From positions 1-52,403 of IMG/VR virus record IMGVR_UViG_3300032782_000001: DNA of 52,403 nucleotides. The stretch is one strand, 5' to 3'. The notes under the pieces are model-generated. The model ran no database searches and was not told the origin of the DNA. It was given only the letters and a program-made list of their open reading frames with translations. Made by a program: the position numbers and the translations under genes. The first letter of the stretch is position 1. Each line of letters starts with the position of its first letter. This DNA is from a virus. Below are positions 1 through 52,403 of the stretch, piece by piece.

Positions 1-117
1 CAACACCTTGAAACCTTCTCCGAGCTCCGTCCCTCCGTCTTCGGCCATCGCGCTCATCGCATCCGCAACGGCGTCCGCAACTTCGAAATTTTGCAAACGT
101 CCAGCAGATCGGCCCAT
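1..117 (-). CDS. hypothetical protein, N-terminal part only (gene runs off window)
   Basis: ATG near 117 preceded by GGAGGCGACGACC within the conserved upstream cassette; coordinates approximate. Confidence 0.35.
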   Translation of the reverse strand, partial: MGRSAGRLQNFEVADAVADAMSAMAEDGGTELGEGFKVL

Positions 118-165
118 GGTCGTCGCCTCCGTCCGCCAATACGACGGACGGAGGCGAATTTCCGA
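118..165 (-). promoter_or_regulatory. conserved upstream cassette, palindromic variant
   Basis: minus-strand reading GGAAATTCGCCTCCGTCCGTCGTATTGGCGGACGGAGGCGACGACC-ATG; 13-bp inverted repeat pairs the SD with an upstream CCTCC arm. Confidence 0.5.
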
Positions 166-402
166 TCACCCGTCGTCTTGCGCGTCCGCGGTCGCCTCTT
201 CTTCCGTGTCGAAGGGACCGTTCGGCGTCCCGTCAGGCACGCACCCGGGGAAGCAGGCCCACCAGTACCAGCCTGCAGCGAGCTTCTCGCCGTCTTCGGC
301 CTCCAGCTCACCTTCCGGGGCGTAGAAGACCTCGGCGTTCGGCAGAGCCGTCTCTTCGGTCTCACGGCTCTTGTCGGTGTAAATCTGCGGCATTGTCGTC
401 AC
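166..402 (-). CDS. small acidic hypothetical protein (78 aa)
   Basis: ORF track; GGAGGTGACGACA-ATG RBS directly upstream. Confidence 0.6.
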   Translation of the reverse strand: MTTMPQIYTDKSRETEETALPNAEVFYAPEGELEAEDGEKLAAGWYWWACFPGCVPDGTPNGPFDTEEEATADAQDDG

Positions 403-443
403 CTCCGATCTAGAGTACGACCGGAGGTGACGAACTTACGGCC
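403..443 (-). promoter_or_regulatory. conserved upstream cassette, palindromic variant
   Basis: GTCGTCACCTCCG..GAGTACGAC..CGGAGGTGACGAAC inverted repeat around a CGTAC/CGTAT core; CGTAAGTTCG box on the distal side. Confidence 0.55.
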
Positions 444-704
444 TTACGGCACCTGCCAAGTCCCGTCGCCTTCGTAGTAGAAGACAGACGCGCCGCTCGG
501 CAGCTCGACGAACGGGCAGTAACCGCCGCGGTCTGACCCTTCTGGGTGTTCGTCCACGTAGCCCTTGCACCCTTCCGGCAAGGGTACGTCCTGGTCTTCG
601 ACCCAGCCCTCCCCGCGGGCCACTTCCTTCGTCAAAGTCACCACGCCCTTGTGGACAGACGGGGTGCAGCCTTCGAGGTACTTGAGAAGCTCAGTCCTGT
701 TCAC
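444..704 (-). CDS. hypothetical protein (86 aa)
   Basis: ORF track; GTG start 5 nt after GGAGGTGA. Confidence 0.6.
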   Translation of the reverse strand: MNRTELLKYLEGCTPSVHKGVVTLTKEVARGEGWVEDQDVPLPEGCKGYVDEHPEGSDRGGYCPFVELPSGASVFYYEGDGTWQVP

Positions 705-750
705 GTCGTCACCTCCGCACCTGAGTACGCGCGGAGGTGACGAACTTGCC
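705..750 (-). promoter_or_regulatory. conserved upstream cassette, palindromic variant
   Basis: CGTCGTCACCTCCGCACCTGAGTACGCGCGGAGGTGACGAACTTGCCC. Confidence 0.5.
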
Positions 751-757
751 CTTTGTT

Positions 758-1012
758 TTACTTGGACTGGACAACCGTCACTTGGAACTCCGATCCGTCC
801 GTGAGACGGAGGACGAATCCGGCGTTGTTCGTGAGGACCATGGCCTCCTCGAAGGAGCGAAGGTCTGCACCGACCAGCACAGCCCCATCGTCCAAGCCGG
901 ACTCCACCTCGGTCGAAAGACCGATGGTCTCCTGAAGCAGAGTCGCCATTTCCATCTCGTCCATCGTAGCGATGACCTCACCGATCCGGGCCGTGTGTAC
1001 GCTCTTCGCCAT
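758..1012 (-). CDS. hypothetical protein (84 aa)
   Basis: ORF track 758..1072 trimmed to Met21, which follows GGAGGTGACGACG; the longer N-terminus is a read-through of the cassette. Confidence 0.6.
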   Translation of the reverse strand: MAKSVHTARIGEVIATMDEMEMATLLQETIGLSTEVESGLDDGAVLVGADLRSFEEAMVLTNNAGFVLRLTDGSEFQVTVVQSK

Positions 1013-1450
1013 CGTCGTCACCTCCGACTCTGGATACGACGATGGCCGGCGGATTTTCGCTCCGCCGGCCATCGAGACTGCACACCCGCGCTTGCCGGTT
1101 CTCCGGCTCTCAGCAAAGTTTGGAGGCGGCCACCAGCCGCCCGCTTTGACCCTTCCTCATCGGCCTCCTCACTTTCTGCGCCAGACCTCCGGTCTGGGAG
1201 AGCGTTGACCTCACCTATCCACGCCGTGCGAGTTGTCTCTTAACTGGGGGCCGGAGAACGGCAGCTTCGATCTCCCACCGCTAGCTGACGATCTTACCCC
1301 ACCCGGCGGCCGCAAGCCGCGCGATATAACGCAATCGGACTGCCTTTCCTTCGTAGGAGGTTGGTTTCTAGGACCTGTATGCCGCCGCGCGGTGGCCGGC
1401 CACCGCGCTCTCCCCGCTTGCGATCTCCGGTACGCCGCGCGTCGCCGAAC

Positions 1451-1585
1451 TTACGACCGGAGCAACGAGCCGATCGCCTCGCGCGTCTCCAGACAGATCG
1501 CCAGCTGCGCCTCGGTGATCTTGCCCTCGTCGTACCACGCGAGGATCTTCTTCACGCTGCTGAACCGCACGCTCTTCTTCGCCAT
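1451..1585 (-). CDS. small hypothetical protein (44 aa, MAKKSVRFSSVKKILAWYDEGKITEAQLAICLE...)
   Basis: hand-translated; GGAGGTGAGACCG-ATG RBS; below the ORF-track size cut-off; coordinates approximate. Confidence 0.4.
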   Translation of the reverse strand: MAKKSVRFSSVKKILAWYDEGKITEAQLAICLETREAIGSLLRS

Positions 1586-1640
1586 CGGTCTCACCTCCAC
1601 AACCGAATACGACGCGGATCGCCAGACTTACGACCGCGCC
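1586..1640 (-). promoter_or_regulatory. conserved upstream cassette
   Basis: minus reading GTCGTAAGTCTGGCGATCCGCGTCGTATTCGGTTGTGGAGGTGAGACCG-ATG. Confidence 0.5.
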
Positions 1641-1643
1641 CAC

Positions 1644-1684
1644 AATTCCCCTTTAAAATTGAACTGGGAATTTTAAAGGGGAAT
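1644..1684. promoter_or_regulatory. 16-bp inverted repeat (AATTCCCCTTTAAAATT / AATTTTAAAGGGGAAT) between divergent cassettes; operator-like
   Basis: near-perfect palindrome with 8-nt centre, lying exactly between the minus-strand cassette (1586-1640) and the plus-strand cassette (1690-1749). Confidence 0.45.
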
Positions 1685-1689
1685 CCCTC

Positions 1690-1749
1690 GCCCAGCGGGC
1701 GCCGCAAATCCGACAGGGCCCGTCGTATCCAGGGACGGAGGTGATGACG
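1690..1749 (+). promoter_or_regulatory. conserved upstream cassette
   Basis: GCCGCAAATCCGACAGGGCCCGTCGTATCCAGGGACGGAGGTGATGACG-ATG. Confidence 0.5.
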
Positions 1750-2115
1750 ATGACGACGAACAACGCAGCGAGCTACCCGTTCCTCAGCAAGGCCCAGATC
1801 AAGGATCGCCTGGCCCAAGACCCGGACTTCGTCCGGGAGTGCGCCCTGATCATGCAGGATCGCCAGACGGCCTACGAGCAGGCCACCCTCACCACGAAGG
1901 ACCGCAACCGCAAGGGCTGGATGAGCAGCCACGCCGTCAACGGCGGCAAGCTCACCGCCAAGCTCCGCCAGGGAGAGGCCCTCGAAGCCGAGGAGTGGCT
2001 CAAGCTCCAGGAGATGGTCTCGCACTACGGCAAGCAGCTCGCGAGCCACTTCCGGGAGGCGGCCATCGAAGCCAACCCGACCCTCAAGGCCGCGGCCGCG
2101 ATCTTCGGCGTCTGA
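1750..2115 (+). CDS. hypothetical protein (about 122 aa)
   Basis: ORF track 1741..2115; start ambiguous among three in-frame ATGs within or after GGAGGTGATGACGATG, and 1750 gives canonical spacing. Confidence 0.55.
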   Translation: MTTNNAASYPFLSKAQIKDRLAQDPDFVRECALIMQDRQTAYEQATLTTKDRNRKGWMSSHAVNGGKLTAKLRQGEALEAEEWLKLQEMVSHYGKQLASHFREAAIEANPTLKAAAAIFGV

Positions 2116-2123
2116 TCCAACCA

Positions 2124-2153
2124 GGCCCCGCCCGGGTTCTTCCGGGCGGGGCC
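2124..2153 (+). terminator. GC-rich perfect 12-bp hairpin (GGCCCCGCCCGG..CCGGGCGGGGCC)
   Basis: directly after the 2115 stop; no clear U-tract. Confidence 0.45.
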
Positions 2154-2164
2154 TGCCCGTCAAA

Positions 2165-2214
2165 GCGGCCGCAAATCTGATGCGGCCGCGCGTATTGACA
2201 TTCGGAGGGTAACG
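2165..2214 (+). promoter_or_regulatory. conserved upstream cassette
   Basis: CCGCAAATCTGATGCGGCCGCGCGTATTGACATTCGGAGGGTAACG-ATG. Confidence 0.5.
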
Positions 2215-2463
2215 ATGATCGACACGAGCTGCACGCTCACCGTGGGCGACTTGCTGGAAGCATTGAAGGCCGGTCGCGTGACCCCGGACACCTGCCTGGG
2301 ATACGCCGTTCGAGGGTTCCCGTCCGATGGCGTGGAGTCCATCTCTGCCATCAGCTTCCACAAATACGAGGACGGGACCCGGGTCCTCATCTTCTTGAAC
2401 GACGTTAACTCCCCACAAGTCGCTCGCGACGTCGTACCGCTGGAAGCCGAAGATTTGACCTGA
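2215..2463 (+). CDS. hypothetical protein (82 aa)
   Basis: ORF track; cassette upstream; hairpin AAGGCCGG..CCGGCCTT downstream at 2469-2501. Confidence 0.55.
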   Translation: MIDTSCTLTVGDLLEALKAGRVTPDTCLGYAVRGFPSDGVESISAISFHKYEDGTRVLIFLNDVNSPQVARDVVPLEAEDLT

Positions 2464-2509
2464 CCCCTAAGGCCGGGCTCGCGAAAGCGGGTTCCGGCCT
2501 TCGTCGTTC

Positions 2510-2731
2510 TTACTCTGATGGGATGTTAAATCCCTTGGGGTGACCTTCAGGAATATCTGCCAAGATATCTTTTGAAAGATCCCCTTTAAAAGCCAATCCA
2601 ATACACCCCTTTGAACAATAGTCCTTACGGATCGCCTTCAAAGACGAGTCCCCCTCTACTTTAAGGACTAGCCAGTTAGAAGGGATGGACTGCCCGACAA
2701 CCGATTTTCCGCAAGTATTACAAACCCACAT
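2510..2731 (-). CDS. Cys-rich small protein (CxxC...CxxxC), AT-rich island
   Basis: ORF track 2510..2785 trimmed to Met19; the track N-terminus translates the 2739-2777 hairpin. Confidence 0.4.
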   Translation of the reverse strand: MWVCNTCGKSVVGQSIPSNWLVLKVEGDSSLKAIRKDYCSKGCIGLAFKGDLSKDILADIPEGHPKGFNIPSE

Positions 2732-2738
2732 GAAGAAC

Positions 2739-2777
2739 AATACTTGGCAGGGGATCGTCGATCCCCTGCCAAGTATT
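2739..2777. repeat. perfect 19-bp inverted repeat AATACTTGGCAGGGGATCG/CGATCCCCTGCCAAGTATT (TGGCAGGGG hairpin family)
   Basis: read directly; same stem motif as 31395-31430 and 44086-44112. Confidence 0.7.
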
Positions 2778-2816
2778 TGTTTCAACCAGGGAATTTGCCC
2801 GTGTCGGGCCGAGCTT

Positions 2817-3272
2817 TCAAGATGGGACGACGAAATTTCCGCTTGAAAGAGCTGCCTGAAGGGACTTCATCATCACTTCCGGCGGGACGACACGCACGTC
2901 TCCCTCGACATCCGCGGCCATCCCAACCAGATCTTCCCAAGTGGCCGGAGGCGTCTCACCCTCCTCCAAATCCCACCCGACTTGGTCCCAAACCCCCTCC
3001 ATGTCGTCGTAAAGACCCATGGAGCCCCTGGTCCCACCCCCATGGATTTTCTCGTCAGCCGCTTCCACCGCGGCAGCCATCTCCGGAGTCCCTCCACCCG
3101 GAACTTTGAAAGCCTGCCATCCCCACGGCCCACTAACCGCCACATACGCGTCGCTCATAGCCGCCAGTACGCGGCGCAGCGCCGCACTTACGCGGACGCG
3201 ACTCGGTTTTTGACTGCGGTCAATTTTATCCGCAATTTGGCGCAAAGAAGCAGCAACCCGAGAAGGCGTCAT
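2817..3272 (-). CDS. hypothetical protein, paralog of 14874..15284 (shared N-terminal 40 aa PSRVAASLRxIADKIDRSxxPSRVRVS)
   Basis: ORF track trimmed to Met6 by comparison with the paralog; the shared 5' region contains an in-frame copy of the cassette at about 3150-3205. Confidence 0.6.
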   Translation of the reverse strand: MTPSRVAASLRQIADKIDRSQKPSRVRVSAALRRVLAAMSDAYVAVSGPWGWQAFKVPGGGTPEMAAAVEAADEKIHGGGTRGSMGLYDDMEGVWDQVGWDLEEGETPPATWEDLVGMAADVEGDVRVVPPEVMMKSLQAALSSGNFVVPS

Positions 3273-3414
3273 GCTTCTCTCCGTCAAAGGAGTTTTAGAA
3301 TCACGTCGCCACTTGCGTCAGCGGACCAAATTTTTGCCCCGCTTGCGTACGCGCGCGCAGGTATGGCAGGTATTTCTGCGATCCCTGCCAGGGATCGAGC
3401 CGATCCTTCTAGTT

Positions 3415-3585
3415 AGGTTCGCCTTTTTGGCGTTTCTTTACTGAAGAGCCAAGTCATTCCGAGCACGGTGGTCACCAACCCCACCAAGAAGTAAGGCGGC
3501 GGGTATTCGTAGAGAAGCGCACCCAGCAAAGTAAAGCTGAGTCCGGAGATCACCAGGGCGACGGGAAAAAGGCGAGGCTTCACGA
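3415..3585 (-). CDS. possible small 2-TM membrane protein (57 aa, GTG start)
   Basis: hand-translated; no SD; sits right after a terminator-like hairpin (3598-3646) followed by TTTTT; weak. Confidence 0.2.
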
Positions 3586-3659
3586 GTAAAAACCGGACCC
3601 TGGAGCCGCATGGTCGCCGGTTGGAGGTGACGACGGTCGGCTCCAGGGTCCCAAGGTGT

Positions 3660-3845
3660 TCAGTCGATGCGCCGCGCCTCCAAGCCCTTCTTCGTCGGAC
3701 GAAGGGTTCCGTCCACCTCGACGATGAAACCCTTCTTGACGAGGGCGAATCGCCGTCGACCGTCGATGGCGTGGGCCGGACACGGCTCCTTCACGTCGTC
3801 GCAATAGACAATTGAGAGCAGGGCCATCCAGGTTTCGAAAGTCAC
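3660..3845 (-). CDS. hypothetical protein (61 aa)
   Basis: ORF track; AAGGAGGAATCGCC-GTG start overlapping the upstream stop (GTGA). Confidence 0.5.
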   Translation of the reverse strand: MTFETWMALLSIVYCDDVKEPCPAHAIDGRRRFALVKKGFIVEVDGTLRPTKKGLEARRID

Positions 3846-4201
3846 GGCGATTCCTCCTTCTTAGAACGCTCTGCGTCAAGGACCTTCTTGGCCCGGACGA
3901 ACAACTCCCGCCAGTAGACGTGGCTGAAGTAAACGGAGATAGACGAGTTCTTCCCCGGATTGAGGCCCCGGAGGCACTCGAGCAAGTCAGCATCCGAAAG
4001 CCCGTTCGCCGTGGCGAACGCTGCCTCGTACTGCGCTTGAGGAACGAGATTGAAGAGCTGCTCCACGAGCGGAACCTTCTCAGGTAGGTCCGGCGGACCG
4101 TCGCTCGGAGCCGGCGCGTTGTCCTTCACCAGCTTGGCAATGGCCTGAAGCTGGGCCTTTGCCTCCTCGAGCTTGTGCTCAACTTTCTCGTCGGATCCCA
4201 T
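3842..4201 (-). CDS. hypothetical protein (119 aa)
   Basis: ORF track; GGAGGTTTTGATTAA-ATG. Confidence 0.6.
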   Translation of the reverse strand: MGSDEKVEHKLEEAKAQLQAIAKLVKDNAPAPSDGPPDLPEKVPLVEQLFNLVPQAQYEAAFATANGLSDADLLECLRGLNPGKNSSISVYFSHVYWRELFVRAKKVLDAERSKKEESP

Positions 4202-4245
4202 TTAATCAAAACCTCCGACCGATCTTACGTTGAAAAGCAGAAGGT

Positions 4246-4473
4246 TTACGACGTTTCGTAGACCTTCAAACTCTCCCACGCCGGGATAGCAAACTGCTCG
4301 TCGTAGTCCCGCTCCGTGTCGTTCATGTCCTGCCGCCAGTCGATCTCGTGCTGATAGCAGGACTTGCAAACGATGGCATTGGAATCGCCACCCGTCGGCA
4401 GAAGCCGGACTTCACCTTCGACGCAGATCCCGAGCTGCTTGTCACAGCGAGGATTGTTGTAATGAGTCGCCAA
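4246..4473 (-). CDS. Cys-rich small protein (75 aa, TTG start)
   Basis: ORF track 4246..4650 trimmed to Leu60 (TTG), which follows GGAGGTGACGAAC; the residues upstream (PEVTNL) are the cassette read-through. Confidence 0.5.
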   Translation of the reverse strand: MATHYNNPRCDKQLGICVEGEVRLLPTGGDSNAIVCKSCYQHEIDWRQDMNDTERDYDEQFAIPAWESLKVYETS

Positions 4474-4520
4474 GTTCGTCACCTCCGGATCCAAATACGA
4501 CCGGAGGTGACGAACTTGCG
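4474..4520 (-). promoter_or_regulatory. conserved upstream cassette, palindromic variant (17-bp arms AAGTTCGTCACCTCCGG / CCGGAGGTGACGAACTT)
   Basis: read directly; central TCGTATTTGGAT. Confidence 0.55.
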
Positions 4521-4528
4521 CCGTCGCG

Positions 4529-4999
4529 TCAGTCCAGACGATCGTCCTGACCACAACGAGGGTCGCACTGGCCCGGAGGCGCCCCGCACTCCTCGCAATC
4601 GTCCGAGTGGTCTTCCGGGTCGGAATTGTCATCGCAGATGGGAGTCCCACCCAAGGCTTCGAGAACCGCCGTCACCGTCTTGCAAACGGACGTCTCGGCC
4701 GTCCGAGGAGAACAGAGGGTCTCGCAAATTTTCCAAGACCGGACGTATTGCCAACCGTCGACGTAAGGAAGGGACAATCCCTCCCAACGGTCGTGACGCC
4801 AAGGGATCTCCCCGTGGTTCTCCTTGTCGATGTGCTTCGCCAACAGGTCGCAGACGACCCGGGCAAGCTCCTCCGAAGCACACAGGACCAAATGGTCCGT
4901 GTCCGGAGCCTCCCCGTCGTAATCGCCGTAGATCGCCCAGCAAGGCACGGCCAGAATCGGCTTGGCCAACTCGTAGATCTTCTCGAGGTCCTCAGTCAC
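4529..4999 (-). CDS. hypothetical protein, Cys/Asp-rich C-terminus (156 aa)
   Basis: ORF track; GTG start after GGAGGTGACGAC; cassette at 5000-5050. Confidence 0.6.
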   Translation of the reverse strand: MTEDLEKIYELAKPILAVPCWAIYGDYDGEAPDTDHLVLCASEELARVVCDLLAKHIDKENHGEIPWRHDRWEGLSLPYVDGWQYVRSWKICETLCSPRTAETSVCKTVTAVLEALGGTPICDDNSDPEDHSDDCEECGAPPGQCDPRCGQDDRLD

Positions 5000-5062
5000 G
5001 TCGTCACCTCCGCGATCGGATACGACGCGGCCCGGCGGATTTCTGCGATCGCGCCGAGTTCT

Positions 5063-5359
5063 TCAAAAACTCCCGGCGGTTGAGCTGCGGTCGAACGACA
5101 GGATCATGTCGTTCCCGAAGAGTTTCTCGGCCACCTTCCGGTTCTCCGTCGGAGTTCCTTCTTCCAAGGGATGGACTTTGGAAGCCGGCACCCGGACGTT
5201 CTCGTACATGGAGTGCCACTTCACGACGTACGTGACCCTTCCAATCCCCGGCTTCCGATTCGGGTCGAGCTCGTTGGAGACCACCTCGCCTTCCACGAGC
5301 CGTCCCTTGAGGACGAAACCGACCTTCGAACCCTTCGGAAGAACCTTGTAACCACTCAT
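5063..5359 (-). CDS. hypothetical protein (98 aa)
   Basis: ORF track; AGGAGGTGATGGCCGG-ATG; cassette at 5360-5410. Confidence 0.6.
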   Translation of the reverse strand: MSGYKVLPKGSKVGFVLKGRLVEGEVVSNELDPNRKPGIGRVTYVVKWHSMYENVRVPASKVHPLEEGTPTENRKVAEKLFGNDMILSFDRSSTAGSF

Positions 5360-5437
5360 CCGGCCATCACCTCCTGCCCCCGATACGCCGCGGAACCGCC
5401 AGATTTGCGCCCCGGCTTCAAAGGGGACCTTTAAAGA

Positions 5438-5638
5438 CTAACTCTTCATGACTTCAAGGATGATTTTCTCTTCGCAAGGGACCCACTCCGGAACGGGTCC
5501 AGTACCTTGGACTGGCACGTGGAGATTCCAAGGAGGCTTCCTGGAAGACCAGTGGACTCCTCCGCATTTGGAACACCTCCATTTTAGAGCTCCTTCGGGT
5601 TCTTCCTGGACCCAGACGTGCCCCGAATGTCTTCCCAT
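5438..5638 (-). CDS. small Cys-rich protein, tail ...ILEVMKS (V-[MH]-x-S tail family)
   Basis: ORF track. Confidence 0.5.
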   Translation of the reverse strand: MGRHSGHVWVQEEPEGALKWRCSKCGGVHWSSRKPPWNLHVPVQGTGPVPEWVPCEEKIILEVMKS

Positions 5639-5654
5639 AAGCTAAAACGTAAAT

Positions 5655-5692
5655 TCGAACCGGTCAGACGTATCCGGAATCAACAAACATAA
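5655..5692 (+). promoter_or_regulatory. orphan plus-orientation copy of the cassette boxes (CGTAAATTCG..GACGTATCCGG) without SD
   Basis: read directly; followed by G-rich degenerate repeats (GGAAGTTCCGG-like) antisense to the minus ORF 5716..6276. Confidence 0.35.
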
Positions 5693-5715
5693 ATGTACCG
5701 GAAGACGGGATCATT

Positions 5716-6276
5716 TCAACGAACGTCCGGTATTTCGGGGGGTTTGGAAGTTCCGGGTGATTGGGAGTTGGAGGTCCGGAAGTTCGGGGATTTGGAAGTT
5801 TCGGGAGGTTGGGGATGTTCCGTCGGCTCGTCGGGGTATGGGGCTGGTTCAGGCGTCGATTTCGGTCTTTGCCTCCAGCTCCTCCCAGTCTTCTGGCATG
5901 TGATCACCAGGTTTTGAAAATCCCGTTGTTTTCTCGGGATGGTCGGTGGCAGTCTTGCGGGTGTCCGGCGGCTCATTGGTTCTTGAGGGAGTATGATGGG
6001 TGTTTGGTACCTGTCTGTTCCCGGCATTTCAGTCTTTGGATCCTGCATGGCTGGCATTCCGTCTCTTGGGACGAAGCCCTTGTAGCCCAAGTCATGTTCT
6101 CTTGAGTCTGGCCCTGGAACGGGTCCTTCTTGCGTTCCGTTGCCCCTTCCTTCGTCTCGAACCAGTCTGACGGTCCTCTTGGGCCCTAGAACCTCCCCGA
6201 CGCCACGGAAAAACCGCTCCCTTTCGCGGGCGCCCGCGCAGGTGTGCCATATATTGGCCGAACTCCTGTCATACAT
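5716..6276 (-). CDS. hypothetical protein with Pro/Ser-rich low-complexity C-terminus
   Basis: ORF track; no SD or cassette; competing plus ORF 5693..5917. Confidence 0.3.
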   Translation of the reverse strand: MYDRSSANIWHTCAGARERERFFRGVGEVLGPKRTVRLVRDEGRGNGTQEGPVPGPDSREHDLGYKGFVPRDGMPAMQDPKTEMPGTDRYQTPIILPQEPMSRRTPARLPPTIPRKQRDFQNLVITCQKTGRSWRQRPKSTPEPAPYPDEPTEHPQPPETSKSPNFRTSNSQSPGTSKPPEIPDVR

Positions 6277-6432
6277 TTTCCTACATAATGAACAGGGATT
6301 CTGTTTTATGGTCTGTCGGGTCTATGTTAAGGCGTGTGGCCCTAGGGGTGTTGTTTTGAAATTTCCTTGTTGGACCGCCAAACTGGATTCCAACTTGTTA
6401 AAGGTGATCTTCCCCCTAGTCACCTTTCATTC

Positions 6433-6693
6433 TCAGCTCGACATGATGTTCCATACGACGAATTCGTTGAAGGAGATTTCACGGATGTCGGGTGGAAGAA
6501 TGGTTCCGTCGTCCATTCTTTTGTAGGTTTTGGAGACTCGTTGCCATTCTTCGGCGCAGGTTGGGCAGCAGCTGAAGGTGTTTTTGGTGGTCAGGCCTTG
6601 GAAGTAGACGGAGGTTGGGTTGGGGCAGGGTCCTTTGAAGGACAGGCAGGATTCTGGGTCCCAGGCGAAGTCTTTGGGGTTTCGGACGGTCAT
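6433..6693 (-). CDS. Cys-rich small protein, tail ...NEFVVWNIMSS (tail family)
   Basis: ORF track; ATGA overlap with upstream gene. Confidence 0.55.
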   Translation of the reverse strand: MTVRNPKDFAWDPESCLSFKGPCPNPTSVYFQGLTTKNTFSCCPTCAEEWQRVSKTYKRMDDGTILPPDIREISFNEFVVWNIMSS

Positions 6694-6947
6694 GCGTCCA
6701 TCACTTGGGCGACGAGGAATTCTGCTTCTGAGAGTTCTTCCACTTTAACCCATTGGCCAAGGAATTTCAGATATCGCGGTTTATCGGCGTGGGGGCTGAG
6801 GAATTGGAGTTTTCCGTGGGTGGGGCATCGGGCGAAGGTTCGGATGGTTCGTCCGAACAATGTACCTCGGAAGAATTTTGTGGCGGGTTCGCCGCATTCT
6901 TTTTCCGGGTCTAGCGGGTTTTCTGCGTAGTCGCAGGAGTTCTTCAC
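6690..6947 (-). CDS. Cys-rich small protein, tail ...EAEFLVAQVMDA (tail family)
   Basis: ORF track; GTGA overlap with upstream gene. Confidence 0.55.
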   Translation of the reverse strand: MKNSCDYAENPLDPEKECGEPATKFFRGTLFGRTIRTFARCPTHGKLQFLSPHADKPRYLKFLGQWVKVEELSEAEFLVAQVMDA

Positions 6948-7159
6948 GAGTCCATCACCTGTCGGCAGATGAATTCTTCTCGGGAGATTTCAATCGGCTC
7001 CATCGGAGCCCCGCGGATTTCCATCGGAAGCAGTCCGTTTAGGCAACATTGGTTACAAGTTCCCCATACGAACATTTTTCCTTCTTGGCGTTCGTACTGG
7101 AAGAATCGAGAGGCTTCGTTCTGGCAGTCGTCTATGCAGGGGATGGGTTCCGTTTTCAC
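6944..7159 (-). CDS. Cys-rich small protein, tail ...REEFICRQVMDS (tail family)
   Basis: ORF track. Confidence 0.55.
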   Translation of the reverse strand: MKTEPIPCIDDCQNEASRFFQYERQEGKMFVWGTCNQCCLNGLLPMEIRGAPMEPIEISREEFICRQVMDS

Positions 7160-7932
7160 GAGTCCATCACTTGGGCGACCAGGTACTCTTCCAGGGAGAT
7201 TTCCTGGATGTCATGTCCTGAATCTCGGGCGTGGTATCCGCATCGGGCCACGTTCAGGCGGGCGATCCTTCCTGAGAATTCGAATTCATCTCGGAAGAAT
7301 CGGACGGCCGGGTTTTGGCATTGTCCGGGGTCCAGTTTTTCCCAGTCGCATGGAATTCGGGGGTTTTCCGCGTCCCAGAGTTTTTGAAGCCTCTCCATTT
7401 CTTTCTGGAGGAGTGCTTGTCCGTCGAGTCCGTAGATCTGGTTGTCGAATTCGATGATTTTTTTCCGGTGTTCGGAGGGTCGGCTTGGGAGGCCCAGCGG
7501 GTTGACCATGAGCCAGTGCAGTTCTTTCGGAATCCGGTTTCCGGGGGAGGTGTCCAGGATGACCGGTTGTGGTCCTTCTCCGTCTTTCGGGTCTCCGTAT
7601 TCTTGACCGTCGTAGACGACCACGGGGAATGCGCCTTGGAGGTTGGGGAAGTGTGGGGAGTATTGGAAGATGTCAATTCGTCCGCATTGGAGCGCCATCC
7701 ATCGGCAGATGGTCCAGATGTATTCCCTTTCCAGGGAGCTACAGTTGTAGTCGAAGCCGATCCTGCACGGTCCGTCGTCGTAGGATAGGCTTTCGTTCGT
7801 CGGCAGTCCGTCTTCCAGTGGACCTCGGTAGTAGACTGGTTGGTCTGCCGGTTTTCCCAGGAGTTCGGGGAATTTCCGCAGGTTCTTTTCCAGGAAGGCG
7901 AGCATTCGCTTTTTGGCGATTTCGCTAGCCAT
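7156..7932 (-). CDS. hypothetical protein (258 aa), tail ...LEEYLVAQVMDS (tail family)
   Basis: ORF track 7156..7956 trimmed to Met9. Confidence 0.55.
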   Translation of the reverse strand: MASEIAKKRMLAFLEKNLRKFPELLGKPADQPVYYRGPLEDGLPTNESLSYDDGPCRIGFDYNCSSLEREYIWTICRWMALQCGRIDIFQYSPHFPNLQGAFPVVVYDGQEYGDPKDGEGPQPVILDTSPGNRIPKELHWLMVNPLGLPSRPSEHRKKIIEFDNQIYGLDGQALLQKEMERLQKLWDAENPRIPCDWEKLDPGQCQNPAVRFFRDEFEFSGRIARLNVARCGYHARDSGHDIQEISLEEYLVAQVMDS

Positions 7933-7959
7933 TGGCGCAGTAATGCTGTAGCCCACCGT

Positions 7960-8163
7960 TTAGCTCTCCATGACTTGTCGGACGACGAATTCTTCCAGGG
8001 TAACAAGTTTAGATTCCCATCCCTGGATGGAGTGAACTCGACATCTTGAAATGAATAGACGGGATGCTTTGAAGTAGTAGAAGTAAATGGATCTTTTACC
8101 GCACCTCGGTTCCTCGACAAGCCGGTCGGCTCCAGCATCGCACGGAATGAATTCGTCTCTCAT
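7960..8163 (-). CDS. Cys-rich small protein, tail ...LEEFVVRQVMES (tail family)
   Basis: ORF track 7960..8457 trimmed to Met99, which forms an ATGA overlap with the upstream stop; the track N-terminus is junk-like. Confidence 0.5.
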   Translation of the reverse strand: MRDEFIPCDAGADRLVEEPRCGKRSIYFYYFKASRLFISRCRVHSIQGWESKLVTLEEFVVRQVMES

Positions 8164-8348
8164 GATTCCATGACTTGTCGGATGACGAATTCTTCTCGTG
8201 AAATTTCTTTCGTATATTTTTCTCGCCGGCAGGTCGGGCAGTGTGAAGCGCAGCGTCCTTTCAATTTCCGGAATTTGGAGATTTGGAAGAATCGGATAGC
8301 TGGCAGTCCGCAGACGTATCCCGGTTGTGTGTAGTCGCAGGTGATCAC
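8160..8348 (-). CDS. Cys-rich small protein, tail ...REEFVIRQVMES (tail family)
   Basis: ORF track 8160..8753 trimmed to the GTG that overlaps the stop of 8345..8650 (GTGA). Confidence 0.5.
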   Translation of the reverse strand: MITCDYTQPGYVCGLPAIRFFQISKFRKLKGRCASHCPTCRREKYTKEISREEFVIRQVMES

Positions 8349-8650
8349 GGGTTTTCCGGCAGGAATTGCACGTCCACCAGGATGTCCGGGTCCACCCGAG
8401 CGTAGTACCCGTATTCGGCTTTGTCCAACCGATCGTCTCGAATCCCGATATCGCCAAAGCGGCTCACCGACGCGATCAGCACTTTGGAGCCGGCTTTCGC
8501 CATCCGCGTCGTCGTGTGTTCTTCCACCGGATGGGATCCATCCCAGATATGCATTTGGCAGTCCACCAGGAGGGTCGCGGTGGCGAAGTAGCCTTTGACT
8601 TCGAAAGTCGCCTTTCGCCGATACATCTCTTCCAAGATCTTCGCGTCCAT
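8345..8650 (-). CDS. hypothetical protein (101 aa), non-family gene inside the tandem array
   Basis: ORF track; cassette at 8651-8698 (GAAATCCG..GACGTATTGCG..GGAGGCGACG-ATG). Confidence 0.55.
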   Translation of the reverse strand: MDAKILEEMYRRKATFEVKGYFATATLLVDCQMHIWDGSHPVEEHTTTRMAKAGSKVLIASVSRFGDIGIRDDRLDKAEYGYYARVDPDILVDVQFLPENP

Positions 8651-8698
8651 CGTCGCCTCCAGATCGCAATACGTCTCGACCTTTCGGATTTCCGTCGA

Positions 8699-8947
8699 TC
8701 AGGAATCCATGACTTCGTGGATTACAAATTCTTCCAGGGTCACCTCGGTCCATCCGCTAACGCCATGTTCATCACATCTGGCGTTGCAGCCCGATCGGAA
8801 GACGTAAAACCTCGTCGCGTCTCGTCCGCACGTCTTATTCACGAGCCACGGATAAGACGTGCGGACGAGACGCGACGAGGTTTTACGTCTTCCGCACGTC
8901 TTATCCGTGGCTCGTGAATAGTGGTCACAAGGGATGAGCCTTGTCAC
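8699..8947 (-). CDS. Cys-rich protein, tail ...LEEFVIHEVMDS (tail family), carrying an in-frame palindromic insertion
   Basis: ORF track 8699..9409 trimmed to the GTG that overlaps the stop of 8944..9291; CDS contains the nested inverted repeat 8801-8917. Confidence 0.45.
   Translation of the reverse strand: MTRLIPCDHYSRATDKTCGRRKTSSRLVRTSYPWLVNKTCGRDATRFYVFRSGCNARCDEHGVSGWTEVTLEEFVIHEVMDS
8801..8917. repeat. nested inverted repeat: 38-bp perfect arms (8801-8838 / 8852-8889) around a 13-nt spacer, then a second copy of the arm end plus the inverted spacer (8892-8917)
   Basis: read directly: GACGTAAAACCTCGTCGCGTCTCGTCCGCACGTCTTAT-TCACGAGCCACGG-ATAAGACGTGCGGACGAGACGCGACGAGGTTTTACGTC-TT-CCGCACGTCTTAT-CCGTGGCTCGTGA. 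Confidence 0.75.
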
Positions 8948-9291
8948 TCCTGGTTGTACGGGTCCACTCGACATTCCAGCCTCGTCCACACGTCTTGGAA
9001 CCAGGTTTCCATCTTCTCGACCGAATCTCCCTCCCTCAACGATCGGGAGATGTCGAAAAAGTCGTCTTGGTTCCTTCGATAGAACCGGGCTTCGGCAGAG
9101 AAGGCGGTGTCTCCGCCGTAAGGCCGATGATCCCACCAATACACGTGAATGCAGTACAACTTCTTGACGTAGGTCGTGTCTTGGTCGAGGAAACTTCCTC
9201 GGATCCATTTGGACCACAAGCCGTCCGCCTTGTGAGGCTTGGATTCCCGGTACCCGGCTTTTTCGAGATCTGCTTCGGTGATCATCGTCAA
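8944..9291 (-). CDS. hypothetical protein (115 aa)
   Basis: ORF track; overlaps upstream gene stop. Confidence 0.6.
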   Translation of the reverse strand: MTMITEADLEKAGYRESKPHKADGLWSKWIRGSFLDQDTTYVKKLYCIHVYWWDHRPYGGDTAFSAEARFYRRNQDDFFDISRSLREGDSVEKMETWFQDVWTRLECRVDPYNQE

Positions 9292-9950
9292 ACCTCCACC
9301 ACTTGATATCCGATCTCGCGCGGTTGCCTTTCCTCGTCCAGATAAGCTGAATTGCAGAACTCCATCTCTTGGATGGTTTGGCGACCGAATCCGCCGTGCA
9401 CGTGTCCACTGAGCACGGCTTTCACTCGATGATCCGACTCGTAGAACAGGAAGTTGTACAGGTGAATGTTCCCCCTTTGCAGATCCAGGATCATGCTGGG
9501 CGGACAGTGGGCGAGCAACACGTCCGCCATTTTCAGCTCATCTTGGATCCAACGGAACTCTTGCCACATGTCTTGTGACCGACGTTCCCAGTTCCACTCC
9601 CCTTGAAGGTACGGGATGAAAGGGATCCCGTAGAACGTTCGGTCTTCCCACGTGATCAACTTCTTCGTCACGTTGACGGCGCGGATCCCGCCGGCTTTCA
9701 ACAGATCCTCGACGCGTTCCGGTTCCAGAAAGTCGTGATTTCCCGCCACGAACAGGAACGGCCGGTCTCCAAGCCATTCCTTCAATTTCTTCATCCTCCT
9801 CCGGAGCCAGTCCTCTTGGAACTTGGGCTCGACGGACCAGTCTCCACGCGTCTCGTTCGGCATGAAATCCCCCGAATGGACGACAGGCGCATCCAAATCC
9901 GGCAAATCCGGGAGCCTCCCATGCGTGTCAGAAACGTGGATGAGTTTCAT
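9288..9950 (-). CDS. calcineurin-like metallophosphoesterase
   Basis: motifs IHVSDTHG (DxH), GDF, GNHD, GHVH; ORF track trimmed to Met5 after GGTGAG RBS. Confidence 0.8.
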   Translation of the reverse strand: MKLIHVSDTHGRLPDLPDLDAPVVHSGDFMPNETRGDWSVEPKFQEDWLRRRMKKLKEWLGDRPFLFVAGNHDFLEPERVEDLLKAGGIRAVNVTKKLITWEDRTFYGIPFIPYLQGEWNWERRSQDMWQEFRWIQDELKMADVLLAHCPPSMILDLQRGNIHLYNFLFYESDHRVKAVLSGHVHGGFGRQTIQEMEFCNSAYLDEERQPREIGYQVVEV

Positions 9951-10000
9951 CTCACCAACCAATACGGCTCGACCCGTCGAATTTACGCCGACATCACTTC
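9951..10000 (-). promoter_or_regulatory. conserved upstream cassette
   Basis: minus reading GGCGTAAATTCGACGGGTCGAGCCGTATTGGTTGGTGAG-ATG; its TAA doubles as the stop codon of 9983..10237. Confidence 0.5.
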
Positions 10001-10237
10001 CCAGACGAGGAATTCTTCTTCAGTTATCCGGATCCATTTGTCTCCCAGGAACCCTGGTTTAAATCTGAGTGAATACTGATGTAGATTGCAAACAGCTGCG
10101 GCCCGATTCCCCGTAGGGCTCAATAGGAAGAAGTGTCTTGCAGGCCCGTTCGGCATCGACCCTTCTTCGCGTCTCTGCGCTTCGCACATCTCGCATTTTC
10201 GGACGCCACTTGTAAAATCTTCCATGTCGTCTGACAA
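9983..10237 (-). CDS. Cys-rich small protein, tail ...EEEFLVWEVMSA (tail family)
   Basis: ORF track. Confidence 0.55.
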   Translation of the reverse strand: MSDDMEDFTSGVRKCEMCEAQRREEGSMPNGPARHFFLLSPTGNRAAAVCNLHQYSLRFKPGFLGDKWIRITEEEFLVWEVMSA

Positions 10238-10442
10238 TCGGAAAGTTTGTCAGTCTAAACAACCACCCTGCAATGATCCGGCGGTCTTTGTCTATCACTA
10301 CTGGGATCCGCCTCCAGACCATCCCGGCTTGTCTCACCTGCCAAAAGACGACGAGGCCGCATTATGCGCGCGGTTACTGCAATCCCTGCTACCAGCGCGC
10401 CAAGCGGCCTTCAAGAGCTAAGTCGGCTTTCCGTGAGGAATT

Positions 10443-10724
10443 TCAAACCCACTCGAAGCCGAGACAGGAAAGGACGCTGGAAAGCCAGTCTCCGATGAGC
10501 TCCGGGTCCTGATCGGTGTCTCCCTCGAGGAGCTCGCCGTACTCCTTGTTGGCCTTTTGGATCTCCTCCCAGAGCTCGAACTTGTTGAGGGCGTCCGTGC
10601 CGATGCGCTTGTCGTTTCCGAAGTGGAACTTCCCGCCTCGGAGTTCTCCTTCCGCTTCCAGCTCATCCCAAGCCGCGTCGTACTGCTCGAACGTGGGGAG
10701 CTCGCCGTAGGTCATCGAGATCAT
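10443..10724 (-). CDS. acidic hypothetical protein (93 aa)
   Basis: ORF track 10443..10970 trimmed to Met83 after GGAGGTGACGCG; cassette at 10725-10790. Confidence 0.6.
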   Translation of the reverse strand: MISMTYGELPTFEQYDAAWDELEAEGELRGGKFHFGNDKRIGTDALNKFELWEEIQKANKEYGELLEGDTDQDPELIGDWLSSVLSCLGFEWV

Positions 10725-10915
10725 CGCGTCACCTCCGCGATCGGATACGCCGTGACTCGTTGGATTTACGATCGCGTTGTACGGTTCCCTAAGTGATCGT
10801 CCTTGACGATATTCCGACTTGCACTGCGGACCTCGGCGGTCTTTGGGATGATGAACCTCTTTGCAAGAATCCGGTCCGGTGGGTATTAGTGACACCCAAC
10901 GCTTGCCGACACTCC

Positions 10916-11032
10916 ATGGATGATTTTCCAGAGGGAGTTTGTGATGAGCATAAGATGCATCTGCGCCCAAGAGATGATCAAGTCATCCTGAGCGTAGAAG
11001 AATTCATCTGCTACGACGTCTCTACCTCTTGA
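10916..11032 (+). pseudogene. possible degenerate, inverted tail-family member (...SVEEFICYDVSTS)
   Basis: plus-strand ORF amid minus genes, no RBS, imperfect tail. Confidence 0.25.
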
Positions 11033-11035
11033 AAT

Positions 11036-11230
11036 TTATTCGCCGTGACGCGTGCTTTTCAGCTCCTGCATCTCGACATTGAGCGCCTTGAGTTCCTTGT
11101 AGAACCCGAGCTTCTTGGCGAGTGCTGCGATCTTCTTGAGATCCGATCGCTTCACGACCACGTGAGCTCGCATCCACTTCCGAGCGTCTTCTTCTCGGAA
11201 GATATCCTCGGTGTTGTTGATGTAGATCAT
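11036..11230 (-). CDS. hypothetical protein (65 aa)
   Basis: ORF track trimmed to Met8 after GGAGGG. Confidence 0.5.
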   Translation of the reverse strand: MIYINNTEDIFREEDARKWMRAHVVVKRSDLKKIAALAKKLGFYKELKALNVEMQELKSTRHGE

Positions 11231-11295
11231 TCGCCCTCCATCAACGTACACTTCTTTCCGGCTGAACCCTTGTAGGCGTGAAGGGAGTCGAACCC

Positions 11296-11514
11296 TTAAG
11301 ACATCATTACTTCATGGACGATGAACTCTGCTCGAGTGAGTTCCTGGACGAATCCCTTCTTGATTTCTTCCAAGAAAGTCGGATCCTCCGCGACGCATCG
11401 TTTGCAGCGGATAATGGGTCGCTTGCTGATGGTTCCTACAAAGAACCGGACGTCCTTGCTCATGCACATCGTGGTTTCCCACCCGAAGGGTACTTGGTTC
11501 TGGCAATAATCCAT
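11296..11514 (-). CDS. Cys-rich small protein, tail ...RAEFIVHEVMMS (tail family)
   Basis: ORF track 11296..11568 trimmed to Met19; cassette at 11515-11570. Confidence 0.55.
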   Translation of the reverse strand: MDYCQNQVPFGWETTMCMSKDVRFFVGTISKRPIIRCKRCVAEDPTFLEEIKKGFVQELTRAEFIVHEVMMS

Positions 11515-11590
11515 ACTAGTCCCGGAAACCAGCCAATACGACGACCGGCGAATTTGCGCTATTGCCAAGTATGGCTGAGGACAGTTTACA

Positions 11591-11667
11591 GGTGGACCGG
11601 AAGGGATTCGAACCCTCAGTTAGGAAGTTTTTAAAACCTCTGTGTCTGCCTTTTCCACCACCGGTCC
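11591..11667 (-). tRNA. tRNA-like gene, anticodon UAA (Leu-type anticodon but short variable arm)
   Basis: 7/7-bp acceptor GGACCGG/CCGGTCC, T-arm GAGGG-TTCGAAT-CCCTT, anticodon arm GAGGT-TTTAAAA-ACTTC, 3-bp D-stem, 77 nt ending ACC; coordinates approximate. Confidence 0.55.
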
Positions 11668-11687
11668 GGATTGGTTCCTTCTTCGGT

Positions 11688-11855
11688 TCAGTTTTCTTTG
11701 AGCCAATTACGATGACTGGCTGCTCGGAGTTTTTCCAGTTTTCGCAGTTCTTTTAATTCTCGTAGCCATTTTGCTAGTTGCTTATGATCTCTTCCGCAAG
11801 GAGTGTCCTCGGAGGATTTTTCTTCCGCATGTTTAATAGCTTCTTCGAGTCTCAT
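11688..11855 (-). CDS. small AT-rich basic protein (55 aa) upstream of the tRNA
   Basis: hand-translated; no SD; coordinates approximate. Confidence 0.3.
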   Translation of the reverse strand: MRLEEAIKHAEEKSSEDTPCGRDHKQLAKWLRELKELRKLEKLRAASHRNWLKEN

Positions 11856-11867
11856 CCAGTGTATCCT

Positions 11868-12098
11868 TTACGCTTCCGGCAGCTTCACATGGATCCAGCC
11901 GAGAGACTTCGAGTTGTTGAGGCTCGGCTTCCTCTCACCTTCTCGAGCTGGCTGAGTATCCCCGGCCTTACGTTCCAGAACATCGAAGTTCGTGGCAGCC
12001 GTGTTCTTCTGACGAATCTCGTTGAAGGCCATCTGAGCGGCCTCTTCCGGCGAATTGGCCTCGAAGTCCATGTCCCAGCGCACGCGGTAATTCTTCAT
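11868..12098 (-). CDS. hypothetical protein (77 aa)
   Basis: ORF track trimmed to Met34 after AAGGAGAAGCG; ATGA overlap with upstream gene. Confidence 0.55.
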   Translation of the reverse strand: MKNYRVRWDMDFEANSPEEAAQMAFNEIRQKNTAATNFDVLERKAGDTQPAREGERKPSLNNSKSLGWIHVKLPEA

Positions 12099-12469
12099 CG
12101 CTTCTCCTTCGGAGCCTTCTTTGCTGGACGAACACTCGCCTTGTTGAACCTTCCTGAGACGAGGCTGATGACGCCAAGGAGCGTGGCCTCCCCACAAAGG
12201 ATGGAGCCTTCCGCAGCGTCGTAGAGGTAAATGCCCTCGAAAGGGTGACTCACCAACCCGAGGTAATCCTCTTCGTATTCCTGGACGACCTTCCGGTCCT
12301 TCCAGAACTGTTGGGCGCGTTTGGTGGCGAGTTGGATGTCGGAGTATGCTCCGAGGATGACATCCGTTGTCTCGTCATCTTGGACGATGACGTCCGGATC
12401 TCCTTCACCGTCTTGGTCCGTCACCACGTCGTAGTTGTTCCAAACGGTTCCCAGGATCACAACTGCCAT
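12095..12469 (-). CDS. acidic hypothetical protein (124 aa)
   Basis: ORF track trimmed to Met4 after GGAGGTGACGACG; cassette at 12470-12525. Confidence 0.6.
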   Translation of the reverse strand: MAVVILGTVWNNYDVVTDQDGEGDPDVIVQDDETTDVILGAYSDIQLATKRAQQFWKDRKVVQEYEEDYLGLVSHPFEGIYLYDAAEGSILCGEATLLGVISLVSGRFNKASVRPAKKAPKEKR

Positions 12470-12520
12470 CGTCGTCACCTCCAGATCAGGATACGACGTG
12501 ATCCGCCGAATTTGCGCTGG

Positions 12521-12709
12521 TCAGGCCGACATCACTTCGTACACGAGCCACGAGTTTCTCTCTTCGGGGGACATGGACTGAATAACTTCATCCAAGTTTG
12601 CCTGAAGCCTTTGCCGAAAGACTTCACGTTTCTCTTCGGACCTGGTGTCGTTCGTCAGCACATCTTGCAGTTGAGCGCTGATCCAGAACGCATCTTGAAC
12701 TTTGCTCAT
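12521..12709 (-). CDS. small protein, tail ...SWLVYEVMSA (tail family)
   Basis: ORF track; ATGA overlap. Confidence 0.5.
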   Translation of the reverse strand: MSKVQDAFWISAQLQDVLTNDTRSEEKREVFRQRLQANLDEVIQSMSPEERNSWLVYEVMSA

Positions 12710-13029
12710 GATGCATGGACCGCCAAGATGGTCATCTGACGCTTCACACGTTCTTTGATTTCCTCGAGGGGTCCGAAGAAGATGCGAAACCCGACGCCAT
12801 CCTTCGTGTACCAGATCTCACGACCATTGGCCTCTTGGGCGATGTTCATCCCGATCTGGATGTACTCGTGGGGCTCCAAATCCTGCCCCACATAATCGAA
12901 ATCCGTGAGTCCACCCTCGGTGAAATCCCCATTATCCAACGGGAAGATCTCGGCGTCGTTCTCTCGAGCGACAATGAACTCGGCGACAAGCGCCTGGAGT
13001 TCCTCATCCTCCTTGAATTTCAGCTCCAT
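12706..13029 (-). CDS. hypothetical protein (107 aa)
   Basis: ORF track 12706..13182 trimmed to Met52 after GGAGGATGGCTC. Confidence 0.55.
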   Translation of the reverse strand: MELKFKEDEELQALVAEFIVARENDAEIFPLDNGDFTEGGLTDFDYVGQDLEPHEYIQIGMNIAQEANGREIWYTKDGVGFRIFFGPLEEIKERVKRQMTILAVHAS

Positions 13030-13229
13030 GAGCCATCCTCCAGCTTCTTCAGCTCCACGAGCGCCTTGGCATATGCCTCTTCGATCATCGACCGACGAGC
13101 CAATGCGAGGTGAGCTTTTTCGTGGTCGACGACTGCCTTCCGCTCGGACGCCGTGAGCTTCCGGATCATGCCGGGGTCCCAACAGACAGAACAGGTTCCA
13201 GCCTTGTAAACCATCTTAGGTTCGGCCAT
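13020..13229 (-). CDS. hypothetical protein (69 aa, CxxC)
   Basis: ORF track trimmed to Met4 after GGAGGTGACGATA; cassette at 13230-13280. Confidence 0.55.
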   Translation of the reverse strand: MAEPKMVYKAGTCSVCWDPGMIRKLTASERKAVVDHEKAHLALARRSMIEEAYAKALVELKKLEDGSWS

Positions 13230-13277
13230 TATCGTCACCTCCAGATCTGAGTACGTCGGCGACCGGCGAATTTACGA

Positions 13278-13841
13278 TCACGCCTCCATCACGTCGAACA
13301 CATAACATAACTGAAGGGCTTTTTCCTTGGAAATTTCCTCGAATTTCTTGACCTCTTTGGCAAGTATGCAGACTTCACAAAGTCCAAATGGAGGTTCTCC
13401 CTGGAAGAACTTCTTAGCCGGCTTCCGCTCGGCGGTTTTCCCGAGGTCTCTACCTTTGGAATCGTATTTTGAATGCATGTTCCTGCAAAACATCAGCATC
13501 CCGGAAGGAGGAAGTGGAGTTGATGATAAGAAGGCTTCTTGTTCGGGTAGTCCTGTGAGGTCGGATTTATTTATCGCTCCCGCTCCAAGCGCTCTTACCT
13601 GGTCGAGGACGTGCATGACCGATTGGTACTTGGTGAGACGCAGATCCTGAATGATTTCTGTACTGAGACCACTTTTGAGTAGCCTTTGAACCGAGCCCAC
13701 AGGCACGTGTTCCATCATGGAGCACACTTGCACATAACGCTCCGTGGCGTACCGCTTGTAGCCCTTTTCGTAAAGCCCTTTCGCCTCCAGCATGGCTTGA
13801 CGAATTTTGTCCATCAAAGCATTCAACGATATGTCGTCCAT
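13278..13841 (-). CDS. hypothetical protein (187 aa), tail ...LCYVFDVMEA (tail family)
   Basis: ORF track; stop lies inside the downstream gene's cassette. Confidence 0.6.
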   Translation of the reverse strand: MDDISLNALMDKIRQAMLEAKGLYEKGYKRYATERYVQVCSMMEHVPVGSVQRLLKSGLSTEIIQDLRLTKYQSVMHVLDQVRALGAGAINKSDLTGLPEQEAFLSSTPLPPSGMLMFCRNMHSKYDSKGRDLGKTAERKPAKKFFQGEPPFGLCEVCILAKEVKKFEEISKEKALQLCYVFDVMEA

Positions 13842-13849
13842 GATTCGAC

Positions 13850-14170
13850 CTAGCTATACATGACCGTCCAGACAGTCCACTCTTCGTCCGAAAGCTTGCG
13901 GATTTTCCCATGGAAGATGGTGTCTTCTCCCATAAAGCCCTTGTTCATGCACGACTTGCAGACGAGGAACATGGTGGCCCGGATCTTATCCAGCTTATCC
14001 AGACTCCCTACATTGGAATGCTGTTGAAGGTATTCTTCGGCGAAGACGAAAGCTGCAATGGGCTTCCCTGACTGAGTCCCCATGTGATTGGAACATGATG
14101 GGTCGCAGCAACGACCAGCTGTACCCCTCTTGGCCCTGGCCAGAAGCACCATCAGCTCTCGGTCGTTCAT
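13850..14170 (-). CDS. Cys-rich protein (106 aa), tail ...EEWTVWTVMYS (tail family)
   Basis: ORF track trimmed to Met10 after GGGAG. Confidence 0.5.
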   Translation of the reverse strand: MNDRELMVLLARAKRGTAGRCCDPSCSNHMGTQSGKPIAAFVFAEEYLQQHSNVGSLDKLDKIRATMFLVCKSCMNKGFMGEDTIFHGKIRKLSDEEWTVWTVMYS

Positions 14171-14172
14171 AT

Positions 14173-14325
14173 CTACTCCCAGTTCTCGACTTTCCAAGCG
14201 GACTGGCGCTCCTTGGCGCGTCGATCCGCTCGATGACGCATCTTCGCAGCCTTGCAGTTAAGAATGGCCGTAAGGCATTCGATGGAACGGGGCTTTTTAG
14301 GCTGCCGAGCCTTGCGAATCTTCAT
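14173..14325 (-). CDS. small very basic protein (50 aa, MKIRKARQPKKPRSIECL...)
   Basis: hand-translated; GGAGGTGACGACG-ATG; cassette at 14326-14380; not in ORF track (under 60 aa). Confidence 0.4.
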   Translation of the reverse strand: MKIRKARQPKKPRSIECLTAILNCKAAKMRHRADRRAKERQSAWKVENWE

Positions 14326-14372
14326 CGTCGTCACCTCCAGGCGAAAATACGCCGGGGGCTGACGGACTTCCG

Positions 14373-14787
14373 CTATGCGACTTGCACCTGCTGGACAATC
14401 CTCTTAGCGAGGTATACGTTGCATTCCGCGATGAAGGCATCGTTGATGGCGTAATATCGATTGTCGAGATCATCGGTATCCTCACCAGACACCGCGTCCG
14501 GGTCGAATTTCATCGCCAGTTGGACGAGCCGCAGAACTTTCGCGGACAGGTCCGTGTTCATCTGATTCAGGGCGAACTTCAGGAACGGAAACCCGACGTC
14601 GTAGCGGTTGCCGAGCCACTGGGAGAAGCCCCCCGTTTTGAACCTGATGGTTCAATTGCCCGAGAACGGCGGCGTCCCTTTGCAGAGGCTCGAGACTCAT
14701 GAGGAAGGTCTCCGTCGACCAATCACTGTGGTCTCGCCACAGGTCGTATGCCTCGTTCATGAGCCTCTGGTGCACGGAATCCGGCAT
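14373..14787 (-). pseudogene. single gene split into two ORFs by a +1 frameshift at a C6/G6 homopolymer (14637-14642)
   Basis: ORFs 14482..14787 and 14373..14561 read sensibly only when joined (...LNHQVQNGG / TGGFSQWLGNRYDVGFPFLKFALNQMNTDL...); run of six G on the coding strand at the junction. Confidence 0.5.
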
Positions 14788-14873
14788 ATGTCGCCTCCGG
14801 CACCGAATACGACGCGGCCCGGCGGACTTACGACCGGCCGGGCCCTAGACTTTCAAGCGTAATTGCTTTAACG

Positions 14874-15284
14874 TCAGCTTACGCCGAGGAAATCGGCGAC
14901 GGCATCCATTACGATCTGCTGGATCCCTTCGGGATCTTGCGTAATATCGAAACCCGGTTTCCCCTCAATGCTCCCGTTCTTCCAATCCCAACCGCCGACG
15001 TTGCCCGCATCGTCCAGCATCAAAATCATGACGCCAGCAACAGGGTTCCCATCGACCAGTCCTTGAAACTTGGCTGCAGGTTCATTTGGTTTCTTTGTAA
15101 CTTCCGTCATCTCTAGACGGTATCCGCCAGGCTGCATCGGATCGCCGGATTCCGCCTCGCCTTCGTTCATACTCGCGAGTACGACGCGGATCGCCGAACT
15201 TACGCGGACGCGACTCGGATTGGAAGATCGGTCAATTTTATCGGCGATCTCTCGCAAGGAGGCGGCAACCCGAGAAGGTATCAT
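14874..15284 (-). CDS. hypothetical protein, paralog of 2817..3272 (shared N-terminal 40 aa)
   Basis: ORF track; about 130-nt identity block with 3145-3290 including an in-frame cassette copy at 15165-15225. Confidence 0.6.
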   Translation of the reverse strand: MIPSRVAASLREIADKIDRSSNPSRVRVSSAIRVVLASMNEGEAESGDPMQPGGYRLEMTEVTKKPNEPAAKFQGLVDGNPVAGVMILMLDDAGNVGGWDWKNGSIEGKPGFDITQDPEGIQQIVMDAVADFLGVS

Positions 15285-15311
15285 GCCTCAATCCCTCAAA
15301 AGAGGGCTAGT

Positions 15312-15509
15312 TCAGTGAGGCCAGAGCGGAACCGAGAAGTATGCTTCAGGCGGAATACCAGGAACCGTTGCGGGGATGGGATCCACAATCGTGTTCGTGG
15401 GCTTCGGCACGTATTTGACGGGGTTATTGGTGGGTACGTATGAAGCCGGGTCAACCTTCGTCGACTGGGCCGTGAGCTGTCCGAGATCGGTGTATGCGAC
15501 GGTTGCCAT
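15312..15509 (-). CDS. Pro/Thr/Val-rich small protein (65 aa)
   Basis: ORF track; weak RBS. Confidence 0.35.
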   Translation of the reverse strand: MATVAYTDLGQLTAQSTKVDPASYVPTNNPVKYVPKPTNTIVDPIPATVPGIPPEAYFSVPLWPH

Positions 15510-15524
15510 ACAACCTTATCGCAA

Positions 15525-15749
15525 TTAAAGACCTTGCGATGCAACGAAAGACTCTTGGACGTCTTCCTTCCGAAGGACCATTCCACCCCCGTTCCAGCCG
15601 AGACTGTATGGGTGGTCTTCATGCCACTTCGTCCATCTTCCTTCACCTCCGTGAGGTGGGTGCTCTGTGATGGATAGTTTGAGAGTTAGTGGCAGTTCCA
15701 ACTCGGGAGAAAGCTTGGAAAGCACTTCCATGAGTTCACATACTTTCAT
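15525..15749 (-). CDS. hypothetical protein (75 aa)
   Basis: ORF track 15525..15803 trimmed to Met19; the longer N-terminus translates the 15769-15790 hairpin arm. Confidence 0.5.
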   Translation of the reverse strand: MKVCELMEVLSKLSPELELPLTLKLSITEHPPHGGEGRWTKWHEDHPYSLGWNGGGMVLRKEDVQESFVASQGL

Positions 15750-15768
15750 GGGTTCTCCACAGAATAAG

Positions 15769-15843
15769 AAGGCGCCTCGAGAAAGGGACCGTTCCTGAAC
15801 CATTTCTCAGATCCAGCTCCGGGTCCCTTTCTCGAGGCGCCTT
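15769..15843. repeat. 22-bp perfect inverted repeat (AAGGCGCCTCGAGAAAGGGACC / GGTCCCTTTCTCGAGGCGCCTT) with 31-nt spacer
   Basis: read directly; intergenic between two minus-strand genes. Confidence 0.7.
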
Positions 15844-15849
15844 CCTCCG

Positions 15850-16017
15850 TCAGTCCTTGTAACCGGTCGATACCTTCGGAATCGTTTCATCTCCGATGCG
15901 GAGCAGCTTCTTCGAGATGCGGCGGAACTCCTTGTGAGCCCGGCGCTTGTGCTCCCCCTTGGTTGCAGAGGATGCACGCTTGCACTGACGACAATTGCAC
16001 GAGTAGTAGACCTTCAT
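15850..16017 (-). CDS. basic zinc-ribbon protein (55 aa; MKVYYSCNCRQCKRASSATKGEHKRRAHKEF...)
   Basis: hand-translated in a frame different from track ORF 15887..16081; GAAGGAGGTTCTCG-ATG; coordinates approximate. Confidence 0.5.
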   Translation of the reverse strand: MKVYYSCNCRQCKRASSATKGEHKRRAHKEFRRISKKLLRIGDETIPKVSTGYKD

Positions 16018-16148
16018 CGAGAACCTCCTTCAATTCATCGCCAGCCTCCTTTCCGTGAGCTAGTTTAGCACTGTGTTTCACAGGTCAGCTCACTTCCACC
16101 TGTTTAGATCATTGTACTAGGCGTGGGCACTGATCTATTACCTGGGAA

Positions 16149-16358
16149 TCATCGTTTGGTCGTTCCAGTCGAGGACTCTAGATGAGCCCTAATAGCCGCA
16201 GCCCAATCCCGGAGTGCTGACGTATGAACGACTGAGAGATGCCCGGTGGCCGTATAAATGAGGTGGTTCTGTCCTTGTGGTAGAACCCAGCCGCCGCCAT
16301 CTCCGGTTTTGGCAGCTTCTTCGATACACTCGAGAACCTCATCTAACGGTCGGGTCAT
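16149..16358 (-). CDS. hypothetical protein (69 aa)
   Basis: ORF track; start 3 nt after upstream stop. Confidence 0.5.
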   Translation of the reverse strand: MTRPLDEVLECIEEAAKTGDGGGWVLPQGQNHLIYTATGHLSVVHTSALRDWAAAIRAHLESSTGTTKR

Positions 16359-16359
16359 T

Positions 16360-16611
16360 TCAATCGTCCCAACCTTCCGGCATCTTCTCTGAGACGTCCA
16401 GTCCTGCTTTCTCGAGGCTATCCTCGATGGACTGGTAGATTTCGTTGGCCGTCAACAAGGCCTTCCCCTCTCGAATCGAGAGAACGACATCTTCGAGGAG
16501 CGCGCGGACCTCCGCTTCGGAGAGATCCGCGATCGTCTTCTGGGCGACCGACTGCTTCTGAGCGGCTTTCTTCTGAGCGGCTTTCTTCTGAGCGGCTTTC
16601 TTGGTTGCCAT
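16360..16611 (-). CDS. small protein with N-terminal KKAAQ x3 basic repeats (possible DNA-binding)
   Basis: ORF track trimmed to Met9 after GAGGAGAGAACA; 15-nt tandem repeat x3 at 16553-16600. Confidence 0.55.
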   Translation of the reverse strand: MATKKAAQKKAAQKKAAQKQSVAQKTIADLSEAEVRALLEDVVLSIREGKALLTANEIYQSIEDSLEKAGLDVSEKMPEGWDD

Positions 16612-16621
16612 TGTTCTCTCC

Positions 16622-16957
16622 TCAGTCGAACACACCGCGCTGGCAAGCCTCCTCGAGGCTGTAATCTTCCTCGTCTTCCTCGTCTTCCTCGTCCTCGTCG
16701 CTCTCGTAGGCGACTTGCGGAAAGTACACGATGACGTCGCGACCCATCGAATCGCTGTGGGCTCCTTGCAATTCCTCCGCGATCGTCTGCATGTCGCACG
16801 AGACGTCGGCGGCAGCCTGGAAAAGTGCCCCGTAGATCTCGGTGATGCTGGACCCCTCGATGCCGAGGCAATCCTTACCGAACATGAACCGGCCGGAATA
16901 CGACCGGACGTGGAGCTCCGCGGCCTCGGCCAAATCTTGCAATGCGCTCTTCGTCAT
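16622..16957 (-). CDS. hypothetical protein with polyacidic C-terminus (ESDEDEEDEEDEED)
   Basis: ORF track 16622..17236 trimmed to Met94 after GGAGGTGACGAA; TCTTCCTCG x3 tandem repeat on plus strand; palindromic cassette at 16958-17010. Confidence 0.55.
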   Translation of the reverse strand: MTKSALQDLAEAAELHVRSYSGRFMFGKDCLGIEGSSITEIYGALFQAAADVSCDMQTIAEELQGAHSDSMGRDVIVYFPQVAYESDEDEEDEEDEEDYSLEEACQRGVFD

Positions 16958-17016
16958 TTCGTCACCTCCACGGTTCGATACGCGCGGAGGTGACGAATTT
17001 GCGCCGGCCGATCGAC

Positions 17017-17472
17017 TTATTCCTTCCGGATGCTCTGGATCATCTCCTTGGCATGCCGGTCGGCGTAGTTCGCGATGTGTCGCTGAATGTTGTCGAGGTC
17101 CCGGAAAGCCCGGTCCACCCGAGTGGCCAGGAAATCCTTCGTGGACTCCTTGGACTTGAAATCGATCTGGAGATCCTTTTTGATCGCCTCCATTCGATTG
17201 AGCGCGTCGACCAACATCTTCAGGCGCGCGTTGCAAACCTCATCGACCTTGGCGACCTGGCCGTTGAGCTCATCGATCCTCTCGGCCAACTTGATCACAT
17301 CGGGCTTCTGACGGGGTCGCTTGACGAGATACGCCCCGTGGAATCCGAACGGGCCCACGGAGGTCCGGTCGTCGACGAACTCCCATCCGTCAGACGTGTG
17401 CTTCTCGAGTTCGCTCCCGCGAACTTCCTTGAAAACGAAGCCTTCTCCGCTGGTCGCATTCGTGTCGGTCAT
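17017..17472 (-). CDS. hypothetical protein (151 aa, coiled-coil-like C-terminus)
   Basis: ORF track; GGAGGCGTT-ATG; cassette at 17473-17525. Confidence 0.65.
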   Translation of the reverse strand: MTDTNATSGEGFVFKEVRGSELEKHTSDGWEFVDDRTSVGPFGFHGAYLVKRPRQKPDVIKLAERIDELNGQVAKVDEVCNARLKMLVDALNRMEAIKKDLQIDFKSKESTKDFLATRVDRAFRDLDNIQRHIANYADRHAKEMIQSIRKE

Positions 17473-17529
17473 AACGCCTCCGACCTCCGATACGGCGCGA
17501 GCCGCCGAACTTGCGCCCGGCGGCTCGTA

Positions 17530-17644
17530 TTGAAGTGCAATAGTCTGGACCAGGTGATTGACTCCTGGATAGGAGCCGCGAAGATGGCCGAAATGGAGGT
17601 GACGACTTCTTCGAAGTCACCTGGTCCAGACTATTGCACTTCAA
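17530..17644. repeat. 28-bp perfect inverted repeat (TTGAAGTGCAATAGTCTGGACCAGGTGA / TCACCTGGTCCAGACTATTGCACTTCAA) flanking a 59-bp spacer
   Basis: read directly; lies between the 3' end of the lipoprotein gene and the cassette of 17017..17472. Confidence 0.75.
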
Positions 17645-17797
17645 CCTGATGGAGTGGAAGCGGCACCCGATGCGCCAGACCCCGCCGAAAGGCGAGTTCC
17701 CCTGCCAGGGCGGACGGTTTCAGGGAATTCGGTGGCAGCCTCTTGTCCCTTTGTCGCCCCTTACTATGGTCTGCTATCAGGCGCCGCTTTCACTCCA

Positions 17798-18214
17798 CTA
17801 GGGCTTCCTCCACTTTCCCTCGTACTCATCCCAAACCGCAATTTGCGCGCGAGGTTCGCAGAACTTTGCCTCCCTCACCGTAGCAAAAAAGATAAGCGCT
17901 GCAAAATCATCTCCTTCAGGAGTCCAAGTTCCCGTGGCGACTGGGCCCAACTGCCTGAGGAGCTTGCCATCGGCAGAATACACCGAACCGCGCGCCATGA
18001 CTCTCGCTGAATCACAGTCAACAGGCGGCTCGGCTCGCACGGACTCGGGCCGGTCGGCGCGCGCCAAGGGCCGCGACGGGGCGAGGAAGGGCCGCGACGG
18101 GGCGAGGAAGGGCCGCGACGGGCCGACCGATGCGCGCTCCACACAGCCGATGAGCACTACGCCGATCACGACGAGTACAGCACTTCGACCAGATTGGCTC
18201 CACACCTGGGACAT
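17798..18214 (-). CDS. predicted secreted lipoprotein (signal peptide with LIGC lipobox) with SRPFLAP x3 linker
   Basis: ORF track; GAGGAAGAAGGAAA-ATG; 21-nt tandem repeat at about 18065-18125. Confidence 0.55.
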   Translation of the reverse strand: MSQVWSQSGRSAVLVVIGVVLIGCVERASVGPSRPFLAPSRPFLAPSRPLARADRPESVRAEPPVDCDSARVMARGSVYSADGKLLRQLGPVATGTWTPEGDDFAALIFFATVREAKFCEPRAQIAVWDEYEGKWRKP

Positions 18215-18465
18215 TTTCCTTCTTCCTCTACCTTCTCATCACAAAATTTCTCATGCCATCCACAGTGGAACCCCTGTGCGATCAGTATATGAACACAAGG
18301 ACCTGGCTCTTCTCGGAAGGCAGCACAATTGCATGCATACCCGAACGGGATTCCCAATCTCGGGTCTGTAGGAGTGATGAGTTGGACCTTATAGGTCCTC
18401 CCTTCATCCTCCACGTCCTGTGACCACTTGGTCCAAGTTTCACAGGCTTTAACCAGCTGCCTCAC
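18166..18465 (-). CDS. Cys-rich protein (99 aa; CNC...C..HC..C..CPRCG)
   Basis: ORF track; GTG start with no SD; 49-nt overlap with the lipoprotein gene start; AT-rich palindrome CTTGTAAAATTTACAAG upstream at 18487-18503. Confidence 0.35.
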   Translation of the reverse strand: MRQLVKACETWTKWSQDVEDEGRTYKVQLITPTDPRLGIPFGYACNCAAFREEPGPCVHILIAQGFHCGWHEKFCDEKVEEEGKCPRCGANLVEVLYSS

Positions 18466-18514
18466 GTGAAAGTTTACATGGAATCTTGTAAAATTTACAA
18501 GATTTTACGCGTGT

Positions 18515-18814
18515 TCAGCGATATGGACTGTCGGCCTTCCTGTCGGGGAGTTCACGAATGGCTTGGACGACGAATCGATACTTGCCCTGGAAAATCAGGA
18601 TGGTCTGGTCATCTCCGTGCCACGTGAAATAAGTGAAATCCGTGTCCTTGTTCGCCCCGAGCTCCGCTCCCAGCTTGAAGAAGACAGCATCCCTTTTGCC
18701 GGCTCCAAGGTCTTGAGGTTGGATGACCCGGGTTGCTGCCTTGAAGAGCGCGTCGGCGTCCTTGGAGTATGCGATCTCTTCGAGGAAGGTGGAATATTCG
18801 AGCTTCGCATTCAT
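18515..18814 (-). CDS. hypothetical protein (99 aa)
   Basis: ORF track trimmed to Met26. Confidence 0.45.
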   Translation of the reverse strand: MNAKLEYSTFLEEIAYSKDADALFKAATRVIQPQDLGAGKRDAVFFKLGAELGANKDTDFTYFTWHGDDQTILIFQGKYRFVVQAIRELPDRKADSPYR

Positions 18815-18822
18815 GGATCGGA

Positions 18823-19212
18823 CTACGCCGAGCGGCGGCGAATTTGATCCGTCTCTATCCAACTTTGTTCTGGCGTGCAACGAATCCACGAACGATAGAA
18901 TTCATCGCTTTCCACCAGGAGTTTATCTCCAGCACACTCAATTTCAATCAGACCGAGGAGCCCATAGAGACCTTCATGGATGCTCAGGAAGCCGCCTTTA
19001 GGCCTGGCTGCCAAGATTTCCGTGATGTGAGACACGGTTCCCGGTGCCAAAAACTTAATGACAGCCGGATTCTTCCAGGATCCTTCGATCTCTTTGCGAG
19101 AAAGGGGCCTCACCCGAATCCAAGAGTCACCTATCTCGGTGCGCTTTCTCCGGCGATTATGTTCCAGAACGAAATTTCCGACTTCTTCCGAGAAGTCCCA
19201 TTCTTCCTTCAT
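18823..19212 (-). CDS. hypothetical protein (129 aa)
   Basis: ORF track. Confidence 0.55.
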   Translation of the reverse strand: MKEEWDFSEEVGNFVLEHNRRRKRTEIGDSWIRVRPLSRKEIEGSWKNPAVIKFLAPGTVSHITEILAARPKGGFLSIHEGLYGLLGLIEIECAGDKLLVESDEFYRSWIRCTPEQSWIETDQIRRRSA

Positions 19213-19224
19213 AAGAAACGTTAC

Positions 19225-19428
19225 TCAGGACTCCATAGTATCTACGACGATTTCCAAGTTCCTGGCGATCTGTAGCGCTTCGCTGTCAGTGTCGCACCTG
19301 ACAACTACTTCACCTCCCCATGGTGAATCACTCATACTCTGGACCTTCATAGGAATGAACTGCGGCTTCCCAGATCCAGGTATCCTTACGACTGCGTAGA
19401 ATCCTACTTCTTGATCGGAATTTTTCAA
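19225..19428 (-). CDS. small protein, tail ...EIVVDTMES (tail family)
   Basis: ORF track; TTGA stop-start overlap. Confidence 0.45.
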   Translation of the reverse strand: MKNSDQEVGFYAVVRIPGSGKPQFIPMKVQSMSDSPWGGEVVVRCDTDSEALQIARNLEIVVDTMES

Positions 19429-19628
19429 GATTCCATGACCAAGAAGACCAAGAATTCTTCCTTGGTCATCTTTAGAGAGACGCTCTGACGATAAAGAGGA
19501 ATTCCCATCCCCTCATGTTCAGAACACCGGCTTTGAAAAGGGAACCCGGCAACGCCGCGGTAGAAGTGGGTCCCATCACGTCCGCATATGACGCATTGGC
19601 ACATTTCTTCATCAGTTAGTGTGCTCAT
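19425..19628 (-). CDS. Cys-rich small protein, tail ...KEEFLVFLVMES (tail family)
   Basis: ORF track; ATGA overlap. Confidence 0.55.
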   Translation of the reverse strand: MSTLTDEEMCQCVICGRDGTHFYRGVAGFPFQSRCSEHEGMGIPLYRQSVSLKMTKEEFLVFLVMES

Positions 19629-20038
19629 GACTCCATGACTCCGCGCACCAGCTTTAGAGCTTTCCTCTTCTGCTTGATGGCTTTATCGTGCTTTTCGAAC
19701 CAATCGGTTCCCTTAATGATGAACCCGATTTCAGAATGCACTGCAGTCCAGAATTTCTCCCAGTCTACATGCCCATCCAACATTTTGTAGATATGGGCTG
19801 TGGCGCGATCTTCCAAGATATCTTCGAGAAACTTGTCTTTAGCCCAGGTTCCTTCCCCTACGAGGGTCAAGAACTCTTGGCCAATCGTGTGGGGGTTCTG
19901 ATTCAGGAACGCGCACGGATCGAGCGAAGGCAGTGTCTTGAGCACGAAATCTTTGGCCCAGAGAGCGAACCACCAGTCGATGAGACTGATGAAGACAGCT
20001 TCCGATCCGGAGATGATTCCCGAATGGATAGACCTCAT
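19625..20038 (-). CDS. hypothetical protein (137 aa), tail ...KLVRGVMES (tail family)
   Basis: ORF track trimmed to Met6 after GGAGGCAATA; cassette boxes at 20039-20085. Confidence 0.55.
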   Translation of the reverse strand: MRSIHSGIISGSEAVFISLIDWWFALWAKDFVLKTLPSLDPCAFLNQNPHTIGQEFLTLVGEGTWAKDKFLEDILEDRATAHIYKMLDGHVDWEKFWTAVHSEIGFIIKGTDWFEKHDKAIKQKRKALKLVRGVMES

Positions 20039-20102
20039 TATTGCCTCCATCATCCAATACGCGCGACCGGACCAAACTTGCCCGGCGACGCCATATTGTC
20101 GC

Positions 20103-20291
20103 CTACGACTCCATGACCTCGTAGATGAGGCACATGGCGATGAACTCTTCTTGAGAAATGCGTAGATCCATCAAGTCAGGATCGTTATCGATTCGGTTCC
20201 CGAAACAGTCAGCACACCATGCAAACGGCTTCCCGTCGAAGACGAATTCTTCCGCTTCGCGGAGACATTGCCTACAAGGAATAGTGTTCAC
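20103..20291 (-). CDS. Cys-rich small protein, tail ...CLIYEVMES (tail family)
   Basis: ORF track; GTG start 9 nt after the upstream TGA. Confidence 0.5.
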   Translation of the reverse strand: MNTIPCRQCLREAEEFVFDGKPFAWCADCFGNRIDNDPDLMDLRISQEEFIAMCLIYEVMES

Positions 20292-20300
20292 GATTTCTAA

Positions 20301-20846
20301 TCAAGATTCGTGGACTTCACGCACGGGATCTTGCTTGTAGATGACCTCGGCCCACCCCTCACCGAGGTAGATCTGACCGTGACCGTCTTCTTCCGTTCCC
20401 TCGCAGAGGGGACACGGGAGGTGTTCGTCCGCGTCCTCACACCCCTCCCAAGAACAAGCAGTCTCGCCAGAACTTGTGAAGTGTGCCACGCGATACCACT
20501 TCCCGTCCTCGTCTTCGATGACTTCAGGTGGAAGACCCCAAGAGCAATCTTGGACGATGGTCCGATATGACACATCGTAGAAATCCGGATAATCCCGCTT
20601 GGCGAGATAATCCGGGATTCCTTCGAACCAGAAAATGTACTGAGCCTGTCCACTCACCGTGTGATTGTTCGGGTCTGACGGGGTGCTGGTCTCGATGACC
20701 ACCCAAGGCTCGTCTTCGAGCTCTCCGCCCGTCAGACCGAAGACTTGCTCCACCCGCTCACGCTCAATGGCTGCGTCTTGGGCCTGGCGCTTACGCTCCA
20801 GTTCCGCCTCGTGATCCTCCACAGCCTTCAAATCCAGCTGCTCCAT
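20301..20846 (-). CDS. acidic, Cys-rich hypothetical protein (181 aa), tail ...DPVREVHES (tail family, His variant)
   Basis: ORF track trimmed to Met4 after GGAGGTGACGACG; cassette at 20847-20890. Confidence 0.6.
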   Translation of the reverse strand: MEQLDLKAVEDHEAELERKRQAQDAAIERERVEQVFGLTGGELEDEPWVVIETSTPSDPNNHTVSGQAQYIFWFEGIPDYLAKRDYPDFYDVSYRTIVQDCSWGLPPEVIEDEDGKWYRVAHFTSSGETACSWEGCEDADEHLPCPLCEGTEEDGHGQIYLGEGWAEVIYKQDPVREVHES

Positions 20847-20888
20847 CGTCGTCACCTCCGCGATTGAATACGACGCCGACTGCTGAAT

Positions 20889-21161
20889 TTACGTCGCGAG
20901 CGCTCCGGCTGCCCAGTGGAGCGTATCTCGAAGCTTTTCGGCTTCCTCCTCGTCTTGCCTATTGTATCCCCACTTGTAAAGCTGACTGTCAATGGCCGCC
21001 GCGAGAGTACCAGCCTTGTCACCTGCTTCATCGAGAAGCTGCTGGAGCCCGGGGCCGGGCGGCAAGACCTCGCGATCCTGAAGCTCCTCCCAAGCCTTTT
21101 GGATGATCTCCTTGAGTTGTCCGTCCGAGAGACTTTCGTAATTGGGTTGACTGGCGTCCAT
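20889..21161 (-). CDS. hypothetical protein (90 aa)
   Basis: ORF track trimmed to Met4; cassette at 21162-21205. Confidence 0.55.
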   Translation of the reverse strand: MDASQPNYESLSDGQLKEIIQKAWEELQDREVLPPGPGLQQLLDEAGDKAGTLAAAIDSQLYKWGYNRQDEEEAEKLRDTLHWAAGALAT

Positions 21162-21203
21162 ATACTGCACCTCCGCGATCGAATACGACGCGGATGTGCG
21201 AAT

Positions 21204-21416
21204 TTACGCCGCTGCCGTGTCCAAGGTTGCAGCTTCTTCTTTTAGAAGCGATGCGGCTTTTTCTGCTATGGTGGCAAGTAAAAGCATTTGCTCGGACGAA
21301 ATTCTCTCAAACCCCTGATTCGAAATTTCGTCTATGTCCCGATCAGGTACTAGCTTCAATACATGACCGGCCAAAAGCATGATCCTGACAAGACACACTT
21401 TGGAATCAATGGTCAT
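21204..21416 (-). CDS. hypothetical protein (70 aa)
   Basis: ORF track; AGGAGGGGGAGTC-ATG. Confidence 0.55.
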   Translation of the reverse strand: MTIDSKVCLVRIMLLAGHVLKLVPDRDIDEISNQGFERISSEQMLLLATIAEKAASLLKEEAATLDTAAA

Positions 21417-21427
21417 GACTCCCCCTC

Positions 21428-21584
21428 CTAAATTACTTCAATATTCGCCATCATCGTCGAGGACGACTACCTCTCCGGGCCCCAATTTCTGATTCGGCGA
21501 GTATTGATTCACGGCGGGTTCGTGAACAATAGGTGACGAATCAGCGTCAACGGGGTCTGAGATTTCCGAATGTGTGGTCTCCAT
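21428..21584 (-). CDS. possible small acidic protein (51 aa) at the edge of the divergence region
   Basis: hand-translated; no SD; coordinates approximate. Confidence 0.25.
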
Positions 21585-21759
21585 GAACTTACATCTCATT
21601 GAGAATTCACCAACGCCTTGCGCCGAGACTTAGGGAGAAGTATACTTTAGTAAAGGGACGAAACCACCGGCGGGAATCGGCATCCAATCAGACATCATCT
21701 GTAGGCAGACGATGAAAGTTTCGCGGTCCGGAACGTACCAGATCCTGGAGGGCGTGCGT

Positions 21760-22140
21760 ATGCGCCAGGAGATGAGAACGAAGCCGTCCGTGGAGGCCGG
21801 CATCAAGTCCGATTCCACGGACGGTCGAGCGCGTGTTGTCGACTACCAGCCGGGCAATGGTACGAGGTATGTCCTCGTTTTGACGAGCCTTTCAGGTCAT
21901 CCGAGCCAAGAGAAAGTTCTGACTCGAGAAGATCAGTGTGCTCTCGTCTGGGTTCAAAATTTCAAGCGTGGATGGATCGCTGGATTCGGCGGTACGAATC
22001 TCGTTCATTATTCTGACATCCAGAAGCATCTAGGTTGCTCCATCATGGATGCCGTCTCTTTGGCGGAAATTATTGGATTCCTTCTCAATCGACCGTGCGT
22101 TTCGGTAGATGATTTTCTCCGCGAAAAGAACGCCGTTTAG
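21760..22140 (+). CDS. hypothetical protein (126 aa)
   Basis: ORF track 21712..22140 trimmed to Met17 after GGAGGGCGTGCGT. Confidence 0.5.
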   Translation: MRQEMRTKPSVEAGIKSDSTDGRARVVDYQPGNGTRYVLVLTSLSGHPSQEKVLTREDQCALVWVQNFKRGWIAGFGGTNLVHYSDIQKHLGCSIMDAVSLAEIIGFLLNRPCVSVDDFLREKNAV

Positions 22141-22215
22141 GGTGGCATACCCCGTTCTAATCCCTGCCAGGGATTATGTAACCTGGTCCTAAGCTCCTTT
22201 TGAAATGCTTAGGGC

Positions 22216-22281
22216 ATGGCAGCTCAGACTGTTGCAATCACTTTCGGCACCACAGGACTCGGTCCGTATTGCAGGCCGTAA
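22216..22281 (+). pseudogene. 22-codon duplicate of the 5' end of gene 22426..22830 together with its leader (MAAQTVAITFGTTGLGPYCRP*)
   Basis: about 50-nt repeat CTCCTTTTG.GAAT..T.GGG..TATGGC.GCTCA.AC at 22186-22235 and 22395-22445; coordinates approximate. Confidence 0.4.
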
Positions 22282-22425
22282 ACATCGTTATGGGCTTAAC
22301 ATCCAAAGTGGAACAGAGTTTTATAAATATTTGAAACGAGAAAATTTCCCTGGAATCTTCCGGGTTCTTTGTTTTAATCATAACTGCGGCAAGCTTCACT
22401 AAACTCCTTTTGGGAATTTGGGTGT

Positions 22426-22830
22426 ATGGCCGCTCAAACGGTATCGATCTCGGTCGGATGTCAGTGGACGCCGCCTTTCGCGGTGCTCAACTCGGGCAAC
22501 AGCTCTTTCAACCTGAGCGCCCAGTACAACGCCCAAAATGTCGGGCAGATCGACATTCCTGGAGCAACGACTACGCCGACGGTCTTCCCGATTCCCTTTG
22601 GGACCGTGGCGAGTTGCAAGATGCTCATCATCAAGAACTGCATGTCGAGTGATATCGGCGTCCGATTCAATGGAGCAGTCGCAAATGAGTTCCAGGTGGC
22701 GCCTGGAGGTATGGTGATGGTTTCGATGCCGCAAGCACCTGTCACCAATCCTGTGACTTCAATTTCTGTCGTGACGACGTCCGTCCCCGGAGCGACCGAA
22801 TATGTCAGCTTCTGGGTTTTTGGCGACTGA
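22426..22830 (+). CDS. hypothetical Thr/Val/Pro-rich protein (134 aa), possibly structural or secreted
   Basis: ORF track; followed by a 9-bp hairpin AAGTGGCAG..CTGCCACTT at 22843-22871. Confidence 0.6.
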   Translation: MAAQTVSISVGCQWTPPFAVLNSGNSSFNLSAQYNAQNVGQIDIPGATTTPTVFPIPFGTVASCKMLIIKNCMSSDIGVRFNGAVANEFQVAPGGMVMVSMPQAPVTNPVTSISVVTTSVPGATEYVSFWVFGD

Positions 22831-22844
22831 AGTAAAGTGGCAGA

Positions 22845-23090
22845 GTGAAAGATCCTGCCACTTGTAACCATTTCTTTGAATGGGAGTTCAACCCTCCTCC
22901 GAGGTCAACTCTCACGCGGAAGGAAATCCGCGACTTGGTTCGTTCGGAAGAGGCTTTGAAAGCCTATTGCGAAAAGGACGCTGCGGAGTTTAAAGCCCGG
23001 GGTCCAGCTGATCCGAAGGAATTCGGTCGGATTCTTTGCAGGTGGTGTCGGAAAGAACGTCAAGACTCCGATTTCCAACGGTTAGCGTAA
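22845..23090 (+). CDS. hypothetical protein (81 aa); start uncertain because the first codons lie in the terminator hairpin
   Basis: ORF track. Confidence 0.3.
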   Translation: MKDPATCNHFFEWEFNPPPRSTLTRKEIRDLVRSEEALKAYCEKDAAEFKARGPADPKEFGRILCRWCRKERQDSDFQRLA

Positions 23091-23131
23091 ATTCGGCACT
23101 CCACCGCGTACTCGCGGTCCGGAGGTGACGA
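23062..23131 (+). promoter_or_regulatory. conserved upstream cassette
   Basis: CGTAAATTCGGCACTCCACCGCGTACTCGCGGTCCGGAGGTGACGA-ATG. Confidence 0.5.
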
Positions 23132-23731
23132 ATGTCACTTTCATGTGTGATAACTGTCAAAGGCCACGGACGAGATAAGCCTCAGCTGGGCTCGTTGAAG
23201 AACGACCAGACACGGGTTGTAAAGGACTTCATCAAGGGTGTCGATTCTTACTATCGGACCGTATTCAATCACGTCCAATCGTGCCCCAAATGCGACCCTC
23301 AAGAAGTCCTTGAGGCTTATCTCACGGATCGGAATCGTCCCAAGTTCGGCGGCCTGACTTCAGCGGGCTTGGCGAAACTTGCCCTGCGTTACGAGAAGAA
23401 TTTCGGCAACCGAGTGTCTCAAAAGACTGTGCGGGAATTCCTCTGGCGCGTCGGATCAGTTGACCGTTTGACAGAATTTGCATCCCGGCTCGAGCCAGAG
23501 GAAGTGGTCTCCGGCGTTTACCTCATGTTCCAGCGCTGGGTGAGTGAACCTAGCTCATTTAATGAGACTTGGGTTAACTCTTGTGTGGAGGCTTCCAAGA
23601 ATTTCCAGTGCCCCTACGCGCACATCTTCGAAAGTGTGTTCATTCTCAGGAAGAACGGGGTAACCGTGCTTCCACCCGAACGGGACGAGCTCATCAAGCT
23701 CGCGACCGTCGCTTTCGTCATGGACTGCTAG
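23132..23731 (+). CDS. hypothetical protein (199 aa), tail ...VAFVMDC
   Basis: ORF track. Confidence 0.6.
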   Translation: MSLSCVITVKGHGRDKPQLGSLKNDQTRVVKDFIKGVDSYYRTVFNHVQSCPKCDPQEVLEAYLTDRNRPKFGGLTSAGLAKLALRYEKNFGNRVSQKTVREFLWRVGSVDRLTEFASRLEPEEVVSGVYLMFQRWVSEPSSFNETWVNSCVEASKNFQCPYAHIFESVFILRKNGVTVLPPERDELIKLATVAFVMDC

Positions 23732-24174
23732 TGGAGGGGGACTTCAGTCAGCTCTGACATCTGGAGACGCATCCGTTCTACGTGATCTGAAAATGCGAGG
23801 TAATCACCTCGAGAAGCTGCCCAGCAAGCAGCTTCTCCCCAAAAAGCGCATGCCTCAAGAGCGAGGCGCCAATGGCGAGATGCTCGAGGTGCTTCATGGA
23901 CACGAATCCTTTGAAGAATTCTACATGCTGCTGCGAGGGTCCGTCGACATTCTACGGGGCCAAGTGATCGAAGATGGCCACTCATTTCAGGGAGACCAGC
24001 CGCATCAGTCATACACGGCATGAGTTGACGGACAACCGAATCAGCTTCAGGCAAGAGCTCCATGCTTTGGGAAGCACGCGGGTACAAAGACTTCATTCCA
24101 ACAAGTTACAACAGAGCCGCGAGCTCCGCAAATTCGACAGATCGGCACGTATGCAATTGTCAGGAGGTGCCGAC

Positions 24175-24801
24175 ATGTCGGACAACAAGAAGGGTTCGAG
24201 TTACGAGAGGATTTACCAAGCACTGCTGGACACGACGGAGGGCAAGGGGATCCAGGCGCGGGTGAAGCAGGCCATCGAGAACGTTCGGGTCACGGGCTAC
24301 CAGTTCAAGCTCAACAGCTCGGACGACGGACGGCCCGTCGCCGTGCCGCATTTCACGACGAACTGGGCGAAGGAACGGTCCTTCACGAAGAACAACATCT
24401 ACTGCAGCGTCTACGATCTCTTCACTACCGAAGAGTTCAATGCCATCGTGGAGGCCCACTTCGAGAAGGATGTGAAGACGTTCTTCTGCCGCAAGGACAC
24501 CGTGCTCAAGGGTTGCCGTGACGAGCGTGGCCGCAAGCACATCTCGTCGTTCGCTGCCTGGGCAGGGACTCAGATCGAAAATCTGACCGCCGACATCCGG
24601 GACGCAGCCGTCATCCGCCTCGAAAGTCAAGCTACGGAGCTTGCGTCCACCGCGGATTTCTTGCAGGACAGGCACAACGCGCTCCTGCGGTTCTGCCACG
24701 ACGAGGTGGTTCAGGTCATGTCGCGCTACGCGTTTCTCGGGACGGACGTCCTGAAGGGCGCACTCAAGGAGTTCTGCGTGGCAGATGTGATGGAGGCGTG
24801 A
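24175..24801 (+). CDS. hypothetical protein (208 aa), tail ...EFCVADVMEA (tail family)
   Basis: ORF track 23974..24801 trimmed to Met68 after AGGAGGTGCCGAC; cassette at 24125-24174. Confidence 0.6.
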   Translation: MSDNKKGSSYERIYQALLDTTEGKGIQARVKQAIENVRVTGYQFKLNSSDDGRPVAVPHFTTNWAKERSFTKNNIYCSVYDLFTTEEFNAIVEAHFEKDVKTFFCRKDTVLKGCRDERGRKHISSFAAWAGTQIENLTADIRDAAVIRLESQATELASTADFLQDRHNALLRFCHDEVVQVMSRYAFLGTDVLKGALKEFCVADVMEA

Positions 24802-24802
24802 C

Positions 24803-25360
24803 ATGACACGGGAAGACGTCTTGATGAGTCTATCGGTCAAGGCTCTCCTGGCCGTCAACCCGAACTTGAGGAATTCTGACACCTGGAAGGAGGACGTACG
24901 CAAAACCATTCGGTACGTCCTCCAATGCCAGGTGTCAGGGTCCCATTTCAGCGACACTGTGCCTCCCCTCCCTGTTGTCGTGCTCAAGAGCGGCAAAGGA
25001 GACAAGAAGTGCCATGTCGTTCCAGGCTCGGCAGTGAAAGCCATTATCCACGGAGGCACATTCTTCGAACCGGTAGGCCCTATCCGTGATGCCTGTCTGG
25101 AGGCGCTGTATAAAGTCTTGGAACCGGACGGGAAACGTGTAGAAACGATGGTGGTGGAGGCCGCTCAAAAACTACTGAACGACCCGGTACGGGTTCAAAA
25201 GAAAAAGGACCAGATCGCCAGCCAGAGGGCCGCTTACAAGGCCAAAAAGACCGAGCAGCTCCGCGGCGCGTTTCGCGACTACTTGAAAGATGGATGGACG
25301 GAGGAGGAAATCCTCCGAATCCTGCATGAAGCACAAGTGGCGGAGGTCATGGATTCTTGA
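24803..25360 (+). CDS. hypothetical protein (185 aa), tail ...EAQVAEVMDS (tail family)
   Basis: ORF track; start 1 nt after upstream TGA. Confidence 0.6.
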   Translation: MTREDVLMSLSVKALLAVNPNLRNSDTWKEDVRKTIRYVLQCQVSGSHFSDTVPPLPVVVLKSGKGDKKCHVVPGSAVKAIIHGGTFFEPVGPIRDACLEALYKVLEPDGKRVETMVVEAAQKLLNDPVRVQKKKDQIASQRAAYKAKKTEQLRGAFRDYLKDGWTEEEILRILHEAQVAEVMDS

Positions 25361-25414
25361 AGGACTTCTGGAGGCTCGTCCTCGCCATCGTCCGTTCGAA
25401 GGTGTCATGGAAGC

Positions 25415-25597
25415 ATGATTCATTGTTTTGAAGGCTGTGACAAACCAGTCATTGCTGGATATTCCGCTCAGGTTAACGATAGCCAGAGGCGCTTCCAATT
25501 TGTGTGTGAAGACCACGAAAAGCGATTCTTTCCGTGGGATGGTTGGATAAAACTGACCGATGAAGAGCTATTGGTTTACGAAGTCATGACATCATGA
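25415..25597 (+). CDS. Cys-rich small protein, tail ...DEELLVYEVMTS (tail family)
   Basis: ORF track. Confidence 0.55.
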   Translation: MIHCFEGCDKPVIAGYSAQVNDSQRRFQFVCEDHEKRFFPWDGWIKLTDEELLVYEVMTS

Positions 25598-25794
25598 CCA
25601 CCGTTATTCATTGCGAATACATGGAACCCGGAAAGTGTAAGCGACAGGCTAGAGTCGCTTATTGGGTTCCTTCTAGCAATGAAGTCTGGTTCAGGTGTAA
25701 TCGACACAAGCTCCATGTTCGGACTACGGAGACTTTATGGGCACGAAAAATTCCAATTTCGGAAGGAATTGTTCTTTCTGTCATGGAGTCGTGA
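25594..25794 (+). CDS. Cys-rich small protein, tail ...EGIVLSVMES (tail family)
   Basis: ORF track; ATGA overlap. Confidence 0.55.
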   Translation: MTTVIHCEYMEPGKCKRQARVAYWVPSSNEVWFRCNRHKLHVRTTETLWARKIPISEGIVLSVMES

Positions 25795-25891
25795 TCGACT
25801 GTAAAGTGCTCGGCCCCAACTTCAAAAGCAGTGCGGCGCGCAGCCGCAAATTCGCCGCTGCTCCGCGTATCGGGCAGTGGAGGTGACGCGA

Positions 25892-27001
25892 ATGCTCACG
25901 AACATCAACGAGATCGATCAAGAGACGCTCATGCGGGTTCTCCGCTTCACGATCAAGTCGGGGGGCAATCTCATGACCTTCGGGCCGGCCGGCATCGGCA
26001 AGACCGAGATGGCCATGCAGGCCTGCAAGGAGGAGGGTTACAGGTTCGTCTATCTGAACCTGTCCGTCCTCGAGGCTCCGGACATGGTGGGCCTGCCGCA
26101 GGTCCAGGATGGCAAGACGAGCTATGCTCCGCCGGAGACCATCCCGCTGCGCGACGACAACCAGAAGAAGGTGGTGCTGCTCGTGGATGAGGTCGACAAG
26201 GCCAAGCCCGAGCTGCAGAACCCCTGCCTCGAGCTCTTCCAGTTCCGCGCCATGAACGGTCGCGAGATGAACATCCACAGCGTCATCGCGACGGGCAACC
26301 TGCCCGACGAGGGCGCCTTCTCGCAGCCCGTCAGCCACGCGCTCACGAACCGGTGCCTCGTGTTCAGGGTCACTCACGCCTTCGATCCGTGGCTGCAGTG
26401 GGCGACCGGCCCCGCGGCGGTCCATCCTCTCATCGTGGGCTTCCTCAGCAAGAACCCGGAGTACCTGCTCATGCCGGATGCCTCGGGTGACACCACGGCT
26501 TACTGCCATCCGAGCCCTCGCCAGTGGACCCTCGCCGCGAAGGACCTGGAGCACACGTCGACGGCGGACCACATCGACTTCCAGACGCTCCTCATCGCGG
26601 GTCGCGTCGGGACGGCGGCCGCCGTCAAGTTCCGGGTCTGGCTGGAGCACTACCGCCACGTCGAGCCCCTCATCGAGGCGCTCGTCAAGAAGGGCGAGCA
26701 CCCGGACATCAAGAACATGGCGATCGACCGCCAGTTCGTTTGTGCCCTGAGCGCCGTGGGTGCCATCGCAGCCGAATGCCGCAAGACGCTCGCCCCTGGC
26801 AAGGACAAGGAAGAGCAGAAGAAGAAGACCCACAAGTACACGGAGAACGTCTTCACGTGGCTCGGGAAGCTCCCCTCGGAGTTCGTCATCGGGGCCGTCA
26901 AGACGGTCCTCAACATGAAGATGATCCAGGACTACGACCTCACGAAGATCGCTCCGTTCATGCAGGAGTACATGAAGGTCAGGCAGGCCTTCAAGGACTG
27001 A
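25892..27001 (+). CDS. MoxR/AAA_5-type AAA+ ATPase
   Basis: Walker A GPAGIGKT, Walker B VVLLVDEVDKA; ORF track trimmed to Met6 after GGAGGTGACGCGA; cassette at 25840-25891; 11-bp perfect hairpin CCGAGTCTGCG..CGCAGACTCGG at 27027-27083. Confidence 0.8.
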   Translation: MLTNINEIDQETLMRVLRFTIKSGGNLMTFGPAGIGKTEMAMQACKEEGYRFVYLNLSVLEAPDMVGLPQVQDGKTSYAPPETIPLRDDNQKKVVLLVDEVDKAKPELQNPCLELFQFRAMNGREMNIHSVIATGNLPDEGAFSQPVSHALTNRCLVFRVTHAFDPWLQWATGPAAVHPLIVGFLSKNPEYLLMPDASGDTTAYCHPSPRQWTLAAKDLEHTSTADHIDFQTLLIAGRVGTAAAVKFRVWLEHYRHVEPLIEALVKKGEHPDIKNMAIDRQFVCALSAVGAIAAECRKTLAPGKDKEEQKKKTHKYTENVFTWLGKLPSEFVIGAVKTVLNMKMIQDYDLTKIAPFMQEYMKVRQAFKD

Positions 27002-27154
27002 TCTAGTATTCTCATAATCTTGACAAACCGAGTCTGCGTTAAGTTGATCTTATGGAAACAGAAGATCCTTCGCAGACTCGGATCGACGTCTAATTTCAGG
27101 AAGGGCAATCAAGGACTGGCACGGAATACTCCAGGTAAGATGAGATGTAATTGA

Positions 27155-27379
27155 ATGCCTCATGCCTGGATGAAGTATGAATCTGCAAACGCATACCGTC
27201 CTTACGGAGAAATGACTGGCACATACTTCCGTTTTGTATGTGCAAATTGTGGCCAAACCAAGATGCGAACAGATTCTCCCGAGTCTGATGAACGTCTTTG
27301 GACCAGCCCTTCTTGGTCCCCAAATGCCGTCCTGATGTCTTGCGAAGAAATCGTAGTTCTTGCAGTCATGGACTCTTGA
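27155..27379 (+). CDS. Cys-rich small protein, tail ...CEEIVVLAVMDS (tail family)
   Basis: ORF track. Confidence 0.5.
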   Translation: MPHAWMKYESANAYRPYGEMTGTYFRFVCANCGQTKMRTDSPESDERLWTSPSWSPNAVLMSCEEIVVLAVMDS

Positions 27380-27465
27380 ATGGCAGACATTCAAGCCGTC
27401 AAGGATTGACTTAAATTCTGAGAGTCTCCACGTATGTAGGTTCCAGGCCTTAGGAGGGCCATCTA

Positions 27466-28428
27466 ATGACCAAGGCAGCCGCTAAGCAGTCCGTTGTCAC
27501 CAGCCTCAATCAACTCGAGCATCTCTTGAGGTCTCAGGAGACTTCCACTCCCATCACGGACGTAGCACTCTCGGCTGCCGCTGCCAGGGAGATCATCGAG
27601 AAGTGGGGCAAGGGAAACAGGCCTGTCTCGGATGTGACGGTCCAAAAATATAAGGGGGATATGGAGAACAACCGCTGGCGTTCCCATTCCCCCATCGGGT
27701 TCGGTGTGTTTCCGGACAAGATTCAGATTGGCGATGGGCAGCACAGGCTCATCGCACAGGACAAATCCTCCACCACGCAGGTCTACAGCGTTCAAGCATT
27801 CTCGGATAGTGACGAGTTCGAGGTCTTCGTCAAGACGGTGGACTCTGGGAAGCCCCGGAAGTTGTCGGATCTCTTCAGCATCCTCGAGACCTTCCCCCCG
27901 AATCAGTCCGCTCGGGCCCAGGCCATCACCAATTTCATGATGAAGTTTAGTGACATCAAGCTCACTACCGAATCTCAGCAGGACAAGGTGGACTATGCCA
28001 CTAGTCACCTCAAAGCCATCAGGTTCGCTTCCAGCCTGAACTCGAAGGAGTTCCAATCTCACGTCGCCGCGGCAATCGCCATCGCTCACAAGAAGCATCA
28101 GCGTGTTGTCGAAGCATTCGTGGATGCTGTTCACTCTGGTGTCGGCCTTGCAGCTGGTTCTCCAGCTCTCGTATTCAAGAATGCACTCAATGATTTGAAT
28201 TGTATCGCGCTGACCAACAAGAAGGAGGTCAAGCCTCGAGATCGTGCAATGGCAGTGACTTTGCGGGTGATTTACGACCACGCTCGCAACAAGAAGACTT
28301 CACACGTCAAAAAAACTCGCACGGACTCGAAGTACCTCCATGAGGTGATTACGTATTTCATCTCTTCGGATGTCGCTGACCAGTATCTGGCTCGGCATGC
28401 CAAAGAGGACACTTCTCACACTCCGTGA
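27466..28428 (+). CDS. ParB/Srx-fold protein with DGQHR motif (DndB-like family)
   Basis: IQIGDGQHRLIA motif; AGGAGGG RBS. Confidence 0.65.
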   Translation: MTKAAAKQSVVTSLNQLEHLLRSQETSTPITDVALSAAAAREIIEKWGKGNRPVSDVTVQKYKGDMENNRWRSHSPIGFGVFPDKIQIGDGQHRLIAQDKSSTTQVYSVQAFSDSDEFEVFVKTVDSGKPRKLSDLFSILETFPPNQSARAQAITNFMMKFSDIKLTTESQQDKVDYATSHLKAIRFASSLNSKEFQSHVAAAIAIAHKKHQRVVEAFVDAVHSGVGLAAGSPALVFKNALNDLNCIALTNKKEVKPRDRAMAVTLRVIYDHARNKKTSHVKKTRTDSKYLHEVITYFISSDVADQYLARHAKEDTSHTP

Positions 28429-28435
28429 GGTATTG

Positions 28436-29365
28436 ATGGACATCAGGCATGTTCCGATTGAGGTCGACGACATCGTCGTCGACCATGACGTCATGATCCG
28501 GGATCGTTTGGATGAATCCTGGGTAAGGGAGCTCGCTGCCCTTTACGAAGATCGTCATCAGATCGATCCGATTCTTCTCATGAAAGACAAAGACGGAATC
28601 ATCCGCTTGGTGCACGGATTCTATCGGGTGGCCGCGCTGAAAATGTGCGGCCATTCCGGTACAACTGCAGAGATCCGCGAAGGTTCAAAGGATCAAGCCA
28701 TTCTTGCTGCATGCAGGGTGGACCATCATGGGTTGAGGAGGACTATTCAAGAGCAAAAGAAGGCAGTATTTCGGGTGAAAGAATCAGCCGAAATGAAGAA
28801 TTCAAGTAATAGGGCCATCGGAATTTATTGTGGTATTCCGGAGTGGGCCGTCGTCAAAATTCTTTTGGGCGAGGAACCTATCCTTGGTCCCAGGGTTTGC
28901 CATGTTTCAGTTCCTGGCGAACTCCCTTTGAAGAAGAACTTGACTGCCCTCTACGCGAAAATCGACTCGGCTCTCCGAGCTAATCCGAGCATGAATAGCA
29001 CGGAAATCAGCAAACTCTTGAAGTGCAACAGGGCGCTCGTTGCGAAGAGGCGGATTGAGATCGGAGTTCCTCAGGCTAACTTTCCGGGAAAGGCAAAACC
29101 TGAAGCTCGAGCCAGTATCATTGAATTACTGAAAAATAACCCCAAAAGGACTCTGGCTTCTATTGCTGAAGAGGTGGGAGTAGCCCCGTCCACTGTCAGT
29201 GGGATTAGGGACAAGCTACTAAAGGAGAAGAAGGAACAAGACGAGAAAAAGAAGGAACAAGCCCCGGCTCCCTCTGATGAAATGCCTTCGGCTCCCTTCA
29301 GGAAGGGAGCCCAACCCGATCCTCGCCTTACGTTCCAACAGTATAAGGTACGTTCAGGATCTTGA
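28436..29365 (+). CDS. ParB-like N-terminal domain protein with C-terminal HTH
   Basis: ILLMKDKDGIIRLVHGFYRVAALK (ParB GxxR box), HTH-like TLASIAEEVGVAPSTVSGIR; ORF track 28370 trimmed to Met23 after TGAGGTATTG; 15-bp hairpin downstream at about 29478-29513. Confidence 0.65.
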   Translation: MDIRHVPIEVDDIVVDHDVMIRDRLDESWVRELAALYEDRHQIDPILLMKDKDGIIRLVHGFYRVAALKMCGHSGTTAEIREGSKDQAILAACRVDHHGLRRTIQEQKKAVFRVKESAEMKNSSNRAIGIYCGIPEWAVVKILLGEEPILGPRVCHVSVPGELPLKKNLTALYAKIDSALRANPSMNSTEISKLLKCNRALVAKRRIEIGVPQANFPGKAKPEARASIIELLKNNPKRTLASIAEEVGVAPSTVSGIRDKLLKEKKEQDEKKKEQAPAPSDEMPSAPFRKGAQPDPRLTFQQYKVRSGS

Positions 29366-29578
29366 TTCAAGACTGGTTGCAAATCAATGTATATCCGAAG
29401 TTACCGTCGATGGACGGTTCAAGGACTGACGATCCCCTGAGGATCGCAAAGGAGTGGCGTTCGCACGTCACCTCCGCTCGCCTCGGAAGGTCTGGAATGG
29501 GCCAGATCTTCCGAGGCTGAGCCTTGTCGTGTAAGATCGTTCCGATTATGCACAGGAGATTGTCTCCTCGGTGATGCC

Positions 29579-29833
29579 TTGAAGGTCTTTAGGGAGAAGG
29601 ACCCGAAATCGGTCCAATGTCACCACGTCTACACCACCTTTGAAGTGGTACGGGAACAAGGACGATGTAAATATAAGGCATCCCGGTTCTTCATGTTGAT
29701 AGCGCTGGGGGCGTACTACGGATTTTGTAGGAAACATTGGAATGATGGTGAGAGATTGAATTCACCAGGAGAAACTCGGGCCACGGAGATCACCCGAGAC
29801 CAATACGTCGTCCATGAAATCATGGACTCTTGA
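29579..29833 (+). CDS. Cys-rich small protein, tail ...RDQYVVHEIMDS (tail family)
   Basis: ORF track; start uncertain (TTG). Confidence 0.45.
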   Translation: MKVFREKDPKSVQCHHVYTTFEVVREQGRCKYKASRFFMLIALGAYYGFCRKHWNDGERLNSPGETRATEITRDQYVVHEIMDS

Positions 29834-29899
29834 AAGGCAATTTGGCGTCGATCCGCAAATTCAGCGATCCGACGCGTATCGATCTGTGGAGGTGACGAA

Positions 29900-31387
29900 A
29901 TGCAGATGTCCGATGTCTCCAGGCTGAAAGACCCGAAGCGGGTCTGCACGAAGGAGGACGGGTCTTACGACCACGCCCGTCTCGCCCTCTTGCAAAAGAA
30001 GGTTTCCGACTGCATGACGAAGATGTTCCGCAAGCCCGAGGGCGGCGGAAACCCCTTCCTCTACGCCCTCACCCTGCCCAAGCCGCACGAGCTCGCCATC
30101 GAGCTCCCCGGGCCCAATGGGAAGGACTTCCACACGGCTGCCACCGACGGCAAGAAGTTCTGGTGGCACCCGGACTTCCTCGAGAAGCTGGACTCGGAAG
30201 AGGTGCCCACGGTCATGGAGCACGAGGGTTATCACGTGATCCTCTTCCATCCGCAACGTGGCGTGGGGACCAACCCCCGCATCTTCAACTGGGCGATCGA
30301 CTACGTTGTCAACGCCATCATCGAGACCAATCACAAGCAGCTCAACCGCAAGGGCAAGCTTTGGGGCGGGAACCTCGGCGAGCCGCTCTCGTTCGCGGAT
30401 CTTCTCTCGTACATCGATGGAAATTCGGAGCTCCCGAAGGACAAGAATTCCATCTTCGTGGACGTCTCGCTTCACGGACGGAGTCCGGAGTCGATCTACG
30501 AAGAGATCATGGATCATTGGGACAAGAGTCCGCGCAAGTGCTCTCTCTGTACGTGCCTGTCCATCGATCCGAAGACTGGCAAGCCCATCCACGCCCTTCA
30601 CGGCAAGAGCCCAGTGCCGCCGGAGAAACCGCACGACCCCCACTGCGACGGGACCTGCTGTCCCAAGTGTGGCGTCAAGTCGGACCCGCTCGGGTCGATG
30701 GACGCTCACATCCCGGGCGCCCTGACGAAAGATGAGGTCATGGCGGATATCATGCGCGCCAGGGACCAGTCGACGGCCATGAGGGGCACCGTTCCCTCCG
30801 AAGTGGAAGATGCGCTCAAAGAGCTGATGAAGCCTACGCTGAAGTTCACGGACATCGTCAAGTCCTGCTTCATGCGCAAGATCCAGGATGCTGGGATGAA
30901 GAACGACTGGAAGCGCTGCCGACGCCGGTGGTTGGCCTCCAATCCCAAGCAGTATCTCCCGAGGCGCCACACTCATCGGCCCCGGTGGCTTGCGATGGTG
31001 GACACCAGCGGCTCCATGCAGGACGATGATCTCCTCTACGGAATCTCTCAGCTCAAGGTTCTGGGAGACAACACGGAAGGTTACGTCATCCCCTGCGACG
31101 CATCTCCGAAATGGGATGCCATGCAGAAGATCGACAAGGCCACGGACCTGCAGAGGACCAAGATCGTCGGGCGCGGAGGAACGGTCTTCGATCAGTTCTT
31201 CCAGGACTTCCCGAAGAAGATCGGGACGGACTTCGACGTGGTGGTCATCATCACGGACGGAGACTGCGGGACGATCCCCCTGCACCTCAAGCCGCCGTGC
31301 GATGTCGTCTGGGTCATCACCCGGACCATGAAGGAGTATAAGCCCAGCTTCGGACGCGTGGCCCCGCTCCGCCCCTCTCGGATGTGA
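29900..31387 (+). CDS. VWA-domain protein with N-terminal HExxH metallopeptidase-like module (DUF2201-like partner of MoxR ATPases)
   Basis: HEGYHV motif, MIDAS DTSGSM; GGAGGTGACGAA-ATG; cassette at 29850-29899. Confidence 0.75.
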   Translation: MQMSDVSRLKDPKRVCTKEDGSYDHARLALLQKKVSDCMTKMFRKPEGGGNPFLYALTLPKPHELAIELPGPNGKDFHTAATDGKKFWWHPDFLEKLDSEEVPTVMEHEGYHVILFHPQRGVGTNPRIFNWAIDYVVNAIIETNHKQLNRKGKLWGGNLGEPLSFADLLSYIDGNSELPKDKNSIFVDVSLHGRSPESIYEEIMDHWDKSPRKCSLCTCLSIDPKTGKPIHALHGKSPVPPEKPHDPHCDGTCCPKCGVKSDPLGSMDAHIPGALTKDEVMADIMRARDQSTAMRGTVPSEVEDALKELMKPTLKFTDIVKSCFMRKIQDAGMKNDWKRCRRRWLASNPKQYLPRRHTHRPRWLAMVDTSGSMQDDDLLYGISQLKVLGDNTEGYVIPCDASPKWDAMQKIDKATDLQRTKIVGRGGTVFDQFFQDFPKKIGTDFDVVVIITDGDCGTIPLHLKPPCDVVWVITRTMKEYKPSFGRVAPLRPSRM

Positions 31388-31394
31388 TTTGCTG

Positions 31395-31430
31395 ATATAT
31401 GGCAGGGGTCGTTACGACCCCTGCCATATA
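31395..31430. repeat. TGGCAGGGG hairpin family member (ATATATGGCAGGGGTCG-TTA-CGACCCCTGCCATATA)
   Basis: read directly; intergenic, followed by GGGGAGGT-ATG of the next gene. Confidence 0.7.
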
Positions 31431-31444
31431 CTGGGGAGGTAACC

Positions 31445-31741
31445 ATGGACGACGAAGAGGACTACAACTCGCAGCCTCCGCGTAATTTCCGTCAGCGTCT
31501 ATCGATGAAGATCGGTGCCTGGTCAGATGGGATGGACGGGATTCGGACTCGAATCTATCATTTCGAGTCTGGCTGTTTTCATAGACTGCCTTTGCCATCC
31601 AGGGCTGTAAGGTGGTTTCAGAACCTTCTCGTCCGAATTTCATTTGCAGTAGATGACATCTGCCCGGAGTGCCAATGTTCTCCGGGTCATTCACGCGAAT
31701 GTTCGAAATACTGCCCTGTCAAGTACGTGATGGAATCTTGA
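31445..31741 (+). CDS. Cys-rich protein (98 aa), tail ...CPVKYVMES (tail family)
   Basis: ORF track. Confidence 0.55.
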   Translation: MDDEEDYNSQPPRNFRQRLSMKIGAWSDGMDGIRTRIYHFESGCFHRLPLPSRAVRWFQNLLVRISFAVDDICPECQCSPGHSRECSKYCPVKYVMES

Positions 31742-31743
31742 AC

Positions 31744-32070
31744 ATGAACCTTGCAGGATCTCCCAAGCTTGTCGCCAGCCAGCTGCGCAAATTCTTATCG
31801 TCGGCGCGTATCGTTGCGTCGGAAGTTACTGATCCTGTAATCTGGGAGGCGGTCTGTAAGGACCCGAGCTTTTCGGGTCTCATTGAGACGGGTGCAGTAG
31901 CAAGTGCTTACCGGGCTCGGACCCAATTTCTTGGTAGGGACCGGAGGGATTTAACGGTTTACGTCTTCGTCAACTCTCTTACCTTGGATATTGTCGTCCA
32001 TTTCCGGACGAAAAATGCCATGCAAACCATCGTCAACAATGCGGTTATCCAATCCGTAATGGAATCCTGA
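31744..32070 (+). CDS. hypothetical protein (108 aa), tail ...NAVIQSVMES (tail family)
   Basis: ORF track 31669 trimmed to Met26, 3 nt after the upstream stop. Confidence 0.5.
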   Translation: MNLAGSPKLVASQLRKFLSSARIVASEVTDPVIWEAVCKDPSFSGLIETGAVASAYRARTQFLGRDRRDLTVYVFVNSLTLDIVVHFRTKNAMQTIVNNAVIQSVMES

Positions 32071-32072
32071 AC

Positions 32073-32426
32073 ATGACCATGAATCAAAGGGACTTCGCGA
32101 ATTCTGATCAACCCCAAGAGCCCCGGCTCCGTACCAGGGAGTACCAGCCCCGGGACCCCAACCGTCCTCAGGACGATCGTCCTCGTCCTCCTCGCAGGGA
32201 CAGCCAGATCATCCTCACCGCCCGCGCCATCGACACGCAAAACGGCGAGGCCATGGTGTTCGAGTTCAAGGTCTGGATGTTCAAGGTCTGCTGCATCGTG
32301 AACTTCCCTCGATACGAGGACGAGAAGACCGCTCCTGTGTACGTCCGGCTGAAGCCTCTTCATCGAATCGAAGCCGATGATGTGGTTCAGCCTTCGGACG
32401 AGTTCCACCTCGCTGAAAATGGCTGA
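32073..32426 (+). CDS. Pro/Arg-rich hypothetical protein (117 aa)
   Basis: ORF track. Confidence 0.5.
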   Translation: MTMNQRDFANSDQPQEPRLRTREYQPRDPNRPQDDRPRPPRRDSQIILTARAIDTQNGEAMVFEFKVWMFKVCCIVNFPRYEDEKTAPVYVRLKPLHRIEADDVVQPSDEFHLAENG

Positions 32427-32958
32427 ACCCTCTTGTTCCATCCATCCCGACGAGAAAAACTTCTACCTCTATGAGGGGAAGAAACCTCGTTGCAAGTCTT
32501 GCGTTCGGGATGGACTCAAGAGGTCTCGTCTAAAGAGGAAGCAAGCCGCCGCGTCCGCGGGGGTCTCGGCGGCGCCGGCATCGGCCGACGCCCCGGCCCC
32601 CGTGGCGCGGGCGCCACGCGCGGAGAAGCCCAAGCCCGCGCCCGCGCGGCCCCATCCGGCGGCCCCGCGGGCGCGCGGCTCGGTCCAATATCAAACCAAG
32701 GACCGGAACGCTCCTAACTATTGGAGCGTCACTTGGGGTAGACCTCCTGGAGGATGGCAGGGTCCTCCTTCTACGTCTCCGGACGCGTGGGGTCCATTCA
32801 AAGGGATGACGGACGACGAGATCCGTTATCGGAAGACCCTGCGCGGCCAGCCTTATCTGGCTCGGGGGTCAGCGTGGGTGTCTAAGGATGAATGGGACGC
32901 CCACGACAAATGGCTTGAGGAGTACAAAGTCAACCTTGCCAATAAGCACAATCGGTGA
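32419..32958 (+). CDS. zinc-ribbon protein with an 85% GC Ala/Pro-rich linker (179 aa)
   Basis: ORF track 32377 trimmed to Met15, which overlaps the upstream stop; CSIHPDEKN...CKSC. Confidence 0.5.
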   Translation: MAEPSCSIHPDEKNFYLYEGKKPRCKSCVRDGLKRSRLKRKQAAASAGVSAAPASADAPAPVARAPRAEKPKPAPARPHPAAPRARGSVQYQTKDRNAPNYWSVTWGRPPGGWQGPPSTSPDAWGPFKGMTDDEIRYRKTLRGQPYLARGSAWVSKDEWDAHDKWLEEYKVNLANKHNR

Positions 32959-33017
32959 GGTTGTAAAGCCGACAGAAATCGCCGGGCTCGGCGCGTATCA
33001 GACAGTGGAGGTGACAC

Positions 33018-33374
33018 ATGGCTCGTACGCATTCCGATCAGGCGAAGATGGCGGTGGTTCTCGACGTGATGGAGGTGTCGGATGCCTTGAAGGGCAAGTC
33101 CTTCTCCATCACCGGCCATCTCGGTCGTCCGCGCCCCGAAATCGTGGAGATCATCACGAGGGCGGGCGGTCGTTTCGAGGAGAGGCCCAAGAACCTCTGG
33201 GGTAAGGATGCCTATCTGGTCACCAACGCCGACTGGACGAAGAATTCCATCAAGGGGAAGGTCTCGTCCAAGTTCGATGAGGCCAGGCGCAACGGCATCA
33301 AGATCATCTCGGAGGACGAGCTCTACAAGATGATCATCGACAACGACCCCAACATGAAGGACGAAGCATCGTGA
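33018..33374 (+). CDS. stand-alone BRCT-domain protein
   Basis: GKSFSITGHLGRPRPEIVEIITRAGGRFEERPK...AYLVTNAD...FDEARRNGIKIISEDELYKMI matches the LigA-type BRCT pattern; GGAGGTGACAC-ATG; cassette at 32970-33017. Confidence 0.65.
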   Translation: MARTHSDQAKMAVVLDVMEVSDALKGKSFSITGHLGRPRPEIVEIITRAGGRFEERPKNLWGKDAYLVTNADWTKNSIKGKVSSKFDEARRNGIKIISEDELYKMIIDNDPNMKDEAS

Positions 33375-33745
33375 GACAATCCGATGCCGTCGCAGCAACT
33401 GTTTGCTGCTCGGTCGCCATCGGTTTCTTAGCGGGCACGTTCATCAATCTGGCAGGGAAGACCGACCGCGGCGATTTGCCTCCAGTGGCTTCGCACTTCG
33501 AAGTGCGAATCCATGTGGTCGTGGAGACTAATACCCACTACAAGAAACTGTGGGAGGAGGCTATGCGTGTCGTAGACGACTGCGTTGCTACTCCTCCGAA
33601 GAACAACCCGGTGAAGCTAGTTCTCATGGGAGACGGCGTACCGGAGAATCCTTGCGATAACGGGCGTCTTTACGGACGTCGGGACGGCAAGAAGGGCAGT
33701 TCTCTCTACATCTGCGAAGAAGGGAATTGGAGGCCAGTCAAATAA
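33371..33745 (+). CDS. small membrane-anchored protein (N-terminal TM helix)
   Basis: ORF track; GTGA overlap; perfect 10-bp palindrome AACTTGCATT-GTGAA-AATGCAAGTT downstream at about 33905-33930. Confidence 0.5.
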   Translation: MRQSDAVAATVCCSVAIGFLAGTFINLAGKTDRGDLPPVASHFEVRIHVVVETNTHYKKLWEEAMRVVDDCVATPPKNNPVKLVLMGDGVPENPCDNGRLYGRRDGKKGSSLYICEEGNWRPVK

Positions 33746-34015
33746 GCCTCAACTGACTTCCGCGAGGAGGACCGCGAGAACCCTCAACACCGCGAGGTTT
33801 GAGACTTAGAACCGGGTCAAGTCAAGAATACCGAACAACATCTACAGAGCATCGTAGGGGTCCGGTAAGTTGTTACGGCCAGCTAATTGTTGATGGCGGC
33901 CCGGTTAACTTGCATTGTGAAATGCAAGTTCCCTGTGACCTAATAAATAGTCCCAGGCGCCCGGCGTGACGTAAGTCCGCCGGGCTCGCGCGTATTCGGA
34001 TCCGGAGGTGACGTG

Positions 34016-34318
34016 ATGCGAGACACGACGCGAAGCTTCTTGATCATTGCGAAATGCGGGCGCTTCTATGCCTGGGACTACGGGTCCGGAAATACGCCCG
34101 AAGAAGCTGGAAAGGAATTCATCGGCATCCTCGAATGTGGGGGCGACATCTGGGAGACCGAAGACGGAAATCTTCCGGAATCTCTCATCAATGAGTTCTA
34201 CGAGATCATTGCTGAGGTAGACGTCACCAACCTCAGCCACGAGTCTATCGTGACTATGGCCGAATTTCTCAAGAAGATGTCTGACCTGAGCGTGGTCGAA
34301 CAGGTGATGGTGGCCTGA
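34016..34318 (+). CDS. acidic small protein, tail ...SVVEQVMVA (tail family)
   Basis: ORF track; cassette at 33968-34015. Confidence 0.55.
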   Translation: MRDTTRSFLIIAKCGRFYAWDYGSGNTPEEAGKEFIGILECGGDIWETEDGNLPESLINEFYEIIAEVDVTNLSHESIVTMAEFLKKMSDLSVVEQVMVA

Positions 34319-34368
34319 TCGACGTAAATTCAACAGGCTCGTGCGTATTGACACTCGGAGGTGATGCG

Positions 34369-34809
34369 ATGGCGCAGCGGAGCTTCGTGGATTTCCGTCT
34401 CGGACTGTCCGGTCAAGCTTGGGCAGTGCTCCATTTGTTGGATGGGGAACCGAGCTTTGCTCCATTCAACCTGACCACCCACGAGTACGAGCTCGAAATC
34501 AAGACTTCGGCCTTCTACAACGGTCGGGAACGCGGATTTGTGTTGGATGTTCAACACAGCTTCCTCGACAATCGGGATCACCTCTACGTGGTGTGCGCAA
34601 ACCAGCGTAGCTCGGACAGTCTCGTCATCTACAAGTGGACGGGTCCTCTACGCATGAACCCTCCCACTGTTGCCGACCTGACGGAACAGGTTTACAACGT
34701 TTTCTTGAACTCGCCCGAGGAAGCTGCTAAGCGCATTCGGGAGATCATCGGCGACTACTTGGACCGAGAATCGAAAGAAAAGACCGTCGCATCCGTCATG
34801 GAATCGTGA
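34369..34809 (+). CDS. hypothetical protein (146 aa), tail ...KTVASVMES (tail family)
   Basis: ORF track 34348 trimmed to Met8 after GGAGGTGATGCG; cassette at 34320-34368. Confidence 0.6.
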   Translation: MAQRSFVDFRLGLSGQAWAVLHLLDGEPSFAPFNLTTHEYELEIKTSAFYNGRERGFVLDVQHSFLDNRDHLYVVCANQRSSDSLVIYKWTGPLRMNPPTVADLTEQVYNVFLNSPEEAAKRIREIIGDYLDRESKEKTVASVMES

Positions 34810-34810
34810 A

Positions 34811-35245
34811 ATGGTCTCCGAAAAGAACAGGTGGACTCTCGATTGGGTCCGTGAGAGAGTGCGACAGAAACACCATCGCATCCTTACAAAGTATCTTTTG
34901 CGTCGCGACCAGGCTGTAGCAGACGATCACCTTGCAGCAGGATGGTCGACCGATCGCATCGTGCGAGAGGGATTCGACGTAAAAGAAGGACAGACAGCAG
35001 TGCCGCAAGCGGCAATCAAGTGCTTGAGGAATTGTTCTGACCTTGATCCTCGCGTCGTACGAGACGTTGTCTTGCAAAGCAAAGATTTCAAACAGCATTT
35101 GGCGTTTGAGGCCGCGCTGAAGAAACTGTTGTTGCCCACTACCATCGACACACGAGGCTATTCACCCGAACGTGTCTCTCTTTTGAGGGAAACATGGATC
35201 GAGATTCGGAATCGGAACACGATTCTTGAAGTCATGGAATCATGA
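34811..35245 (+). CDS. hypothetical protein (144 aa), tail ...RNTILEVMES (tail family)
   Basis: ORF track. Confidence 0.55.
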   Translation: MVSEKNRWTLDWVRERVRQKHHRILTKYLLRRDQAVADDHLAAGWSTDRIVREGFDVKEGQTAVPQAAIKCLRNCSDLDPRVVRDVVLQSKDFKQHLAFEAALKKLLLPTTIDTRGYSPERVSLLRETWIEIRNRNTILEVMES

Positions 35246-35294
35246 CCGGCGTAAATTCGATCGATTGCGACGTATTGGATCGTGGAGGTGACGA

Positions 35295-36020
35295 ATGGAC
35301 CCCGATGCGGAACGTAAGTATTCGTTCGTCGTAGACAGTGACTCGTCTGAGGAAGGAGCGCGCGATGCGCTTCTGAGTCTACGTCGTACGATTAAGCTCG
35401 GCAAGCTCGCTGAGCGCGCCCTGCTCAACATCAAGACTCACGGTCACCATAATGGCCGCGTCCTTGTCATGTCCGGCAAGCCCGGCTATGGGTCGGATAT
35501 CTCGGAGTACAGGTTCCCTCAATATATCAAACCGACGCGTGAAACGGTCCCCGGATACGGTCAATACGAAGTTATCCTCGGCAATCTTCATAACGGCATC
35601 CATGGCGATGCTGTTACGAAGGAAGTTCTCGTCATTCTGAAATGCCAGGGGTGGAGTGCAGGATCATGGGATCCGGTTCACCTCAAAGTCGGAAACGCTC
35701 GCGTCAAGACTTCTGACGAAGTGGTCTTTGTCCATGACCGAACGTGGGGACCCGACCTCCCAAACAACAGGACCATCTCCAAGCTCTACACGCGAGCCAC
35801 AACCGAGAAGGCTTTGGAAGCATACAAGGAGATCGCCGTAACTTTGGCTTGCAATATCATTCGCTTCAATCAAAATGACATCAGGAACCAATCCGTTCCT
35901 CAGGTCATCTTCGACACCCGGAAAATTCTCAGCCAGTGGCTCATCGAAGATGGTTTCATCGAGGAGTTCTGTCAACGCCTCCGCCGCACGGCACATGTGG
36001 CAATGGTAATGGATTCATGA
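35295..36020 (+). CDS. hypothetical protein (241 aa), tail ...AHVAMVMDS (tail family)
   Basis: ORF track; GGAGGTGACGA-ATG; cassette at 35247-35294. Confidence 0.6.
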   Translation: MDPDAERKYSFVVDSDSSEEGARDALLSLRRTIKLGKLAERALLNIKTHGHHNGRVLVMSGKPGYGSDISEYRFPQYIKPTRETVPGYGQYEVILGNLHNGIHGDAVTKEVLVILKCQGWSAGSWDPVHLKVGNARVKTSDEVVFVHDRTWGPDLPNNRTISKLYTRATTEKALEAYKEIAVTLACNIIRFNQNDIRNQSVPQVIFDTRKILSQWLIEDGFIEEFCQRLRRTAHVAMVMDS

Positions 36021-36310
36021 AACCGATACACAAACTCCACGGTCCTCGCCTAGAACGTCGTCAAGCCGAGAATCGGAAGTCGCTTCACAAGTTTCTGTCC
36101 AAACAACATCGGCCGATCCGTCGATATTTGACGGATGTATCCCCGGAACTTCTCTTCAAGGTCATCCGGTTCTTTGCATTGCATCCGGACCTGGCTTCTT
36201 CTTTCTCCGATTTCGTGAAGGAGGAGAAGCAACTCGTTAAAGATCTGGACGTGGAAGACGTAAAACACGTCCAGATGCTCATCATCGTGGAAGAAGTTCA
36301 GGAGTCCTGA
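36017..36310 (+). CDS. hypothetical protein (97 aa), tail ...IIVEEVQES
   Basis: ORF track 35936 trimmed to Met28 (ATGA overlap). Confidence 0.5.
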   Translation: MKPIHKLHGPRLERRQAENRKSLHKFLSKQHRPIRRYLTDVSPELLFKVIRFFALHPDLASSFSDFVKEEKQLVKDLDVEDVKHVQMLIIVEEVQES

Positions 36311-36311
36311 A

Positions 36312-36599
36312 ATGTCAGACGTCCCGAAACCAATCCGAAATGCGTGGAAGCGGATCAAGCAGGCTTGGGAATCCAGCCGCATCCACAGGCAAAGTCAACC
36401 GGGCGTCTGGACAATCTTCCATGTCGGAAAGAGGACTTATCGTTGTACGCAAACTGGCCTGAATACCATCGAGATCCAGTTTTTCGACAGCGGTGCCTTC
36501 AAGCAAGAAGTAGCCGGTCGTCTTCCGGAGAAGATCGATCTGCACGGCCTCCAGAAGGCTTTGGACCTTCTGGAGGTCGAACGTGTGATGACTGCCTAA
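36312..36599 (+). CDS. hypothetical protein (95 aa), tail ...LLEVERVMTA
   Basis: ORF track. Confidence 0.5.
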   Translation: MSDVPKPIRNAWKRIKQAWESSRIHRQSQPGVWTIFHVGKRTYRCTQTGLNTIEIQFFDSGAFKQEVAGRLPEKIDLHGLQKALDLLEVERVMTA

Positions 36600-36862
36600 G
36601 CAGCGTGCGCTTCCAGCCCGATGGCCTTCTTCATCGCCTTGGTCATCCAAGGAGCAGAGGCCAGATATGCCTGGAGTGCTTCGTTACTCGGCAGGTCCTT
36701 CACCTTACCTTCGCCCTTGATGATAGAGAGCACGATGCTATGAATCCTAGCATCATGTCCAGGTGCGAACCTGGAGCTCGTCTGCGCCTTGCAGCCACAG
36801 AGACAATGCTTGGAAGTCGCCTTGGTCGCAGTGACCTTGGTCGCAGTCTTCTTGGTCTTCAT
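36596..36862 (-). CDS. basic Cys/His protein (88 aa; MKTKKTATKVTATKATSKHCLCGC...), possible DNA-binding
   Basis: ORF track trimmed to Met18 after GGGAGGAAATACCCAT; convergent with upstream plus genes. Confidence 0.45.
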   Translation of the reverse strand: MKTKKTATKVTATKATSKHCLCGCKAQTSSRFAPGHDARIHSIVLSIIKGEGKVKDLPSNEALQAYLASAPWMTKAMKKAIGLEAHAA

Positions 36863-36943
36863 ATGGGTATTTCCTCCCTTGAGGAAACTAAACCCATCTT
36901 GGAATTCGCACAAGTTCGGAGAATCCCGAACCCGACGTCGGAC

Positions 36944-37336
36944 TCACCCGAGGTCGTCCATGTCGGGCGGACCCGCCGGTGCTGGGTGTGTGCCGGCGTC
37001 GGCGGGCTCGGGCGCGGGCTCGGCGCCCAGCTCCTCCTCACCTCGCGCCTCCTCGATCGACCCCGCCAGCTCCGCCGCCTCTTCGGCAAGCTTCTCAAGC
37101 GCTGCCTTTCCGAAAATGACTTTGAAAGCTTCGGCGTCCACTTCTTGAGCCGTGTCAACCCGAGTCACCTTTTGGACGTCGAAGGTCTCCACTGAACATT
37201 CTACTTCGTATTCTACGGCCTCTCCCGATCCATCAGCTAGGACAGCCATAACCTTCACCTCGGAAGGTGCGCCAGTCTCAGCCGCACGACGCGACTTGGC
37301 GGCGAGGATGTCCCTAGCGATCTTCAGGAAATTCAT
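36944..37336 (-). CDS. hypothetical protein with acidic Pro/Ala-rich C-terminus (130 aa)
   Basis: ORF track. Confidence 0.5.
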   Translation of the reverse strand: MNFLKIARDILAAKSRRAAETGAPSEVKVMAVLADGSGEAVEYEVECSVETFDVQKVTRVDTAQEVDAEAFKVIFGKAALEKLAEEAAELAGSIEEARGEEELGAEPAPEPADAGTHPAPAGPPDMDDLG

Positions 37337-37409
37337 ACTCCTTGAAGGTTACCAAAGTCTTAGACTGGCTTCAAGGATTCCCTGTATTTGCTATCCCAGG
37401 CGTGAGGTT

Positions 37410-37661
37410 TCATGATTCCATGACCTCTTGAACGACGGCCTCTTCCAGTGACATGACGACGTAAGTCCTCGGGAAGATGAAGTCCCCGGCGCACAATCGA
37501 CACACGGGATATGCCTTCTTTTGGGATGCGTTGAATAACGCGGAATGAACTTGTCTTGGACAATCGAATCCGAACCGGACCTCAGTATAACTGATCGAAT
37601 TGAATTCGCGGACTTCATGAAGGCTCGGGTGAGCGCATTTCATGTGGTCTTGAATGGACAT
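37410..37661 (-). CDS. Cys-rich small protein, tail ...LEEAVVQEVMES (tail family)
   Basis: ORF track trimmed to Met30, 4 nt after the upstream TGA. Confidence 0.5.
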   Translation of the reverse strand: MSIQDHMKCAHPSLHEVREFNSISYTEVRFGFDCPRQVHSALFNASQKKAYPVCRLCAGDFIFPRTYVVMSLEEAVVQEVMES

Positions 37662-37665
37662 GGAG

Positions 37666-37935
37666 TCATGACTCCATGACTTCTCGGACGAGAGCTTCCT
37701 CCGGATCCATTGGGGTAAATAGACTACCGAGAATAGCAGACTTGTCACATTGGAAACAGAGGAAATATGCCTTCTTTTCTTCTTCGTGGTATACGGCTGA
37801 GAACACAGGGTTGTAGCAACCGGAAAGCATCCTGATCCTGTTATGGATCACGGTTGGTTGACAACACTTCAGATGGTGAAGCCGACGCTTCTGAATCCTG
37901 ACGCACTCCTTTTCAGACTTTCCTACGAGTTCCAT
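37666..37935 (-). CDS. Cys-rich small protein, tail ...PEEALVREVMES (tail family)
   Basis: ORF track 37666..38244 trimmed to Met104; the track N-terminus is junk-like. Confidence 0.5.
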   Translation of the reverse strand: MELVGKSEKECVRIQKRRLHHLKCCQPTVIHNRIRMLSGCYNPVFSAVYHEEEKKAYFLCFQCDKSAILGSLFTPMDPEEALVREVMES

Positions 37936-37972
37936 CTGAGTGGTTGCCTCCGTAGATGACAATCTCAAATAA

Positions 37973-38443
37973 CTAGGATTCGTGGACGTCCCGACATTTA
38001 TTGAGTTGACACTCCGTCCCATGTCCTGGGTTGGCATGACGGTTCTTGTTCTCAGCGTGTCGCCCACACCGAGGGCAAATACCGCTTTTGTTGATGCCCC
38101 TCTTCCCGAACCGACGGTAACTCGTCGACGGAACATTCGGCCTCGTTGCAGGTGGAGGGGACTGCCGGCGAATGATATAGGTCGTTCCAACCAATCGGAG
38201 GTGCTCGTAATGCACCAATTCTTCGATGGTGGCTTCAGCGTCATTCATGCTTGCCGTTGGCCAAGCTTGCTGGAGAATGAAGAACACTTGCTCCGTGGAG
38301 ATCTTCTCGATGTGACTCCATCGCGAATCCCCGAATGTGGAGAATCCAAGACCCTTGGGTCGAGCGTGCTTGCCGAATGGATCGACCGTGCACATGATGA
38401 GAGCCGGCATGTCCGTTCGATGCGACTCCTTTCGAAATTCCAT
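37973..38443 (-). CDS. zinc-ribbon protein (CX2CX18CX4C), tail ...KCRDVHES; tandem paralog of 38445..38945
   Basis: shared C-terminus GICPRCG..NKNRHAN.GHGTEC.LN; ORF track. Confidence 0.55.
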   Translation of the reverse strand: MEFRKESHRTDMPALIMCTVDPFGKHARPKGLGFSTFGDSRWSHIEKISTEQVFFILQQAWPTASMNDAEATIEELVHYEHLRLVGTTYIIRRQSPPPATRPNVPSTSYRRFGKRGINKSGICPRCGRHAENKNRHANPGHGTECQLNKCRDVHES

Positions 38444-38444
38444 A

Positions 38445-38945
38445 CTAGCTCTCCATCACCTGCCTAACGCGATTCAATTTGCACTCCGTCCCATGCCCCG
38501 AATTTGCATGACGGTTCTTGTTTTTGGAATATTCACCGCATCGGGGACAAATTCCGGCGTGCGGATTTTGACTGTTGTATCGAGATGGGATCAACGGAGT
38601 TTCTGGGAGATCCGGGAGACTGAAGGCCCGGAAACTGTCTTCTCGAAGGAACCCCTCTGCAAGAAGGATTTCGACGGTGGACTGGACTTCCTCTTGGGAG
38701 ATCTTCTCCCATTTCTCTTCCAAAACCTTGGTGATTTCGGCGAGAGTGACCTTCGAAAGCCGAGCTCGTCGCATCCTTTCATCTTCACGCCTGAGATTTT
38801 CTTCCCAGGGCAGGCGCATTTTGTTTGTCTCTCGATACCTGGCACGACGCTGCGCCGCGGTCGGCCGGAAGGTTACACGAACGTGCTCCGGCATGTCAAA
38901 CTGATGCTGAAGTTTGCGAAAAGCCACAACATCCTCACAATACAC
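38445..38945 (-). CDS. zinc-ribbon protein, tail ...NRVRQVMES; tandem paralog of 37973..38443
   Basis: ORF track; GTG start right after the hairpin CCCGGA..TCCGGG at about 38950-38971. Confidence 0.5.
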   Translation of the reverse strand: MYCEDVVAFRKLQHQFDMPEHVRVTFRPTAAQRRARYRETNKMRLPWEENLRREDERMRRARLSKVTLAEITKVLEEKWEKISQEEVQSTVEILLAEGFLREDSFRAFSLPDLPETPLIPSRYNSQNPHAGICPRCGEYSKNKNRHANSGHGTECKLNRVRQVMES

Positions 38946-38988
38946 GAGAGCCCGGAAGATTTGGCCTCCGGGCTCTCGGGAAGTGGAA

Positions 38989-40059
38989 CTACTTGGTGGA
39001 CTTCACGGTCACCCGGACGCAACCCTTCGGCGTCTTGGCGAAATAGTCCTTGTAGTGCCGAAGGAGCAGGTTCCAAATGATCCGCTTGTGCGTCTCTTGC
39101 TCGCCGGTCGTCGGGTCACGACCCATCAGAGGGCGCTGCTCCTCCCGCACCTCACTCCCGATGTCCACCCGGACAATCTTGTGGAGGGGAACGACCGTCG
39201 CGCGCAGCGGCTTGCTGAAGAAGGCACCCTGGAGGTACTTCAGGGAGTTCGTGAACTGCCACTTCCAATCGGCCTTCTTGCACCAGATCTCGACCGAGCC
39301 GGGGTATTTCTCCGACTCCTTGATCTCGACGACGCAGAGGCTCTCGCGCAGGAGGGAGGCCAGCATCCTGTAGCCGAGGCTCTCGATGGCGTCGGTGCAC
39401 GCCTTGTGGACCTCGCTCTTGCGATTGAGGCTGCAGACGCGGACCAGACCGTTGACCATGCCCCGAATGCCCTGCGGCTTGTAATTCTGGACCAGGAACT
39501 CCACGAGTTCCGGGTACTCCGCCAGATCGATCATGGCCTGCATCTCGTCGCCGTCCTTCGGCTCCTCGAAGTAGCCCTTCTTGCTGCAGATCGGCCCGAG
39601 ACCGCGCTCCACGGACTCGGAGTCCGTCAGCTTCAGCGCGCAGTGGGCGCAATGCGTGCACACGCCCTCGAGGATGAGCTGCCCATGGCGCTGCTTCTGC
39701 TTCAGGACGCCGCCGACGATGCCGTTCTGGGGCAGGTTCAACTGCGCCATCTGCGAGACCAGGACGGGCTTGGGGCCGCTTTCGGGCGCGGGCTCCTCCT
39801 TCGCGGGGTTGCCATCGTTCGACTCGGACGGGTACTCGTCCCGAGCCGAATCCGGCTCGGAATCCATCTCGGCCTGGTAAGCCGCTCGCTCTTGCTCGGC
39901 CTCCTGGCGACCGAATTCGTTCTTCATCGCGATCCAATCTTGCGCTGCTTGATCCATCGTGTCACCTCCATCGTCCGATACGCCGGGAGGCGCCGAATTT
40001 GCGGCTCGCCTGTCGGCTTCTTCTTCAATGCGAAGGAGGAATTCCTTGAGTTTGCTCAT
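38989..40059 (-). CDS. hypothetical Cys/His-containing protein; two candidate starts (40059 coupled by ATGA overlap, or 39957 after the in-frame cassette)
   Basis: ORF track; the cassette (GCAAATTCG..CGTATCGG..GGAGGTGACACG-ATG) lies in-frame at 39958-40015 and encodes ...AANSAPPGVSDDGGDT-M. Confidence 0.55.
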   Translation of the reverse strand: MSKLKEFLLRIEEEADRRAANSAPPGVSDDGGDTMDQAAQDWIAMKNEFGRQEAEQERAAYQAEMDSEPDSARDEYPSESNDGNPAKEEPAPESGPKPVLVSQMAQLNLPQNGIVGGVLKQKQRHGQLILEGVCTHCAHCALKLTDSESVERGLGPICSKKGYFEEPKDGDEMQAMIDLAEYPELVEFLVQNYKPQGIRGMVNGLVRVCSLNRKSEVHKACTDAIESLGYRMLASLLRESLCVVEIKESEKYPGSVEIWCKKADWKWQFTNSLKYLQGAFFSKPLRATVVPLHKIVRVDIGSEVREEQRPLMGRDPTTGEQETHKRIIWNLLLRHYKDYFAKTPKGCVRVTVKSTK

Positions 40060-40745
40060 GACGACATCACTACTTCCGTAAGGGCTTCACGTAGGATGGT
40101 GACCATCTCATCGAAGTCACCTCCGTGTTGGAATGCGTGAATTGCGCCTTCCTTCAAGACGCTGTATGCACGTTTGGTCTGATGCTTGGAGAATTTCTTG
40201 TTCAGGCCGCCGTTTTGAATGAATTGGAATGCTTCGGATACGGCAGCATCAATTGCGTTTGGCTTTCCTGCAAGTAGAACTTCCAGATCCATCAGGAAAC
40301 GAACTTCCCAAGAGACATGGTGAATGTACACAGTCAAACCTAACTTGGATTCAACATGATTTTTCTCAACTGCTGCAGTCTTTAGGAATTGAGCAATCAA
40401 GTCATTCTTTTGGAAGAAGCTCTTAGCGAATGACTTCATGGCCTCTTCTTTCATGAGGCCAATAGTCCGGGGCTCACGTCGGCCTTCGTACGGACAGAAA
40501 TGAAGTGTGTACTTGACGTCCCCTACTTTCACCTGTACGTCTGCTTTATTTCCTGTAGGATTGGGACGCGCTCGACCAGGAACCGCTTTCATGAGTGCAG
40601 TCGCAGCCGATTGCACGGAATCTGCCCAAAGAGGCTTCCTAAAGACGGATTGGATGACAAACTCCGCCGCCCGTTCATAATCAGAAGCCGGCGGGGAGGT
40701 ATGTTGGTAAGTCCGGAGATAACAAGCAGGTTTCGTGCTGTTCAT
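40056..40745 (-). CDS. hypothetical protein (229 aa), tail ...LTEVVMSS (tail family)
   Basis: ORF track; GGAGGGTAAGGA-ATG; cassette at 40746-40805 is about 94% identical over about 50 nt to the one at 39958-40015. Confidence 0.6.
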   Translation of the reverse strand: MNSTKPACYLRTYQHTSPPASDYERAAEFVIQSVFRKPLWADSVQSAATALMKAVPGRARPNPTGNKADVQVKVGDVKYTLHFCPYEGRREPRTIGLMKEEAMKSFAKSFFQKNDLIAQFLKTAAVEKNHVESKLGLTVYIHHVSWEVRFLMDLEVLLAGKPNAIDAAVSEAFQFIQNGGLNKKFSKHQTKRAYSVLKEGAIHAFQHGGDFDEMVTILREALTEVVMSS

Positions 40746-40892
40746 TCCTTACCCTCCATCCGGTCTATACGCCGGGAGGCGCCGGATTTGCGGCTCGCCT
40801 GTTGGACTCTTCAATTCGAATTCTTTGAATTTCCCCAAAGCGGTGTACGCTGGGATTAGCTCATCTGCGAAAATTTCAAGTCAAAGGCGATC

Positions 40893-41723
40893 ATGGCGAA
40901 GATTGACGACATTTTGAAAGAAATTCAAAAAAATTTCGATAAAAGTATTTTTGGACCCCCTGAACCTGGATCGCTCCGACTGGGAAGGAAACCAATGGTT
41001 TCTACCTACGAAGCCATGCAACCATTGGTTCAAGTTCGGTCTAACTGGGATGCCTTTGTCAGTTTTATTCGGAAAGCAGAAGTAGTCGTCAGGGCACCCA
41101 AGTTTCTCAGGAAATCTAAAGGTATTTATTATGGCCACATCAACGTTGGAACCGGACGAGGGATTTTTCCTCAAGTGTTCTTGAAAGTCGGGACTAATGA
41201 AATCCAAGTCCCAACTCCAACTAGCCTTGACACATCCTTGATGCGTTCCGATAAATTGGTTGTCTACCAACTACCGGGGATTGGATGGCTTCATGGATGC
41301 AAGCTCCAGTTGGGTCACATTCCGGAAGGTGTCAGCGGCGACCATAAACAGAAGATTTGCGAACTTCTCGTTGAAGATTGTGGGGAGGAGAAATATGCGT
41401 CCTTGAAGGCGCGGATTCAGTTCGAATGGGATGCGGTTCAAAAGAATGCCGATGAGCTAATGAAGGCCCACCTTTCAGGCAGTCAGTCTCATAAAGAACG
41501 GGATAGCTTCGTAACGAAGCTATCCAACCTTTTAGCAAAAAGTCCAGATCTAATTGAAGTCGACCCTGACGTTGTATTGACCATCTTCCAAATGGATCCG
41601 AAGGAATTGGAAAAGATGATCGGATTTATGAAGCGGAATGTGGCAGATATTGACGTGATCGTAGAAGAGGATGTGAAGAAAGCCCAAGACTTGGCGAAAG
41701 TGCAATCTGTCATGGAGAGTTGA
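40893..41723 (+). CDS. hypothetical protein (276 aa), AT-richer gene, tail ...KVQSVMES (tail family)
   Basis: ORF track; no cassette; palindromic AATTCGAATT in the divergent intergenic region. Confidence 0.55.
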   Translation: MAKIDDILKEIQKNFDKSIFGPPEPGSLRLGRKPMVSTYEAMQPLVQVRSNWDAFVSFIRKAEVVVRAPKFLRKSKGIYYGHINVGTGRGIFPQVFLKVGTNEIQVPTPTSLDTSLMRSDKLVVYQLPGIGWLHGCKLQLGHIPEGVSGDHKQKICELLVEDCGEEKYASLKARIQFEWDAVQKNADELMKAHLSGSQSHKERDSFVTKLSNLLAKSPDLIEVDPDVVLTIFQMDPKELEKMIGFMKRNVADIDVIVEEDVKKAQDLAKVQSVMES

Positions 41724-41788
41724 AGATAATATGACAACACGGCGCAAATTCATCTGATCACGGCGTATCGGCCGGTGGAGGTGACGCC

Positions 41789-42097
41789 ATGATGAATTCC
41801 GAGCAGATGGTGAACACGTTGAAGAACGTCCCTGAGGGAGCGCTCCTCTTCGTCAGTTACATCGCCGGCCGTGAGCCCACCGAGCGCGCCATCCAGGAGG
41901 CGAAGCCTCACACGGAGAACCCTGCGCGCAGTCGACGCCACTTCGTCGGCACCCTTTCGCGCGTCTGGACTGCCCGCAACGGTGACCCCATTCTCACTAT
42001 TCACGCACACAACCGCAACACGGGCGACAAAGCCGGGGGTTACCGGTCTTTCAATCCGAGCCTCGGTCAACTGCTCGCCGTGCAGGTTCTCTCATGA
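41789..42097 (+). CDS. hypothetical protein (102 aa)
   Basis: ORF track; GGAGGTGACGCC-ATG; cassette at 41738-41788. Confidence 0.6.
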   Translation: MMNSEQMVNTLKNVPEGALLFVSYIAGREPTERAIQEAKPHTENPARSRRHFVGTLSRVWTARNGDPILTIHAHNRNTGDKAGGYRSFNPSLGQLLAVQVLS

Positions 42098-42480
42098 AAT
42101 TCATCCGCCAACAGGTCAGTGATAAGGGAATCGTTACGGACTTCTACTGGAAGACGTGGCGGCATCACAAGATCATCGTGGCATTCGAGTATGAGCTCTC
42201 ATGCGATGCCCACTGGGATGGCGACGAACCTATTCCTGATCATTACGAGTGCTACGATATCCTCGTGAAGGCCAGGTTCCAAGGTCACGAAGGAACTGCC
42301 AGTCTCTGCAATAGTTGGATTGATCCACGCACGGAAGGTCGGCGCGGCTCCAACTATCTCTATACTGTGGCCTGCGACCTCCTGGAGGAAGCTATCCACG
42401 AAATGGGAAAAAAGCTCATCCAGAGCGGTCACGTCTGCAAGAACAAACTCTGCATCGTCGAGTCCGTTCACGAATCTTAA
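42094..42480 (+). CDS. Cys-rich hypothetical protein (128 aa), tail ...CIVESVHES
   Basis: ORF track; ATGA overlap; 7-bp hairpin downstream. Confidence 0.55.
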   Translation: MKFIRQQVSDKGIVTDFYWKTWRHHKIIVAFEYELSCDAHWDGDEPIPDHYECYDILVKARFQGHEGTASLCNSWIDPRTEGRRGSNYLYTVACDLLEEAIHEMGKKLIQSGHVCKNKLCIVESVHES

Positions 42481-42627
42481 TAGGACCCGGCCAGTAGAGT
42501 CCTTCATGGGACTCTGGACGATCTATTGTCATACTGTATGTCGGGTTGACAAAACAAACTTTGGCGAAGAGGTGGAAGAACCACGTCAACGCAGCCAAGT
42601 TGTCCAAAGGACGATGGCATTTCCCGA

Positions 42628-42852
42628 ATGCCATTCGAAAATATGGAGATGTGGCGTTCTCGCATGAAGTGCTGCTTCACGCTTTGTCCCCGAGATGCTT
42701 GTCTGGTCTTTCATGACTCAAATCATGAGTGGCCTATGTGCAAAGAGCACGAGGAAGAAGGAGAAAAGGACCTGAAAGCTCAATTTGAGGACAATCCTAT
42801 TCAGGTTATTTCCGGTCCTGAATTTCTTGTTTGGGAAGTCATGGAGTCATGA
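42628..42852 (+). CDS. Cys-rich small protein, tail ...PEFLVWEVMES (tail family)
   Basis: ORF track. Confidence 0.55.
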   Translation: MPFENMEMWRSRMKCCFTLCPRDACLVFHDSNHEWPMCKEHEEEGEKDLKAQFEDNPIQVISGPEFLVWEVMES

Positions 42853-42853
42853 A

Positions 42854-43063
42854 GTGAAATGCGGATTCGGAACCGAGAAGGACCCGGAATTCTCTTGCCC
42901 AAAAGCAGCCACTGTCGGGTTGCAATCTCGAACGCATAGAAATCACATTTTTATTCGTTGCAAAGAGCACTCCCTGGAACTTATCCTTCGGGGATTGTAC
43001 GACGTCATCGACCTGGAAGATGCCGAAAATTTCACTGTCGTCTATGAGATCATGAAGTCCTGA
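42854..43063 (+). CDS. Cys-rich small protein (GTG start), tail ...FTVVYEIMKS (tail family)
   Basis: ORF track 42785 trimmed to the GTG just after the upstream stop. Confidence 0.45.
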   Translation: MKCGFGTEKDPEFSCPKAATVGLQSRTHRNHIFIRCKEHSLELILRGLYDVIDLEDAENFTVVYEIMKS

Positions 43064-43139
43064 TCTGTTGTAAATTCTGCAAGGCCCGTCGGATCCGCAA
43101 ATTCGGCGGGCCGCGACGTATCTGGATCTGGAGGTGACT

Positions 43140-44084
43140 GTGCGCGATCTATCGAGGCTCAGGTATTTGCTTAGGTGGGCCCAACTCAATAAGACCTTCG
43201 AAAGGGTCCCGGCCAGTGGAATCCATGTTCCGCTTCGCGACAGTGTGACCCGGTATCAAATCCCAGTGGCCGGGGCCGAATTCCGTCGTGTGAACAATCC
43301 GCACGGGAATCCCGTCGCCAAGCTCCTCGTGGGCTCTCAGGAGATCCAGATCGGAGCCGAGGGATTGGACGACGCCGAGAAGCTGGAAATTGCCCTGGAA
43401 ACTCTCTTCCAGGAGAGGCCGCCAGTGTGGGAATCTCCAGATCTTTCGGACGCCATTCAGCAGGCGTTGTCCCACGCTCGACGAGATGACGTCAAATCCC
43501 GTTTCAATAAGGTCGTCACCGGTCCCATGGACACCGATGAATATACCCATTGGATGAATTTCACCCTTGGTTTGGCTGAGGGGGAGTGTTCGAAAGAATC
43601 TCGAACGGAAATGGTCCTGGGCCATTACATCACCACGACTTATATCTTCAAAGGAACGGAAGCTCAAGCCATTTCCAGCTTGGAAGGACTCCGCGACGTC
43701 AAGCGAATGCCGACTCCGCGTCGTGTGCTCGTCAAAATGGTGCATCTCCGGATGTCGAAGATGCGCAAGGAAGTGGAAGAAGAGAACAATCGTCGGAGGA
43801 AGCAAAGGGCCGAAGACGCATTGCAAGCCAGCCTTCCTCCCAATGATCCGAACAAGCAGAAGAATTACCACCCTAGTGGTAAACCCGACGTCATTATTGG
43901 AGATCTGGATAACCGCGCCAATTGCAAGATGTCAGCATCCAAAGCCAACTATGACGCTGGGTACTGGACCATCCGGCGGGAAGCTGAAAACCTGATGAAA
44001 TGTCTGCAGCGAGAAGACATTGACGATAGCATTATTCACGATGCTTGGAAATTGTATCTCGTCGGCGATGTGATGCAATCATAA
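43140..44084 (+). CDS. hypothetical protein (about 314 aa), tail ...LVGDVMQS (tail family)
   Basis: ORF track; cassette at 43085-43139; start GTG ambiguous (43134 or 43140). Confidence 0.6.
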   Translation: MRDLSRLRYLLRWAQLNKTFERVPASGIHVPLRDSVTRYQIPVAGAEFRRVNNPHGNPVAKLLVGSQEIQIGAEGLDDAEKLEIALETLFQERPPVWESPDLSDAIQQALSHARRDDVKSRFNKVVTGPMDTDEYTHWMNFTLGLAEGECSKESRTEMVLGHYITTTYIFKGTEAQAISSLEGLRDVKRMPTPRRVLVKMVHLRMSKMRKEVEEENNRRRKQRAEDALQASLPPNDPNKQKNYHPSGKPDVIIGDLDNRANCKMSASKANYDAGYWTIRREAENLMKCLQREDIDDSIIHDAWKLYLVGDVMQS

Positions 44085-44085
44085 C

Positions 44086-44112
44086 TGGCAGGGGTTTACT
44101 AAACCCCTGCCA
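44086..44112. repeat. TGGCAGGGG hairpin family member (TGGCAGGGGTTTA-C-TAAACCCCTGCCA)
   Basis: read directly; intergenic. Confidence 0.7.
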
Positions 44113-44128
44113 CATATCTGGAGAAATT

Positions 44129-44581
44129 ATGTACGGGAGTGGCTCTTCCAATGAGCAGATGAATACGTTGCTGGCCGAGCGCATCTTCAAGTGGTTGCTC
44201 GACCGTGGTGATTTCATTGAATGGCTGGACCGCCAGCTCATGGACCAAGGATTGGAACTCTTCGCTCAATTGGACTCTCTCACCGCCATGGATGTTGGCC
44301 GAGTCCTTCTCGGCATGCCCGAATGGATTAAAACGAGGTACCGGACCGTTGGAGGTGGTGGCTCCGACGTCCCAACTTTCTTCACGGAGCGCGTGAAGGA
44401 AGAAGTGGCGAAAGATTCCTTCCTCGAGTCATGTGTTGGTAAGTCCGTCCCTGTGACCGCCGCCTGTTTGTCGATGGTCGGTGAGGCTGTCAAACGGACG
44501 AGGTTCTACACGGAGAATGCAACCGAGATGCGACGTCGGATCCGCCATACTAAGGTTGTCCGCCACGTCATGGACTCATGA
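44129..44581 (+). CDS. hypothetical protein (150 aa), tail ...KVVRHVMDS (tail family)
   Basis: ORF track 44045 trimmed to Met29 after TGGAGAAATT. Confidence 0.55.
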   Translation: MYGSGSSNEQMNTLLAERIFKWLLDRGDFIEWLDRQLMDQGLELFAQLDSLTAMDVGRVLLGMPEWIKTRYRTVGGGGSDVPTFFTERVKEEVAKDSFLESCVGKSVPVTAACLSMVGEAVKRTRFYTENATEMRRRIRHTKVVRHVMDS

Positions 44582-44919
44582 GCGTACTTTCCCTCGTGAG
44601 CAATCCATTCCAAAGCCTCGACGAGGCCTGTACGCGAGTTCTTGAACACCTATTTCCGGAGAACAACCGGACTGAAATCGTCATGGACTTATCCTATGAT
44701 GAGCAGGAACTCCTCAAGAGTGGCTGGGTCCGAGGTCTCAACGATTGGTGGCGTCATCCTGATGCTCCACTGGATGAGAGCATGAGTCTCTTCTTTGCGA
44801 AGAAGGTGCAAAGGAAGATCGCTCAGTACGACATGCGGAAAGACCAGGAATGGCGGAAAGACTACACGTCCTACCGCATGGCCGTGTCTTCAGTCCACTT
44901 CGACACCTTTACTGACTAA
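44578..44919 (+). CDS. hypothetical protein (113 aa)
   Basis: ORF track; ATGA overlap. Confidence 0.55.
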   Translation: MSVLSLVSNPFQSLDEACTRVLEHLFPENNRTEIVMDLSYDEQELLKSGWVRGLNDWWRHPDAPLDESMSLFFAKKVQRKIAQYDMRKDQEWRKDYTSYRMAVSSVHFDTFTD

Positions 44920-45016
44920 ACACCCCGCTTTCAAACAGACCGAAAGGCCCCGATAGAGCATGCCGTGGCGGCGTAAATTCCCATCGATCGGCCGTACCGA
45001 TCGGTGGAGGTGACAC

Positions 45017-46285
45017 GTGTCCGATCTCATCGAAGGTCAGATCCAATACGTCCAAGGGAGTGGGAAGAAGCCTTATGAGCTCCAGCTCAAAGGCGGCGTC
45101 TACAGCTGCTCTTGCATGGCTTGGCGCAACCAGAGCATCCCCATCAACAAGAGGACGTGCAAGCATCTCAAAATGGTGCGCGGAGACGCCGCCGAACAAG
45201 TGCGCGTCTCCGGAACTTTCCATCAAGCCGGCGTCACGTCGGGCCGCATTCAAACGGCAGTTCCCAACCAGACCAAGCCGCCACGCACCGACCCTGATTA
45301 TGAATTCACGCCGCAAGAAGACGGCCGCATCCCGATCATGACGTCGGACGAGTACGTGGCGGCGCAGCGACAGGCATTGACCCTTCTTGCAGAAGGGTCC
45401 TTTCGGGACAAGGAGTCCGTTCTCGCAGACGCCGAGCTGAAGGCCGGTCGCAAGCTTCGCCCCGACGAGAAGACCAAGCTCTTCGGGCCGCCCGTGCTCC
45501 TCGCGCATCCGTTCGAGGACGCCGAGGGCGTGGACCCGACGGGCTGGTGGATGTCCGAGAAGCTGGATGGGGTGCGCGCTTACTGGGACGGCAAGCAGTT
45601 CCTCTCGCGCCAGGGCAATGTCTTCCACGCGCCAGATTGGTTCAAGGCGGGTCTGCCGGACCATCCGCTCGATGGCGAACTCTGGACGGACCGTCGATCC
45701 TTCCAGCAGACCATCAGCATCGTCAAGTCGATTGATGCGGGTGAGAGGTGGAAGGCCATCAAGTACATGGTCTTCGATCTCCCGCACCTGACCACGCATT
45801 TCGAGCACCGGTACGAGCAGCTCGACAATCTCATGCTCGCCTCCACGAGCAAAGTGCTCAAGATGGTACAGCAGCGCTCATGCACGAGTCTGAACGACCT
45901 CAAGCAGGAACTCGAAAGGGTCGTCAAGCTTGGAGCCGAAGGGCTCATGATCCGCAAGCCCAAAAGCATGTACGAAGCGGGCCGAAGTTGGTCCATCCTG
46001 AAGGTGAAGCCATGGCGTGATTCCGAAGCCACCGTCGTTGGCTATGAGGCCGGAAAGGGTCGTCACAAGGGCAGGACGGGCGGGCTTATCGTCCGGCTCG
46101 ATGTCCCCTTCACCGACCCTCGTCTGAAGCGCGGCGCTGAATTCAATATCGGCACGGGCCTCTCGGACGAAGACCGCCGCAACCCTCCGGCCATTGGGAA
46201 GGTAGTCACGTTCCGCTACATGGACACCACCGATGCGGGGGTCCCGAAGGGCGCCAGCTTCGTCTCAGTGCGGGATTACGAATGA
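45017..46285 (+). CDS. ATP-dependent DNA ligase with N-terminal SWIM-type zinc finger
   Basis: SWIM-like CSCMAWRNQ...CKHL; ligase motif I EKLDGVRAY, motif III LDGELW, motif V EGLMIRKP..ILKVK; GGAGGTGACAC-GTG; cassette at 44955-45016. Confidence 0.8.
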   Translation: MSDLIEGQIQYVQGSGKKPYELQLKGGVYSCSCMAWRNQSIPINKRTCKHLKMVRGDAAEQVRVSGTFHQAGVTSGRIQTAVPNQTKPPRTDPDYEFTPQEDGRIPIMTSDEYVAAQRQALTLLAEGSFRDKESVLADAELKAGRKLRPDEKTKLFGPPVLLAHPFEDAEGVDPTGWWMSEKLDGVRAYWDGKQFLSRQGNVFHAPDWFKAGLPDHPLDGELWTDRRSFQQTISIVKSIDAGERWKAIKYMVFDLPHLTTHFEHRYEQLDNLMLASTSKVLKMVQQRSCTSLNDLKQELERVVKLGAEGLMIRKPKSMYEAGRSWSILKVKPWRDSEATVVGYEAGKGRHKGRTGGLIVRLDVPFTDPRLKRGAEFNIGTGLSDEDRRNPPAIGKVVTFRYMDTTDAGVPKGASFVSVRDYE

Positions 46286-46512
46286 CTATGGGCAGTCAAA
46301 AAGCCCCTACCGTGAAATCGACTATTAGGTCCTCTCCACGAGGAGGGAATCAGAACAAGACCAGCACGTTCGTCAACGAACCGGCTGTGGAGATCACCTT
46401 GGCGAATTACCGGCATTCTCAGGTGCTATCCATCAAACAGGCGGAAGTTCTCGCCAAGAAACTCATGAAACTCGTCAACGAACACAAGGTCCGGGAGGTC
46501 ATGGAATCATGA
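46282..46512 (+). CDS. hypothetical protein (76 aa), tail ...HKVREVMES (tail family)
   Basis: ORF track; ATGA overlap. Confidence 0.5.
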   Translation: MTMGSQKAPTVKSTIRSSPRGGNQNKTSTFVNEPAVEITLANYRHSQVLSIKQAEVLAKKLMKLVNEHKVREVMES

Positions 46513-46664
46513 GGCGCGAAGAAGACTGTTACCACGACTGGGAGCTCACCTACGCCGACGGCCCGCTCGATACTTCCGACTGGAAGTGCAAATGCTGTGG
46601 GAAGCATGTCGTCGGACAACGAGGGCAAGAGCCTCCTCCTGCCCGCGACAACGAGGAGTCATGA
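46509..46664 (+). CDS. small Cys-rich protein (51 aa; ...WKCKCCGKH...)
   Basis: hand-translated; ATGA overlaps at both ends; below ORF-track size cut-off. Confidence 0.4.
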   Translation: MRREEDCYHDWELTYADGPLDTSDWKCKCCGKHVVGQRGQEPPPARDNEES

Positions 46665-46897
46665 AAGCGATTGCTCCCGAGAGCCTCACGGAGTCTCTCA
46701 ACGAGATCATCTCTACATGCATTCACGGACCTGGAGGTGACCCTGACCGTTGCCATATGAGGGCCGCCGCTAAAGCATTCGTCCTCCTGCGGCGCATGGG
46801 ACTCCCCATCCATGGGGAGGAGGATTATGAAGATCAGCTGAGGAAGTGCAATGCCTCGGAAGTTGACTTCCTGGCAGAAGAAGGGCTCCCCGAATGA
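46661..46897 (+). CDS. hypothetical protein (78 aa)
   Basis: ORF track 46586 trimmed to Met26 (ATGA overlap). Confidence 0.5.
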   Translation: MKAIAPESLTESLNEIISTCIHGPGGDPDRCHMRAAAKAFVLLRRMGLPIHGEEDYEDQLRKCNASEVDFLAEEGLPE

Positions 46898-47328
46898 AAT
46901 TCTTCGTTCCTGCCTGCGGAGATCGCATCATCCTCATGAAGCCATGGACCTTCCCTCTCTATCTGGAGAAGCGGAACATGCAATTCGCCAAAGTCCGCGG
47001 CTTGGTGGACGCCAAGGCGGATAATTGGATGGGCGTCAGGGAAGGTGATCGTTGGACTGGCAAGTACAAATCTGTAAGCATCACGCTCGGAGCCGGCACG
47101 ATCATCGAGTGTGATCGCATTTATATCCGCACTTTCAACAAGTCCCGGATCCATCTGGAAGAGGATTACGACAGCATTACCTGGAAAGTGACTAATAACG
47201 GGAAAGCCGTTCGACATGGTCGTTTCTGGGTGAAACTCCCAGATTGCTACAATATTGAATTCGAGCTCCAGGTAGACTCTCTCTATCGAGATCGGGTCAA
47301 GGTTGTCAAGGAGGTTATGGAATCGTGA
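46894..47328 (+). CDS. hypothetical protein (144 aa), tail ...VKVVKEVMES (tail family)
   Basis: ORF track. Confidence 0.55.
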   Translation: MKFFVPACGDRIILMKPWTFPLYLEKRNMQFAKVRGLVDAKADNWMGVREGDRWTGKYKSVSITLGAGTIIECDRIYIRTFNKSRIHLEEDYDSITWKVTNNGKAVRHGRFWVKLPDCYNIEFELQVDSLYRDRVKVVKEVMES

Positions 47329-47603
47329 AGCTGTTTCTCCCAACGGGTCGGAGATGCAACTTCAAGGTAGCTCGTGATTCCTCCAATCCACCTTCGAAAC
47401 ATGACGTAAAACTTTGCGGTGAACCAACCATTGCGTATTGGTTAACTAAACCAGATGTTATACCGTTTGACGAACATCATCAATTGGTTAAACGGTGTGA
47501 GGAGCATACTCCTAATACTCGCCATTGGATGAGCTCTCGAGGAGAGTGGTGGTCCGAGATTTCTGAACAAGAACTGATCGTATTGGAGGTGATGGAATCA
47601 TGA
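47325..47603 (+). CDS. Cys-containing small protein, tail ...QELIVLEVMES (tail family)
   Basis: ORF track; GTGA overlap. Confidence 0.5.
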   Translation: MKLFLPTGRRCNFKVARDSSNPPSKHDVKLCGEPTIAYWLTKPDVIPFDEHHQLVKRCEEHTPNTRHWMSSRGEWWSEISEQELIVLEVMES

Positions 47604-47830
47604 TCAAAGGCAGCCAAATCAATACCGCGTCTCAAGTCGCCCGAGATCTGGAAGAGATCAAGATGAAGATCCGTGATCTCCAGAAGAAACTCGGTTCTGC
47701 GCAGTTGAACGACGACGCGTCGAAGCTTGGCGGTCTTGCCGAGCACTGTTGGGAAATTTCTCATGGTCTCGAACGCAAGGCTCTTGAATCGTTCTTGGCA
47801 GCTCGTCGTGGAGAGGAGCTGCCGCAATGA
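47600..47830 (+). CDS. hypothetical protein (76 aa)
   Basis: ORF track; ATGA overlap. Confidence 0.5.
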   Translation: MIKGSQINTASQVARDLEEIKMKIRDLQKKLGSAQLNDDASKLGGLAEHCWEISHGLERKALESFLAARRGEELPQ

Positions 47831-48009
47831 CCAGGAGCCGTCTAGATGATGCTAATGCCTCAAGGCAACGAATGAGTGATGCTGCCAAGAAGGCATTTCT
47901 CGCACGCTTCCGGAAAGAGTGTGTTCGAGGTCTCCGAGGTGGAGTGACCTCAGAAGAGCTGCAACAAGCTCTCGACATGGCCCTTGTCCAAGACGTCCAC
48001 GAATCATGA
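47827..48009 (+). CDS. small basic protein, tail ...LVQDVHES (tail family, His variant)
   Basis: ORF track. Confidence 0.5.
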   Translation: MTRSRLDDANASRQRMSDAAKKAFLARFRKECVRGLRGGVTSEELQQALDMALVQDVHES

Positions 48010-48242
48010 GCGATTCCGATAATGTCCACTACGTCTATCGACTGGAGGATGTGTATTATTCAGATCGGATCTTTCATCCTGAGATTCTCGTAGAGAGGAA
48101 GGACGGTCTTTACGTCTACAATGGTGACACCTGCATCCAATCCCACTTCTTGGCTGAACTCTGCGGTCGAGATCTGACTTGCCGAGAAGCCAACATAATG
48201 AAATCTCGACTCCAACAGGTTGCTGACGTTCAGGATGCCTGA
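48006..48242 (+). CDS. hypothetical protein (78 aa)
   Basis: ORF track 47919 trimmed to Met30 (ATGA overlap). Confidence 0.5.
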   Translation: MSDSDNVHYVYRLEDVYYSDRIFHPEILVERKDGLYVYNGDTCIQSHFLAELCGRDLTCREANIMKSRLQQVADVQDA

Positions 48243-48326
48243 TGTATGGCATGGATCAGCTTTATCCTTGTCATATATTTTGTAAAGCTATGTCATAGAT
48301 CTTGGAAATTATGAGATTCTGAACCC

Positions 48327-48557
48327 ATGTCGAATTCCAAAAAATCTCACCCATTTTACGTCGCTCGGAGAGCGTACATATATGAGCCAGGGAAACGCTC
48401 TCTACCTGAATATCTCGTAATTCATACCTCTCAGGAATATTGCATCGGGTGTTTCACGCGATCAGGTTATGAAATTGTCAGCGTGAAGCTCGGAATGCGA
48501 CACGCAAAAAGATTAGCTGGCAAGCTAAACGACGTTCGGAAAATCATGGATTCCTGA
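48327..48557 (+). CDS. small protein, tail ...NDVRKIMDS (tail family), AT-rich
   Basis: ORF track; AT-rich leader with TGTCATA direct repeats. Confidence 0.5.
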   Translation: MSNSKKSHPFYVARRAYIYEPGKRSLPEYLVIHTSQEYCIGCFTRSGYEIVSVKLGMRHAKRLAGKLNDVRKIMDS

Positions 48558-48977
48558 ATGGATGATCTGGAGATTCAATCAAGAATAACTTCTCTTCAAG
48601 AATCCAAGCGGATCACATCTGCGGTGGAGGCCATATTGAATGAGGTAAATCTTGGAGAGATATTCCAGTTTATCCAATTGGGAGTCATGGAATCTGTCGA
48701 TCAAGGGCCGCTTTTAACTGCCATCTGGTCTGTGCCTAATGCGGATGACTTGAGCACGACAATGAAATTCCGGGCTGTCACTGAAATTATGGTCAAACCG
48801 GAAGACTCGGATTTCGTTCCAACAATCCATAAAACGTGTCGAGCCTTAGTGTTTCATGTATTGGCTCATGAACTACATGAATTTTATCAGTACCAAGGGA
48901 AAAGAGTATTTGAGCCTCATCCCACAGGCAACGTGAGCCCATTCATCATCCGATGGATGATGATACCTATACCATGA
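48558..48977 (+). CDS. hypothetical protein (139 aa)
   Basis: ORF track. Confidence 0.5.
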   Translation: MDDLEIQSRITSLQESKRITSAVEAILNEVNLGEIFQFIQLGVMESVDQGPLLTAIWSVPNADDLSTTMKFRAVTEIMVKPEDSDFVPTIHKTCRALVFHVLAHELHEFYQYQGKRVFEPHPTGNVSPFIIRWMMIPIP

Positions 48978-49029
48978 AGTAGCAGGAATTCTTACGATTC
49001 TGACGTACAGATATGTGGAGGCAATTCGA

Positions 49030-49725
49030 ATGAAGGACAACGAGGAACGGAGCACGCACGAGAGTTACGGGATGGTGAGCTTCAGCCGGCGCACCGGGAA
49101 CCCGGGACGCTTGTTTGGTTCTCCACTCAATCAGCACGAAAGTTACGTTTGCCTCTCCATCCGCAAGTCGGAACTCATCCGAGATGGCCTCCATGATAGG
49201 ACATACGGCTCGATTCGGGGTGACCTCATTGAGGTGGACATGTCGGCAGCGCAGTTTGCCGAACTTCTGACGACCATGAACGTTGGCATGGGAGTCCCAT
49301 GCACGATTTCCAGTTTCAACGGGCGTCAAATGGAAAGGCCCCCGGAGATCGAGCATGAAGTGGAGAAGGTTCGCACGACCTTCAAGAAGGAACTTTCCAA
49401 TCTTGTCGCAGAGACCAAGAAGAACACCAAAGAAATTTGGGACCTTTTGGACACGAAAGGTTCTCTCTCGAAGGCTGACCGCGAGAAGATCAAAGCTCAT
49501 TTGAGTCACATCAGTATGGAGCTGGAAGCCAACATGCCTTACACGTTGGATATGTTCCGAGAAGCGACCGAAAAGGTCGTCGTTCACGCGAAAGCTGAAG
49601 TGGACGCGTTTGTGACGGCAAACGTCGTCCAAACCGGTCTTCGGACCCTCATCGAACAATCCCAGAAATCTCAGACTCCAGCACTGCCTGCACCGGAGGA
49701 CGATGAGACGGCCGGAGACCGTTGA
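49030..49725 (+). CDS. hypothetical protein (231 aa)
   Basis: ORF track 49015 trimmed to Met6 after TGGAGGCAATTCGA. Confidence 0.55.
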   Translation: MKDNEERSTHESYGMVSFSRRTGNPGRLFGSPLNQHESYVCLSIRKSELIRDGLHDRTYGSIRGDLIEVDMSAAQFAELLTTMNVGMGVPCTISSFNGRQMERPPEIEHEVEKVRTTFKKELSNLVAETKKNTKEIWDLLDTKGSLSKADREKIKAHLSHISMELEANMPYTLDMFREATEKVVVHAKAEVDAFVTANVVQTGLRTLIEQSQKSQTPALPAPEDDETAGDR

Positions 49726-49755
49726 GATCTAATCTTCCCAACGTACGTTCGGTTC

Positions 49756-49884
49756 ATGGCTAAAAAATCTAAGCCTTGTTGCCCCAAGTGCAAGTCGAAG
49801 GACTTGAAGGTATATCAAGTCGTCCACAACGTCCCGCACTATCGCTGCCAGGGATGCAACTGGGAAGGCCGACCGAAGAAGTAA
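49756..49884 (+). CDS. 4-Cys zinc-ribbon mini-protein (42 aa; CPKC...CQGC)
   Basis: hand-translated; below ORF-track size cut-off; no SD. Confidence 0.4.
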   Translation: MAKKSKPCCPKCKSKDLKVYQVVHNVPHYRCQGCNWEGRPKK

Positions 49885-49916
49885 ATGGGAGACAAGATAA
49901 TAGTCTTGTCTCCCAT
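49885..49916. terminator. bidirectional rho-independent-type terminator (12-bp stem ATGGGAGACAAG..CTTGTCTCCCAT, T-rich tail)
   Basis: read directly; sits between convergent genes 49756..49884 (+) and 49951..50169 (-). Confidence 0.6.
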
Positions 49917-49950
49917 TTCCGTATTTGTATGCATTTGTGTTTGTTCGGCC

Positions 49951-50169
49951 CTAACGAACGTGAACAGGTCCAATGACTGGGCCTCCCCCAATCCCTCCAA
50001 GGATTGAGACGAGCCATATAATCAAAAAAATCGCGCAGATAACCAGAACCGCGATCCGTGCAAAATTCTTGATAGCCGGATCGATGGGCAGGAGAGATAC
50101 TACGTAGAGCAAAAGCCCTACGATAATCGCAATCACGATGGCGTAGATTAGCAACGCAACAAGCGACAT
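49951..50169 (-). CDS. small hydrophobic membrane protein (2 TM, 72 aa)
   Basis: ORF track; AGGAGGTTGAGTT-ATG. Confidence 0.55.
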   Translation of the reverse strand: MSLVALLIYAIVIAIIVGLLLYVVSLLPIDPAIKNFARIAVLVICAIFLIIWLVSILGGIGGGPVIGPVHVR

Positions 50170-50217
50170 AACTCAACCTCCTAGGGAACGGGGCTGTTAG
50201 TGTGGCGCTTGTGTTGG

Positions 50218-50448
50218 CTAGGCTGCCACGGGTGGGACGATCTTGTATTCCCGCTCGGGATGAACGATTTTGAGTTCGTCCACTTTGGCAGTGGCTTCTT
50301 CAGCAGTCGCGAACTCTCCCTTCAACGTCTTGTACTCAGACTGGCCTGCGGTGTTGTCACGCCATTGGATGACGAACAGGAGCCGATGTTTCCCGGATTC
50401 GGGGGCATTCGTATCTTCTACGTTGGACTGGGTGTTGTGCTTTGCCAT
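50218..50448 (-). CDS. hypothetical protein (76 aa)
   Basis: ORF track; AT-rich upstream region with perfect 15-bp palindrome AACCTGATACAGGTT at about 50508-50522. Confidence 0.5.
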   Translation of the reverse strand: MAKHNTQSNVEDTNAPESGKHRLLFVIQWRDNTAGQSEYKTLKGEFATAEEATAKVDELKIVHPEREYKIVPPVAA

Positions 50449-50733
50449 AAGAATACTTTTAGCAATATTTGTTCCATATTGGTGAATTCATTCTAACGGT
50501 TAAGTGTGCCAACCTGTATCAGGTTGAATATGACTAATAATAATGTATATCATGATTCTTCCAAGAACACTCGTTCCGACCGATGGAAATTCTGGTGTCA
50601 GCAGGGTACCGATTTTAGGAACAGACCTCAGGAATCCTGGTAGGTTACGCTAAATGGCACCTCTCCGAGGTACTATTTAATAGCCCCGGTTCTTGAGAAG
50701 GTCCGGCTTTTTAGGATCGGGGCTGTTAAATAC

Positions 50734-51120
50734 ATGTCGGACTGTCCCAAAGACTTGGTGTTTCCGTTCCATTATGAGAGCGGTGGAATTTCTTGGCACT
50801 TGGAACGGCCCCTCCGTGAAGGTGGTCGGTTTTCAACATCGGTCAACGGGATAACATCTGAATTCTGGCTGACGGGATCTGAACGTTGGTCCGGCCGACG
50901 CCGGATTCTTCCTGGTTTAATCCGTCGTTTTGTTCGAAAATGCCGGAAACTTCGGCCTGGTCACATATGGTCAGTCCAGTCTCTAGATTTCGGGACTTGG
51001 GGAGTCTCGTGTGTCCATTGTGGACTCAATCAACATTGGGTTCCAAGATTCCGTGATGTCCCTGATCTCGGTACCCTGAATTGCAGAATGCGTCAGGTAT
51101 CTCAAGTGATGGAGAGTTGA
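50734..51120 (+). CDS. Cys-containing protein (128 aa), tail ...RMRQVSQVMES (tail family)
   Basis: ORF track. Confidence 0.5.
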   Translation: MSDCPKDLVFPFHYESGGISWHLERPLREGGRFSTSVNGITSEFWLTGSERWSGRRRILPGLIRRFVRKCRKLRPGHIWSVQSLDFGTWGVSCVHCGLNQHWVPRFRDVPDLGTLNCRMRQVSQVMES

Positions 51121-51130
51121 CGGAGGGCTA

Positions 51131-51415
51131 ATGACCTCTGTAATCGGAATCGAACAAGTTATTGCTTGCCTCTGTCAAAGGAAAATTTCTTTGGTCGATG
51201 AAATTCATCAGCGGGACGAAGCCGATATGGCTCTGGCGGATCTCTTCGGGGGATCCGAAATCATGTTGGACCTTTCTAAAGAATTCCGATCAGATGGTGC
51301 CTGGTTGATTGTCACCTGGTGGTTAGAAACTGAAATGGAACAATCTCAATTTGAGGTTCCTGTGGAAATGCTTTGTCCTGGAAACGAATCTGTTTTGATT
51401 GTTATGCTTTCTTAA
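51131..51415 (+). CDS. acidic hypothetical protein (94 aa)
   Basis: ORF track; ACGGAGGGCTA-ATG. Confidence 0.55.
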   Translation: MTSVIGIEQVIACLCQRKISLVDEIHQRDEADMALADLFGGSEIMLDLSKEFRSDGAWLIVTWWLETEMEQSQFEVPVEMLCPGNESVLIVMLS

Positions 51416-51496
51416 ATATATGGCATATATTAAAACGACCCTTCTGCCATATATTCACGGTATGCCACATATTTAAACGATCCCTGCCATGCGTCC

Positions 51497-51925
51497 ATGC
51501 GATTTCAGTTCTTGAGCGTAAGATCTGACGTGGGGCAATATCGTATTGACCCGTCTCTCTTACCGGATTTGAGTGAGTTTGATACTACTAAGCCCGAACT
51601 TCAAACCCCTGCTCTTCCATCAGAGCACGTTTCGATCGTCTCAGACGGTATATTAGGTGAAGAATTCGGTGGTTGTTGGACGGTCGTTGACCGAGGGGAG
51701 CGGAGACCTCCAGGACAAAAACGATATGGGGTTGTGTCGTTTGATCATCAGCCGGCTAGGGTAATCATTCGCCCAGATCCATGGCGAGCAAAGAACGGAG
51801 CCAAGATCACTGTCGATCCCTCATCTCCTCCTGTTATTCTTTCTGAAGGAGGCCCTATGACGTATGAAGAAGCGTGCGAATCTGCTCGCCGCATGAATGA
51901 GATTTTGGAAGTTCACGAGTCTTAA
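51497..51925 (+). CDS. hypothetical protein (142 aa), tail ...NEILEVHES (tail family, His variant)
   Basis: ORF track; preceded by degenerate TGCCAT repeats at 51420-51490. Confidence 0.5.
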   Translation: MRFQFLSVRSDVGQYRIDPSLLPDLSEFDTTKPELQTPALPSEHVSIVSDGILGEEFGGCWTVVDRGERRPPGQKRYGVVSFDHQPARVIIRPDPWRAKNGAKITVDPSSPPVILSEGGPMTYEEACESARRMNEILEVHES

Positions 51926-52134
51926 TGCAATTTGAACGCTTCTGTACTCATTATTCCACTAATGACGCCCGGGCTCCTTGCGGTTCTCTAGCGATTTGGG
52001 CTTATGTGAATATGGATGCACCACACCCTTTACGAACTGTCAGTTTCCGCTGTGGTCTACATCTTGTGGATAATACGTTTTTCAGAAAACTTTCCATGGA
52101 AGAATGGCTGATTTTGGAAGTCCACGAATCCTGA
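51925..52134 (+). CDS. Cys-rich small protein, tail ...EEWLILEVHES (tail family)
   Basis: ORF track; TAATG overlap. Confidence 0.5.
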   Translation: MQFERFCTHYSTNDARAPCGSLAIWAYVNMDAPHPLRTVSFRCGLHLVDNTFFRKLSMEEWLILEVHES

Positions 52135-52400
52135 TGGGCCGATATAACCTTCGCAGCTTTTCTCCGGACGTTCCTGCTTGCTGCGGGGCTCCAGATGACG
52201 ATCCTTGCGGAGAACCATCTTCCGCATTCTTTATTCAAGAAGTTCCTTTAAGGAGTTTTTCTCCTAGGACCACTGCATGGTTCGGTGTATGCGCCGTTTG
52301 TTCATTCAAATGGCGACGCCTGATCGAGAATGAGAAAAAGCTTCGAATTAAAGAAATTTCCTACGAAGAATATATTGTCTACGAGGTCATGGCGTCATGA
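52134..52400 (+). CDS. Cys-rich small protein, tail ...EEYIVYEVMAS (tail family)
   Basis: ORF track 52104 trimmed to Met11 (TGATG overlap); the next gene begins with an ATGA at 52397. Confidence 0.5.
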   Translation: MGRYNLRSFSPDVPACCGAPDDDPCGEPSSAFFIQEVPLRSFSPRTTAWFGVCAVCSFKWRRLIENEKKLRIKEISYEEYIVYEVMAS

Positions 52401-52403
52401 AAT

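What the first reader, a model, noticed from the sequence alone, without database searches (positions are those of the whole stretch)
11270..11900. tRNA-like gene with anticodon UAA (a class-I-shaped 'Leu' tRNA) in an AT-rich island, plus a nearby tRNA 3'-end-like fragment
The tRNA-like gene lies at about 11591-11667 on the minus strand. It has a perfect 7-bp acceptor stem, a canonical T-loop (GGTTCGAATCC), and an anticodon loop UU-UAA-AA, but a short variable arm and only a 3-bp D-stem.

In high-GC hosts UUA codons are rare, so an element-encoded tRNA(UAA) could be a codon-usage or regulatory device. The fragment at 11281-11297 (GGGTTCGACTCCC followed by CACGCCTACA) looks like a tRNA T-arm plus 3' end without a 5' half, as seen at integration-site remnants. 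Region 11690-11900 is markedly AT-rich.
Basis: seen in the sequence. Interest (0 to 1): 0.55.

Follow-up and report, generated by a model that had tools for sequence, protein, structure and literature searches.

The report
Short-armed leucine tRNA in huge phage
The window holds a genuine phage-encoded leucine tRNA (anticodon UAA) that lacks the long extra arm normal for bacterial leucine tRNAs; this shape turns out to be common in large phages, so it is a fairly ordinary new example, and the nearby "tRNA fragment" looks like a decayed tRNA remnant rather than an integration site.

Summary
The tRNA is real. ARAGORN calls tRNA-Leu(UAA) at 11591-11667(-), and the Rfam tRNA model scores 50.5 bits.

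It is not a class-I tRNA that acquired a Leu anticodon. Its D arm (U8 to A26) is almost identical to that of E. coli leuZ and T4-like phage tRNA-Leu. It carries A73, U8/A14, A15/U48, G18G19 and A20a. Only the variable region is cut down, to 6 nt. The "only 3-bp D stem" is the tRNA-Leu hallmark.

Such short-armed ("type I") tRNA-Leu genes are frequent in large phages. I found 51 distinct ones in 61 IMG/VR loci, 10 more in metagenomes and one in a cultured Erythrobacter phage. Published precedents exist in Streptomyces coelicolor and in mycobacterial tRNA clusters.

The window belongs to a phage genome of about 436 kb. The tRNA sits inside an operon of small genes of unknown function. UUA is the second-rarest sense codon in the window (16 of 13,398), so bulk codon supply is not an obvious role.

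The fragment at 11273-11297 is a perfect T arm, 15/17 identical to the neighbouring tRNA's. It matches no genome among 185,579 species, has no 5' half and no integrase nearby. It is probably a relic or partial duplicate, not an attachment core.

The "AT-rich island" is a modest dip (GC 0.45) inside a coding gene.

A much stranger side observation: about half of the proteins end in the same peptide, V-x-x-V-M-E-S.

The parts
11591..11667 (-). tRNA-Leu(UAA) gene, type I (short variable region). The 75-nt body runs 11667 to 11593 and is followed by CC (11592-11591); the final A of CCA is not encoded.
   Evidence: ARAGORN; Rfam tRNA 50.5 bits; alignment to E. coli leuZ and a Karamvirus tRNA-Leu; identical in three independent assemblies.
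11631..11633 (-). Anticodon UAA (sequence positions 35-37) within the loop UUUAAAA, which is identical to the loop of E. coli leuZ.
11618..11623 (-). Variable region CUAACU (6 nt), in place of the 13-17-nt stem-loop of class II tRNA-Leu. It fits the YNAACU consensus of short tRNA-Leu(UAA) genes elsewhere.
11641..11660 (-). Leu-type D arm, U8 to A26 (UGGUGGAAAAGGCAGACACA): 3-bp stem, A14, A15, G18G19, A20a.
   Evidence: 16 of 20 positions identical to E. coli leuZ. The exact D arm was found in only one genome of 185,579, in a class II tRNA-Leu(UAA) of a Candidatus Cybelea MAG.
11273..11297 (-). tRNA-like 3' fragment: T arm AAGGG-TTCGACT-CCCTT, then a 7-nt acceptor-like strand CACGCCT, then A. 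It has no 5' half. Its first two bases are the last two of the stop codon of the upstream gene.
   Evidence: Only a 13.7-bit partial tmRNA-model hit, and no tRNA hit at E<=1. No AGGCGTG-led 5' half anywhere in the window.
11296..11568 (-). Small gene between the tRNA and the fragment. The likely start is at 11514 or 11469 (57-72 aa). It ends in ...EFIVHEVMMS and belongs to the small paralogue family that carries the shared C-terminal tail.
11688..11855 (-). 55-aa Lys/Glu-rich gene directly upstream of the tRNA; its stop lies 20 nt before the tRNA 5' end.
   Evidence: phrog_33451, E 2.6e-10; GC 0.45
12470..12520 (-). Nearest upstream copy of the phage's recurrent promoter-like plus Shine-Dalgarno motif (GCAAATTCG-N11-CGTATC-N8-GGAGGTGACGAcgATG). 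It is the likely start of the transcript that carries genes 12095-12469, 11868-12098, 11688-11855 and the tRNA.
   Evidence: motif seen upstream of about 35 genes; no terminator-like site on the minus strand between it and the tRNA; that it acts as a promoter is inferred
11231..11271 (-). Degenerate copy of the same upstream motif, in front of gene 11036-11230 (AAGGGTTCAG...TGTACG...GGAGGGCGA-ATG). Its first 8 bases, AAGGGTTC, repeat the start of the T-arm-like fragment 26 nt upstream.

Best explanation
The feature is a functional gene of a roughly 436-kb phage for a 'type I' leucine tRNA. It has a tRNA-Leu(UAA) body whose long variable arm has been reduced to a 6-nt loop.

Inferred steps, none shown here:
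- It is transcribed as part of a leftward operon of small genes from a phage-specific promoter about 850 nt upstream.
- It is cut out by RNase P and 3' processing.
- It is completed to CCA by the host nucleotidyltransferase, because only CC is encoded.
- It is charged with leucine by a LeuRS that tolerates a short variable loop.
- It reads UUA, and by wobble UUG.

Shown here: the gene has an intact cloverleaf, a Leu-type D arm and, by sequence, all the determinants known for E. coli-type LeuRS. It also belongs to a large, covarying family of short tRNA-Leu genes in big phages.

The T-arm fragment 294 nt downstream is most likely a relic of a second tRNA gene, or a decayed partial duplicate of this one, left between a small inserted or paralogous gene and the next promoter.
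For: Detection.

Leu identity:
- The best full-length matches among 50,697 GenBank phages are annotated tRNA-Leu(UAA) of T4-like phages, with a gap at the variable arm.
- In a three-way alignment, U8-A26 is essentially invariant, the anticodon loop is identical, U48 is kept and so is A73.
- The review PMC9976931 names A73, A14, A15-U48, G18G19 and A20a as E. coli determinants and says the long arm is not correlated with leucylation.

Family:
- A pattern requiring a Leu-type D arm, an NAR anticodon and a 4-7-nt variable region hit 61 IMG/VR loci.
- ARAGORN calls these tRNA-Leu of 74-78 nt with all six Leu anticodons, while Ser and Tyr tRNAs in the same arrays stay 83-95 nt.
- RNAalifold on 31 of them gives the cloverleaf, with compensatory changes at 18 of 20 pairs.
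- The UAA members share the 6-nt loop YNAACU.
- The cultured Erythrobacter phage vB_EliS-L02 has one.

Precedent for charging: S. coelicolor LeuRS, S. azureus LeuRS and human mitochondrial LeuRS all leucylate a type I tRNA-Leu (PMC6614811).

Context:
- The tRNA lies 20 nt after the stop of a phrog_33451 gene, with no terminator on that strand.
- The sequence is identical in ENA, Logan and window assemblies.
- A second lone tRNA, Lys(UUU), which also ends in CC without A, lies about 4.7 kb beyond the window.

Fragment: its T arm is 15/17 identical to this tRNA's T arm, and chance expectation is 0.06 per window.
Against: - No expression or aminoacylation data exist.
- E. coli LeuRS and S. purpurogeneiscleroticus LeuRS could not charge the Streptomyces type I tRNA-Leu (PMC6614811). 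Charging therefore depends on an unknown host enzyme, or a phage one.
- UUA is almost unused by the window's own genes: 16 codons, 1.5% of Leu. The benefit is unclear.
- No close relative of this phage was found, so conservation of this particular gene could not be tested.
- The MFE fold of the single sequence is not unusually stable (z = -1.25), which is usual for tRNAs.
- The family survey was seeded with a D-arm pattern, so D-arm invariance in it is circular.
Confidence: 0.75

Rival explanations
1. bldA-like timing or regulatory device. The host supplies little or no tRNA-Leu(UAA). The phage's few UUA-containing genes can then be translated efficiently only after the phage's own tRNA has accumulated.
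For: UUA is strongly avoided: 16 observed against 87 expected from positional base composition, scattered one or two per gene over 14 genes. ATA, AGA, CTA and ACA are avoided as well, as in organisms with scarce tRNAs for A-ending codons. Other lone short tRNA-Leu(UAA) genes occur in contigs of 61-69% GC (L026, L075, L076). The bldA precedent is described in PMC6614811.
Against: The host and its tRNA set are unknown. The UUA-bearing genes show no functional pattern, and several are doubtful gene calls. Only about 12% of the genome was seen. The tRNA would also read the common UUG codon (178 codons).
Confidence: 0.12
2. Counter-defence spare part. The tRNA replaces a host tRNA-Leu that is cleaved or depleted during infection. 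The missing long arm makes it invisible to an enzyme that recognises class II tRNAs.
For: Phage tRNAs have been proposed to escape host anticodon nucleases (PMC10264068). Short-armed tRNA-Leu genes recur in many unrelated phage tRNA arrays while Ser and Tyr tRNAs keep long arms. This suggests a Leu-specific pressure or tolerance.
Against: The anticodon loop is identical to that of E. coli leuZ, so there is no loop-escape signature. I found no report of a bacterial nuclease that uses the long arm of tRNA-Leu. The pattern could equally reflect genome streamlining permitted by LeuRS not needing the arm.
Confidence: 0.08
3. Decaying or non-functional tRNA-Leu gene. Loss of the variable arm inactivated it, and it persists only as a passenger.
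For: E. coli-type LeuRS does not charge a type I tRNA-Leu. CCA is incomplete. The cognate codon is hardly used. A tRNA fragment next door shows that tRNA genes do decay here.
Against: All four stems are intact, with only one G-U in the anticodon stem and one in the T stem. Every universally conserved tertiary base is present. The 50.5-bit score is typical of working tRNAs. The same architecture, with the same 6-nt loop, is maintained with compensatory changes across dozens of phages.
Confidence: 0.05
4. The fragment at 11273-11297 is the core of an attachment site: the 3' end of a host tRNA gene carried by an integrating element.
For: It has the right shape (T arm plus acceptor 3' strand plus discriminator), and it lies in direct orientation 294 nt from an intact tRNA gene.
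Against: The exact 23-mer is absent from 185,579 species genomes. Its acceptor strand CACGCCT does not pair with the 5' strand GGACCGG of the neighbouring tRNA. No integrase was found. The genome is a roughly 436-kb phage.
Confidence: 0.03
5. The fragment is a chance hairpin or a by-product of the phage's repeated intergenic motif, not tRNA-derived.
For: P is about 0.055 for one such T arm per window. TTCGAC and TTCG are part of the recurrent upstream motif AAATTCG(AC). AAGGGTTC is repeated 26 nt downstream, in the -35-like position of the next gene's motif. The local fold is no more stable than shuffles (z = 0.05).
Against: It lies within 320 nt and on the same strand as the only tRNA in 52 kb. 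It is 15/17 identical to that tRNA's T arm and is followed by CCCTTC, as in the tRNA.
Confidence: 0.3

Closest known systems
Type I tRNA-Leu(CAA) of Streptomyces coelicolor (Fan et al. 2019, PMC6614811)
   Same: A bacterial-type tRNA-Leu with a short, unpaired variable loop (5 nt there, 6 nt here), in a system where class II tRNA-Leu is the rule. That tRNA was shown to be leucylated by a suitable LeuRS.
   Different: A chromosomal gene with anticodon CAA. A73 is not an identity element there. The gene here is phage-borne with anticodon UAA and unknown LeuRS compatibility.
Short tRNA-Leu genes in phage tRNA arrays: 61 IMG/VR loci, 10 metagenome contigs, Erythrobacter phage vB_EliS-L02 (OL955261, 75645-75722), and the short-loop tRNA-Leu(TAG) of mycobacterial tRNA clusters (PMC6582537)
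   Same: The same architecture: Leu-type D arm, A73 and a 5-7-nt variable region. UAA members share the loop YNAACU. The nearest is L026, at 79% identity.
   Different: Most sit in dense arrays of 10-38 tRNAs, often with a tmRNA. This one is a lone gene among protein genes. Its D loop AAAAGGCAG is unusual, and it encodes CC but not CCA.
Class II tRNA-Leu(UAA): E. coli leuZ and T4-like phage tRNA-Leu (e.g. Enterobacter phage fGh-Ecl01)
   Same: The D arm, anticodon loop, U48, T loop and A73 are nearly identical. These are the best full-length BLAST matches.
   Different: They keep a 13-15-nt variable stem-loop and are 82-87 nt long.
bldA, the developmentally important tRNA-Leu(UAA) of Streptomyces
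   Same: The same anticodon, in a setting where UUA is a very rare codon.
   Different: bldA is a class II chromosomal tRNA with a demonstrated regulatory role. No such role is shown here.
Animal mitochondrial tRNA-Leu(UUR)
   Same: A type I tRNA-Leu with anticodon UAA, whose identity rests on A73 and A14 without a long arm (PMC9976931).
   Different: An organellar, structurally relaxed tRNA with a dedicated LeuRS. There is no evolutionary link to this gene.
tRNA-gene 3'-end attachment sites of integrating phages and islands
   Same: The fragment has the form of a tRNA 3' end lacking its 5' half.
   Different: There is no identical host tRNA, no integrase, and its acceptor strand does not fit the adjacent tRNA.

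Membership tests
tRNA (Rfam RF00005) | Cloverleaf with conserved U8, A14, G18G19, U33 and the T loop, scoring above the curated threshold | tested here: met
   50.5 bits against a gathering score of 29, full-length match; ARAGORN call
Bacterial tRNA-Leu (LeuRS substrate) | Leucine anticodon (NAG or YAA) | tested here: met
   UAA at 11633-11631
Bacterial tRNA-Leu (LeuRS substrate) | Discriminator A73 | tested here: met
   A follows the acceptor strand CCGGUCC
Bacterial tRNA-Leu (LeuRS substrate) | Leu-type D arm: 3-bp stem, U8-A14, A15 with U48, G18G19 placement, A20a | tested here: met
   16/20 identical to E. coli leuZ over U8-A26, and U48 conserved; the determinants are listed in PMC9976931
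Bacterial tRNA-Leu (LeuRS substrate) | Long variable arm (class II shape) | tested here: not met
   The variable region is 6 nt, CUAACU. It is therefore not a canonical class II tRNA-Leu.
Bacterial tRNA-Leu (LeuRS substrate) | Actually accepts leucine | not testable with these tools
   Needs an aminoacylation assay. The literature shows the outcome depends on the LeuRS.
Type I (short-loop) tRNA-Leu | tRNA-Leu body with an unpaired variable loop of about 5-7 nt | tested here: met
   6-nt loop. It aligns without strain to 30 other short tRNA-Leu genes, and 18/20 pairs covary.
Type I (short-loop) tRNA-Leu | Co-occurrence with a LeuRS able to charge type I tRNA-Leu | not testable with these tools
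   The host is unknown. No ORF in the window is longer than 495 aa, so no LeuRS is encoded here.
bldA-like regulatory tRNA | The cognate UUA codon is rare and confined to a specific set of regulated genes | tested here: inconclusive
   UUA is rare (16/13,398), but the 14 genes carrying it show no pattern, and most genes are of unknown function.
bldA-like regulatory tRNA | Temporally controlled expression or maturation of the tRNA | not testable with these tools
   No expression data
tRNA-3'-end attachment site (attP/attB core) | Sequence identity with the 3' end of a host tRNA gene | tested here: not met
   GGGTTCGACTCCCTTCACGCCTA gave 0 matches in 185,579 species genomes.
tRNA-3'-end attachment site (attP/attB core) | Neighbouring integrase or recombinase gene | tested here: not met
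   No recombinase domain in the 20 largest proteins, nor in the 10 genes around the site. Smaller ORFs elsewhere were not scanned.

The most novel reading that the evidence does not exclude
Short-armed tRNA-Leu may be a phage-favoured design with a function of its own. For example, it might escape a host factor that recognises class II tRNAs, or it might depend on a particular LeuRS and so tie the phage to certain hosts or to its own synthetase. On this reading, this huge phage keeps a lone copy for its rarest Leu codon as a timing or anti-defence device. The adjacent T-arm relic would then mark recent turnover of tRNA genes by insertion of small tail-bearing genes. The prevalence of this tRNA shape in phages appears not to have been described systematically.
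Probability: 0.15. Interest if true: 0.55.

Novelty: new member of a known kind. Interest (0 to 1): 0.3.

Why it matters
On its own the gene adds one more phage tRNA.

The slightly wider point is that tRNA-Leu without the long arm, described as rare in bacteria, is common in large-phage tRNA sets, while tRNA-Ser and tRNA-Tyr keep their arms. This is natural evidence that many bacterial LeuRS enzymes do not need the arm. It also gives a ready panel of sequences for studying LeuRS recognition and for engineering compact tRNA-Leu scaffolds.

For annotation, it warns that a 75-78-nt 'tRNA-Leu' call in phages is not a prediction error.

The relic fragment is a small example of tRNA-gene decay inside a huge phage.

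Tried and rejected
- DNA similarity of 9000-14500 to GenBank phages: no match.
- Exact and semi-degenerate searches for this particular tRNA in IMG/VR: none.
- BLAST of the tRNA against E. coli genomes: no match at the size-adjusted threshold. Against plasmids: only T-arm pieces.
- Search for the unusual D arm in 185,579 genomes: a single class II tRNA-Leu(UAA) in a Candidatus Cybelea MAG. This is too weak to name a host.
- Relatives of the phage through the neighbouring phosphoesterase: none in IMG/VR. The one 47%-identical homologue lies in a different phage that has a tmRNA but no tRNA-Leu at that place. Conservation of this locus therefore could not be tested.
- Considered and rejected a class I tRNA of another identity (Lys, Phe or Ile) with a mutated anticodon, acting as a recoding tRNA. 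The D arm, U48 and A73 are those of tRNA-Leu.
- Considered a stop-codon suppressor. Anticodon UAA reads UUA/UUG, not a stop.
- Looked for a 5' half of the fragment, as in a split or permuted tRNA. None of the nine AGGCGTG sites is followed by a D arm, and Rfam finds no partial tRNA.
- Terminator and sigma-70 promoter scans around the tRNA gave nothing on the relevant strand.
- The fold of the intergenic region containing the fragment is not special.
- Literature searches for phage type I tRNA-Leu found only the Streptomyces and mycobacterial reports.
Full report
**Observation**

ARAGORN finds a single tRNA in the 52,403-nt window, tRNA-Leu(taa) at 11591-11667 on the minus strand. The Rfam tRNA model matches 11593-11667 end to end at 50.5 bits, against a gathering score of 29 (E 2.4e-9).

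The sequence reads GGACCGG-UG-GUGG-AAAAGGCAG-ACAC-A-GAGGU-UUUAAAA-ACUUC-CUAACU-GAGGG-UUCGAAU-CCCUU-CCGGUCC-A-CC. That gives:
- a perfect 7-bp acceptor stem
- a 3-bp D stem plus G13/A22
- the anticodon loop UU-UAA-AA
- a 6-nt variable region
- a canonical T arm
- discriminator A
- an encoded CC without the last A.

The fragment is also there. On the minus strand, AAGGG-TTCGACT-CCCTT runs from 11297 to 11281. It is followed by CACGCCT, then A, then CAA.

The 'markedly AT-rich' stretch 11690-11900 has GC 0.450 against 0.544 overall. This is the 5th percentile, and about twenty other segments are equally low.

**What the tRNA is**

The rest of the molecule is a textbook bacterial tRNA-Leu.

- Among 50,697 GenBank phage records, the only matches covering the whole molecule are annotated tRNA-Leu(UAA) genes of T4-like phages. 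They align with a gap where their variable arm lies.
- I aligned it with the tRNA-Leu of Enterobacter phage fGh-Ecl01 and with E. coli leuZ. Positions U8 to A26 (UGGUGGAA..GG.AGACACA) are invariant except for loop bases 16, 17 and 20 in all three, plus position 22 in the phage tRNA. The anticodon loop UUUAAAA matches leuZ exactly and differs from the fGh-Ecl01 loop only at position 32. The base before the T stem is U in all three, and so is discriminator A.
- The 3-bp D stem is therefore the tRNA-Leu signature, not a weakness.
- The tRNA identity review PMC9976931 lists A73, A14, the A15-U48 pair, G18G19 and A20a as the E. coli leucine determinants. It states that the long arm's sequence and folding do not correlate with leucylation. 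By sequence, every one of these determinants is present here.

That the tRNA is charged with leucine is an inference. It was not tested.

**It belongs to a large family**

I searched IMG/VR with a pattern demanding the Leu-type D arm, an NAR anticodon, a 4-7-nt variable region and a T loop. It hit 61 loci.

- ARAGORN calls these tRNA-Leu of 74-78 nt, with all six leucine anticodons.
- Most lie in dense tRNA arrays of contigs up to 389 kb.
- In the same arrays, tRNA-Ser (85-95 nt) and tRNA-Tyr (83-88 nt) keep their long arms.
- There are 51 distinct short sequences including the window's. The nearest, L026, is 79% identical.
- RNAalifold on 31 of them returns the cloverleaf, with compensatory changes at 18 of 20 pairs.
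- The UAA members share a 6-nt loop YNAACU: CUAACU here, and CCAACU, UCAACU or UAAACU elsewhere.
- A second pattern for this subfamily found 10 more in JGI metagenomes. Three of these (L071, L075, L076), like L026 from IMG/VR, lie in contigs of 52-69% GC, and in L026, L075 and L076 the tRNA stands alone.
- A cultured example is Erythrobacter phage vB_EliS-L02. Its 78-nt tRNA-Leu(UAA) is not annotated in GenBank.

One caveat: the survey was seeded by a D-arm pattern, so it shows that the type is frequent but does not measure how frequent.

**Literature**

- Fan et al. (PMC6614811) describe a type I tRNA-Leu(CAA) in Streptomyces coelicolor. They call such tRNAs rare in bacteria.
- They show that S. 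coelicolor, S. azureus and human mitochondrial LeuRS charge it, whereas E. coli LeuRS and S. purpurogeneiscleroticus LeuRS do not.
- Behra et al. (PMC6582537) mention in passing a short-loop tRNA-Leu(TAG) in a mycobacterial tRNA cluster.
- I found no paper that treats the phage cases.

**Context**

- The window has no DNA match in GenBank phages. It does encode phage-type proteins: phrog_1297 ATPase, phrog_1314 VWA/DUF2201, ATP-dependent DNA ligase and a metallophosphoesterase. These sit among about a hundred small genes of unknown function.
- The same sequence occurs in ENA assembly ERZ27256589 on contigs of 102,037 and 337,333 nt, in Logan SRR8881007, and, judging by an identical protein, on a JGI contig of 436,316 nt. 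This is a phage genome of about 436 kb.
- The tRNA and the fragment are identical in all assemblies.
- Genes run leftward up to about 21 kb. The tRNA starts 20 nt after the stop of a 55-aa gene that matches phrog_33451. That gene is the 'AT-rich' stretch.
- About 35 genes are preceded by a very regular motif, G[CT]AAAT[TC]CG-N11-12-CGTA[TC][TC]-N7-8-GGAGGTGACGA-n-ATG. The nearest copy upstream of the tRNA is at about 12470-12520. No terminator-like site lies between it and the tRNA on that strand. The tRNA is therefore probably co-transcribed with three small genes and excised; this is inferred.
- No ORF in the window exceeds 495 aa, so no LeuRS is encoded here.
- A second lone tRNA, Lys(UUU), lies about 4.7 kb beyond the left end. 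It too ends in CC without A.

**Codon use**

I predicted 113 genes with a self-trained codon model. In them:
- UUA occurs 16 times in 13,398 codons. That is 1.5% of Leu codons and makes it the second-rarest sense codon after AUA. Base composition predicts 87.
- UUG occurs 178 times.
- The 16 UUA codons are spread over 14 genes with no visible pattern.

It also means the tRNA is not needed for bulk translation of this region. Whether the other 88% of the genome differs is unknown.

**The fragment**

- A T arm with five Watson-Crick pairs and a TTCRANY loop is expected 0.06 times per window.
- This one lies 294 nt downstream of the only tRNA, on the same strand. It is 15/17 identical to that tRNA's T arm and is followed by the same CCCTTC. 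That makes chance unattractive, though not excluded.
- It has no 5' half. Rfam gives only a 13.7-bit partial tmRNA-model hit. The complementary strand AGGCGTG is nowhere followed by a D arm.
- Its acceptor-like strand does not pair with the neighbouring tRNA's 5' strand.
- The 23-mer GGGTTCGACTCCCTTCACGCCTA is absent from 185,579 species genomes.
- No integrase was seen.
- The region between the tRNA and the fragment holds one small gene of a paralogue family.
- The fragment's first 8 bases recur 26 nt downstream, in the -35-like position of a degenerate copy of the upstream motif.

The best reading is a relic of a second tRNA gene, or a decayed partial duplicate. The attachment-core idea fails its own test.

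**Mechanism and rivals**

The most likely account is a working phage tRNA-Leu(UAA) of the short-loop type (confidence about 0.75). The alternatives for its purpose or status are:
- a bldA-like timer (0.12)
- a defence-resistant spare (0.08)
- a dead gene (0.05).

The intact structure and the conserved family argue against decay. The identical anticodon loop argues against the known escape route, which works through loop mutations.

**Verdict**

This is a new member of a known but under-described kind. It is of modest interest by itself.

**Side observation**

The more surprising thing in this window is not the tRNA. Forty-seven of the 113 predicted proteins, and 53 ORFs of at least 40 aa by a looser scan, end in one shared peptide. 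The consensus is V-x-x-V-M-E/D-S-COOH. Details are given under 'noticed in passing'.

Noticed in passing
window about 5400-52403, both strands (stops at e.g. 8699, 9983, 11296, 12521, 13278, 20103, 20301, 37410 on the minus strand; 24801, 25360, 35245, 42852, 46512, 47328, 47603, 52400 on the plus strand); continues in L080 to at least 8 kb beyond the window's right end: 47 of 113 predicted proteins end in the same C-terminal peptide, with consensus V(-7)-x-x-V(-4)-M(-3)-E/D(-2)-S(-1). A looser scan counts 53 ORFs of at least 40 aa. Often the tail is preceded by EE[FWL][ILV]. The strict motif occurs 21 times at C-termini and never internally. The same scan finds 39 in the 20-kb locus L080 and 0 in 564 kb of unrelated viral loci. 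Serine is encoded by all six codons, and the V and E codons vary too, so selection acts on the peptide. 27 of 46 tails are followed by a spacer of more than 10 nt, so stop/start overlap does not explain them. Most of the proteins are otherwise unrelated. No literature hit for the motif. It could be a targeting, packaging, degradation or docking tag; this is unexplained and possibly new.
   Followed up: partly
L069 (ENA ERZ26871208 contig_255971, 74,589 nt), a distant phage sharing only the phosphoesterase: This other phage lacks the VMES tail but has its own recurrent C-terminal tail, [WYF][DE]R[LI]x(1-8)-stop (e.g. VWDRLDE, VYERLLRDDE, TIWERLLKVE), on 9 ORFs in 20 kb. The window has none. Phage-specific shared C-terminal tags may be a wider phenomenon.
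   Followed up: partly
upstream of about 35 genes across the window, e.g. 12470-12520(-), 13230-13277(-), 35246-35294(+), 25840-25891(+): A highly regular upstream element, G[CT]AAAT[TC]CG-N11-12-CGTA[TC][TC]-N7-8-GGAGGTGACGA-n-ATG. It is probably a phage-specific promoter followed at fixed distance by a strong Shine-Dalgarno sequence. It does not match the sigma-70 consensus.
   Followed up: partly
L081 13626-13699 (ENA k141_1250017), about 4.7 kb left of window position 1: A second lone tRNA of the same phage, tRNA-Lys(UUU), 74 nt. It has U rather than the usual A at the discriminator position and, like the tRNA-Leu, an encoded CC without the final A.
   Followed up: no
window 25892-27001, 29900-31387, 38989-40059, 1750-2115: A few genes have third-position GC of 0.84-0.94, against about 0.6 for their neighbours. 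They are the MoxR-like ATPase, the VWA/DUF2201 protein, a DUF6011 protein and one ORF of unknown function. This could reflect recent acquisition or different expression constraints.
   Followed up: no
whole window / assemblies ERZ27256589, SRR8881007, JGI contig of 436,316 nt: The window is part of a phage genome of about 436 kb with almost no recognisable genes in these 52 kb. 10 of the 10 next-largest proteins have no Pfam hit.
   Followed up: partly
L026 (IMG/VR, GC 0.61), L075 and L076 (JGI, GC 0.67-0.69): Other lone short-loop tRNA-Leu(UAA) genes sit in high-GC contigs without tRNA arrays. This parallels the present case and is relevant to the idea of a rare UUA codon in a GC-rich host.
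   Followed up: no
L008-L010, L025, L028, L031, L035, L039, L043, L047, L050, L052, L056, L062, L063 and others: Many of the phage tRNA arrays that carry short tRNA-Leu genes also encode a tmRNA, with tag peptides DNNRYASPIAA or GINKALSNFFGFAEEMPLAA.
   Followed up: no

What the first reader, a model, noticed from the sequence alone, without database searches (positions are those of the whole stretch)
21420..23131. AT-rich divergence region where the two gene blocks meet; contains a duplicated leader plus 5' gene fragment
Leftward genes end and rightward genes begin here. GC drops and promoter-like AT stretches appear (22285-22400). A roughly 50-nt segment comprising the RBS region and first 22 codons of gene 22426-22830 (MAAQTV...) is duplicated 210 nt upstream, ending in a stop. 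A CCCTGCCAGGG palindrome sits at about 22161.

This is a candidate origin or early-promoter switch region. The duplicate may act as a decoy leader or upstream ORF.
Basis: partly seen in the sequence, partly recalled or inferred. Interest (0 to 1): 0.55.

Follow-up and report, generated by a model that had tools for sequence, protein, structure and literature searches.

The report
Leftover gene start from phage recombination
A small virus-particle-type gene in a very large uncultivated phage-like genome is preceded by a dead second copy of its own start region, most likely a scar of DNA exchange with a related phage; it is not a replication origin or a conserved control device.

Summary
Gene orientation switches at 21600-21711. 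A 63-nt block (30-nt leader, ATG and 11 codons) occurs twice, exactly 210 nt apart (22186-22248 and 22396-22458). About 147 nt of AT-rich sequence with no detectable relative lies between the copies. Only 11 codons are homologous, not 22. The AT-rich patch lies inside the rightward gene block, not where the two blocks meet.

All nine distinct related loci have a single copy. The upstream fragment sits at the ancestral position. It resembles orthologues in other genomes (45/63 nt) more than its own downstream copy (40/63). It differs from the L001 orthologue mostly at synonymous sites. So it was part of a working gene until recently.

My best reading is a recombination scar. A diverged relative's leader and gene start, perhaps its whole gene, displaced the resident gene and left its 5' end behind. 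The fragment's start region folds into a 9-bp hairpin and is probably silent.

I found no DnaA boxes, iterons or sigma-70-like promoters. The gene encodes a jelly-roll protein (pLDDT 96). The case is ordinary in kind.

A separate observation may matter more: 35 otherwise unrelated ORFs in the window end in V-x-x-V-M-E/D-S.

The parts
21438..21599 (-). Last gene of the leftward block: a small acidic protein ending ...VVLDDDGEY
   Evidence: ORF. Homologous C-termini in L001 (VVVEDDDGYED), L004 (VIVEDDDGETD) and L007 (IITDDDGEF).
21600..21711 (.). The true divergent intergenic spacer (112 nt), GC 0.46-0.50, with no recognisable signals
   Evidence: No sigma-70-like site, no DnaA box, no tandem repeat. 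The equivalent spacer is about 50 nt in L004 and about 70 nt in L001.
21712..22140 (+). First rightward gene, 142 aa, function unknown
   Evidence: 54% identical to the L004 orthologue and 47% to the L001 orthologue. No Pfam or PHROG hit.
22143..22176 (.). Degenerate member of the TGGCAG...CTGCCA hairpin family. It contains the 19-nt palindrome TAATCCCTGCCAGGGATTA (22158-22176).
   Evidence: ATCCCTGCCAGGGAT recurs exactly at 3381-3395. L001 has a degenerate element at the same position, between the upstream gene and the leader (9935-9983).
22186..22248 (+). Upstream (relic) copy: leader GTCCTAAGCTCCTTTT, a 14-nt spacer, ATG at 22216 and 11 codons (MAAQTVAITFG)
   Evidence: 45/63 identical to the true gene starts of L001 and L004, but only 40/63 to its own downstream copy. 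It folds as a 9-bp hairpin, 22186-22194 with 22207-22215, at -20.3 kcal/mol.
22216..22281 (+). 21-codon ORF (MAAQTVAITFGTTGLGPYCRP*) that starts at the relic ATG. Only the first 11 codons are homologous to the gene.
22249..22395 (.). Orphan AT-rich spacer 'X' (about 147 nt, GC down to 0.34) between the two copies
   Evidence: No similarity to gene bodies, flanks, the rest of the window or any locus. No exact match in the viral or genome collections. No Rfam hit. TATAAATA at 22322 is the only copy in the window.
22349..22374 (+). Weak terminator-like hairpin plus T-run inside X
   Evidence: One search found it, but the region has 4 such sites against 2.8 expected. -8.4 kcal/mol, z -1.2, and 26 of 200 shuffles fold as well. 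It is not significant on its own.
22205..22402 (+). 65-aa open frame across the relic and X. It ends exactly at the TAA of the second leader motif. It may be the 3' remnant of a donor upstream gene. Coding status uncertain.
   Evidence: Codon score -0.02, against 0.28 +/- 0.18 for genes. No homologue.
22238..22399 (-). 53-aa antisense open frame, called as a gene in L002. Probably spurious.
   Evidence: Its only database match is itself. Codon score +0.03. Its apparent SD is simply the reverse complement of the conserved CTCCTTTT motif.
22396..22458 (+). Downstream (functional) copy: leader TCACTAAACTCCTTTT, a 14-nt spacer, ATG at 22426 and 11 codons (MAAQTVSISVG)
   Evidence: No stable structure (z +0.26).
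22426..22830 (+). 134-aa gene encoding a single jelly-roll beta-sandwich protein, probably a virion or fibre-associated module
22835..22863 (+). 9-bp hairpin AAGTGGCAG...CTGCCACTT followed by a T-rich tract, just after the gene's stop codon. A member of the TGGCAG...CTGCCA family.
   Evidence: -14.8 kcal/mol, z -3.05, 0 of 200 shuffles as stable.

Best explanation
The block 22186-22458 is a lineage-specific recombination scar at the 5' end of a conserved jelly-roll (virion-type) gene.

In this phage group the gene travels with a fixed left end. That end consists of the last codon and stop codon of whatever gene lies upstream (TCC TAA/TAG), a pyrimidine/T-rich tract (CTCCTTTT), 13-14 variable nucleotides, and the ATG.

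In the ancestor of this genome the resident gene started at 22216, directly after the intergenic hairpin element, as it does in relative L001. DNA from a diverged relative was then joined in. It carried about 147 nt of unrelated AT-rich sequence (possibly the tail of that relative's upstream gene), that relative's own leader, and at least the start of its gene (perhaps the whole gene). The left junction was non-homologous, after codon 11 of the resident gene.

The resident leader and its first 11 codons were left behind as a pseudo-start. The protein is now made from the downstream copy (ATG 22426). The relic can at most give a 21-residue peptide. Because its start region is closed by a 9-bp hairpin, it is probably translated little or not at all.

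Shown: the duplication, its absence from relatives, the similarity pattern, the hairpin prediction and the protein fold. Inferred: the direction and mechanism of the exchange, and the silence of the relic.
For: (1) Every relative has one copy, whatever its distance: L001, L003, L004/L005, L007, L008, L009, L010/L011. The gap from the upstream gene to the ATG is 12-148 nt in relatives (12 to about 100 nt where the upstream gene is on the same strand, plus the 148-nt divergent spacer of L007) and 286 nt here.
(2) The two copies are as diverged as orthologues from different genomes. They share 40/63 nt. The relic shares 45/63 with each of L001 and L004, and those two share 46/63 with each other. 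Local alignment scores are 55 and 53 against 32.
(3) The relic differs from the L001 gene start by 4 synonymous changes and 1 non-synonymous change in 11 codons. It keeps the 16-nt motif of L004 exactly. It therefore evolved under protein-level constraint, as part of a working gene, until recently.
(4) The relic occupies the ancestral position: upstream gene, then the TGGCA...CTGCCA element, then the leader, as in L001.
(5) The start of the functional copy (QTVSISVG) shares the serine at residue 7 and the S-V-G motif with L003 (QTVSLSVG), whose protein is the closest to the window's (80% amino-acid identity). The relic (QTVAITFG) groups with L001, L004 and L006.
(6) In L004, L008 and L010 the TAA/TAG of the motif is the real stop codon of three different upstream genes. 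The leader therefore belongs to the gene cassette. In the second window copy, the frame that ends at that TAA is open for 69 codons through X.
(7) The neighbourhood is variable. Between the 134-aa gene and the conserved 199/200-aa gene, L001 has two minus-strand genes where the window has 300 nt with an unconserved ORF.
(8) The relic's start region forms a 9-bp hairpin (-20.3 kcal/mol, 7 of 200 shuffles as stable). The functional copy does not.
Against: - No donor lineage carrying X was found in any collection, so the direction of the exchange is inferred.
- The difference between 45/63 and 40/63 rests on about 5 positions.
- Along the gene body, similarity to L003 versus L004 is mosaic, so the right-hand boundary of the incoming DNA is undefined.
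- The relic still has an intact motif, spacing and ATG. Selection on it would also produce this.
- Only one genome carries the arrangement, in two assemblies that may come from one sample. Selection cannot be tested by comparison.
Confidence: 0.6

Rival explanations
1. In-situ partial tandem duplication. The leader and gene start (or the whole gene) duplicated within this lineage. Most of the first copy was then deleted or overwritten, and the two copies diverged in place.
For: It is the simplest way to obtain a direct repeat. The offset of 210 nt is a multiple of three. A weak match AAAGTGGAACAG at 22305 to AAAGTGGCAGAG at 22834, just after the gene's stop, could be a trace of a first copy's 3' flank (family D11).
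Against: The copies are only 63% identical, with 5 synonymous differences in 11 codons. The relic is closer to orthologues from other genomes than to its neighbour. A neutral fragment old enough to reach that divergence should also have lost its motif, spacing and ATG. X shows no significant similarity to the gene body or its 3' flank (p=0.18-0.79).
Confidence: 0.15
2. Functional leader device. The relic acts as an upstream ORF, leader peptide or decoy ribosome-entry site. Together with the hairpin and T-run in X, it attenuates or times expression of the jelly-roll gene.
For: The motif is intact, with the exact 14-nt spacing and an ATG. A short ORF is followed 68 nt later by a terminator-like hairpin and T-run. 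The gene is bracketed by hairpins, as if it were insulated.
Against: The arrangement is absent from all relatives. The terminator-like hairpin is weak and no better than chance (z -1.2; 4 sites against 2.8 expected). The relic's start region is sequestered in a 9-bp hairpin. The peptide beyond residue 11 has no homologue. No alternative antiterminator pairing was found, and there is no Rfam match.
Confidence: 0.12
3. Insertion of a small gene cassette. X holds a real ORFan: either the 53-aa minus-strand ORF 22238..22399 or the 65-aa plus-strand ORF 22205..22402. It would have integrated by recombination at the leader, as proposed for PeSL mini-circles, duplicating the leader on both sides.
For: Both frames are open through an AT-rich stretch. 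A gene caller predicted the 53-aa ORF in L002, and it has AAGGAG 4 nt before its GTG. The 65-aa frame ends at the motif's TAA, as real upstream genes do in L004, L008 and L010. Direct repeats flanking an insert fit the PeSL model (PMC2839356).
Against: Neither ORF has a homologue. Codon-usage scores of -0.02 and +0.03 lie near the 5th percentile of real genes. The apparent SD is the reverse complement of a motif that is conserved for plus-strand reasons in relatives lacking any antisense gene. The 65-aa ORF has no SD, and its ATG lies inside the relic hairpin.
Confidence: 0.08
4. Replication origin at the point where the gene blocks diverge.
For: The strand switch and the local cumulative GC-skew minimum fall at about 21,000-21,500. 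An AT-rich patch lies nearby.
Against: There are no DnaA boxes and no iterons or tandem repeats. The divergent spacer is short (112 nt; about 50 nt in L004) and not AT-rich. The AT-rich patch is lineage-specific. The sign of the skew follows the coding strand. Only 12% of the contig is visible. A more iteron-like cluster exists at 51416-51472.
Confidence: 0.03
5. Assembly artefact: a chimeric join of two strain variants of the same locus.
For: The two copies look like two alleles of one site, which is what a strain-collapse error could produce.
Against: An identical sequence appears in a second assembly made by a different pipeline (L002). X belongs to neither allele. The reading frames on both sides are intact.
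Confidence: 0.02

Closest known systems
PeSL (promoter-early stem-loop) regulatory cassettes of T4-type phages (Arbiol et al. 2010, PMC2839356; Comeau et al. 2014, PMC4122927)
   Same: These are intergenic cassettes that run from the stop codon of the upstream gene to the SD and start codon of the downstream gene. They contain stem-loops, sit in variable regions and are proposed as preferred recombination sites that shuffle gene modules. Integration at such a site leaves the cassette duplicated on both sides of the insert. In the window, the leader also begins with the upstream gene's stop codon, strong hairpins bracket the gene, the neighbourhood differs between relatives, and the repeat flanks an insert.
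   Different: No sigma-70-like promoter is present. The repeated unit extends 11 codons into the gene. The leader motif is specific to this gene (2-3 copies in 52 kb) rather than dispersed about 50 times per genome. The two copies are 37% diverged, so they did not arise by exchange between identical repeats. The genome is unrelated to T4 (no DNA match in the phage collection).
Mosaic phage genomes with gene remnants from illegitimate recombination (general model of tailed-phage evolution; stated from my own knowledge, not tested here)
   Same: A novel joint falls at an arbitrary position inside a gene and leaves a truncated relic next to an intact, functionally equivalent allele from a diverged relative.
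   Different: Relics are usually recognised from pairs of sequenced relatives. Here the donor is unknown and the relic is only 63 nt.
Leader-peptide transcription attenuators (trp, erm type)
   Same: A short ORF upstream of a gene, followed by a hairpin and T-run.
   Different: The ORF is a copy of the gene's own N-terminus. The hairpin is weak. No alternative pairings were found. The arrangement is not conserved in relatives.
Integrative elements that carry a replacement end of their target gene (for example prophages in tRNA genes)
   Same: The incoming DNA supplies a functional copy of the interrupted gene end. The displaced original end remains as a direct, diverged repeat on the other side of the insert.
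   Different: No integrase is present. The insert is only about 150-210 nt. The 5' end of a protein gene is replaced, rather than the 3' end of a tRNA gene.

Membership tests
PeSL-type mobile regulatory cassette | Sigma-70-like early promoter (-35/-10) within the cassette | tested here: not met
   0 promoter-like sites in 21000-23500, against 1.3 expected.
PeSL-type mobile regulatory cassette | Stable stem-loop in the intergenic cassette | tested here: inconclusive
   Strong hairpins of the TGGCAG...CTGCCA family occur after stop codons (-21 to -33 kcal/mol), and one follows the gene. The element before the relic is degenerate. The hairpin inside X is weak.
PeSL-type mobile regulatory cassette | Motif repeated many times, concentrated in variable regions next to ORFans | tested here: not met
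   The leader motif occurs 2 times in 52 kb, or 3 with the gapped variant at 3285-3298. The hairpin family occurs 5 times.
PeSL-type mobile regulatory cassette | Insertions, deletions or replacements between relatives located at the cassette | tested here: met
   The 210-nt extra block sits at the leader. The upstream neighbours of the leader differ in L004, L008 and L010. The downstream slot differs between the window and L001.
Leader-peptide attenuator / regulatory upstream ORF | Short translated ORF upstream of the regulated gene | tested here: inconclusive
   A 21-codon ORF exists, but its start region is paired in a 9-bp hairpin. Translation cannot be tested here.
Leader-peptide attenuator / regulatory upstream ORF | Intrinsic terminator between the leader ORF and the gene, with a competing antiterminator | tested here: not met
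   The hairpin at 22349-22364 is -8.4 kcal/mol, z -1.2. No competing structure stands out in the fold of 22141-22470.
Leader-peptide attenuator / regulatory upstream ORF | Conservation of the arrangement in related genomes | tested here: not met
   One copy only in L001, L003, L004/L005, L007, L008, L009 and L010/L011.
Replication origin | Initiator binding repeats (DnaA boxes or iterons) | tested here: not met
Replication origin | AT-rich unwinding element next to the repeats | tested here: inconclusive
   An AT-rich patch exists at 22261-22420. However, it lies between two co-directional genes and is absent from relatives.
Replication origin | Genome-wide skew inflection | not testable with these tools
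   Only 52 kb of a 436-kb contig is available. The local minimum coincides with the coding-strand switch.
Programmed translational bypass (T4 gene 60 type) | Identical take-off and landing codons, with a stop codon directly after take-off | tested here: not met
   The codons are GGC (22246) and GGA (22456). The codon after take-off is ACC, not a stop. The gap is 210 nt, and the second copy has its own ATG.
Self-splicing intron | Group I or group II RNA structure between the repeats | tested here: not met
   No Rfam match at E<=1 in 21400-22900 apart from a 27-nt chance hit. At 210 nt the segment is also too short (own knowledge).

The most novel reading that the evidence does not exclude
The leader that begins with a stop codon (TCC-TAA/TAG, CTCCTTTT, 13-14 nt, ATG), together with the TGGCAG...CTGCCA hairpins, could be the portable ends of gene cassettes in an uncultivated lineage of very large phages. 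That would be a promoter-independent counterpart of the T4 PeSLs. The tandem leaders in the window would then be a captured intermediate of such an exchange. In the stronger version, the relic start and the AT-rich insert have been co-opted as an insulator or upstream-ORF device that sets the timing of a structural gene embedded among early-type genes.
Probability: 0.15. Interest if true: 0.55.

Novelty: new member of a known kind. Interest (0 to 1): 0.25.

Why it matters
On its own this is a small example of how phage genes are swapped. It catches the junction of an allele or cassette replacement. It also shows that the unit of exchange includes the leader and the preceding stop codon. That point is useful for annotating mosaic boundaries in huge-phage metagenome assemblies, and for avoiding calls of spurious small genes: a pipeline predicted a 53-aa antisense 'gene' across the scar. 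It does not identify an origin or a new regulatory mechanism. The surrounding genome looks more interesting than the finding itself. About a third of its ORFs share a C-terminal V-x-x-V-M-E/D-S tail, and a family of very stable hairpins punctuates the genes.

Tried and rejected
- Relatives in large collections. Protein-pattern scans of viral contigs, metagenome contigs and genome contigs found nothing. A degenerate DNA pattern for leader plus start found nothing. Exact pieces of X found nothing. blastn of 20000-25000 against phage records found nothing. Relatives came only from the protein database and the contig look-up.
- Homologues of the 142-aa protein and of the 53-aa antisense ORF. Each matched only itself.
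- Extending the duplication beyond codon 11, or finding a trace of the gene body or 3' flank in X. Nothing was significant.
- Pfam and PHROGs for all genes around the site. No hits. PDB by sequence profile gave none.
- First structure model from 6 sequences. It was unusable (pLDDT 46), so I repeated it with 70 sequences (pLDDT 96).
- T4-like late promoter. TATAAATA occurs once in the window, at 22322, but nothing else links this genome to T4. I set it aside as a coincidence.
- The leader motif as a general promoter or RBS signal. CTCCTTT precedes only this gene (twice) and one other ORF, at 3285-3298(-).
- Translational bypass, intron, DGR-type repeat, shufflon and phase variation by repeat recombination. 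These were rejected on sequence grounds: codon mismatch, no RNA family hit, differences not specific to adenines, no inverted repeats, and a longest identical run of only 9 nt.
- Literature search for the shared C-terminal tail. Nothing relevant turned up.
Full report
**What is in the sequence**

The window is part of a 436-kb contig. It has a mean GC of 0.54 and many small genes without database matches. It also encodes a MoxR-like AAA ATPase, a DUF2201 VWA/metallopeptidase protein, an ATP-dependent DNA ligase and one tRNA. A syntenic relative, L001, carries GIY-YIG and LAGLIDADG homing-endonuclease genes. The content is that of a very large phage or phage-like element. This is an inference.

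The leftward gene block ends with 21438..21599(-). This gene encodes a small acidic protein whose C-terminus (..DDDGEY) is conserved in L001, L004 and L007. The rightward block begins with a 142-aa gene at 21712..22140. The true divergent spacer is therefore 21600-21711. It is 112 nt long with GC 0.46-0.50. It has no sigma-70-like site, no DnaA box and no tandem repeat.

They sit between the 142-aa gene and the 134-aa gene at 22426..22830, which run in the same direction.

**The duplication**

Two blocks of 63 nt lie exactly 210 nt apart, at 22186-22248 and 22396-22458. Each block consists of:
- a leader, (G)TCC/TCAC-TAA-G/A-CTCCTTTT;
- a 14-nt spacer of unrelated sequence;
- an ATG and 11 codons, MAAQTVAITFG in the first block and MAAQTVSISVG in the second.

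The blocks are 40/63 identical. The two diagnostic patterns occur nowhere else in the window. blastn gives E=0.003. The local alignment score is 32, above all 300 shuffles (maximum 28).

The upstream ORF runs for 21 codons to a TAA at 22279-22281. After codon 11 there is no significant similarity to the gene, its flanks, the rest of the window or any relative. So the statement about '22 codons' is not correct: 11 codons are homologous.

A second assembly, L002, is identical over the whole region.

**Comparison with relatives**

The 134-aa protein has homologues at 55-80% identity. It belongs to a family with 243 cluster representatives. I recovered genomic DNA for nine distinct related loci: L001, L003, L004/L005, L006, L007, L008, L009 and L010/L011. 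Every one has a single gene start. In L006 only 84 nt upstream are visible. The distance from the upstream gene to the ATG is 12-148 nt in relatives (12 to about 100 nt where the upstream gene is on the same strand, plus the 148-nt divergent spacer of L007), against 286 nt here.

The leader motif is conserved at a fixed distance of 13-14 nt from the ATG, down to 42-46% protein identity:
- CTCCTTTT in the window (both copies), L001, L003 and L004;
- CCTTCTTTT in L008;
- CCCTTAAAT in L010, and GCCTTAAAT in L009, where it lies further from the ATG.

In L004, L008 and L010 the TAA/TAG of the motif is the real stop codon of three different upstream genes. The leader therefore belongs to the gene as a cassette whose left edge is the preceding stop codon.

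**Which copy is which**

The upstream fragment is more like the true gene starts of L001 and L004 than like its own downstream copy. It shares 45/63 nt with each of them and 40/63 with its neighbour. Alignment scores are 55 and 53 against 32. L001 and L004 share 46/63 with each other.

Against L001 the fragment shows four synonymous changes and one non-synonymous change in 11 codons. It matches the 16-nt motif of L004 exactly. A neutral fragment would not keep this pattern for long. The fragment was therefore part of a working gene until recently.

The fragment also sits at the ancestral position, directly after the degenerate TGGCA...CTGCCA element that follows the upstream gene, as in L001.

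The start of the functional copy (QTVSISVG) shares the serine at residue 7 and the S-V-G motif with L003 (QTVSLSVG), whose protein is the closest to the window's (80% amino-acid identity). The fragment (QTVAITFG) groups with L001, L004 and L006.

The simplest account is this. DNA from a diverged relative was joined to the resident genome by a non-homologous junction after codon 11 of the resident gene. That DNA carried X, the relative's own leader and at least the start of its gene. The frame that ends at the TAA of the second motif is open for 69 codons through X. This fits X being the tail of the donor's upstream gene. However, codon usage is ambiguous and no donor was found. The right-hand boundary of the incoming DNA cannot be placed, because similarity along the gene body is mosaic.

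**Present-day function**

The fragment's leader folds into a 9-bp hairpin, GUCCUAAGC with GCUUAGGGC. It reaches to within one nucleotide of the AUG (-20.3 kcal/mol; 7 of 200 shuffles fold as well). The functional copy is unstructured (z +0.26). I infer that the relic start is used little or not at all.

The terminator-like hairpin in X (22349-22364 plus a T-run) is weak: -8.4 kcal/mol, z -1.2. The count of such sites in the region is at chance level. X may still dampen read-through from the 142-aa gene, and the gene is followed by a good hairpin at 22835-22863 (z -3.05). But there is no positive evidence for an attenuator, and the arrangement is not conserved.

I rejected bypass, intron and phase-variation readings on sequence grounds. 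See the membership tests.

**The gene**

Some family members carry an inserted domain. Others carry 350-490-residue C-terminal extensions that look like fibres or spikes. A virion or fibre-associated role is likely but not shown.

**The palindrome**

CCCTGCCAGGG is the core of TAATCCCTGCCAGGGATTA at 22158-22176. ATCCCTGCCAGGGAT recurs exactly at 3381-3395. The sequence ATCCCTGCCA is the right arm of a family of very stable hairpins, TGGCAGGG(G/A)T-N7-A(C/T)CCCTGCCA. Members lie at 2745, 3364, 31400 and 44086, with a shorter variant at 22838 and a copy at L001 19103. That is 5 in the window against 0.07 expected. They sit just after stop codons.

A second cassette on the minus strand has the same layout as the finding:
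- palindrome and hairpin at 3364-3395;
- CTAAAACTCCTTTG at 3285-3298;
- ATG at 3272 and a 151-aa ORF;
- a 19-bp hairpin at 2745-2771.

These elements resemble, in role but not in sequence, the PeSL cassettes of T4-type phages. PeSLs run from the upstream stop codon to the downstream start and are proposed to mediate modular shuffling (PMC2839356). Membership fails on the defining sigma-70 promoter and on copy number.

**Origin hypothesis**

The local skew minimum at about 21,000-21,500 coincides with the coding-strand switch. The sign of the skew follows gene orientation elsewhere in the window. Without initiator sites, and with a short GC-normal divergent spacer that shrinks to about 50 nt in L004, nothing points to an origin. 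The whole-contig skew cannot be computed here.

**Verdict**

The specific interpretations (origin, decoy leader) are not supported. The feature is best read as a recent recombination scar at a portable gene start. This is a known kind of event in phage evolution, caught here at nucleotide resolution. Interest is low to moderate.

Noticed in passing
window-wide. Stop codons at 6690, 6944, 7156, 7960, 8160, 8699, 13278, 19225, 19425, 19625, 20103, 37410, 37666, 38445 (-) and at 23731, 24801, 25360, 25418, 25794, 27379, 29833, 31741, 32070, 34809, 35245, 36020, 41723, 42852, 44084, 44581, 46512, 47328, 47603, 48557, 51120 (+). Also L001 stops at 4604, 5528, 11874, 11878, 19587.: 35 open frames end in the same C-terminal peptide, V-x-x-V-M-[E/D]-[S/A/C]*. 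I estimate this is about a third of the plausible genes in the window. Position -7 is V or I in 33 of 35, -4 is V in 32 of 35, -2 is E or D in 34 of 35, and -1 is S in 30 of 35. M at -3 was part of the search pattern. The motif is often preceded by E-[IV]-[ST]-x-E-E-[FY]-[LIV]. I estimate that about 1 such ending would be expected by chance among the 779 frames. Ser is encoded by both TCN and AGY, and Val by all four codons, so the constraint acts on the protein. Outside the tail the proteins are unrelated: only one pair matches at E<1e-3. 30 of 35 stop with TGA, and 26 of 35 have an overlapping ATG, GTG or TTG. There is no Pfam match. Relatives share the trait, for example L010 VHES*. This looks like a lineage-wide C-terminal tag (sorting, packaging or degradation signal?) and seems more remarkable than the finding itself.
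   Followed up: partly
window 2745-2771, 3364-3390, 22838-22860, 31400-31426, 44086-44112; L001 19103-19129; L002 13308-13334: A family of very stable hairpins, TGGCAGGG(G/A)T-N7-A(C/T)CCCTGCCA, often extended by ATAT...(C/T)ATAT. There are 5 in the window against 0.07 expected. Energies are -21 to -33 kcal/mol, z -5 to -9. They sit immediately after stop codons and before the next gene's RBS, and one is conserved after the DUF2201 gene in L001. There is no U-tract. Their role is unknown: terminator, RNA processing site, promoter or recombination site.
   Followed up: partly
window 51301-51510, especially 51416-51472: An AT-rich stretch (GC down to 0.32) holds four closely spaced copies of TGCCA(C/T)ATAT, plus ATCCCTGCCA at 51480. 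The motif is enriched window-wide (13 against 2 expected) and also forms the 3' flank of the hairpins. The cluster looks like iterons and is a better candidate for an origin or regulatory hub than the region in the finding.
   Followed up: no
window 2745-3395 (-): A second gene cassette with the same architecture as the finding: palindrome ATCCCTGCCAGGGAT and a hairpin, then CTAAAACTCCTTTG, 12 nt, an ATG (3272), a 151-aa ORF with no family match, and a 19-bp perfect hairpin. This suggests a small class of genes that share these signals.
   Followed up: partly
leader regions of the window gene and of L001, L003, L004, L008 (positions -17 to +7 relative to the ATG): Each relative has a different small hairpin over the SD or start codon: L008 ACCUC/GAGGU, L004 ACCGG/CCGGU, L001 GCCAUGC/GCAUGGC, and L003 GAACGCU/AGCGUUC with the AUG in the loop. 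The window's functional copy has none. This may be translational coupling or control linked to the upstream stop codon. It was not tested for covariation.
   Followed up: no
proteins P0015, P0036, P0037, P0044, P0051, P0059 (205-256 aa) and P0119, P0135, P0137 (489-624 aa): Members of the 134-aa jelly-roll family with a domain of about 80-120 residues inserted in one loop, or with long C-terminal extensions resembling fibres or spikes. This suggests that the small protein is the stand-alone form of an N-terminal anchor or structural module.
   Followed up: no
window 22831-23131; L001 10418-11228: A variable slot lies between the 134-aa gene and the conserved 199/200-aa gene. In the window it is 300 nt with an 81-aa ORF that is not conserved and was not called in L002. 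L001 has two minus-strand genes there. L006 has an unrelated 82-aa gene.
   Followed up: partly
window 16555-16602, 16665-16707, 18066-18126, 5733-5813: Short perfect or near-perfect tandem repeats: 15 nt x3.2, 9 nt x3.2, 21 nt x2.9 and 24 nt x2.9. They lie in the leftward block, probably inside coding sequence.
   Followed up: no
window 11591-11667 (-), 25877-27001, 29900-31387, 45017-46285: tRNA-Leu(TAA), a MoxR-like AAA_5 ATPase (phrog_1297), a DUF2201 VWA/metallopeptidase-like protein (phrog_1314) and an ATP-dependent DNA ligase. The ATPase and the DUF2201 protein are also found, in the same order, in relative L001.
   Followed up: no

What the first reader, a model, noticed from the sequence alone, without database searches (positions are those of the whole stretch)
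25892..31387. MoxR/AAA_5 ATPase and VWA-HExxH (DUF2201-like) pair bracketing two ParB/Srx-fold genes: candidate conflict or anti-defence module
The gene order is MoxR-like ATPase (25892-27001), small tail protein, DGQHR-motif protein (27466-28428), ParB-like protein with HTH (28436-29365), small tail protein, then VWA protein with N-terminal HExxH and MIDAS (29900-31387).

MoxR and VWA partners are a known chaperone-like pair, and established comparative genomics places such pairs in NTP-dependent conflict systems. DGQHR domains are the hallmark of DndB-type DNA-modification regulators. ParB-fold proteins act as CTP- or NTP-dependent DNA clamps or nucleases.

I am not aware of this particular combination, in a phage-like context with no dndACDE genes and no ParA, as a named system.
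Basis: partly seen in the sequence, partly recalled or inferred. Interest (0 to 1): 0.75.

Follow-up and report, generated by a model that had tools for sequence, protein, structure and literature searches.

The report
Phage ATPase–peptidase pair with inserted ParB cassette
The four genes are real, but they are two unrelated units: a well-known phage ATPase plus peptidase pair whose intergenic gap collects variable cargo in this giant-phage lineage, and a separate two-gene ParB-type DNA-binding cassette that sits in that gap only here, so it is not a new four-gene system.

Summary
The gene order and coordinates are correct. The MoxR-type AAA+ ATPase (25892-27001) and the HExxH-peptidase/VWA protein (29900-31387) are well supported. 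They are homologues of phage N4 gp24/gp25, a pair already described in N4-like and jumbo phages.

The DGQHR-motif protein (27466-28428) has a ParB/sulfiredoxin fold but fails the DndB/DGQHR family threshold. The next protein (28436-29365) is a ParB N-domain plus HTH protein.

- In 57 viral loci that carry both genes, MoxR lies just upstream of VWA (median gap 10 nt in ~70-kb N4-like-size contigs).
- In the window's giant-phage relatives the gap is 0-3.8 kb of non-homologous cargo.
- No such locus contains a DGQHR or ParB homologue.
- The DGQHR+ParB-HTH pair recurs as a tight two-gene cassette in four other phage-like elements (five contigs) that lack MoxR/VWA.
- GC3 also separates core from cargo: 0.92 and 0.84 for MoxR and VWA, 0.43-0.67 for the four genes between them.

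MoxR, the cassette and VWA each have their own copy of a window-wide promoter-like element.

Verdict: ordinary juxtaposition, low novelty. More unusual features were noticed in passing, namely C-terminal "VMES" tails on about 37 ORFs and the promoter-like element.

The parts
25820..25888 (+). Promoter-like element plus Shine-Dalgarno sequence upstream of the MoxR gene: CGCAAATTC-N11-CGTATCG-N7-GGAGGTGACG, followed by ATG at 25892.
   Evidence: It is a 69-nt direct repeat of 29829-29897 (74% identity). It is one of 19 CGYAAATTC sites against 1.0 expected.
25892..27001 (+). MoxR-type AAA+ ATPase (369 aa), homologue of phage N4 gp24.
   Evidence: AAA_5 and phrog_1297. A family profile hits Midasin AAA domains at E 2e-18. 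It is 53-73% identical to syntenic genes in L007, L008, L009 and L012. GC3 is 0.916.
27155..27379 (+). Small Cys-rich ORF (74 aa) ending in ...VVLAVMDS. It is lineage-specific 'tail' cargo and not part of either unit.
   Evidence: It has only a weak zinc-finger hit (HVO_0758, E 0.05-0.06). tblastn found no match to it in any of the loci searched. GC3 is 0.43.
27413..27465 (+). Diverged copy of the same promoter-like element upstream of the DGQHR gene: AAATTC-N12-CGTATG ... GGAGG-N8-ATG.
   Evidence: The bipartite pattern AAATTC-N9-14-CGTAY occurs 21 times against 0.15 expected.
27466..28428 (+). DGQHR-motif ParB/Srx-fold protein (320 aa) with a helical C-terminal domain. First gene of a two-gene cassette.
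28436..29365 (+). ParB N-terminal domain plus HTH protein (309 aa). Second gene of the cassette, starting 7 nt after the stop of the first gene behind a GAGG.
29480..29517 (+). Hairpin (16-nt arms, 94% complementary, 6-nt loop) downstream of the cassette. It is a possible transcript end, but it has no T-run.
   Evidence: inverted repeat I5.
29579..29833 (+). Small ORF (84 aa) ending in ...VVHEIMDS. Lineage-specific 'tail' cargo.
   Evidence: Its only homologue lies downstream of the VWA gene in L007.
29829..29897 (+). Promoter-like element plus Shine-Dalgarno sequence upstream of the VWA gene. Second copy of the 69-nt repeat.
   Evidence: The same element precedes both MoxR and VWA in L008, and precedes VWA in L012 and L101.
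29900..31387 (+). Zincin-like HExxH peptidase domain, Cys4 insert and VWA/MIDAS domain (495 aa). Homologue of phage N4 gp25.
   Evidence: GC3 is 0.841.
31396..31430 (.). Perfect 17-bp inverted repeat immediately after the VWA stop codon. Possible terminator or binding site.
   Evidence: inverted repeat I2.

Best explanation
The locus is a juxtaposition of two independent units inside a giant (436-kb contig) phage-like genome.

Unit 1 is the conserved phage pair MoxR-type AAA+ ATPase plus peptidase-VWA protein (N4 gp24/gp25 type).
- Inferred from what is known of MoxR-VWA pairs and Midasin: the VWA MIDAS site grips an acidic residue of a protein substrate, and the AAA+ ring remodels that substrate using ATP.
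- Inferred from the invariant HExxHxxxxH motif: the fused zincin domain cleaves the substrate.
- The target is unknown. Virion or complex maturation has been proposed in the literature.
- In the ~70-kb N4-like-size contigs and in the most divergent giant contigs the two genes abut, which I infer to be the ancestral state. In the window's lineage their intergenic spot has become a slot that accumulates variable accessory genes.

Unit 2 is a mobile two-gene cassette that occupies this slot only in this genome. It consists of a DGQHR-motif ParB/Srx-fold protein and a closely spaced ParB_N-HTH protein.
- Inferred: the two proteins form an NTP-binding, sequence-specific DNA-binding pair acting on phage or host DNA, in regulation, marking or protection.
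- It is not a partition system and not a Dnd system.

MoxR, the cassette and VWA each have their own copy of a window-wide promoter-like element. They are probably expressed in the same temporal class as at least 18 other genes in the window, not as one operon.

Shown: homology, synteny, the variable gap, the independence of the cassette, the composition difference and the repeated upstream elements. Inferred: all biochemical activities and the biological roles.
For: Domain calls.

The pair is N4 gp24/gp25:
- JWAlpha gp33 is annotated 'similar to N4 gp24' and gp36 'similar to N4 gp25'.
- The pair was tabulated with unknown function in 2009 (PMC2784036).
- It was described as a MoxR plus metallopeptidase-vWA chaperone pair of jumbo phages (PMC7824862).

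Synteny:
- MoxR (53-73% identity), VWA (59-71%), the upstream genes and the downstream BRCT gene are conserved in L007, L008 and L012. L009 shares MoxR, VWA, BRCT and two of the upstream genes, the latter on the opposite strand.
- None of these loci contains a DGQHR or ParB homologue.
- In 57 IMG/VR loci that carry both genes, MoxR is upstream on the same strand. The four other VWA-derived loci are cut at a contig or locus end.
- The median gap is 10 nt in 44 of the ~70-kb N4-like-size contigs. It is 1.9 kb (range -38 to 3788) in 18 giant-contig relatives.
- The gap cargo is almost entirely non-homologous between relatives, and no VWA locus has a hit to the DGQHR or ParB-HTH profile.

Cassette independence:
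- DGQHR homologues of 41-50% identity in L003, L004/L005, L006 and L013 are each followed immediately by a full-length ParB_N-HTH orthologue (30-37% identity, BLASTP E 3e-37 and 2e-40 for L004 and L006).
- None of these loci has MoxR or VWA nearby.

Composition: GC3 is 0.916 for MoxR and 0.841 for VWA. It is 0.43, 0.67, 0.54 and 0.57 for the four genes between them.

Separate same-class upstream elements lie at 25848, 27413 and 29857.
Against: - Physical proximity and a shared promoter class still allow a functional interaction in this particular phage.
- In 2 of 80 loci of the wider DGQHR family, a VWA gene lies within about 2-4.5 kb. L089 has adjacent MoxR and VWA genes about 2 kb upstream of the DGQHR-family gene, and L067 has a VWA gene alone.
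- The sample of close relatives is modest: 18 giant contigs with a measurable gap.
- Only 52 kb of the 436-kb contig could be read, so partners elsewhere in the genome (ParA, DNA-modification genes) cannot be excluded.
- No biochemical activity was tested.
- The AF2 model of the ParB-HTH protein was unusable (pLDDT 51), so its N-domain call rests on weak-to-moderate profile evidence.
Confidence: 0.8

Rival explanations
1. The four large genes form one NTP-dependent conflict or anti-defence system, in which the MoxR/VWA chaperone-protease pair loads, activates or processes the two ParB-fold proteins.
For: - The genes are adjacent on one strand.
- All three transcription units carry the same class of upstream element.
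- In L089 a DGQHR-family gene lies about 2 kb downstream of an adjacent MoxR-VWA pair.
Against: - There is no co-conservation. None of the 57 loci with both MoxR and VWA, and none of the 4 closest syntenic loci, has a DGQHR or ParB-HTH homologue.
- The cassette occurs without MoxR/VWA in four other elements.
- Codon composition differs sharply between the pair and the genes between them.
- The same promoter-like element precedes at least 18 other genes.
- PADLOC gives no hit for the two ParB-fold proteins or for VWA, and only weak AAA+ hits for MoxR.
- bpMoxR scores below threshold (12.6 bits against 27).
Confidence: 0.06
2. The MoxR-to-VWA gap is a lineage-wide hotspot for accessory genes. 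The DGQHR+ParB-HTH cassette is one such cargo, acting as an anti-defence factor, for example by shielding or marking phage DNA or by countering ParB/DUF262-type or DNA-modification-based host immunity.
For: - Gap length varies from 0 to 3.8 kb, and the gap content is almost entirely non-homologous among 18 relatives.
- The cargo has lower GC3 than the flanking pair.
- The motif TCAAGGAYTG marks the gene junctions, and the MoxR 3' end is partly duplicated at 27095-27118.
Against: - There is no direct evidence for any anti-defence activity.
- The cassette lies in ordinary early or replication regions in other phages, next to RuvC, SSB, integrase or Dam genes.
- A regulatory or DNA-metabolism role fits the evidence equally well.
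Confidence: 0.3
3. The two ParB-fold proteins are a ParA-less segregation or genome-organisation system for the giant phage genome, for example in a carrier or pseudolysogenic state. The ParB_N-HTH protein would bind a centromere-like site.
For: - The N-domain is 30-36% identical to plasmid ParB/RepB/Spo0J partition proteins.
- An HTH is present.
- The GxxR motif is conserved (G61, R64).
Against: - No ParA-type Walker A occurs anywhere in the window.
- No LG(R/K)GL ParA-binding motif is visible at the N-terminus (sequence).
- Scanned on its own, the window protein does not reach Pfam ParB_N, and its only canonical ParB-family NCBIfam hit is the Noc model at 13.7 bits against a cut-off of 315.
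- Relatives of the pair sit in about 17-48-kb (the L005 copy only 6 kb) phage-like contigs, and the L006 pair lies close to an integrase gene.
- Neither GTDB genome scan (queried with the ParB-HTH alignment and with the close DGQHR subfamily alignment) returned a confirmed relative. On plasmids the DGQHR protein has no match and the ParB-HTH protein matches only over its N-terminal ParB domain.
Confidence: 0.08
4. The MoxR/VWA-peptidase pair acts on the many proteins of this lineage that end in ...V..VM(E/D)S. The VWA MIDAS site would bind the acidic residue of the tail, and the AAA+ ring and zincin domain would then unfold or clip the tagged proteins. This would be a phage-encoded, FtsH-like, tag-directed turnover or maturation system.
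For: - About 37 ORFs in the window carry the tail, and the varying serine, valine and glutamate codons point to selection on the peptide rather than the DNA.
- The tail occurs in several relatives that also carry this MoxR/VWA pair: L008, L009, L012, L093, L096, L101 and L104.
- From general knowledge, MIDAS sites complete their metal coordination with an acidic residue of the ligand, as in Midasin and CbbQO.
- The ATPase family profile hits Midasin.
Against: - N4-like phages and the more distant giant contigs (L100, L102, L103, L106) have the pair but no tails, so the pair does not need tails.
- The co-occurrence may simply reflect shared ancestry.
- No interaction evidence exists.
Confidence: 0.05

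Closest known systems
Phage N4 gp24 (AAA ATPase) / gp25 (vWFA) pair. It is conserved in N4-like Schitoviridae and is also present in rV5-like Vequintavirinae. The same MoxR plus metallopeptidase-vWA pair was described for 'group 2.2' jumbo phages (Iyer et al. 2021, PMC7824862).
   Same: - Same two families: phrog_1297 and phrog_1314; AAA_5; DUF2201_N plus DUF2201.
- Same order and strand.
- Invariant HExxHxxxxH and MIDAS residues.
   Different: - Only 20-29% identity to the N4-like and rV5-like proteins.
- The window's lineage adds a Cys4 insert between the peptidase and VWA domains (C214, C217, C254, C257 nearly invariant).
- In this lineage the two genes have been split by a 0.3-3.8-kb variable slot in most of the closer relatives. 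In both the window and L008 the same upstream element precedes each of the two genes.
Cellular MoxR-VWA chaperone pairs (RavA-ViaA, CbbQ-CbbO, NorQ-NorD, CoxD-CoxE), eukaryotic Midasin/Rea1, and the MoxR-VWA pair implicated in tail development of the archaeal virus ATV.
   Same: An AAA_5-type ATPase partnered with a MIDAS-containing VWA protein. The ATPase family profile hits Midasin AAA domains at E 2e-18.
   Different: - Here the VWA domain is fused to a zincin-like peptidase domain.
- No known substrate gene is nearby.
- There is no sequence-level match to any solved MoxR or VWA partner: the VWA family profile found no PDB hit.
- The role is inferred by analogy only.
MoxR-vWA-based NTP-dependent conflict systems (Kaur, Burroughs, Iyer, Aravind 2020, PMC7159879).
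   Same: A MoxR-like ATPase is present with a VWA partner.
   Different: - bpMoxR scores 12.6 bits against a cut-off of 27.
- No beta-propeller or effector component was identified in the module.
- The context is viral, not a bacterial defence locus.
- PADLOC gives only weak AAA+ hits.
DndB / DGQHR-domain proteins (TIGR03187) and other ParB/Srx-fold NTPases such as DUF262/GmrS (BrxU, SspE).
   Same: - Literal DGQHR motif.
- BFVD structural neighbours include proteins annotated as sulfur-modification-associated.
   Different: - TIGR03187 scores 14.4 bits against a cut-off of 58.85.
- No dnd genes are nearby.
- The protein belongs to a very large unannotated family: 31,997 clusters at 50% identity, with no Pfam or NCBIfam model matching the members tested.
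ParB-CTPase-fold proteins of phages (survey in PMC12704722), KorB/Noc/ParB-type N-domain plus HTH proteins, and the ParB-like activators of phage thymine dioxygenases (PMC13229309).
   Same: - N-terminal ParB fold with the GxxR motif, followed by an HTH.
- Encoded by a mobile element.
- It works next to a partner gene.
   Different: - No ParA gene, no dioxygenase gene and no methyltransferase fusion.
- The partner is a second, divergent ParB/Srx-fold protein.
- The nucleotide specificity and the DNA target are unknown.

Membership tests
MoxR-type AAA+ (Pfam AAA_5 clade) | AAA_5 profile match above the gathering score, with intact Walker A and Walker B motifs. | tested here: met
   AAA_5 scores 30.3 bits against a cut-off of 22. 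GPAGIGKT and LLVDEVD are read in the translation. G34, G36, K37, D99 and E100 are invariant in 14 homologues. The family profile hits Midasin AAA domains at E 2e-18.
MoxR-type AAA+ (Pfam AAA_5 clade) | A conserved neighbouring VWA/MIDAS partner gene. | tested here: met
   MoxR is upstream of VWA on the same strand in all 57 IMG/VR loci that carry both genes and in all 4 close loci.
MoxR-type AAA+ (Pfam AAA_5 clade) | Hexameric ATPase with chaperone or remodelling activity. | not testable with these tools
   This requires biochemistry.
DUF2201_N + DUF2201 (N4 gp25-type peptidase-VWA) | Both Pfam domains above their gathering scores. | tested here: met
   DUF2201_N scores 77 bits against 23.2, and DUF2201 scores 39.2 bits against 26.4. 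phrog_1314 matches at E 5e-53.
DUF2201_N + DUF2201 (N4 gp25-type peptidase-VWA) | An HExxH zinc site and a complete MIDAS motif (DxSxS...T...D). | tested here: met
   H108, E109, H112, H117, D368, S370, S372, T428 and D453 are invariant in 22 sequences, including N4-like and rV5-like homologues.
DndB / DGQHR domain (TIGR03187) | Profile score above the NCBIfam cut-off. | tested here: not met
   14.4 bits against 58.85, E 0.023. No Pfam hit at E <= 0.1.
DndB / DGQHR domain (TIGR03187) | DGQHR sequence motif on a ParB/Srx-like fold. | tested here: met
DndB / DGQHR domain (TIGR03187) | Association with dndACDE (or dpd/ssp) DNA-modification genes. | tested here: not met
   - The only P-loop ORF in the window is MoxR.
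- No ORF exceeds 500 aa.
- The other large ORFs tested (13 with Pfam or PHROGs) gave only BRCT and DNA-ligase hits.
- The neighbourhoods of the homologues contain no dnd genes.
- The rest of the 436-kb contig was not readable.
Canonical ParB (partition; ParB_N PF02195 / TIGR00180) | ParB N-terminal CTPase-fold domain with the GxxR motif. | tested here: inconclusive
   - The window protein itself does not reach Pfam ParB_N.
- Only one of the 4 orthologues scanned matches ParB_N (E 7e-4), although the precomputed tables mark ParB_N on L004/L005 (unmarked) and on L006 (marked weak).
- The family profile hits sulfiredoxin, ParB and Noc structures at E 0.002-0.009.
- The N-domain is 30-36% identical to plasmid ParB proteins (E 4e-9).
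- G61, F62 and R64 are invariant.
- The AF2 model was too poor to use.
Canonical ParB (partition; ParB_N PF02195 / TIGR00180) | A ParA partner and an N-terminal ParA-binding motif LG(R/K)GL. | tested here: not met
   No KGGxGK[ST] motif and no other Walker A occurs in the window apart from MoxR. No such motif is visible in the N-terminus (sequence).
   No locus other than the window contains both units in this arrangement. This covers 153 loci scanned with four profile HMMs, three further loci scanned separately, and tblastn on the first twelve loci.
MoxR-vWA ternary conflict systems (bpMoxR) | bpMoxR profile above its cut-off, with associated beta-propeller or effector genes. | tested here: not met
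   bpMoxR scores 12.6 bits against 27. No such neighbouring genes were found.

The most novel reading that the evidence does not exclude
The DGQHR-motif protein and the ParB_N-HTH protein form a previously undescribed hetero-complex of two divergent ParB/Srx-fold NTPases. This would be a mobile two-gene 'switch' cassette that phages exchange and that lands in accessory-gene hotspots such as the MoxR-to-VWA slot, where it acts on DNA in phage-host conflict. The about 570-aa tandem-duplicated members of the same superfamily, in which one copy has a degenerate motif (DGRLRL in the copy read), would be the fused equivalent of such an asymmetric dimer.
Probability: 0.15. Interest if true: 0.55.

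Novelty: new member of a known kind. Interest (0 to 1): 0.27.

Why it matters
As proposed, the finding would have been a new multi-gene conflict system. The evidence instead shows an ordinary juxtaposition, which avoids a false 'new system' call.

Four things remain useful:
- The N4 gp24/gp25-type ATPase-peptidase pair extends, at 33-73% identity, into a lineage of 130-460-kb phage contigs. There its intergenic gap behaves as a cargo slot, which makes it a convenient landmark for mining accessory genes.
- A rare but recurrent DGQHR+ParB-HTH two-gene cassette is defined.
- The DGQHR-motif family is very large (about 32,000 clusters at 50% identity) and has no Pfam or NCBIfam model among the members tested.
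- Each of the three units is preceded by its own copy of one window-wide promoter-like element, whose temporal class could be tested by transcriptomics.

Tried and rejected
- Stop-codon recoding as the reason for the absence of long ORFs. Reassigning TAG or TAA hardly changes the ORFs, and reassigning TGA opens all frames non-specifically. Rejected as uninformative.
- DNA-level similarity to known phages: none.
- Single-protein scans of IMG/VR for close relatives of VWA and of the DGQHR protein: none. Alignment-based scans were needed.
- AF2 of the ParB-HTH protein from a 2-sequence alignment failed (pLDDT 51) and was not used.
The one metagenome scan found only three distant ParB_N proteins without a DGQHR partner.
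- PADLOC: no defence-system match for the ParB-fold proteins or for VWA.
- PHROGs and Pfam on 13 other large window ORFs gave nothing except BRCT and DNA ligase.
- The afdb50 fold library was unavailable.
- I considered that L003 and L007, which come from the same sample, might be one genome with the cassette located elsewhere. L003 shares no other genes, tails or promoter elements with the window lineage, so this was not claimed.
- The sigma-70 promoter and intrinsic-terminator scan gave counts no higher than shuffled sequence.

Full report
**Observation**

The six + strand ORFs are present exactly as described.
- The MoxR-like gene starts at ATG 25892 and the VWA gene at ATG 29900. Each lies 2-4 nt after a GGAGGTGACG Shine-Dalgarno sequence that belongs to a conserved upstream element.
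- The ParB-like gene starts at 28436, 7 nt after the DGQHR gene's stop codon and behind a GAGG. This matches the public gene call, P0133, of 309 aa.
- The window lies on a 436,316-bp metagenomic contig.

**Domain calls: the ATPase and the VWA protein**

The ATPase is well supported.
- It matches Pfam AAA_5 above threshold and phrog_1297 at E 4e-49.
- Its Walker A and B motifs are canonical.
- A profile of 14 homologues hits the AAA domains of Midasin at E 2e-18. This places it in the MoxR/midasin/dynein clade.

The 495-aa protein is also well supported.
- It matches DUF2201_N (putative metallopeptidase) and DUF2201 (VWA-like) above threshold, and phrog_1314 at E 5e-53.
- In an alignment of 22 homologues that reaches N4-like and rV5-like phages, the HExxHxxxxH residues and the full MIDAS motif (D368, S370, S372, T428, D453) are invariant.
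- A Cys4 cluster between the two domains is nearly invariant in the close family.

**Domain calls: the two ParB-fold proteins**

The 'DGQHR' protein carries the literal motif, and G-Q-H-R is invariant in its family. It has no Pfam hit, and it scores 14.4 bits against TIGR03187, whose cut-off is 58.85. It is therefore not a DndB-family member by that test.

An AF2 model (pLDDT 83.5) shows a ParB/Srx-type N-domain followed by a helical domain.
- BFVD neighbours are annotated ParB-like, ParB/Sulfiredoxin, GmrSD-N or sulfur-modification-associated.

The family is very large. It has 31,997 clusters at 50% identity with E <= 1e-3. The members tested have no matching Pfam or NCBIfam model, and the database names seen for them are all 'hypothetical protein'. 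About 570-aa members are tandem duplications of the module.

The ParB-like protein has a clear HTH at aa 228-263. Its N-domain is supported more weakly but consistently:
- phrog_1033;
- a family profile that hits sulfiredoxin, ParB and Noc structures at E 0.002-0.009;
- Pfam ParB_N marks on the L004/L005 and L006 orthologues in the collection's precomputed Pfam table (unmarked on L004/L005, marked weak on L006);
- 30-36% identity to plasmid partition ParB proteins.

No ParA-type or any other P-loop ORF exists in the window apart from MoxR.

**Is it one module?**

No. I tested co-conservation from both sides.

(a) Relatives of the VWA protein.
- Relatives at 47-73% identity are abundant, and many lie on 100-460-kb contigs.
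- In L007, L008 and L012, MoxR (53-73% identity), VWA (59-71%), the genes upstream of MoxR (window 21.7-25.4 kb) and a downstream BRCT gene are syntenic with the window. L009 shares MoxR, VWA, BRCT and two of the upstream genes, the latter on the opposite strand.
- The stretch between MoxR and VWA differs in each locus. L007 has one 532-aa gene. L008 has a 304-aa gene plus five small ones. L009 has one 98-aa gene. L012 has eight small genes.
- tblastn finds no DGQHR or ParB homologue in any of these loci.

(b) Profile HMMs for the four families, scanned over 153 fetched loci.
- All 57 IMG/VR loci that contain both genes have MoxR upstream of VWA on the same strand.
- The median gap is 10 nt in 44 contigs of about 70 kb (N4-like size), and 0 to 5 nt in the most divergent giant contigs. 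I infer that adjacency is the ancestral state.
- In the window's closer relatives the gap is 0.3-3.8 kb. The cargo shows almost no homology between genomes.
- None of these loci has a DGQHR-family or ParB-HTH hit.

(c) Relatives of the DGQHR protein.
- Its closest homologues (41-50% identity) in L003, L004/L005, L006 and L013 are each followed at once by a full-length orthologue of the ParB_N-HTH protein. In most the two genes overlap by 4 nt. Identity is 30-37%, and BLASTP gives E 3e-37 and 2e-40 for L004 and L006.
- These are otherwise unrelated phage-like contigs without MoxR/VWA. They carry neighbours such as RuvC, Dam methylase, SSB, integrase, terminase and portal genes.
- More distant family members are mostly stand-alone. 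Only 2 of 80 have a VWA gene within about 2-4.5 kb (L089, which also has MoxR, and L067).

(d) Composition.
- GC3 is 0.916 for MoxR and 0.841 for VWA. This resembles other conserved genes such as BRCT (0.83) and the ligase (0.77).
- The four genes between them have GC3 of 0.43, 0.67, 0.54 and 0.57.

**Transcription architecture**

A 69-nt direct repeat precedes both MoxR (25820-25888) and VWA (29829-29897).
- It is one instance of a window-wide element, CGYAAATTC-N11-CGTATYG-N7-GGAGGTGAC-N2-4-ATG.
- It has 19 exact cores against 1.0 expected. A looser bipartite pattern has 21 copies against 0.15 expected.
- Nearly every copy is oriented with the local coding strand, and most lie a fixed distance before a start codon.
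- A diverged copy at 27413 precedes the DGQHR gene.
- In L008 the element again precedes both MoxR and VWA.

MoxR, the cassette and VWA are therefore probably separate transcription units of one temporal class, shared with at least 18 other genes in the window. This does not link them specifically.

A hairpin follows the cassette (29480-29517), and a perfect 17-bp palindrome follows VWA (31396-31430).

The motif TCAAGGAYTG occurs four times on the + strand within 26991-29428, at the gene junctions. The whole window has 5 copies against 0.33 expected. The 3' end of MoxR is partly duplicated at 27095-27118. This is compatible with insertion by recombination at that spot.

**What it most likely is and does**

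Unit 1 is the N4 gp24/gp25-type pair.
- Its conservation in N4-like phages has been known since at least 2009 (PMC2784036; JWAlpha annotation).
- Iyer et al. 2021 described the MoxR plus metallopeptidase-vWA pair in jumbo phages and proposed a role in virion assembly and processing (PMC7824862).
- By analogy with MoxR-VWA pairs and Midasin (established knowledge, not tested here), the MIDAS site would engage an acidic residue of a substrate, the AAA+ ring would remodel it, and the fused zincin domain would cleave it.
- The substrate is unknown. The genomic context is early or DNA-metabolism genes: dCTP deaminase and thymidylate synthase in JWAlpha, and BRCT and ligase here. This leaves a non-structural target equally possible.

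Unit 2 is a translationally coupled pair of divergent ParB/Srx-fold proteins, one with an HTH.
- The conserved GxxR arginines suggest NTP binding.
- A recent survey shows that phage ParB-CTPase folds bind CTP, ATP or GTP and suggests phage-host conflict roles for them (PMC12704722).
- ParB-like proteins can also act as activators of phage DNA-modifying enzymes (PMC13229309).
- I infer an NTP-regulated, sequence-specific DNA-binding pair acting in regulation or protection of DNA.
- It is neither a partition system (no ParA) nor a Dnd system.

**Novelty and score**

- The MoxR/VWA pair is a new, divergent member of a known phage pair.
- The ParB-fold proteins are new members of a known superfamily.
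- The recurrent DGQHR+ParB-HTH cassette and the variable cargo slot are modest new observations.
- The four-gene 'system' is not real.
- Interest is low to moderate (0.27).

The features I find more unusual lie outside the finding. They are the C-terminal ...V..VM(E/D)S tails on about 37 ORFs and the promoter-like element, both shared with related giant contigs.

Noticed in passing
Whole window. Examples of ORF ends: 23731, 24801, 25360, 25597, 25794, 27379, 29833, 31741, 32070, 34809, 35245, 41723, 47603 (+ strand); 6690, 6944, 7156, 7960, 8160, 8699, 19425, 20103, 37410, 37666 (- strand).: About 37 ORFs of 43-287 aa, mostly otherwise unannotated, end in a shared C-terminal peptide. The consensus is roughly (I/L)(S/T)xEE(F/L)xVxxVM(E/D)S followed by the stop codon.
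- The codons for Ser (TCN/AGY), Val and Glu vary, so selection appears to act on the peptide and not on a DNA motif.
- The same 'MES' tails occur in related giant contigs (L008, L009, L012, L093, L096, L101, L104).
- They are absent from N4-like phages and from the loci carrying the ParB cassette.
- They could be a sorting signal, a degron or a docking helix. Their function is unknown.
   Followed up: partly
Window, 21 sites. Examples: 23089, 24130, 25848, 27413, 29857, 34326, 35253, 41746, 43099, 44975 (+ strand); 40000, 21205, 20890, 17000, 13273, 12513 (- strand).: A highly conserved element of about 50 nt, CGYAAATTC-N11-CGTATYG-N7-GGAGGTGAC-N2-4-ATG, is nearly always oriented with the local coding strand and in most copies lies just before a start codon.
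- It has 19 exact cores against 1.0 expected, and 21 copies of the bipartite pattern against 0.15 expected.
- It is probably a phage-specific promoter followed by a very strong Shine-Dalgarno sequence.
- It also occurs in L007, L008, L012, L101 and L104.
   Followed up: partly
window 26991, 27109, 27399, 29419 (+ strand); 15057-15066 (- strand): TCAAGGAYTG occurs 5 times in the window against 0.33 expected. Four copies sit at gene junctions inside the finding, and the last about 25 nt of the MoxR gene are partly duplicated at 27095-27118. This may be a scar of cargo insertion, or a binding site.
   Followed up: partly
Whole window and its contig: The window comes from a 436-kb contig whose relatives in IMG/VR are 131-459 kb.
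- No ORF in the 52 kb exceeds 500 aa.
- Twelve of the 13 other large ORFs tested against Pfam or PHROGs have no hit; the thirteenth is the DNA ligase.
- The 10-22 kb stretch is almost devoid of ORFs longer than 150 aa.
- Stop-codon reassignment does not explain this.
   Followed up: partly
window 27466-28428 and proteins P0135-P0277: The DGQHR-motif ParB/Srx family has about 32,000 clusters at 50% identity, 12,028 of them at E <= 1e-30. The members tested have no matching Pfam or NCBIfam model. Many members of about 570 aa are tandem duplications; in the one read (P0135) the first copy has a degenerate motif (DGRLRL) and the second keeps DGQHRL.
   Followed up: partly
window 33018-33374 and 45017-46285: A stand-alone BRCT-domain protein (E 8e-10) is syntenic downstream of VWA in L008, L009 and L012. 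An ATP-dependent DNA ligase (DNA_ligase_A_M plus OB_2) lies at 45-46 kb.
   Followed up: partly
window 30539-30670 (VWA residues 214-257): A Cys4 cluster (C214, C217, C254, C257) lies between the peptidase and VWA domains. It is nearly invariant in the giant-phage subfamily and is probably a zinc ribbon.
   Followed up: partly
window 31396-31430: A perfect 17-bp inverted repeat with a 1-nt spacer (TATATGGCAGGGGTCGT / ACGACCCCTGCCATATA) lies 9 nt after the VWA stop codon.
   Followed up: no
window 11591-11667 (- strand): A tRNA-Leu gene (anticodon TAA).
   Followed up: no
L003 12412-13078: One contig that carries the ParB cassette also encodes a release-factor-like gene (PCRF/RF-1), called as two pieces. 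It also carries two receiver-domain proteins and a Dam methylase next to the cassette.
   Followed up: no
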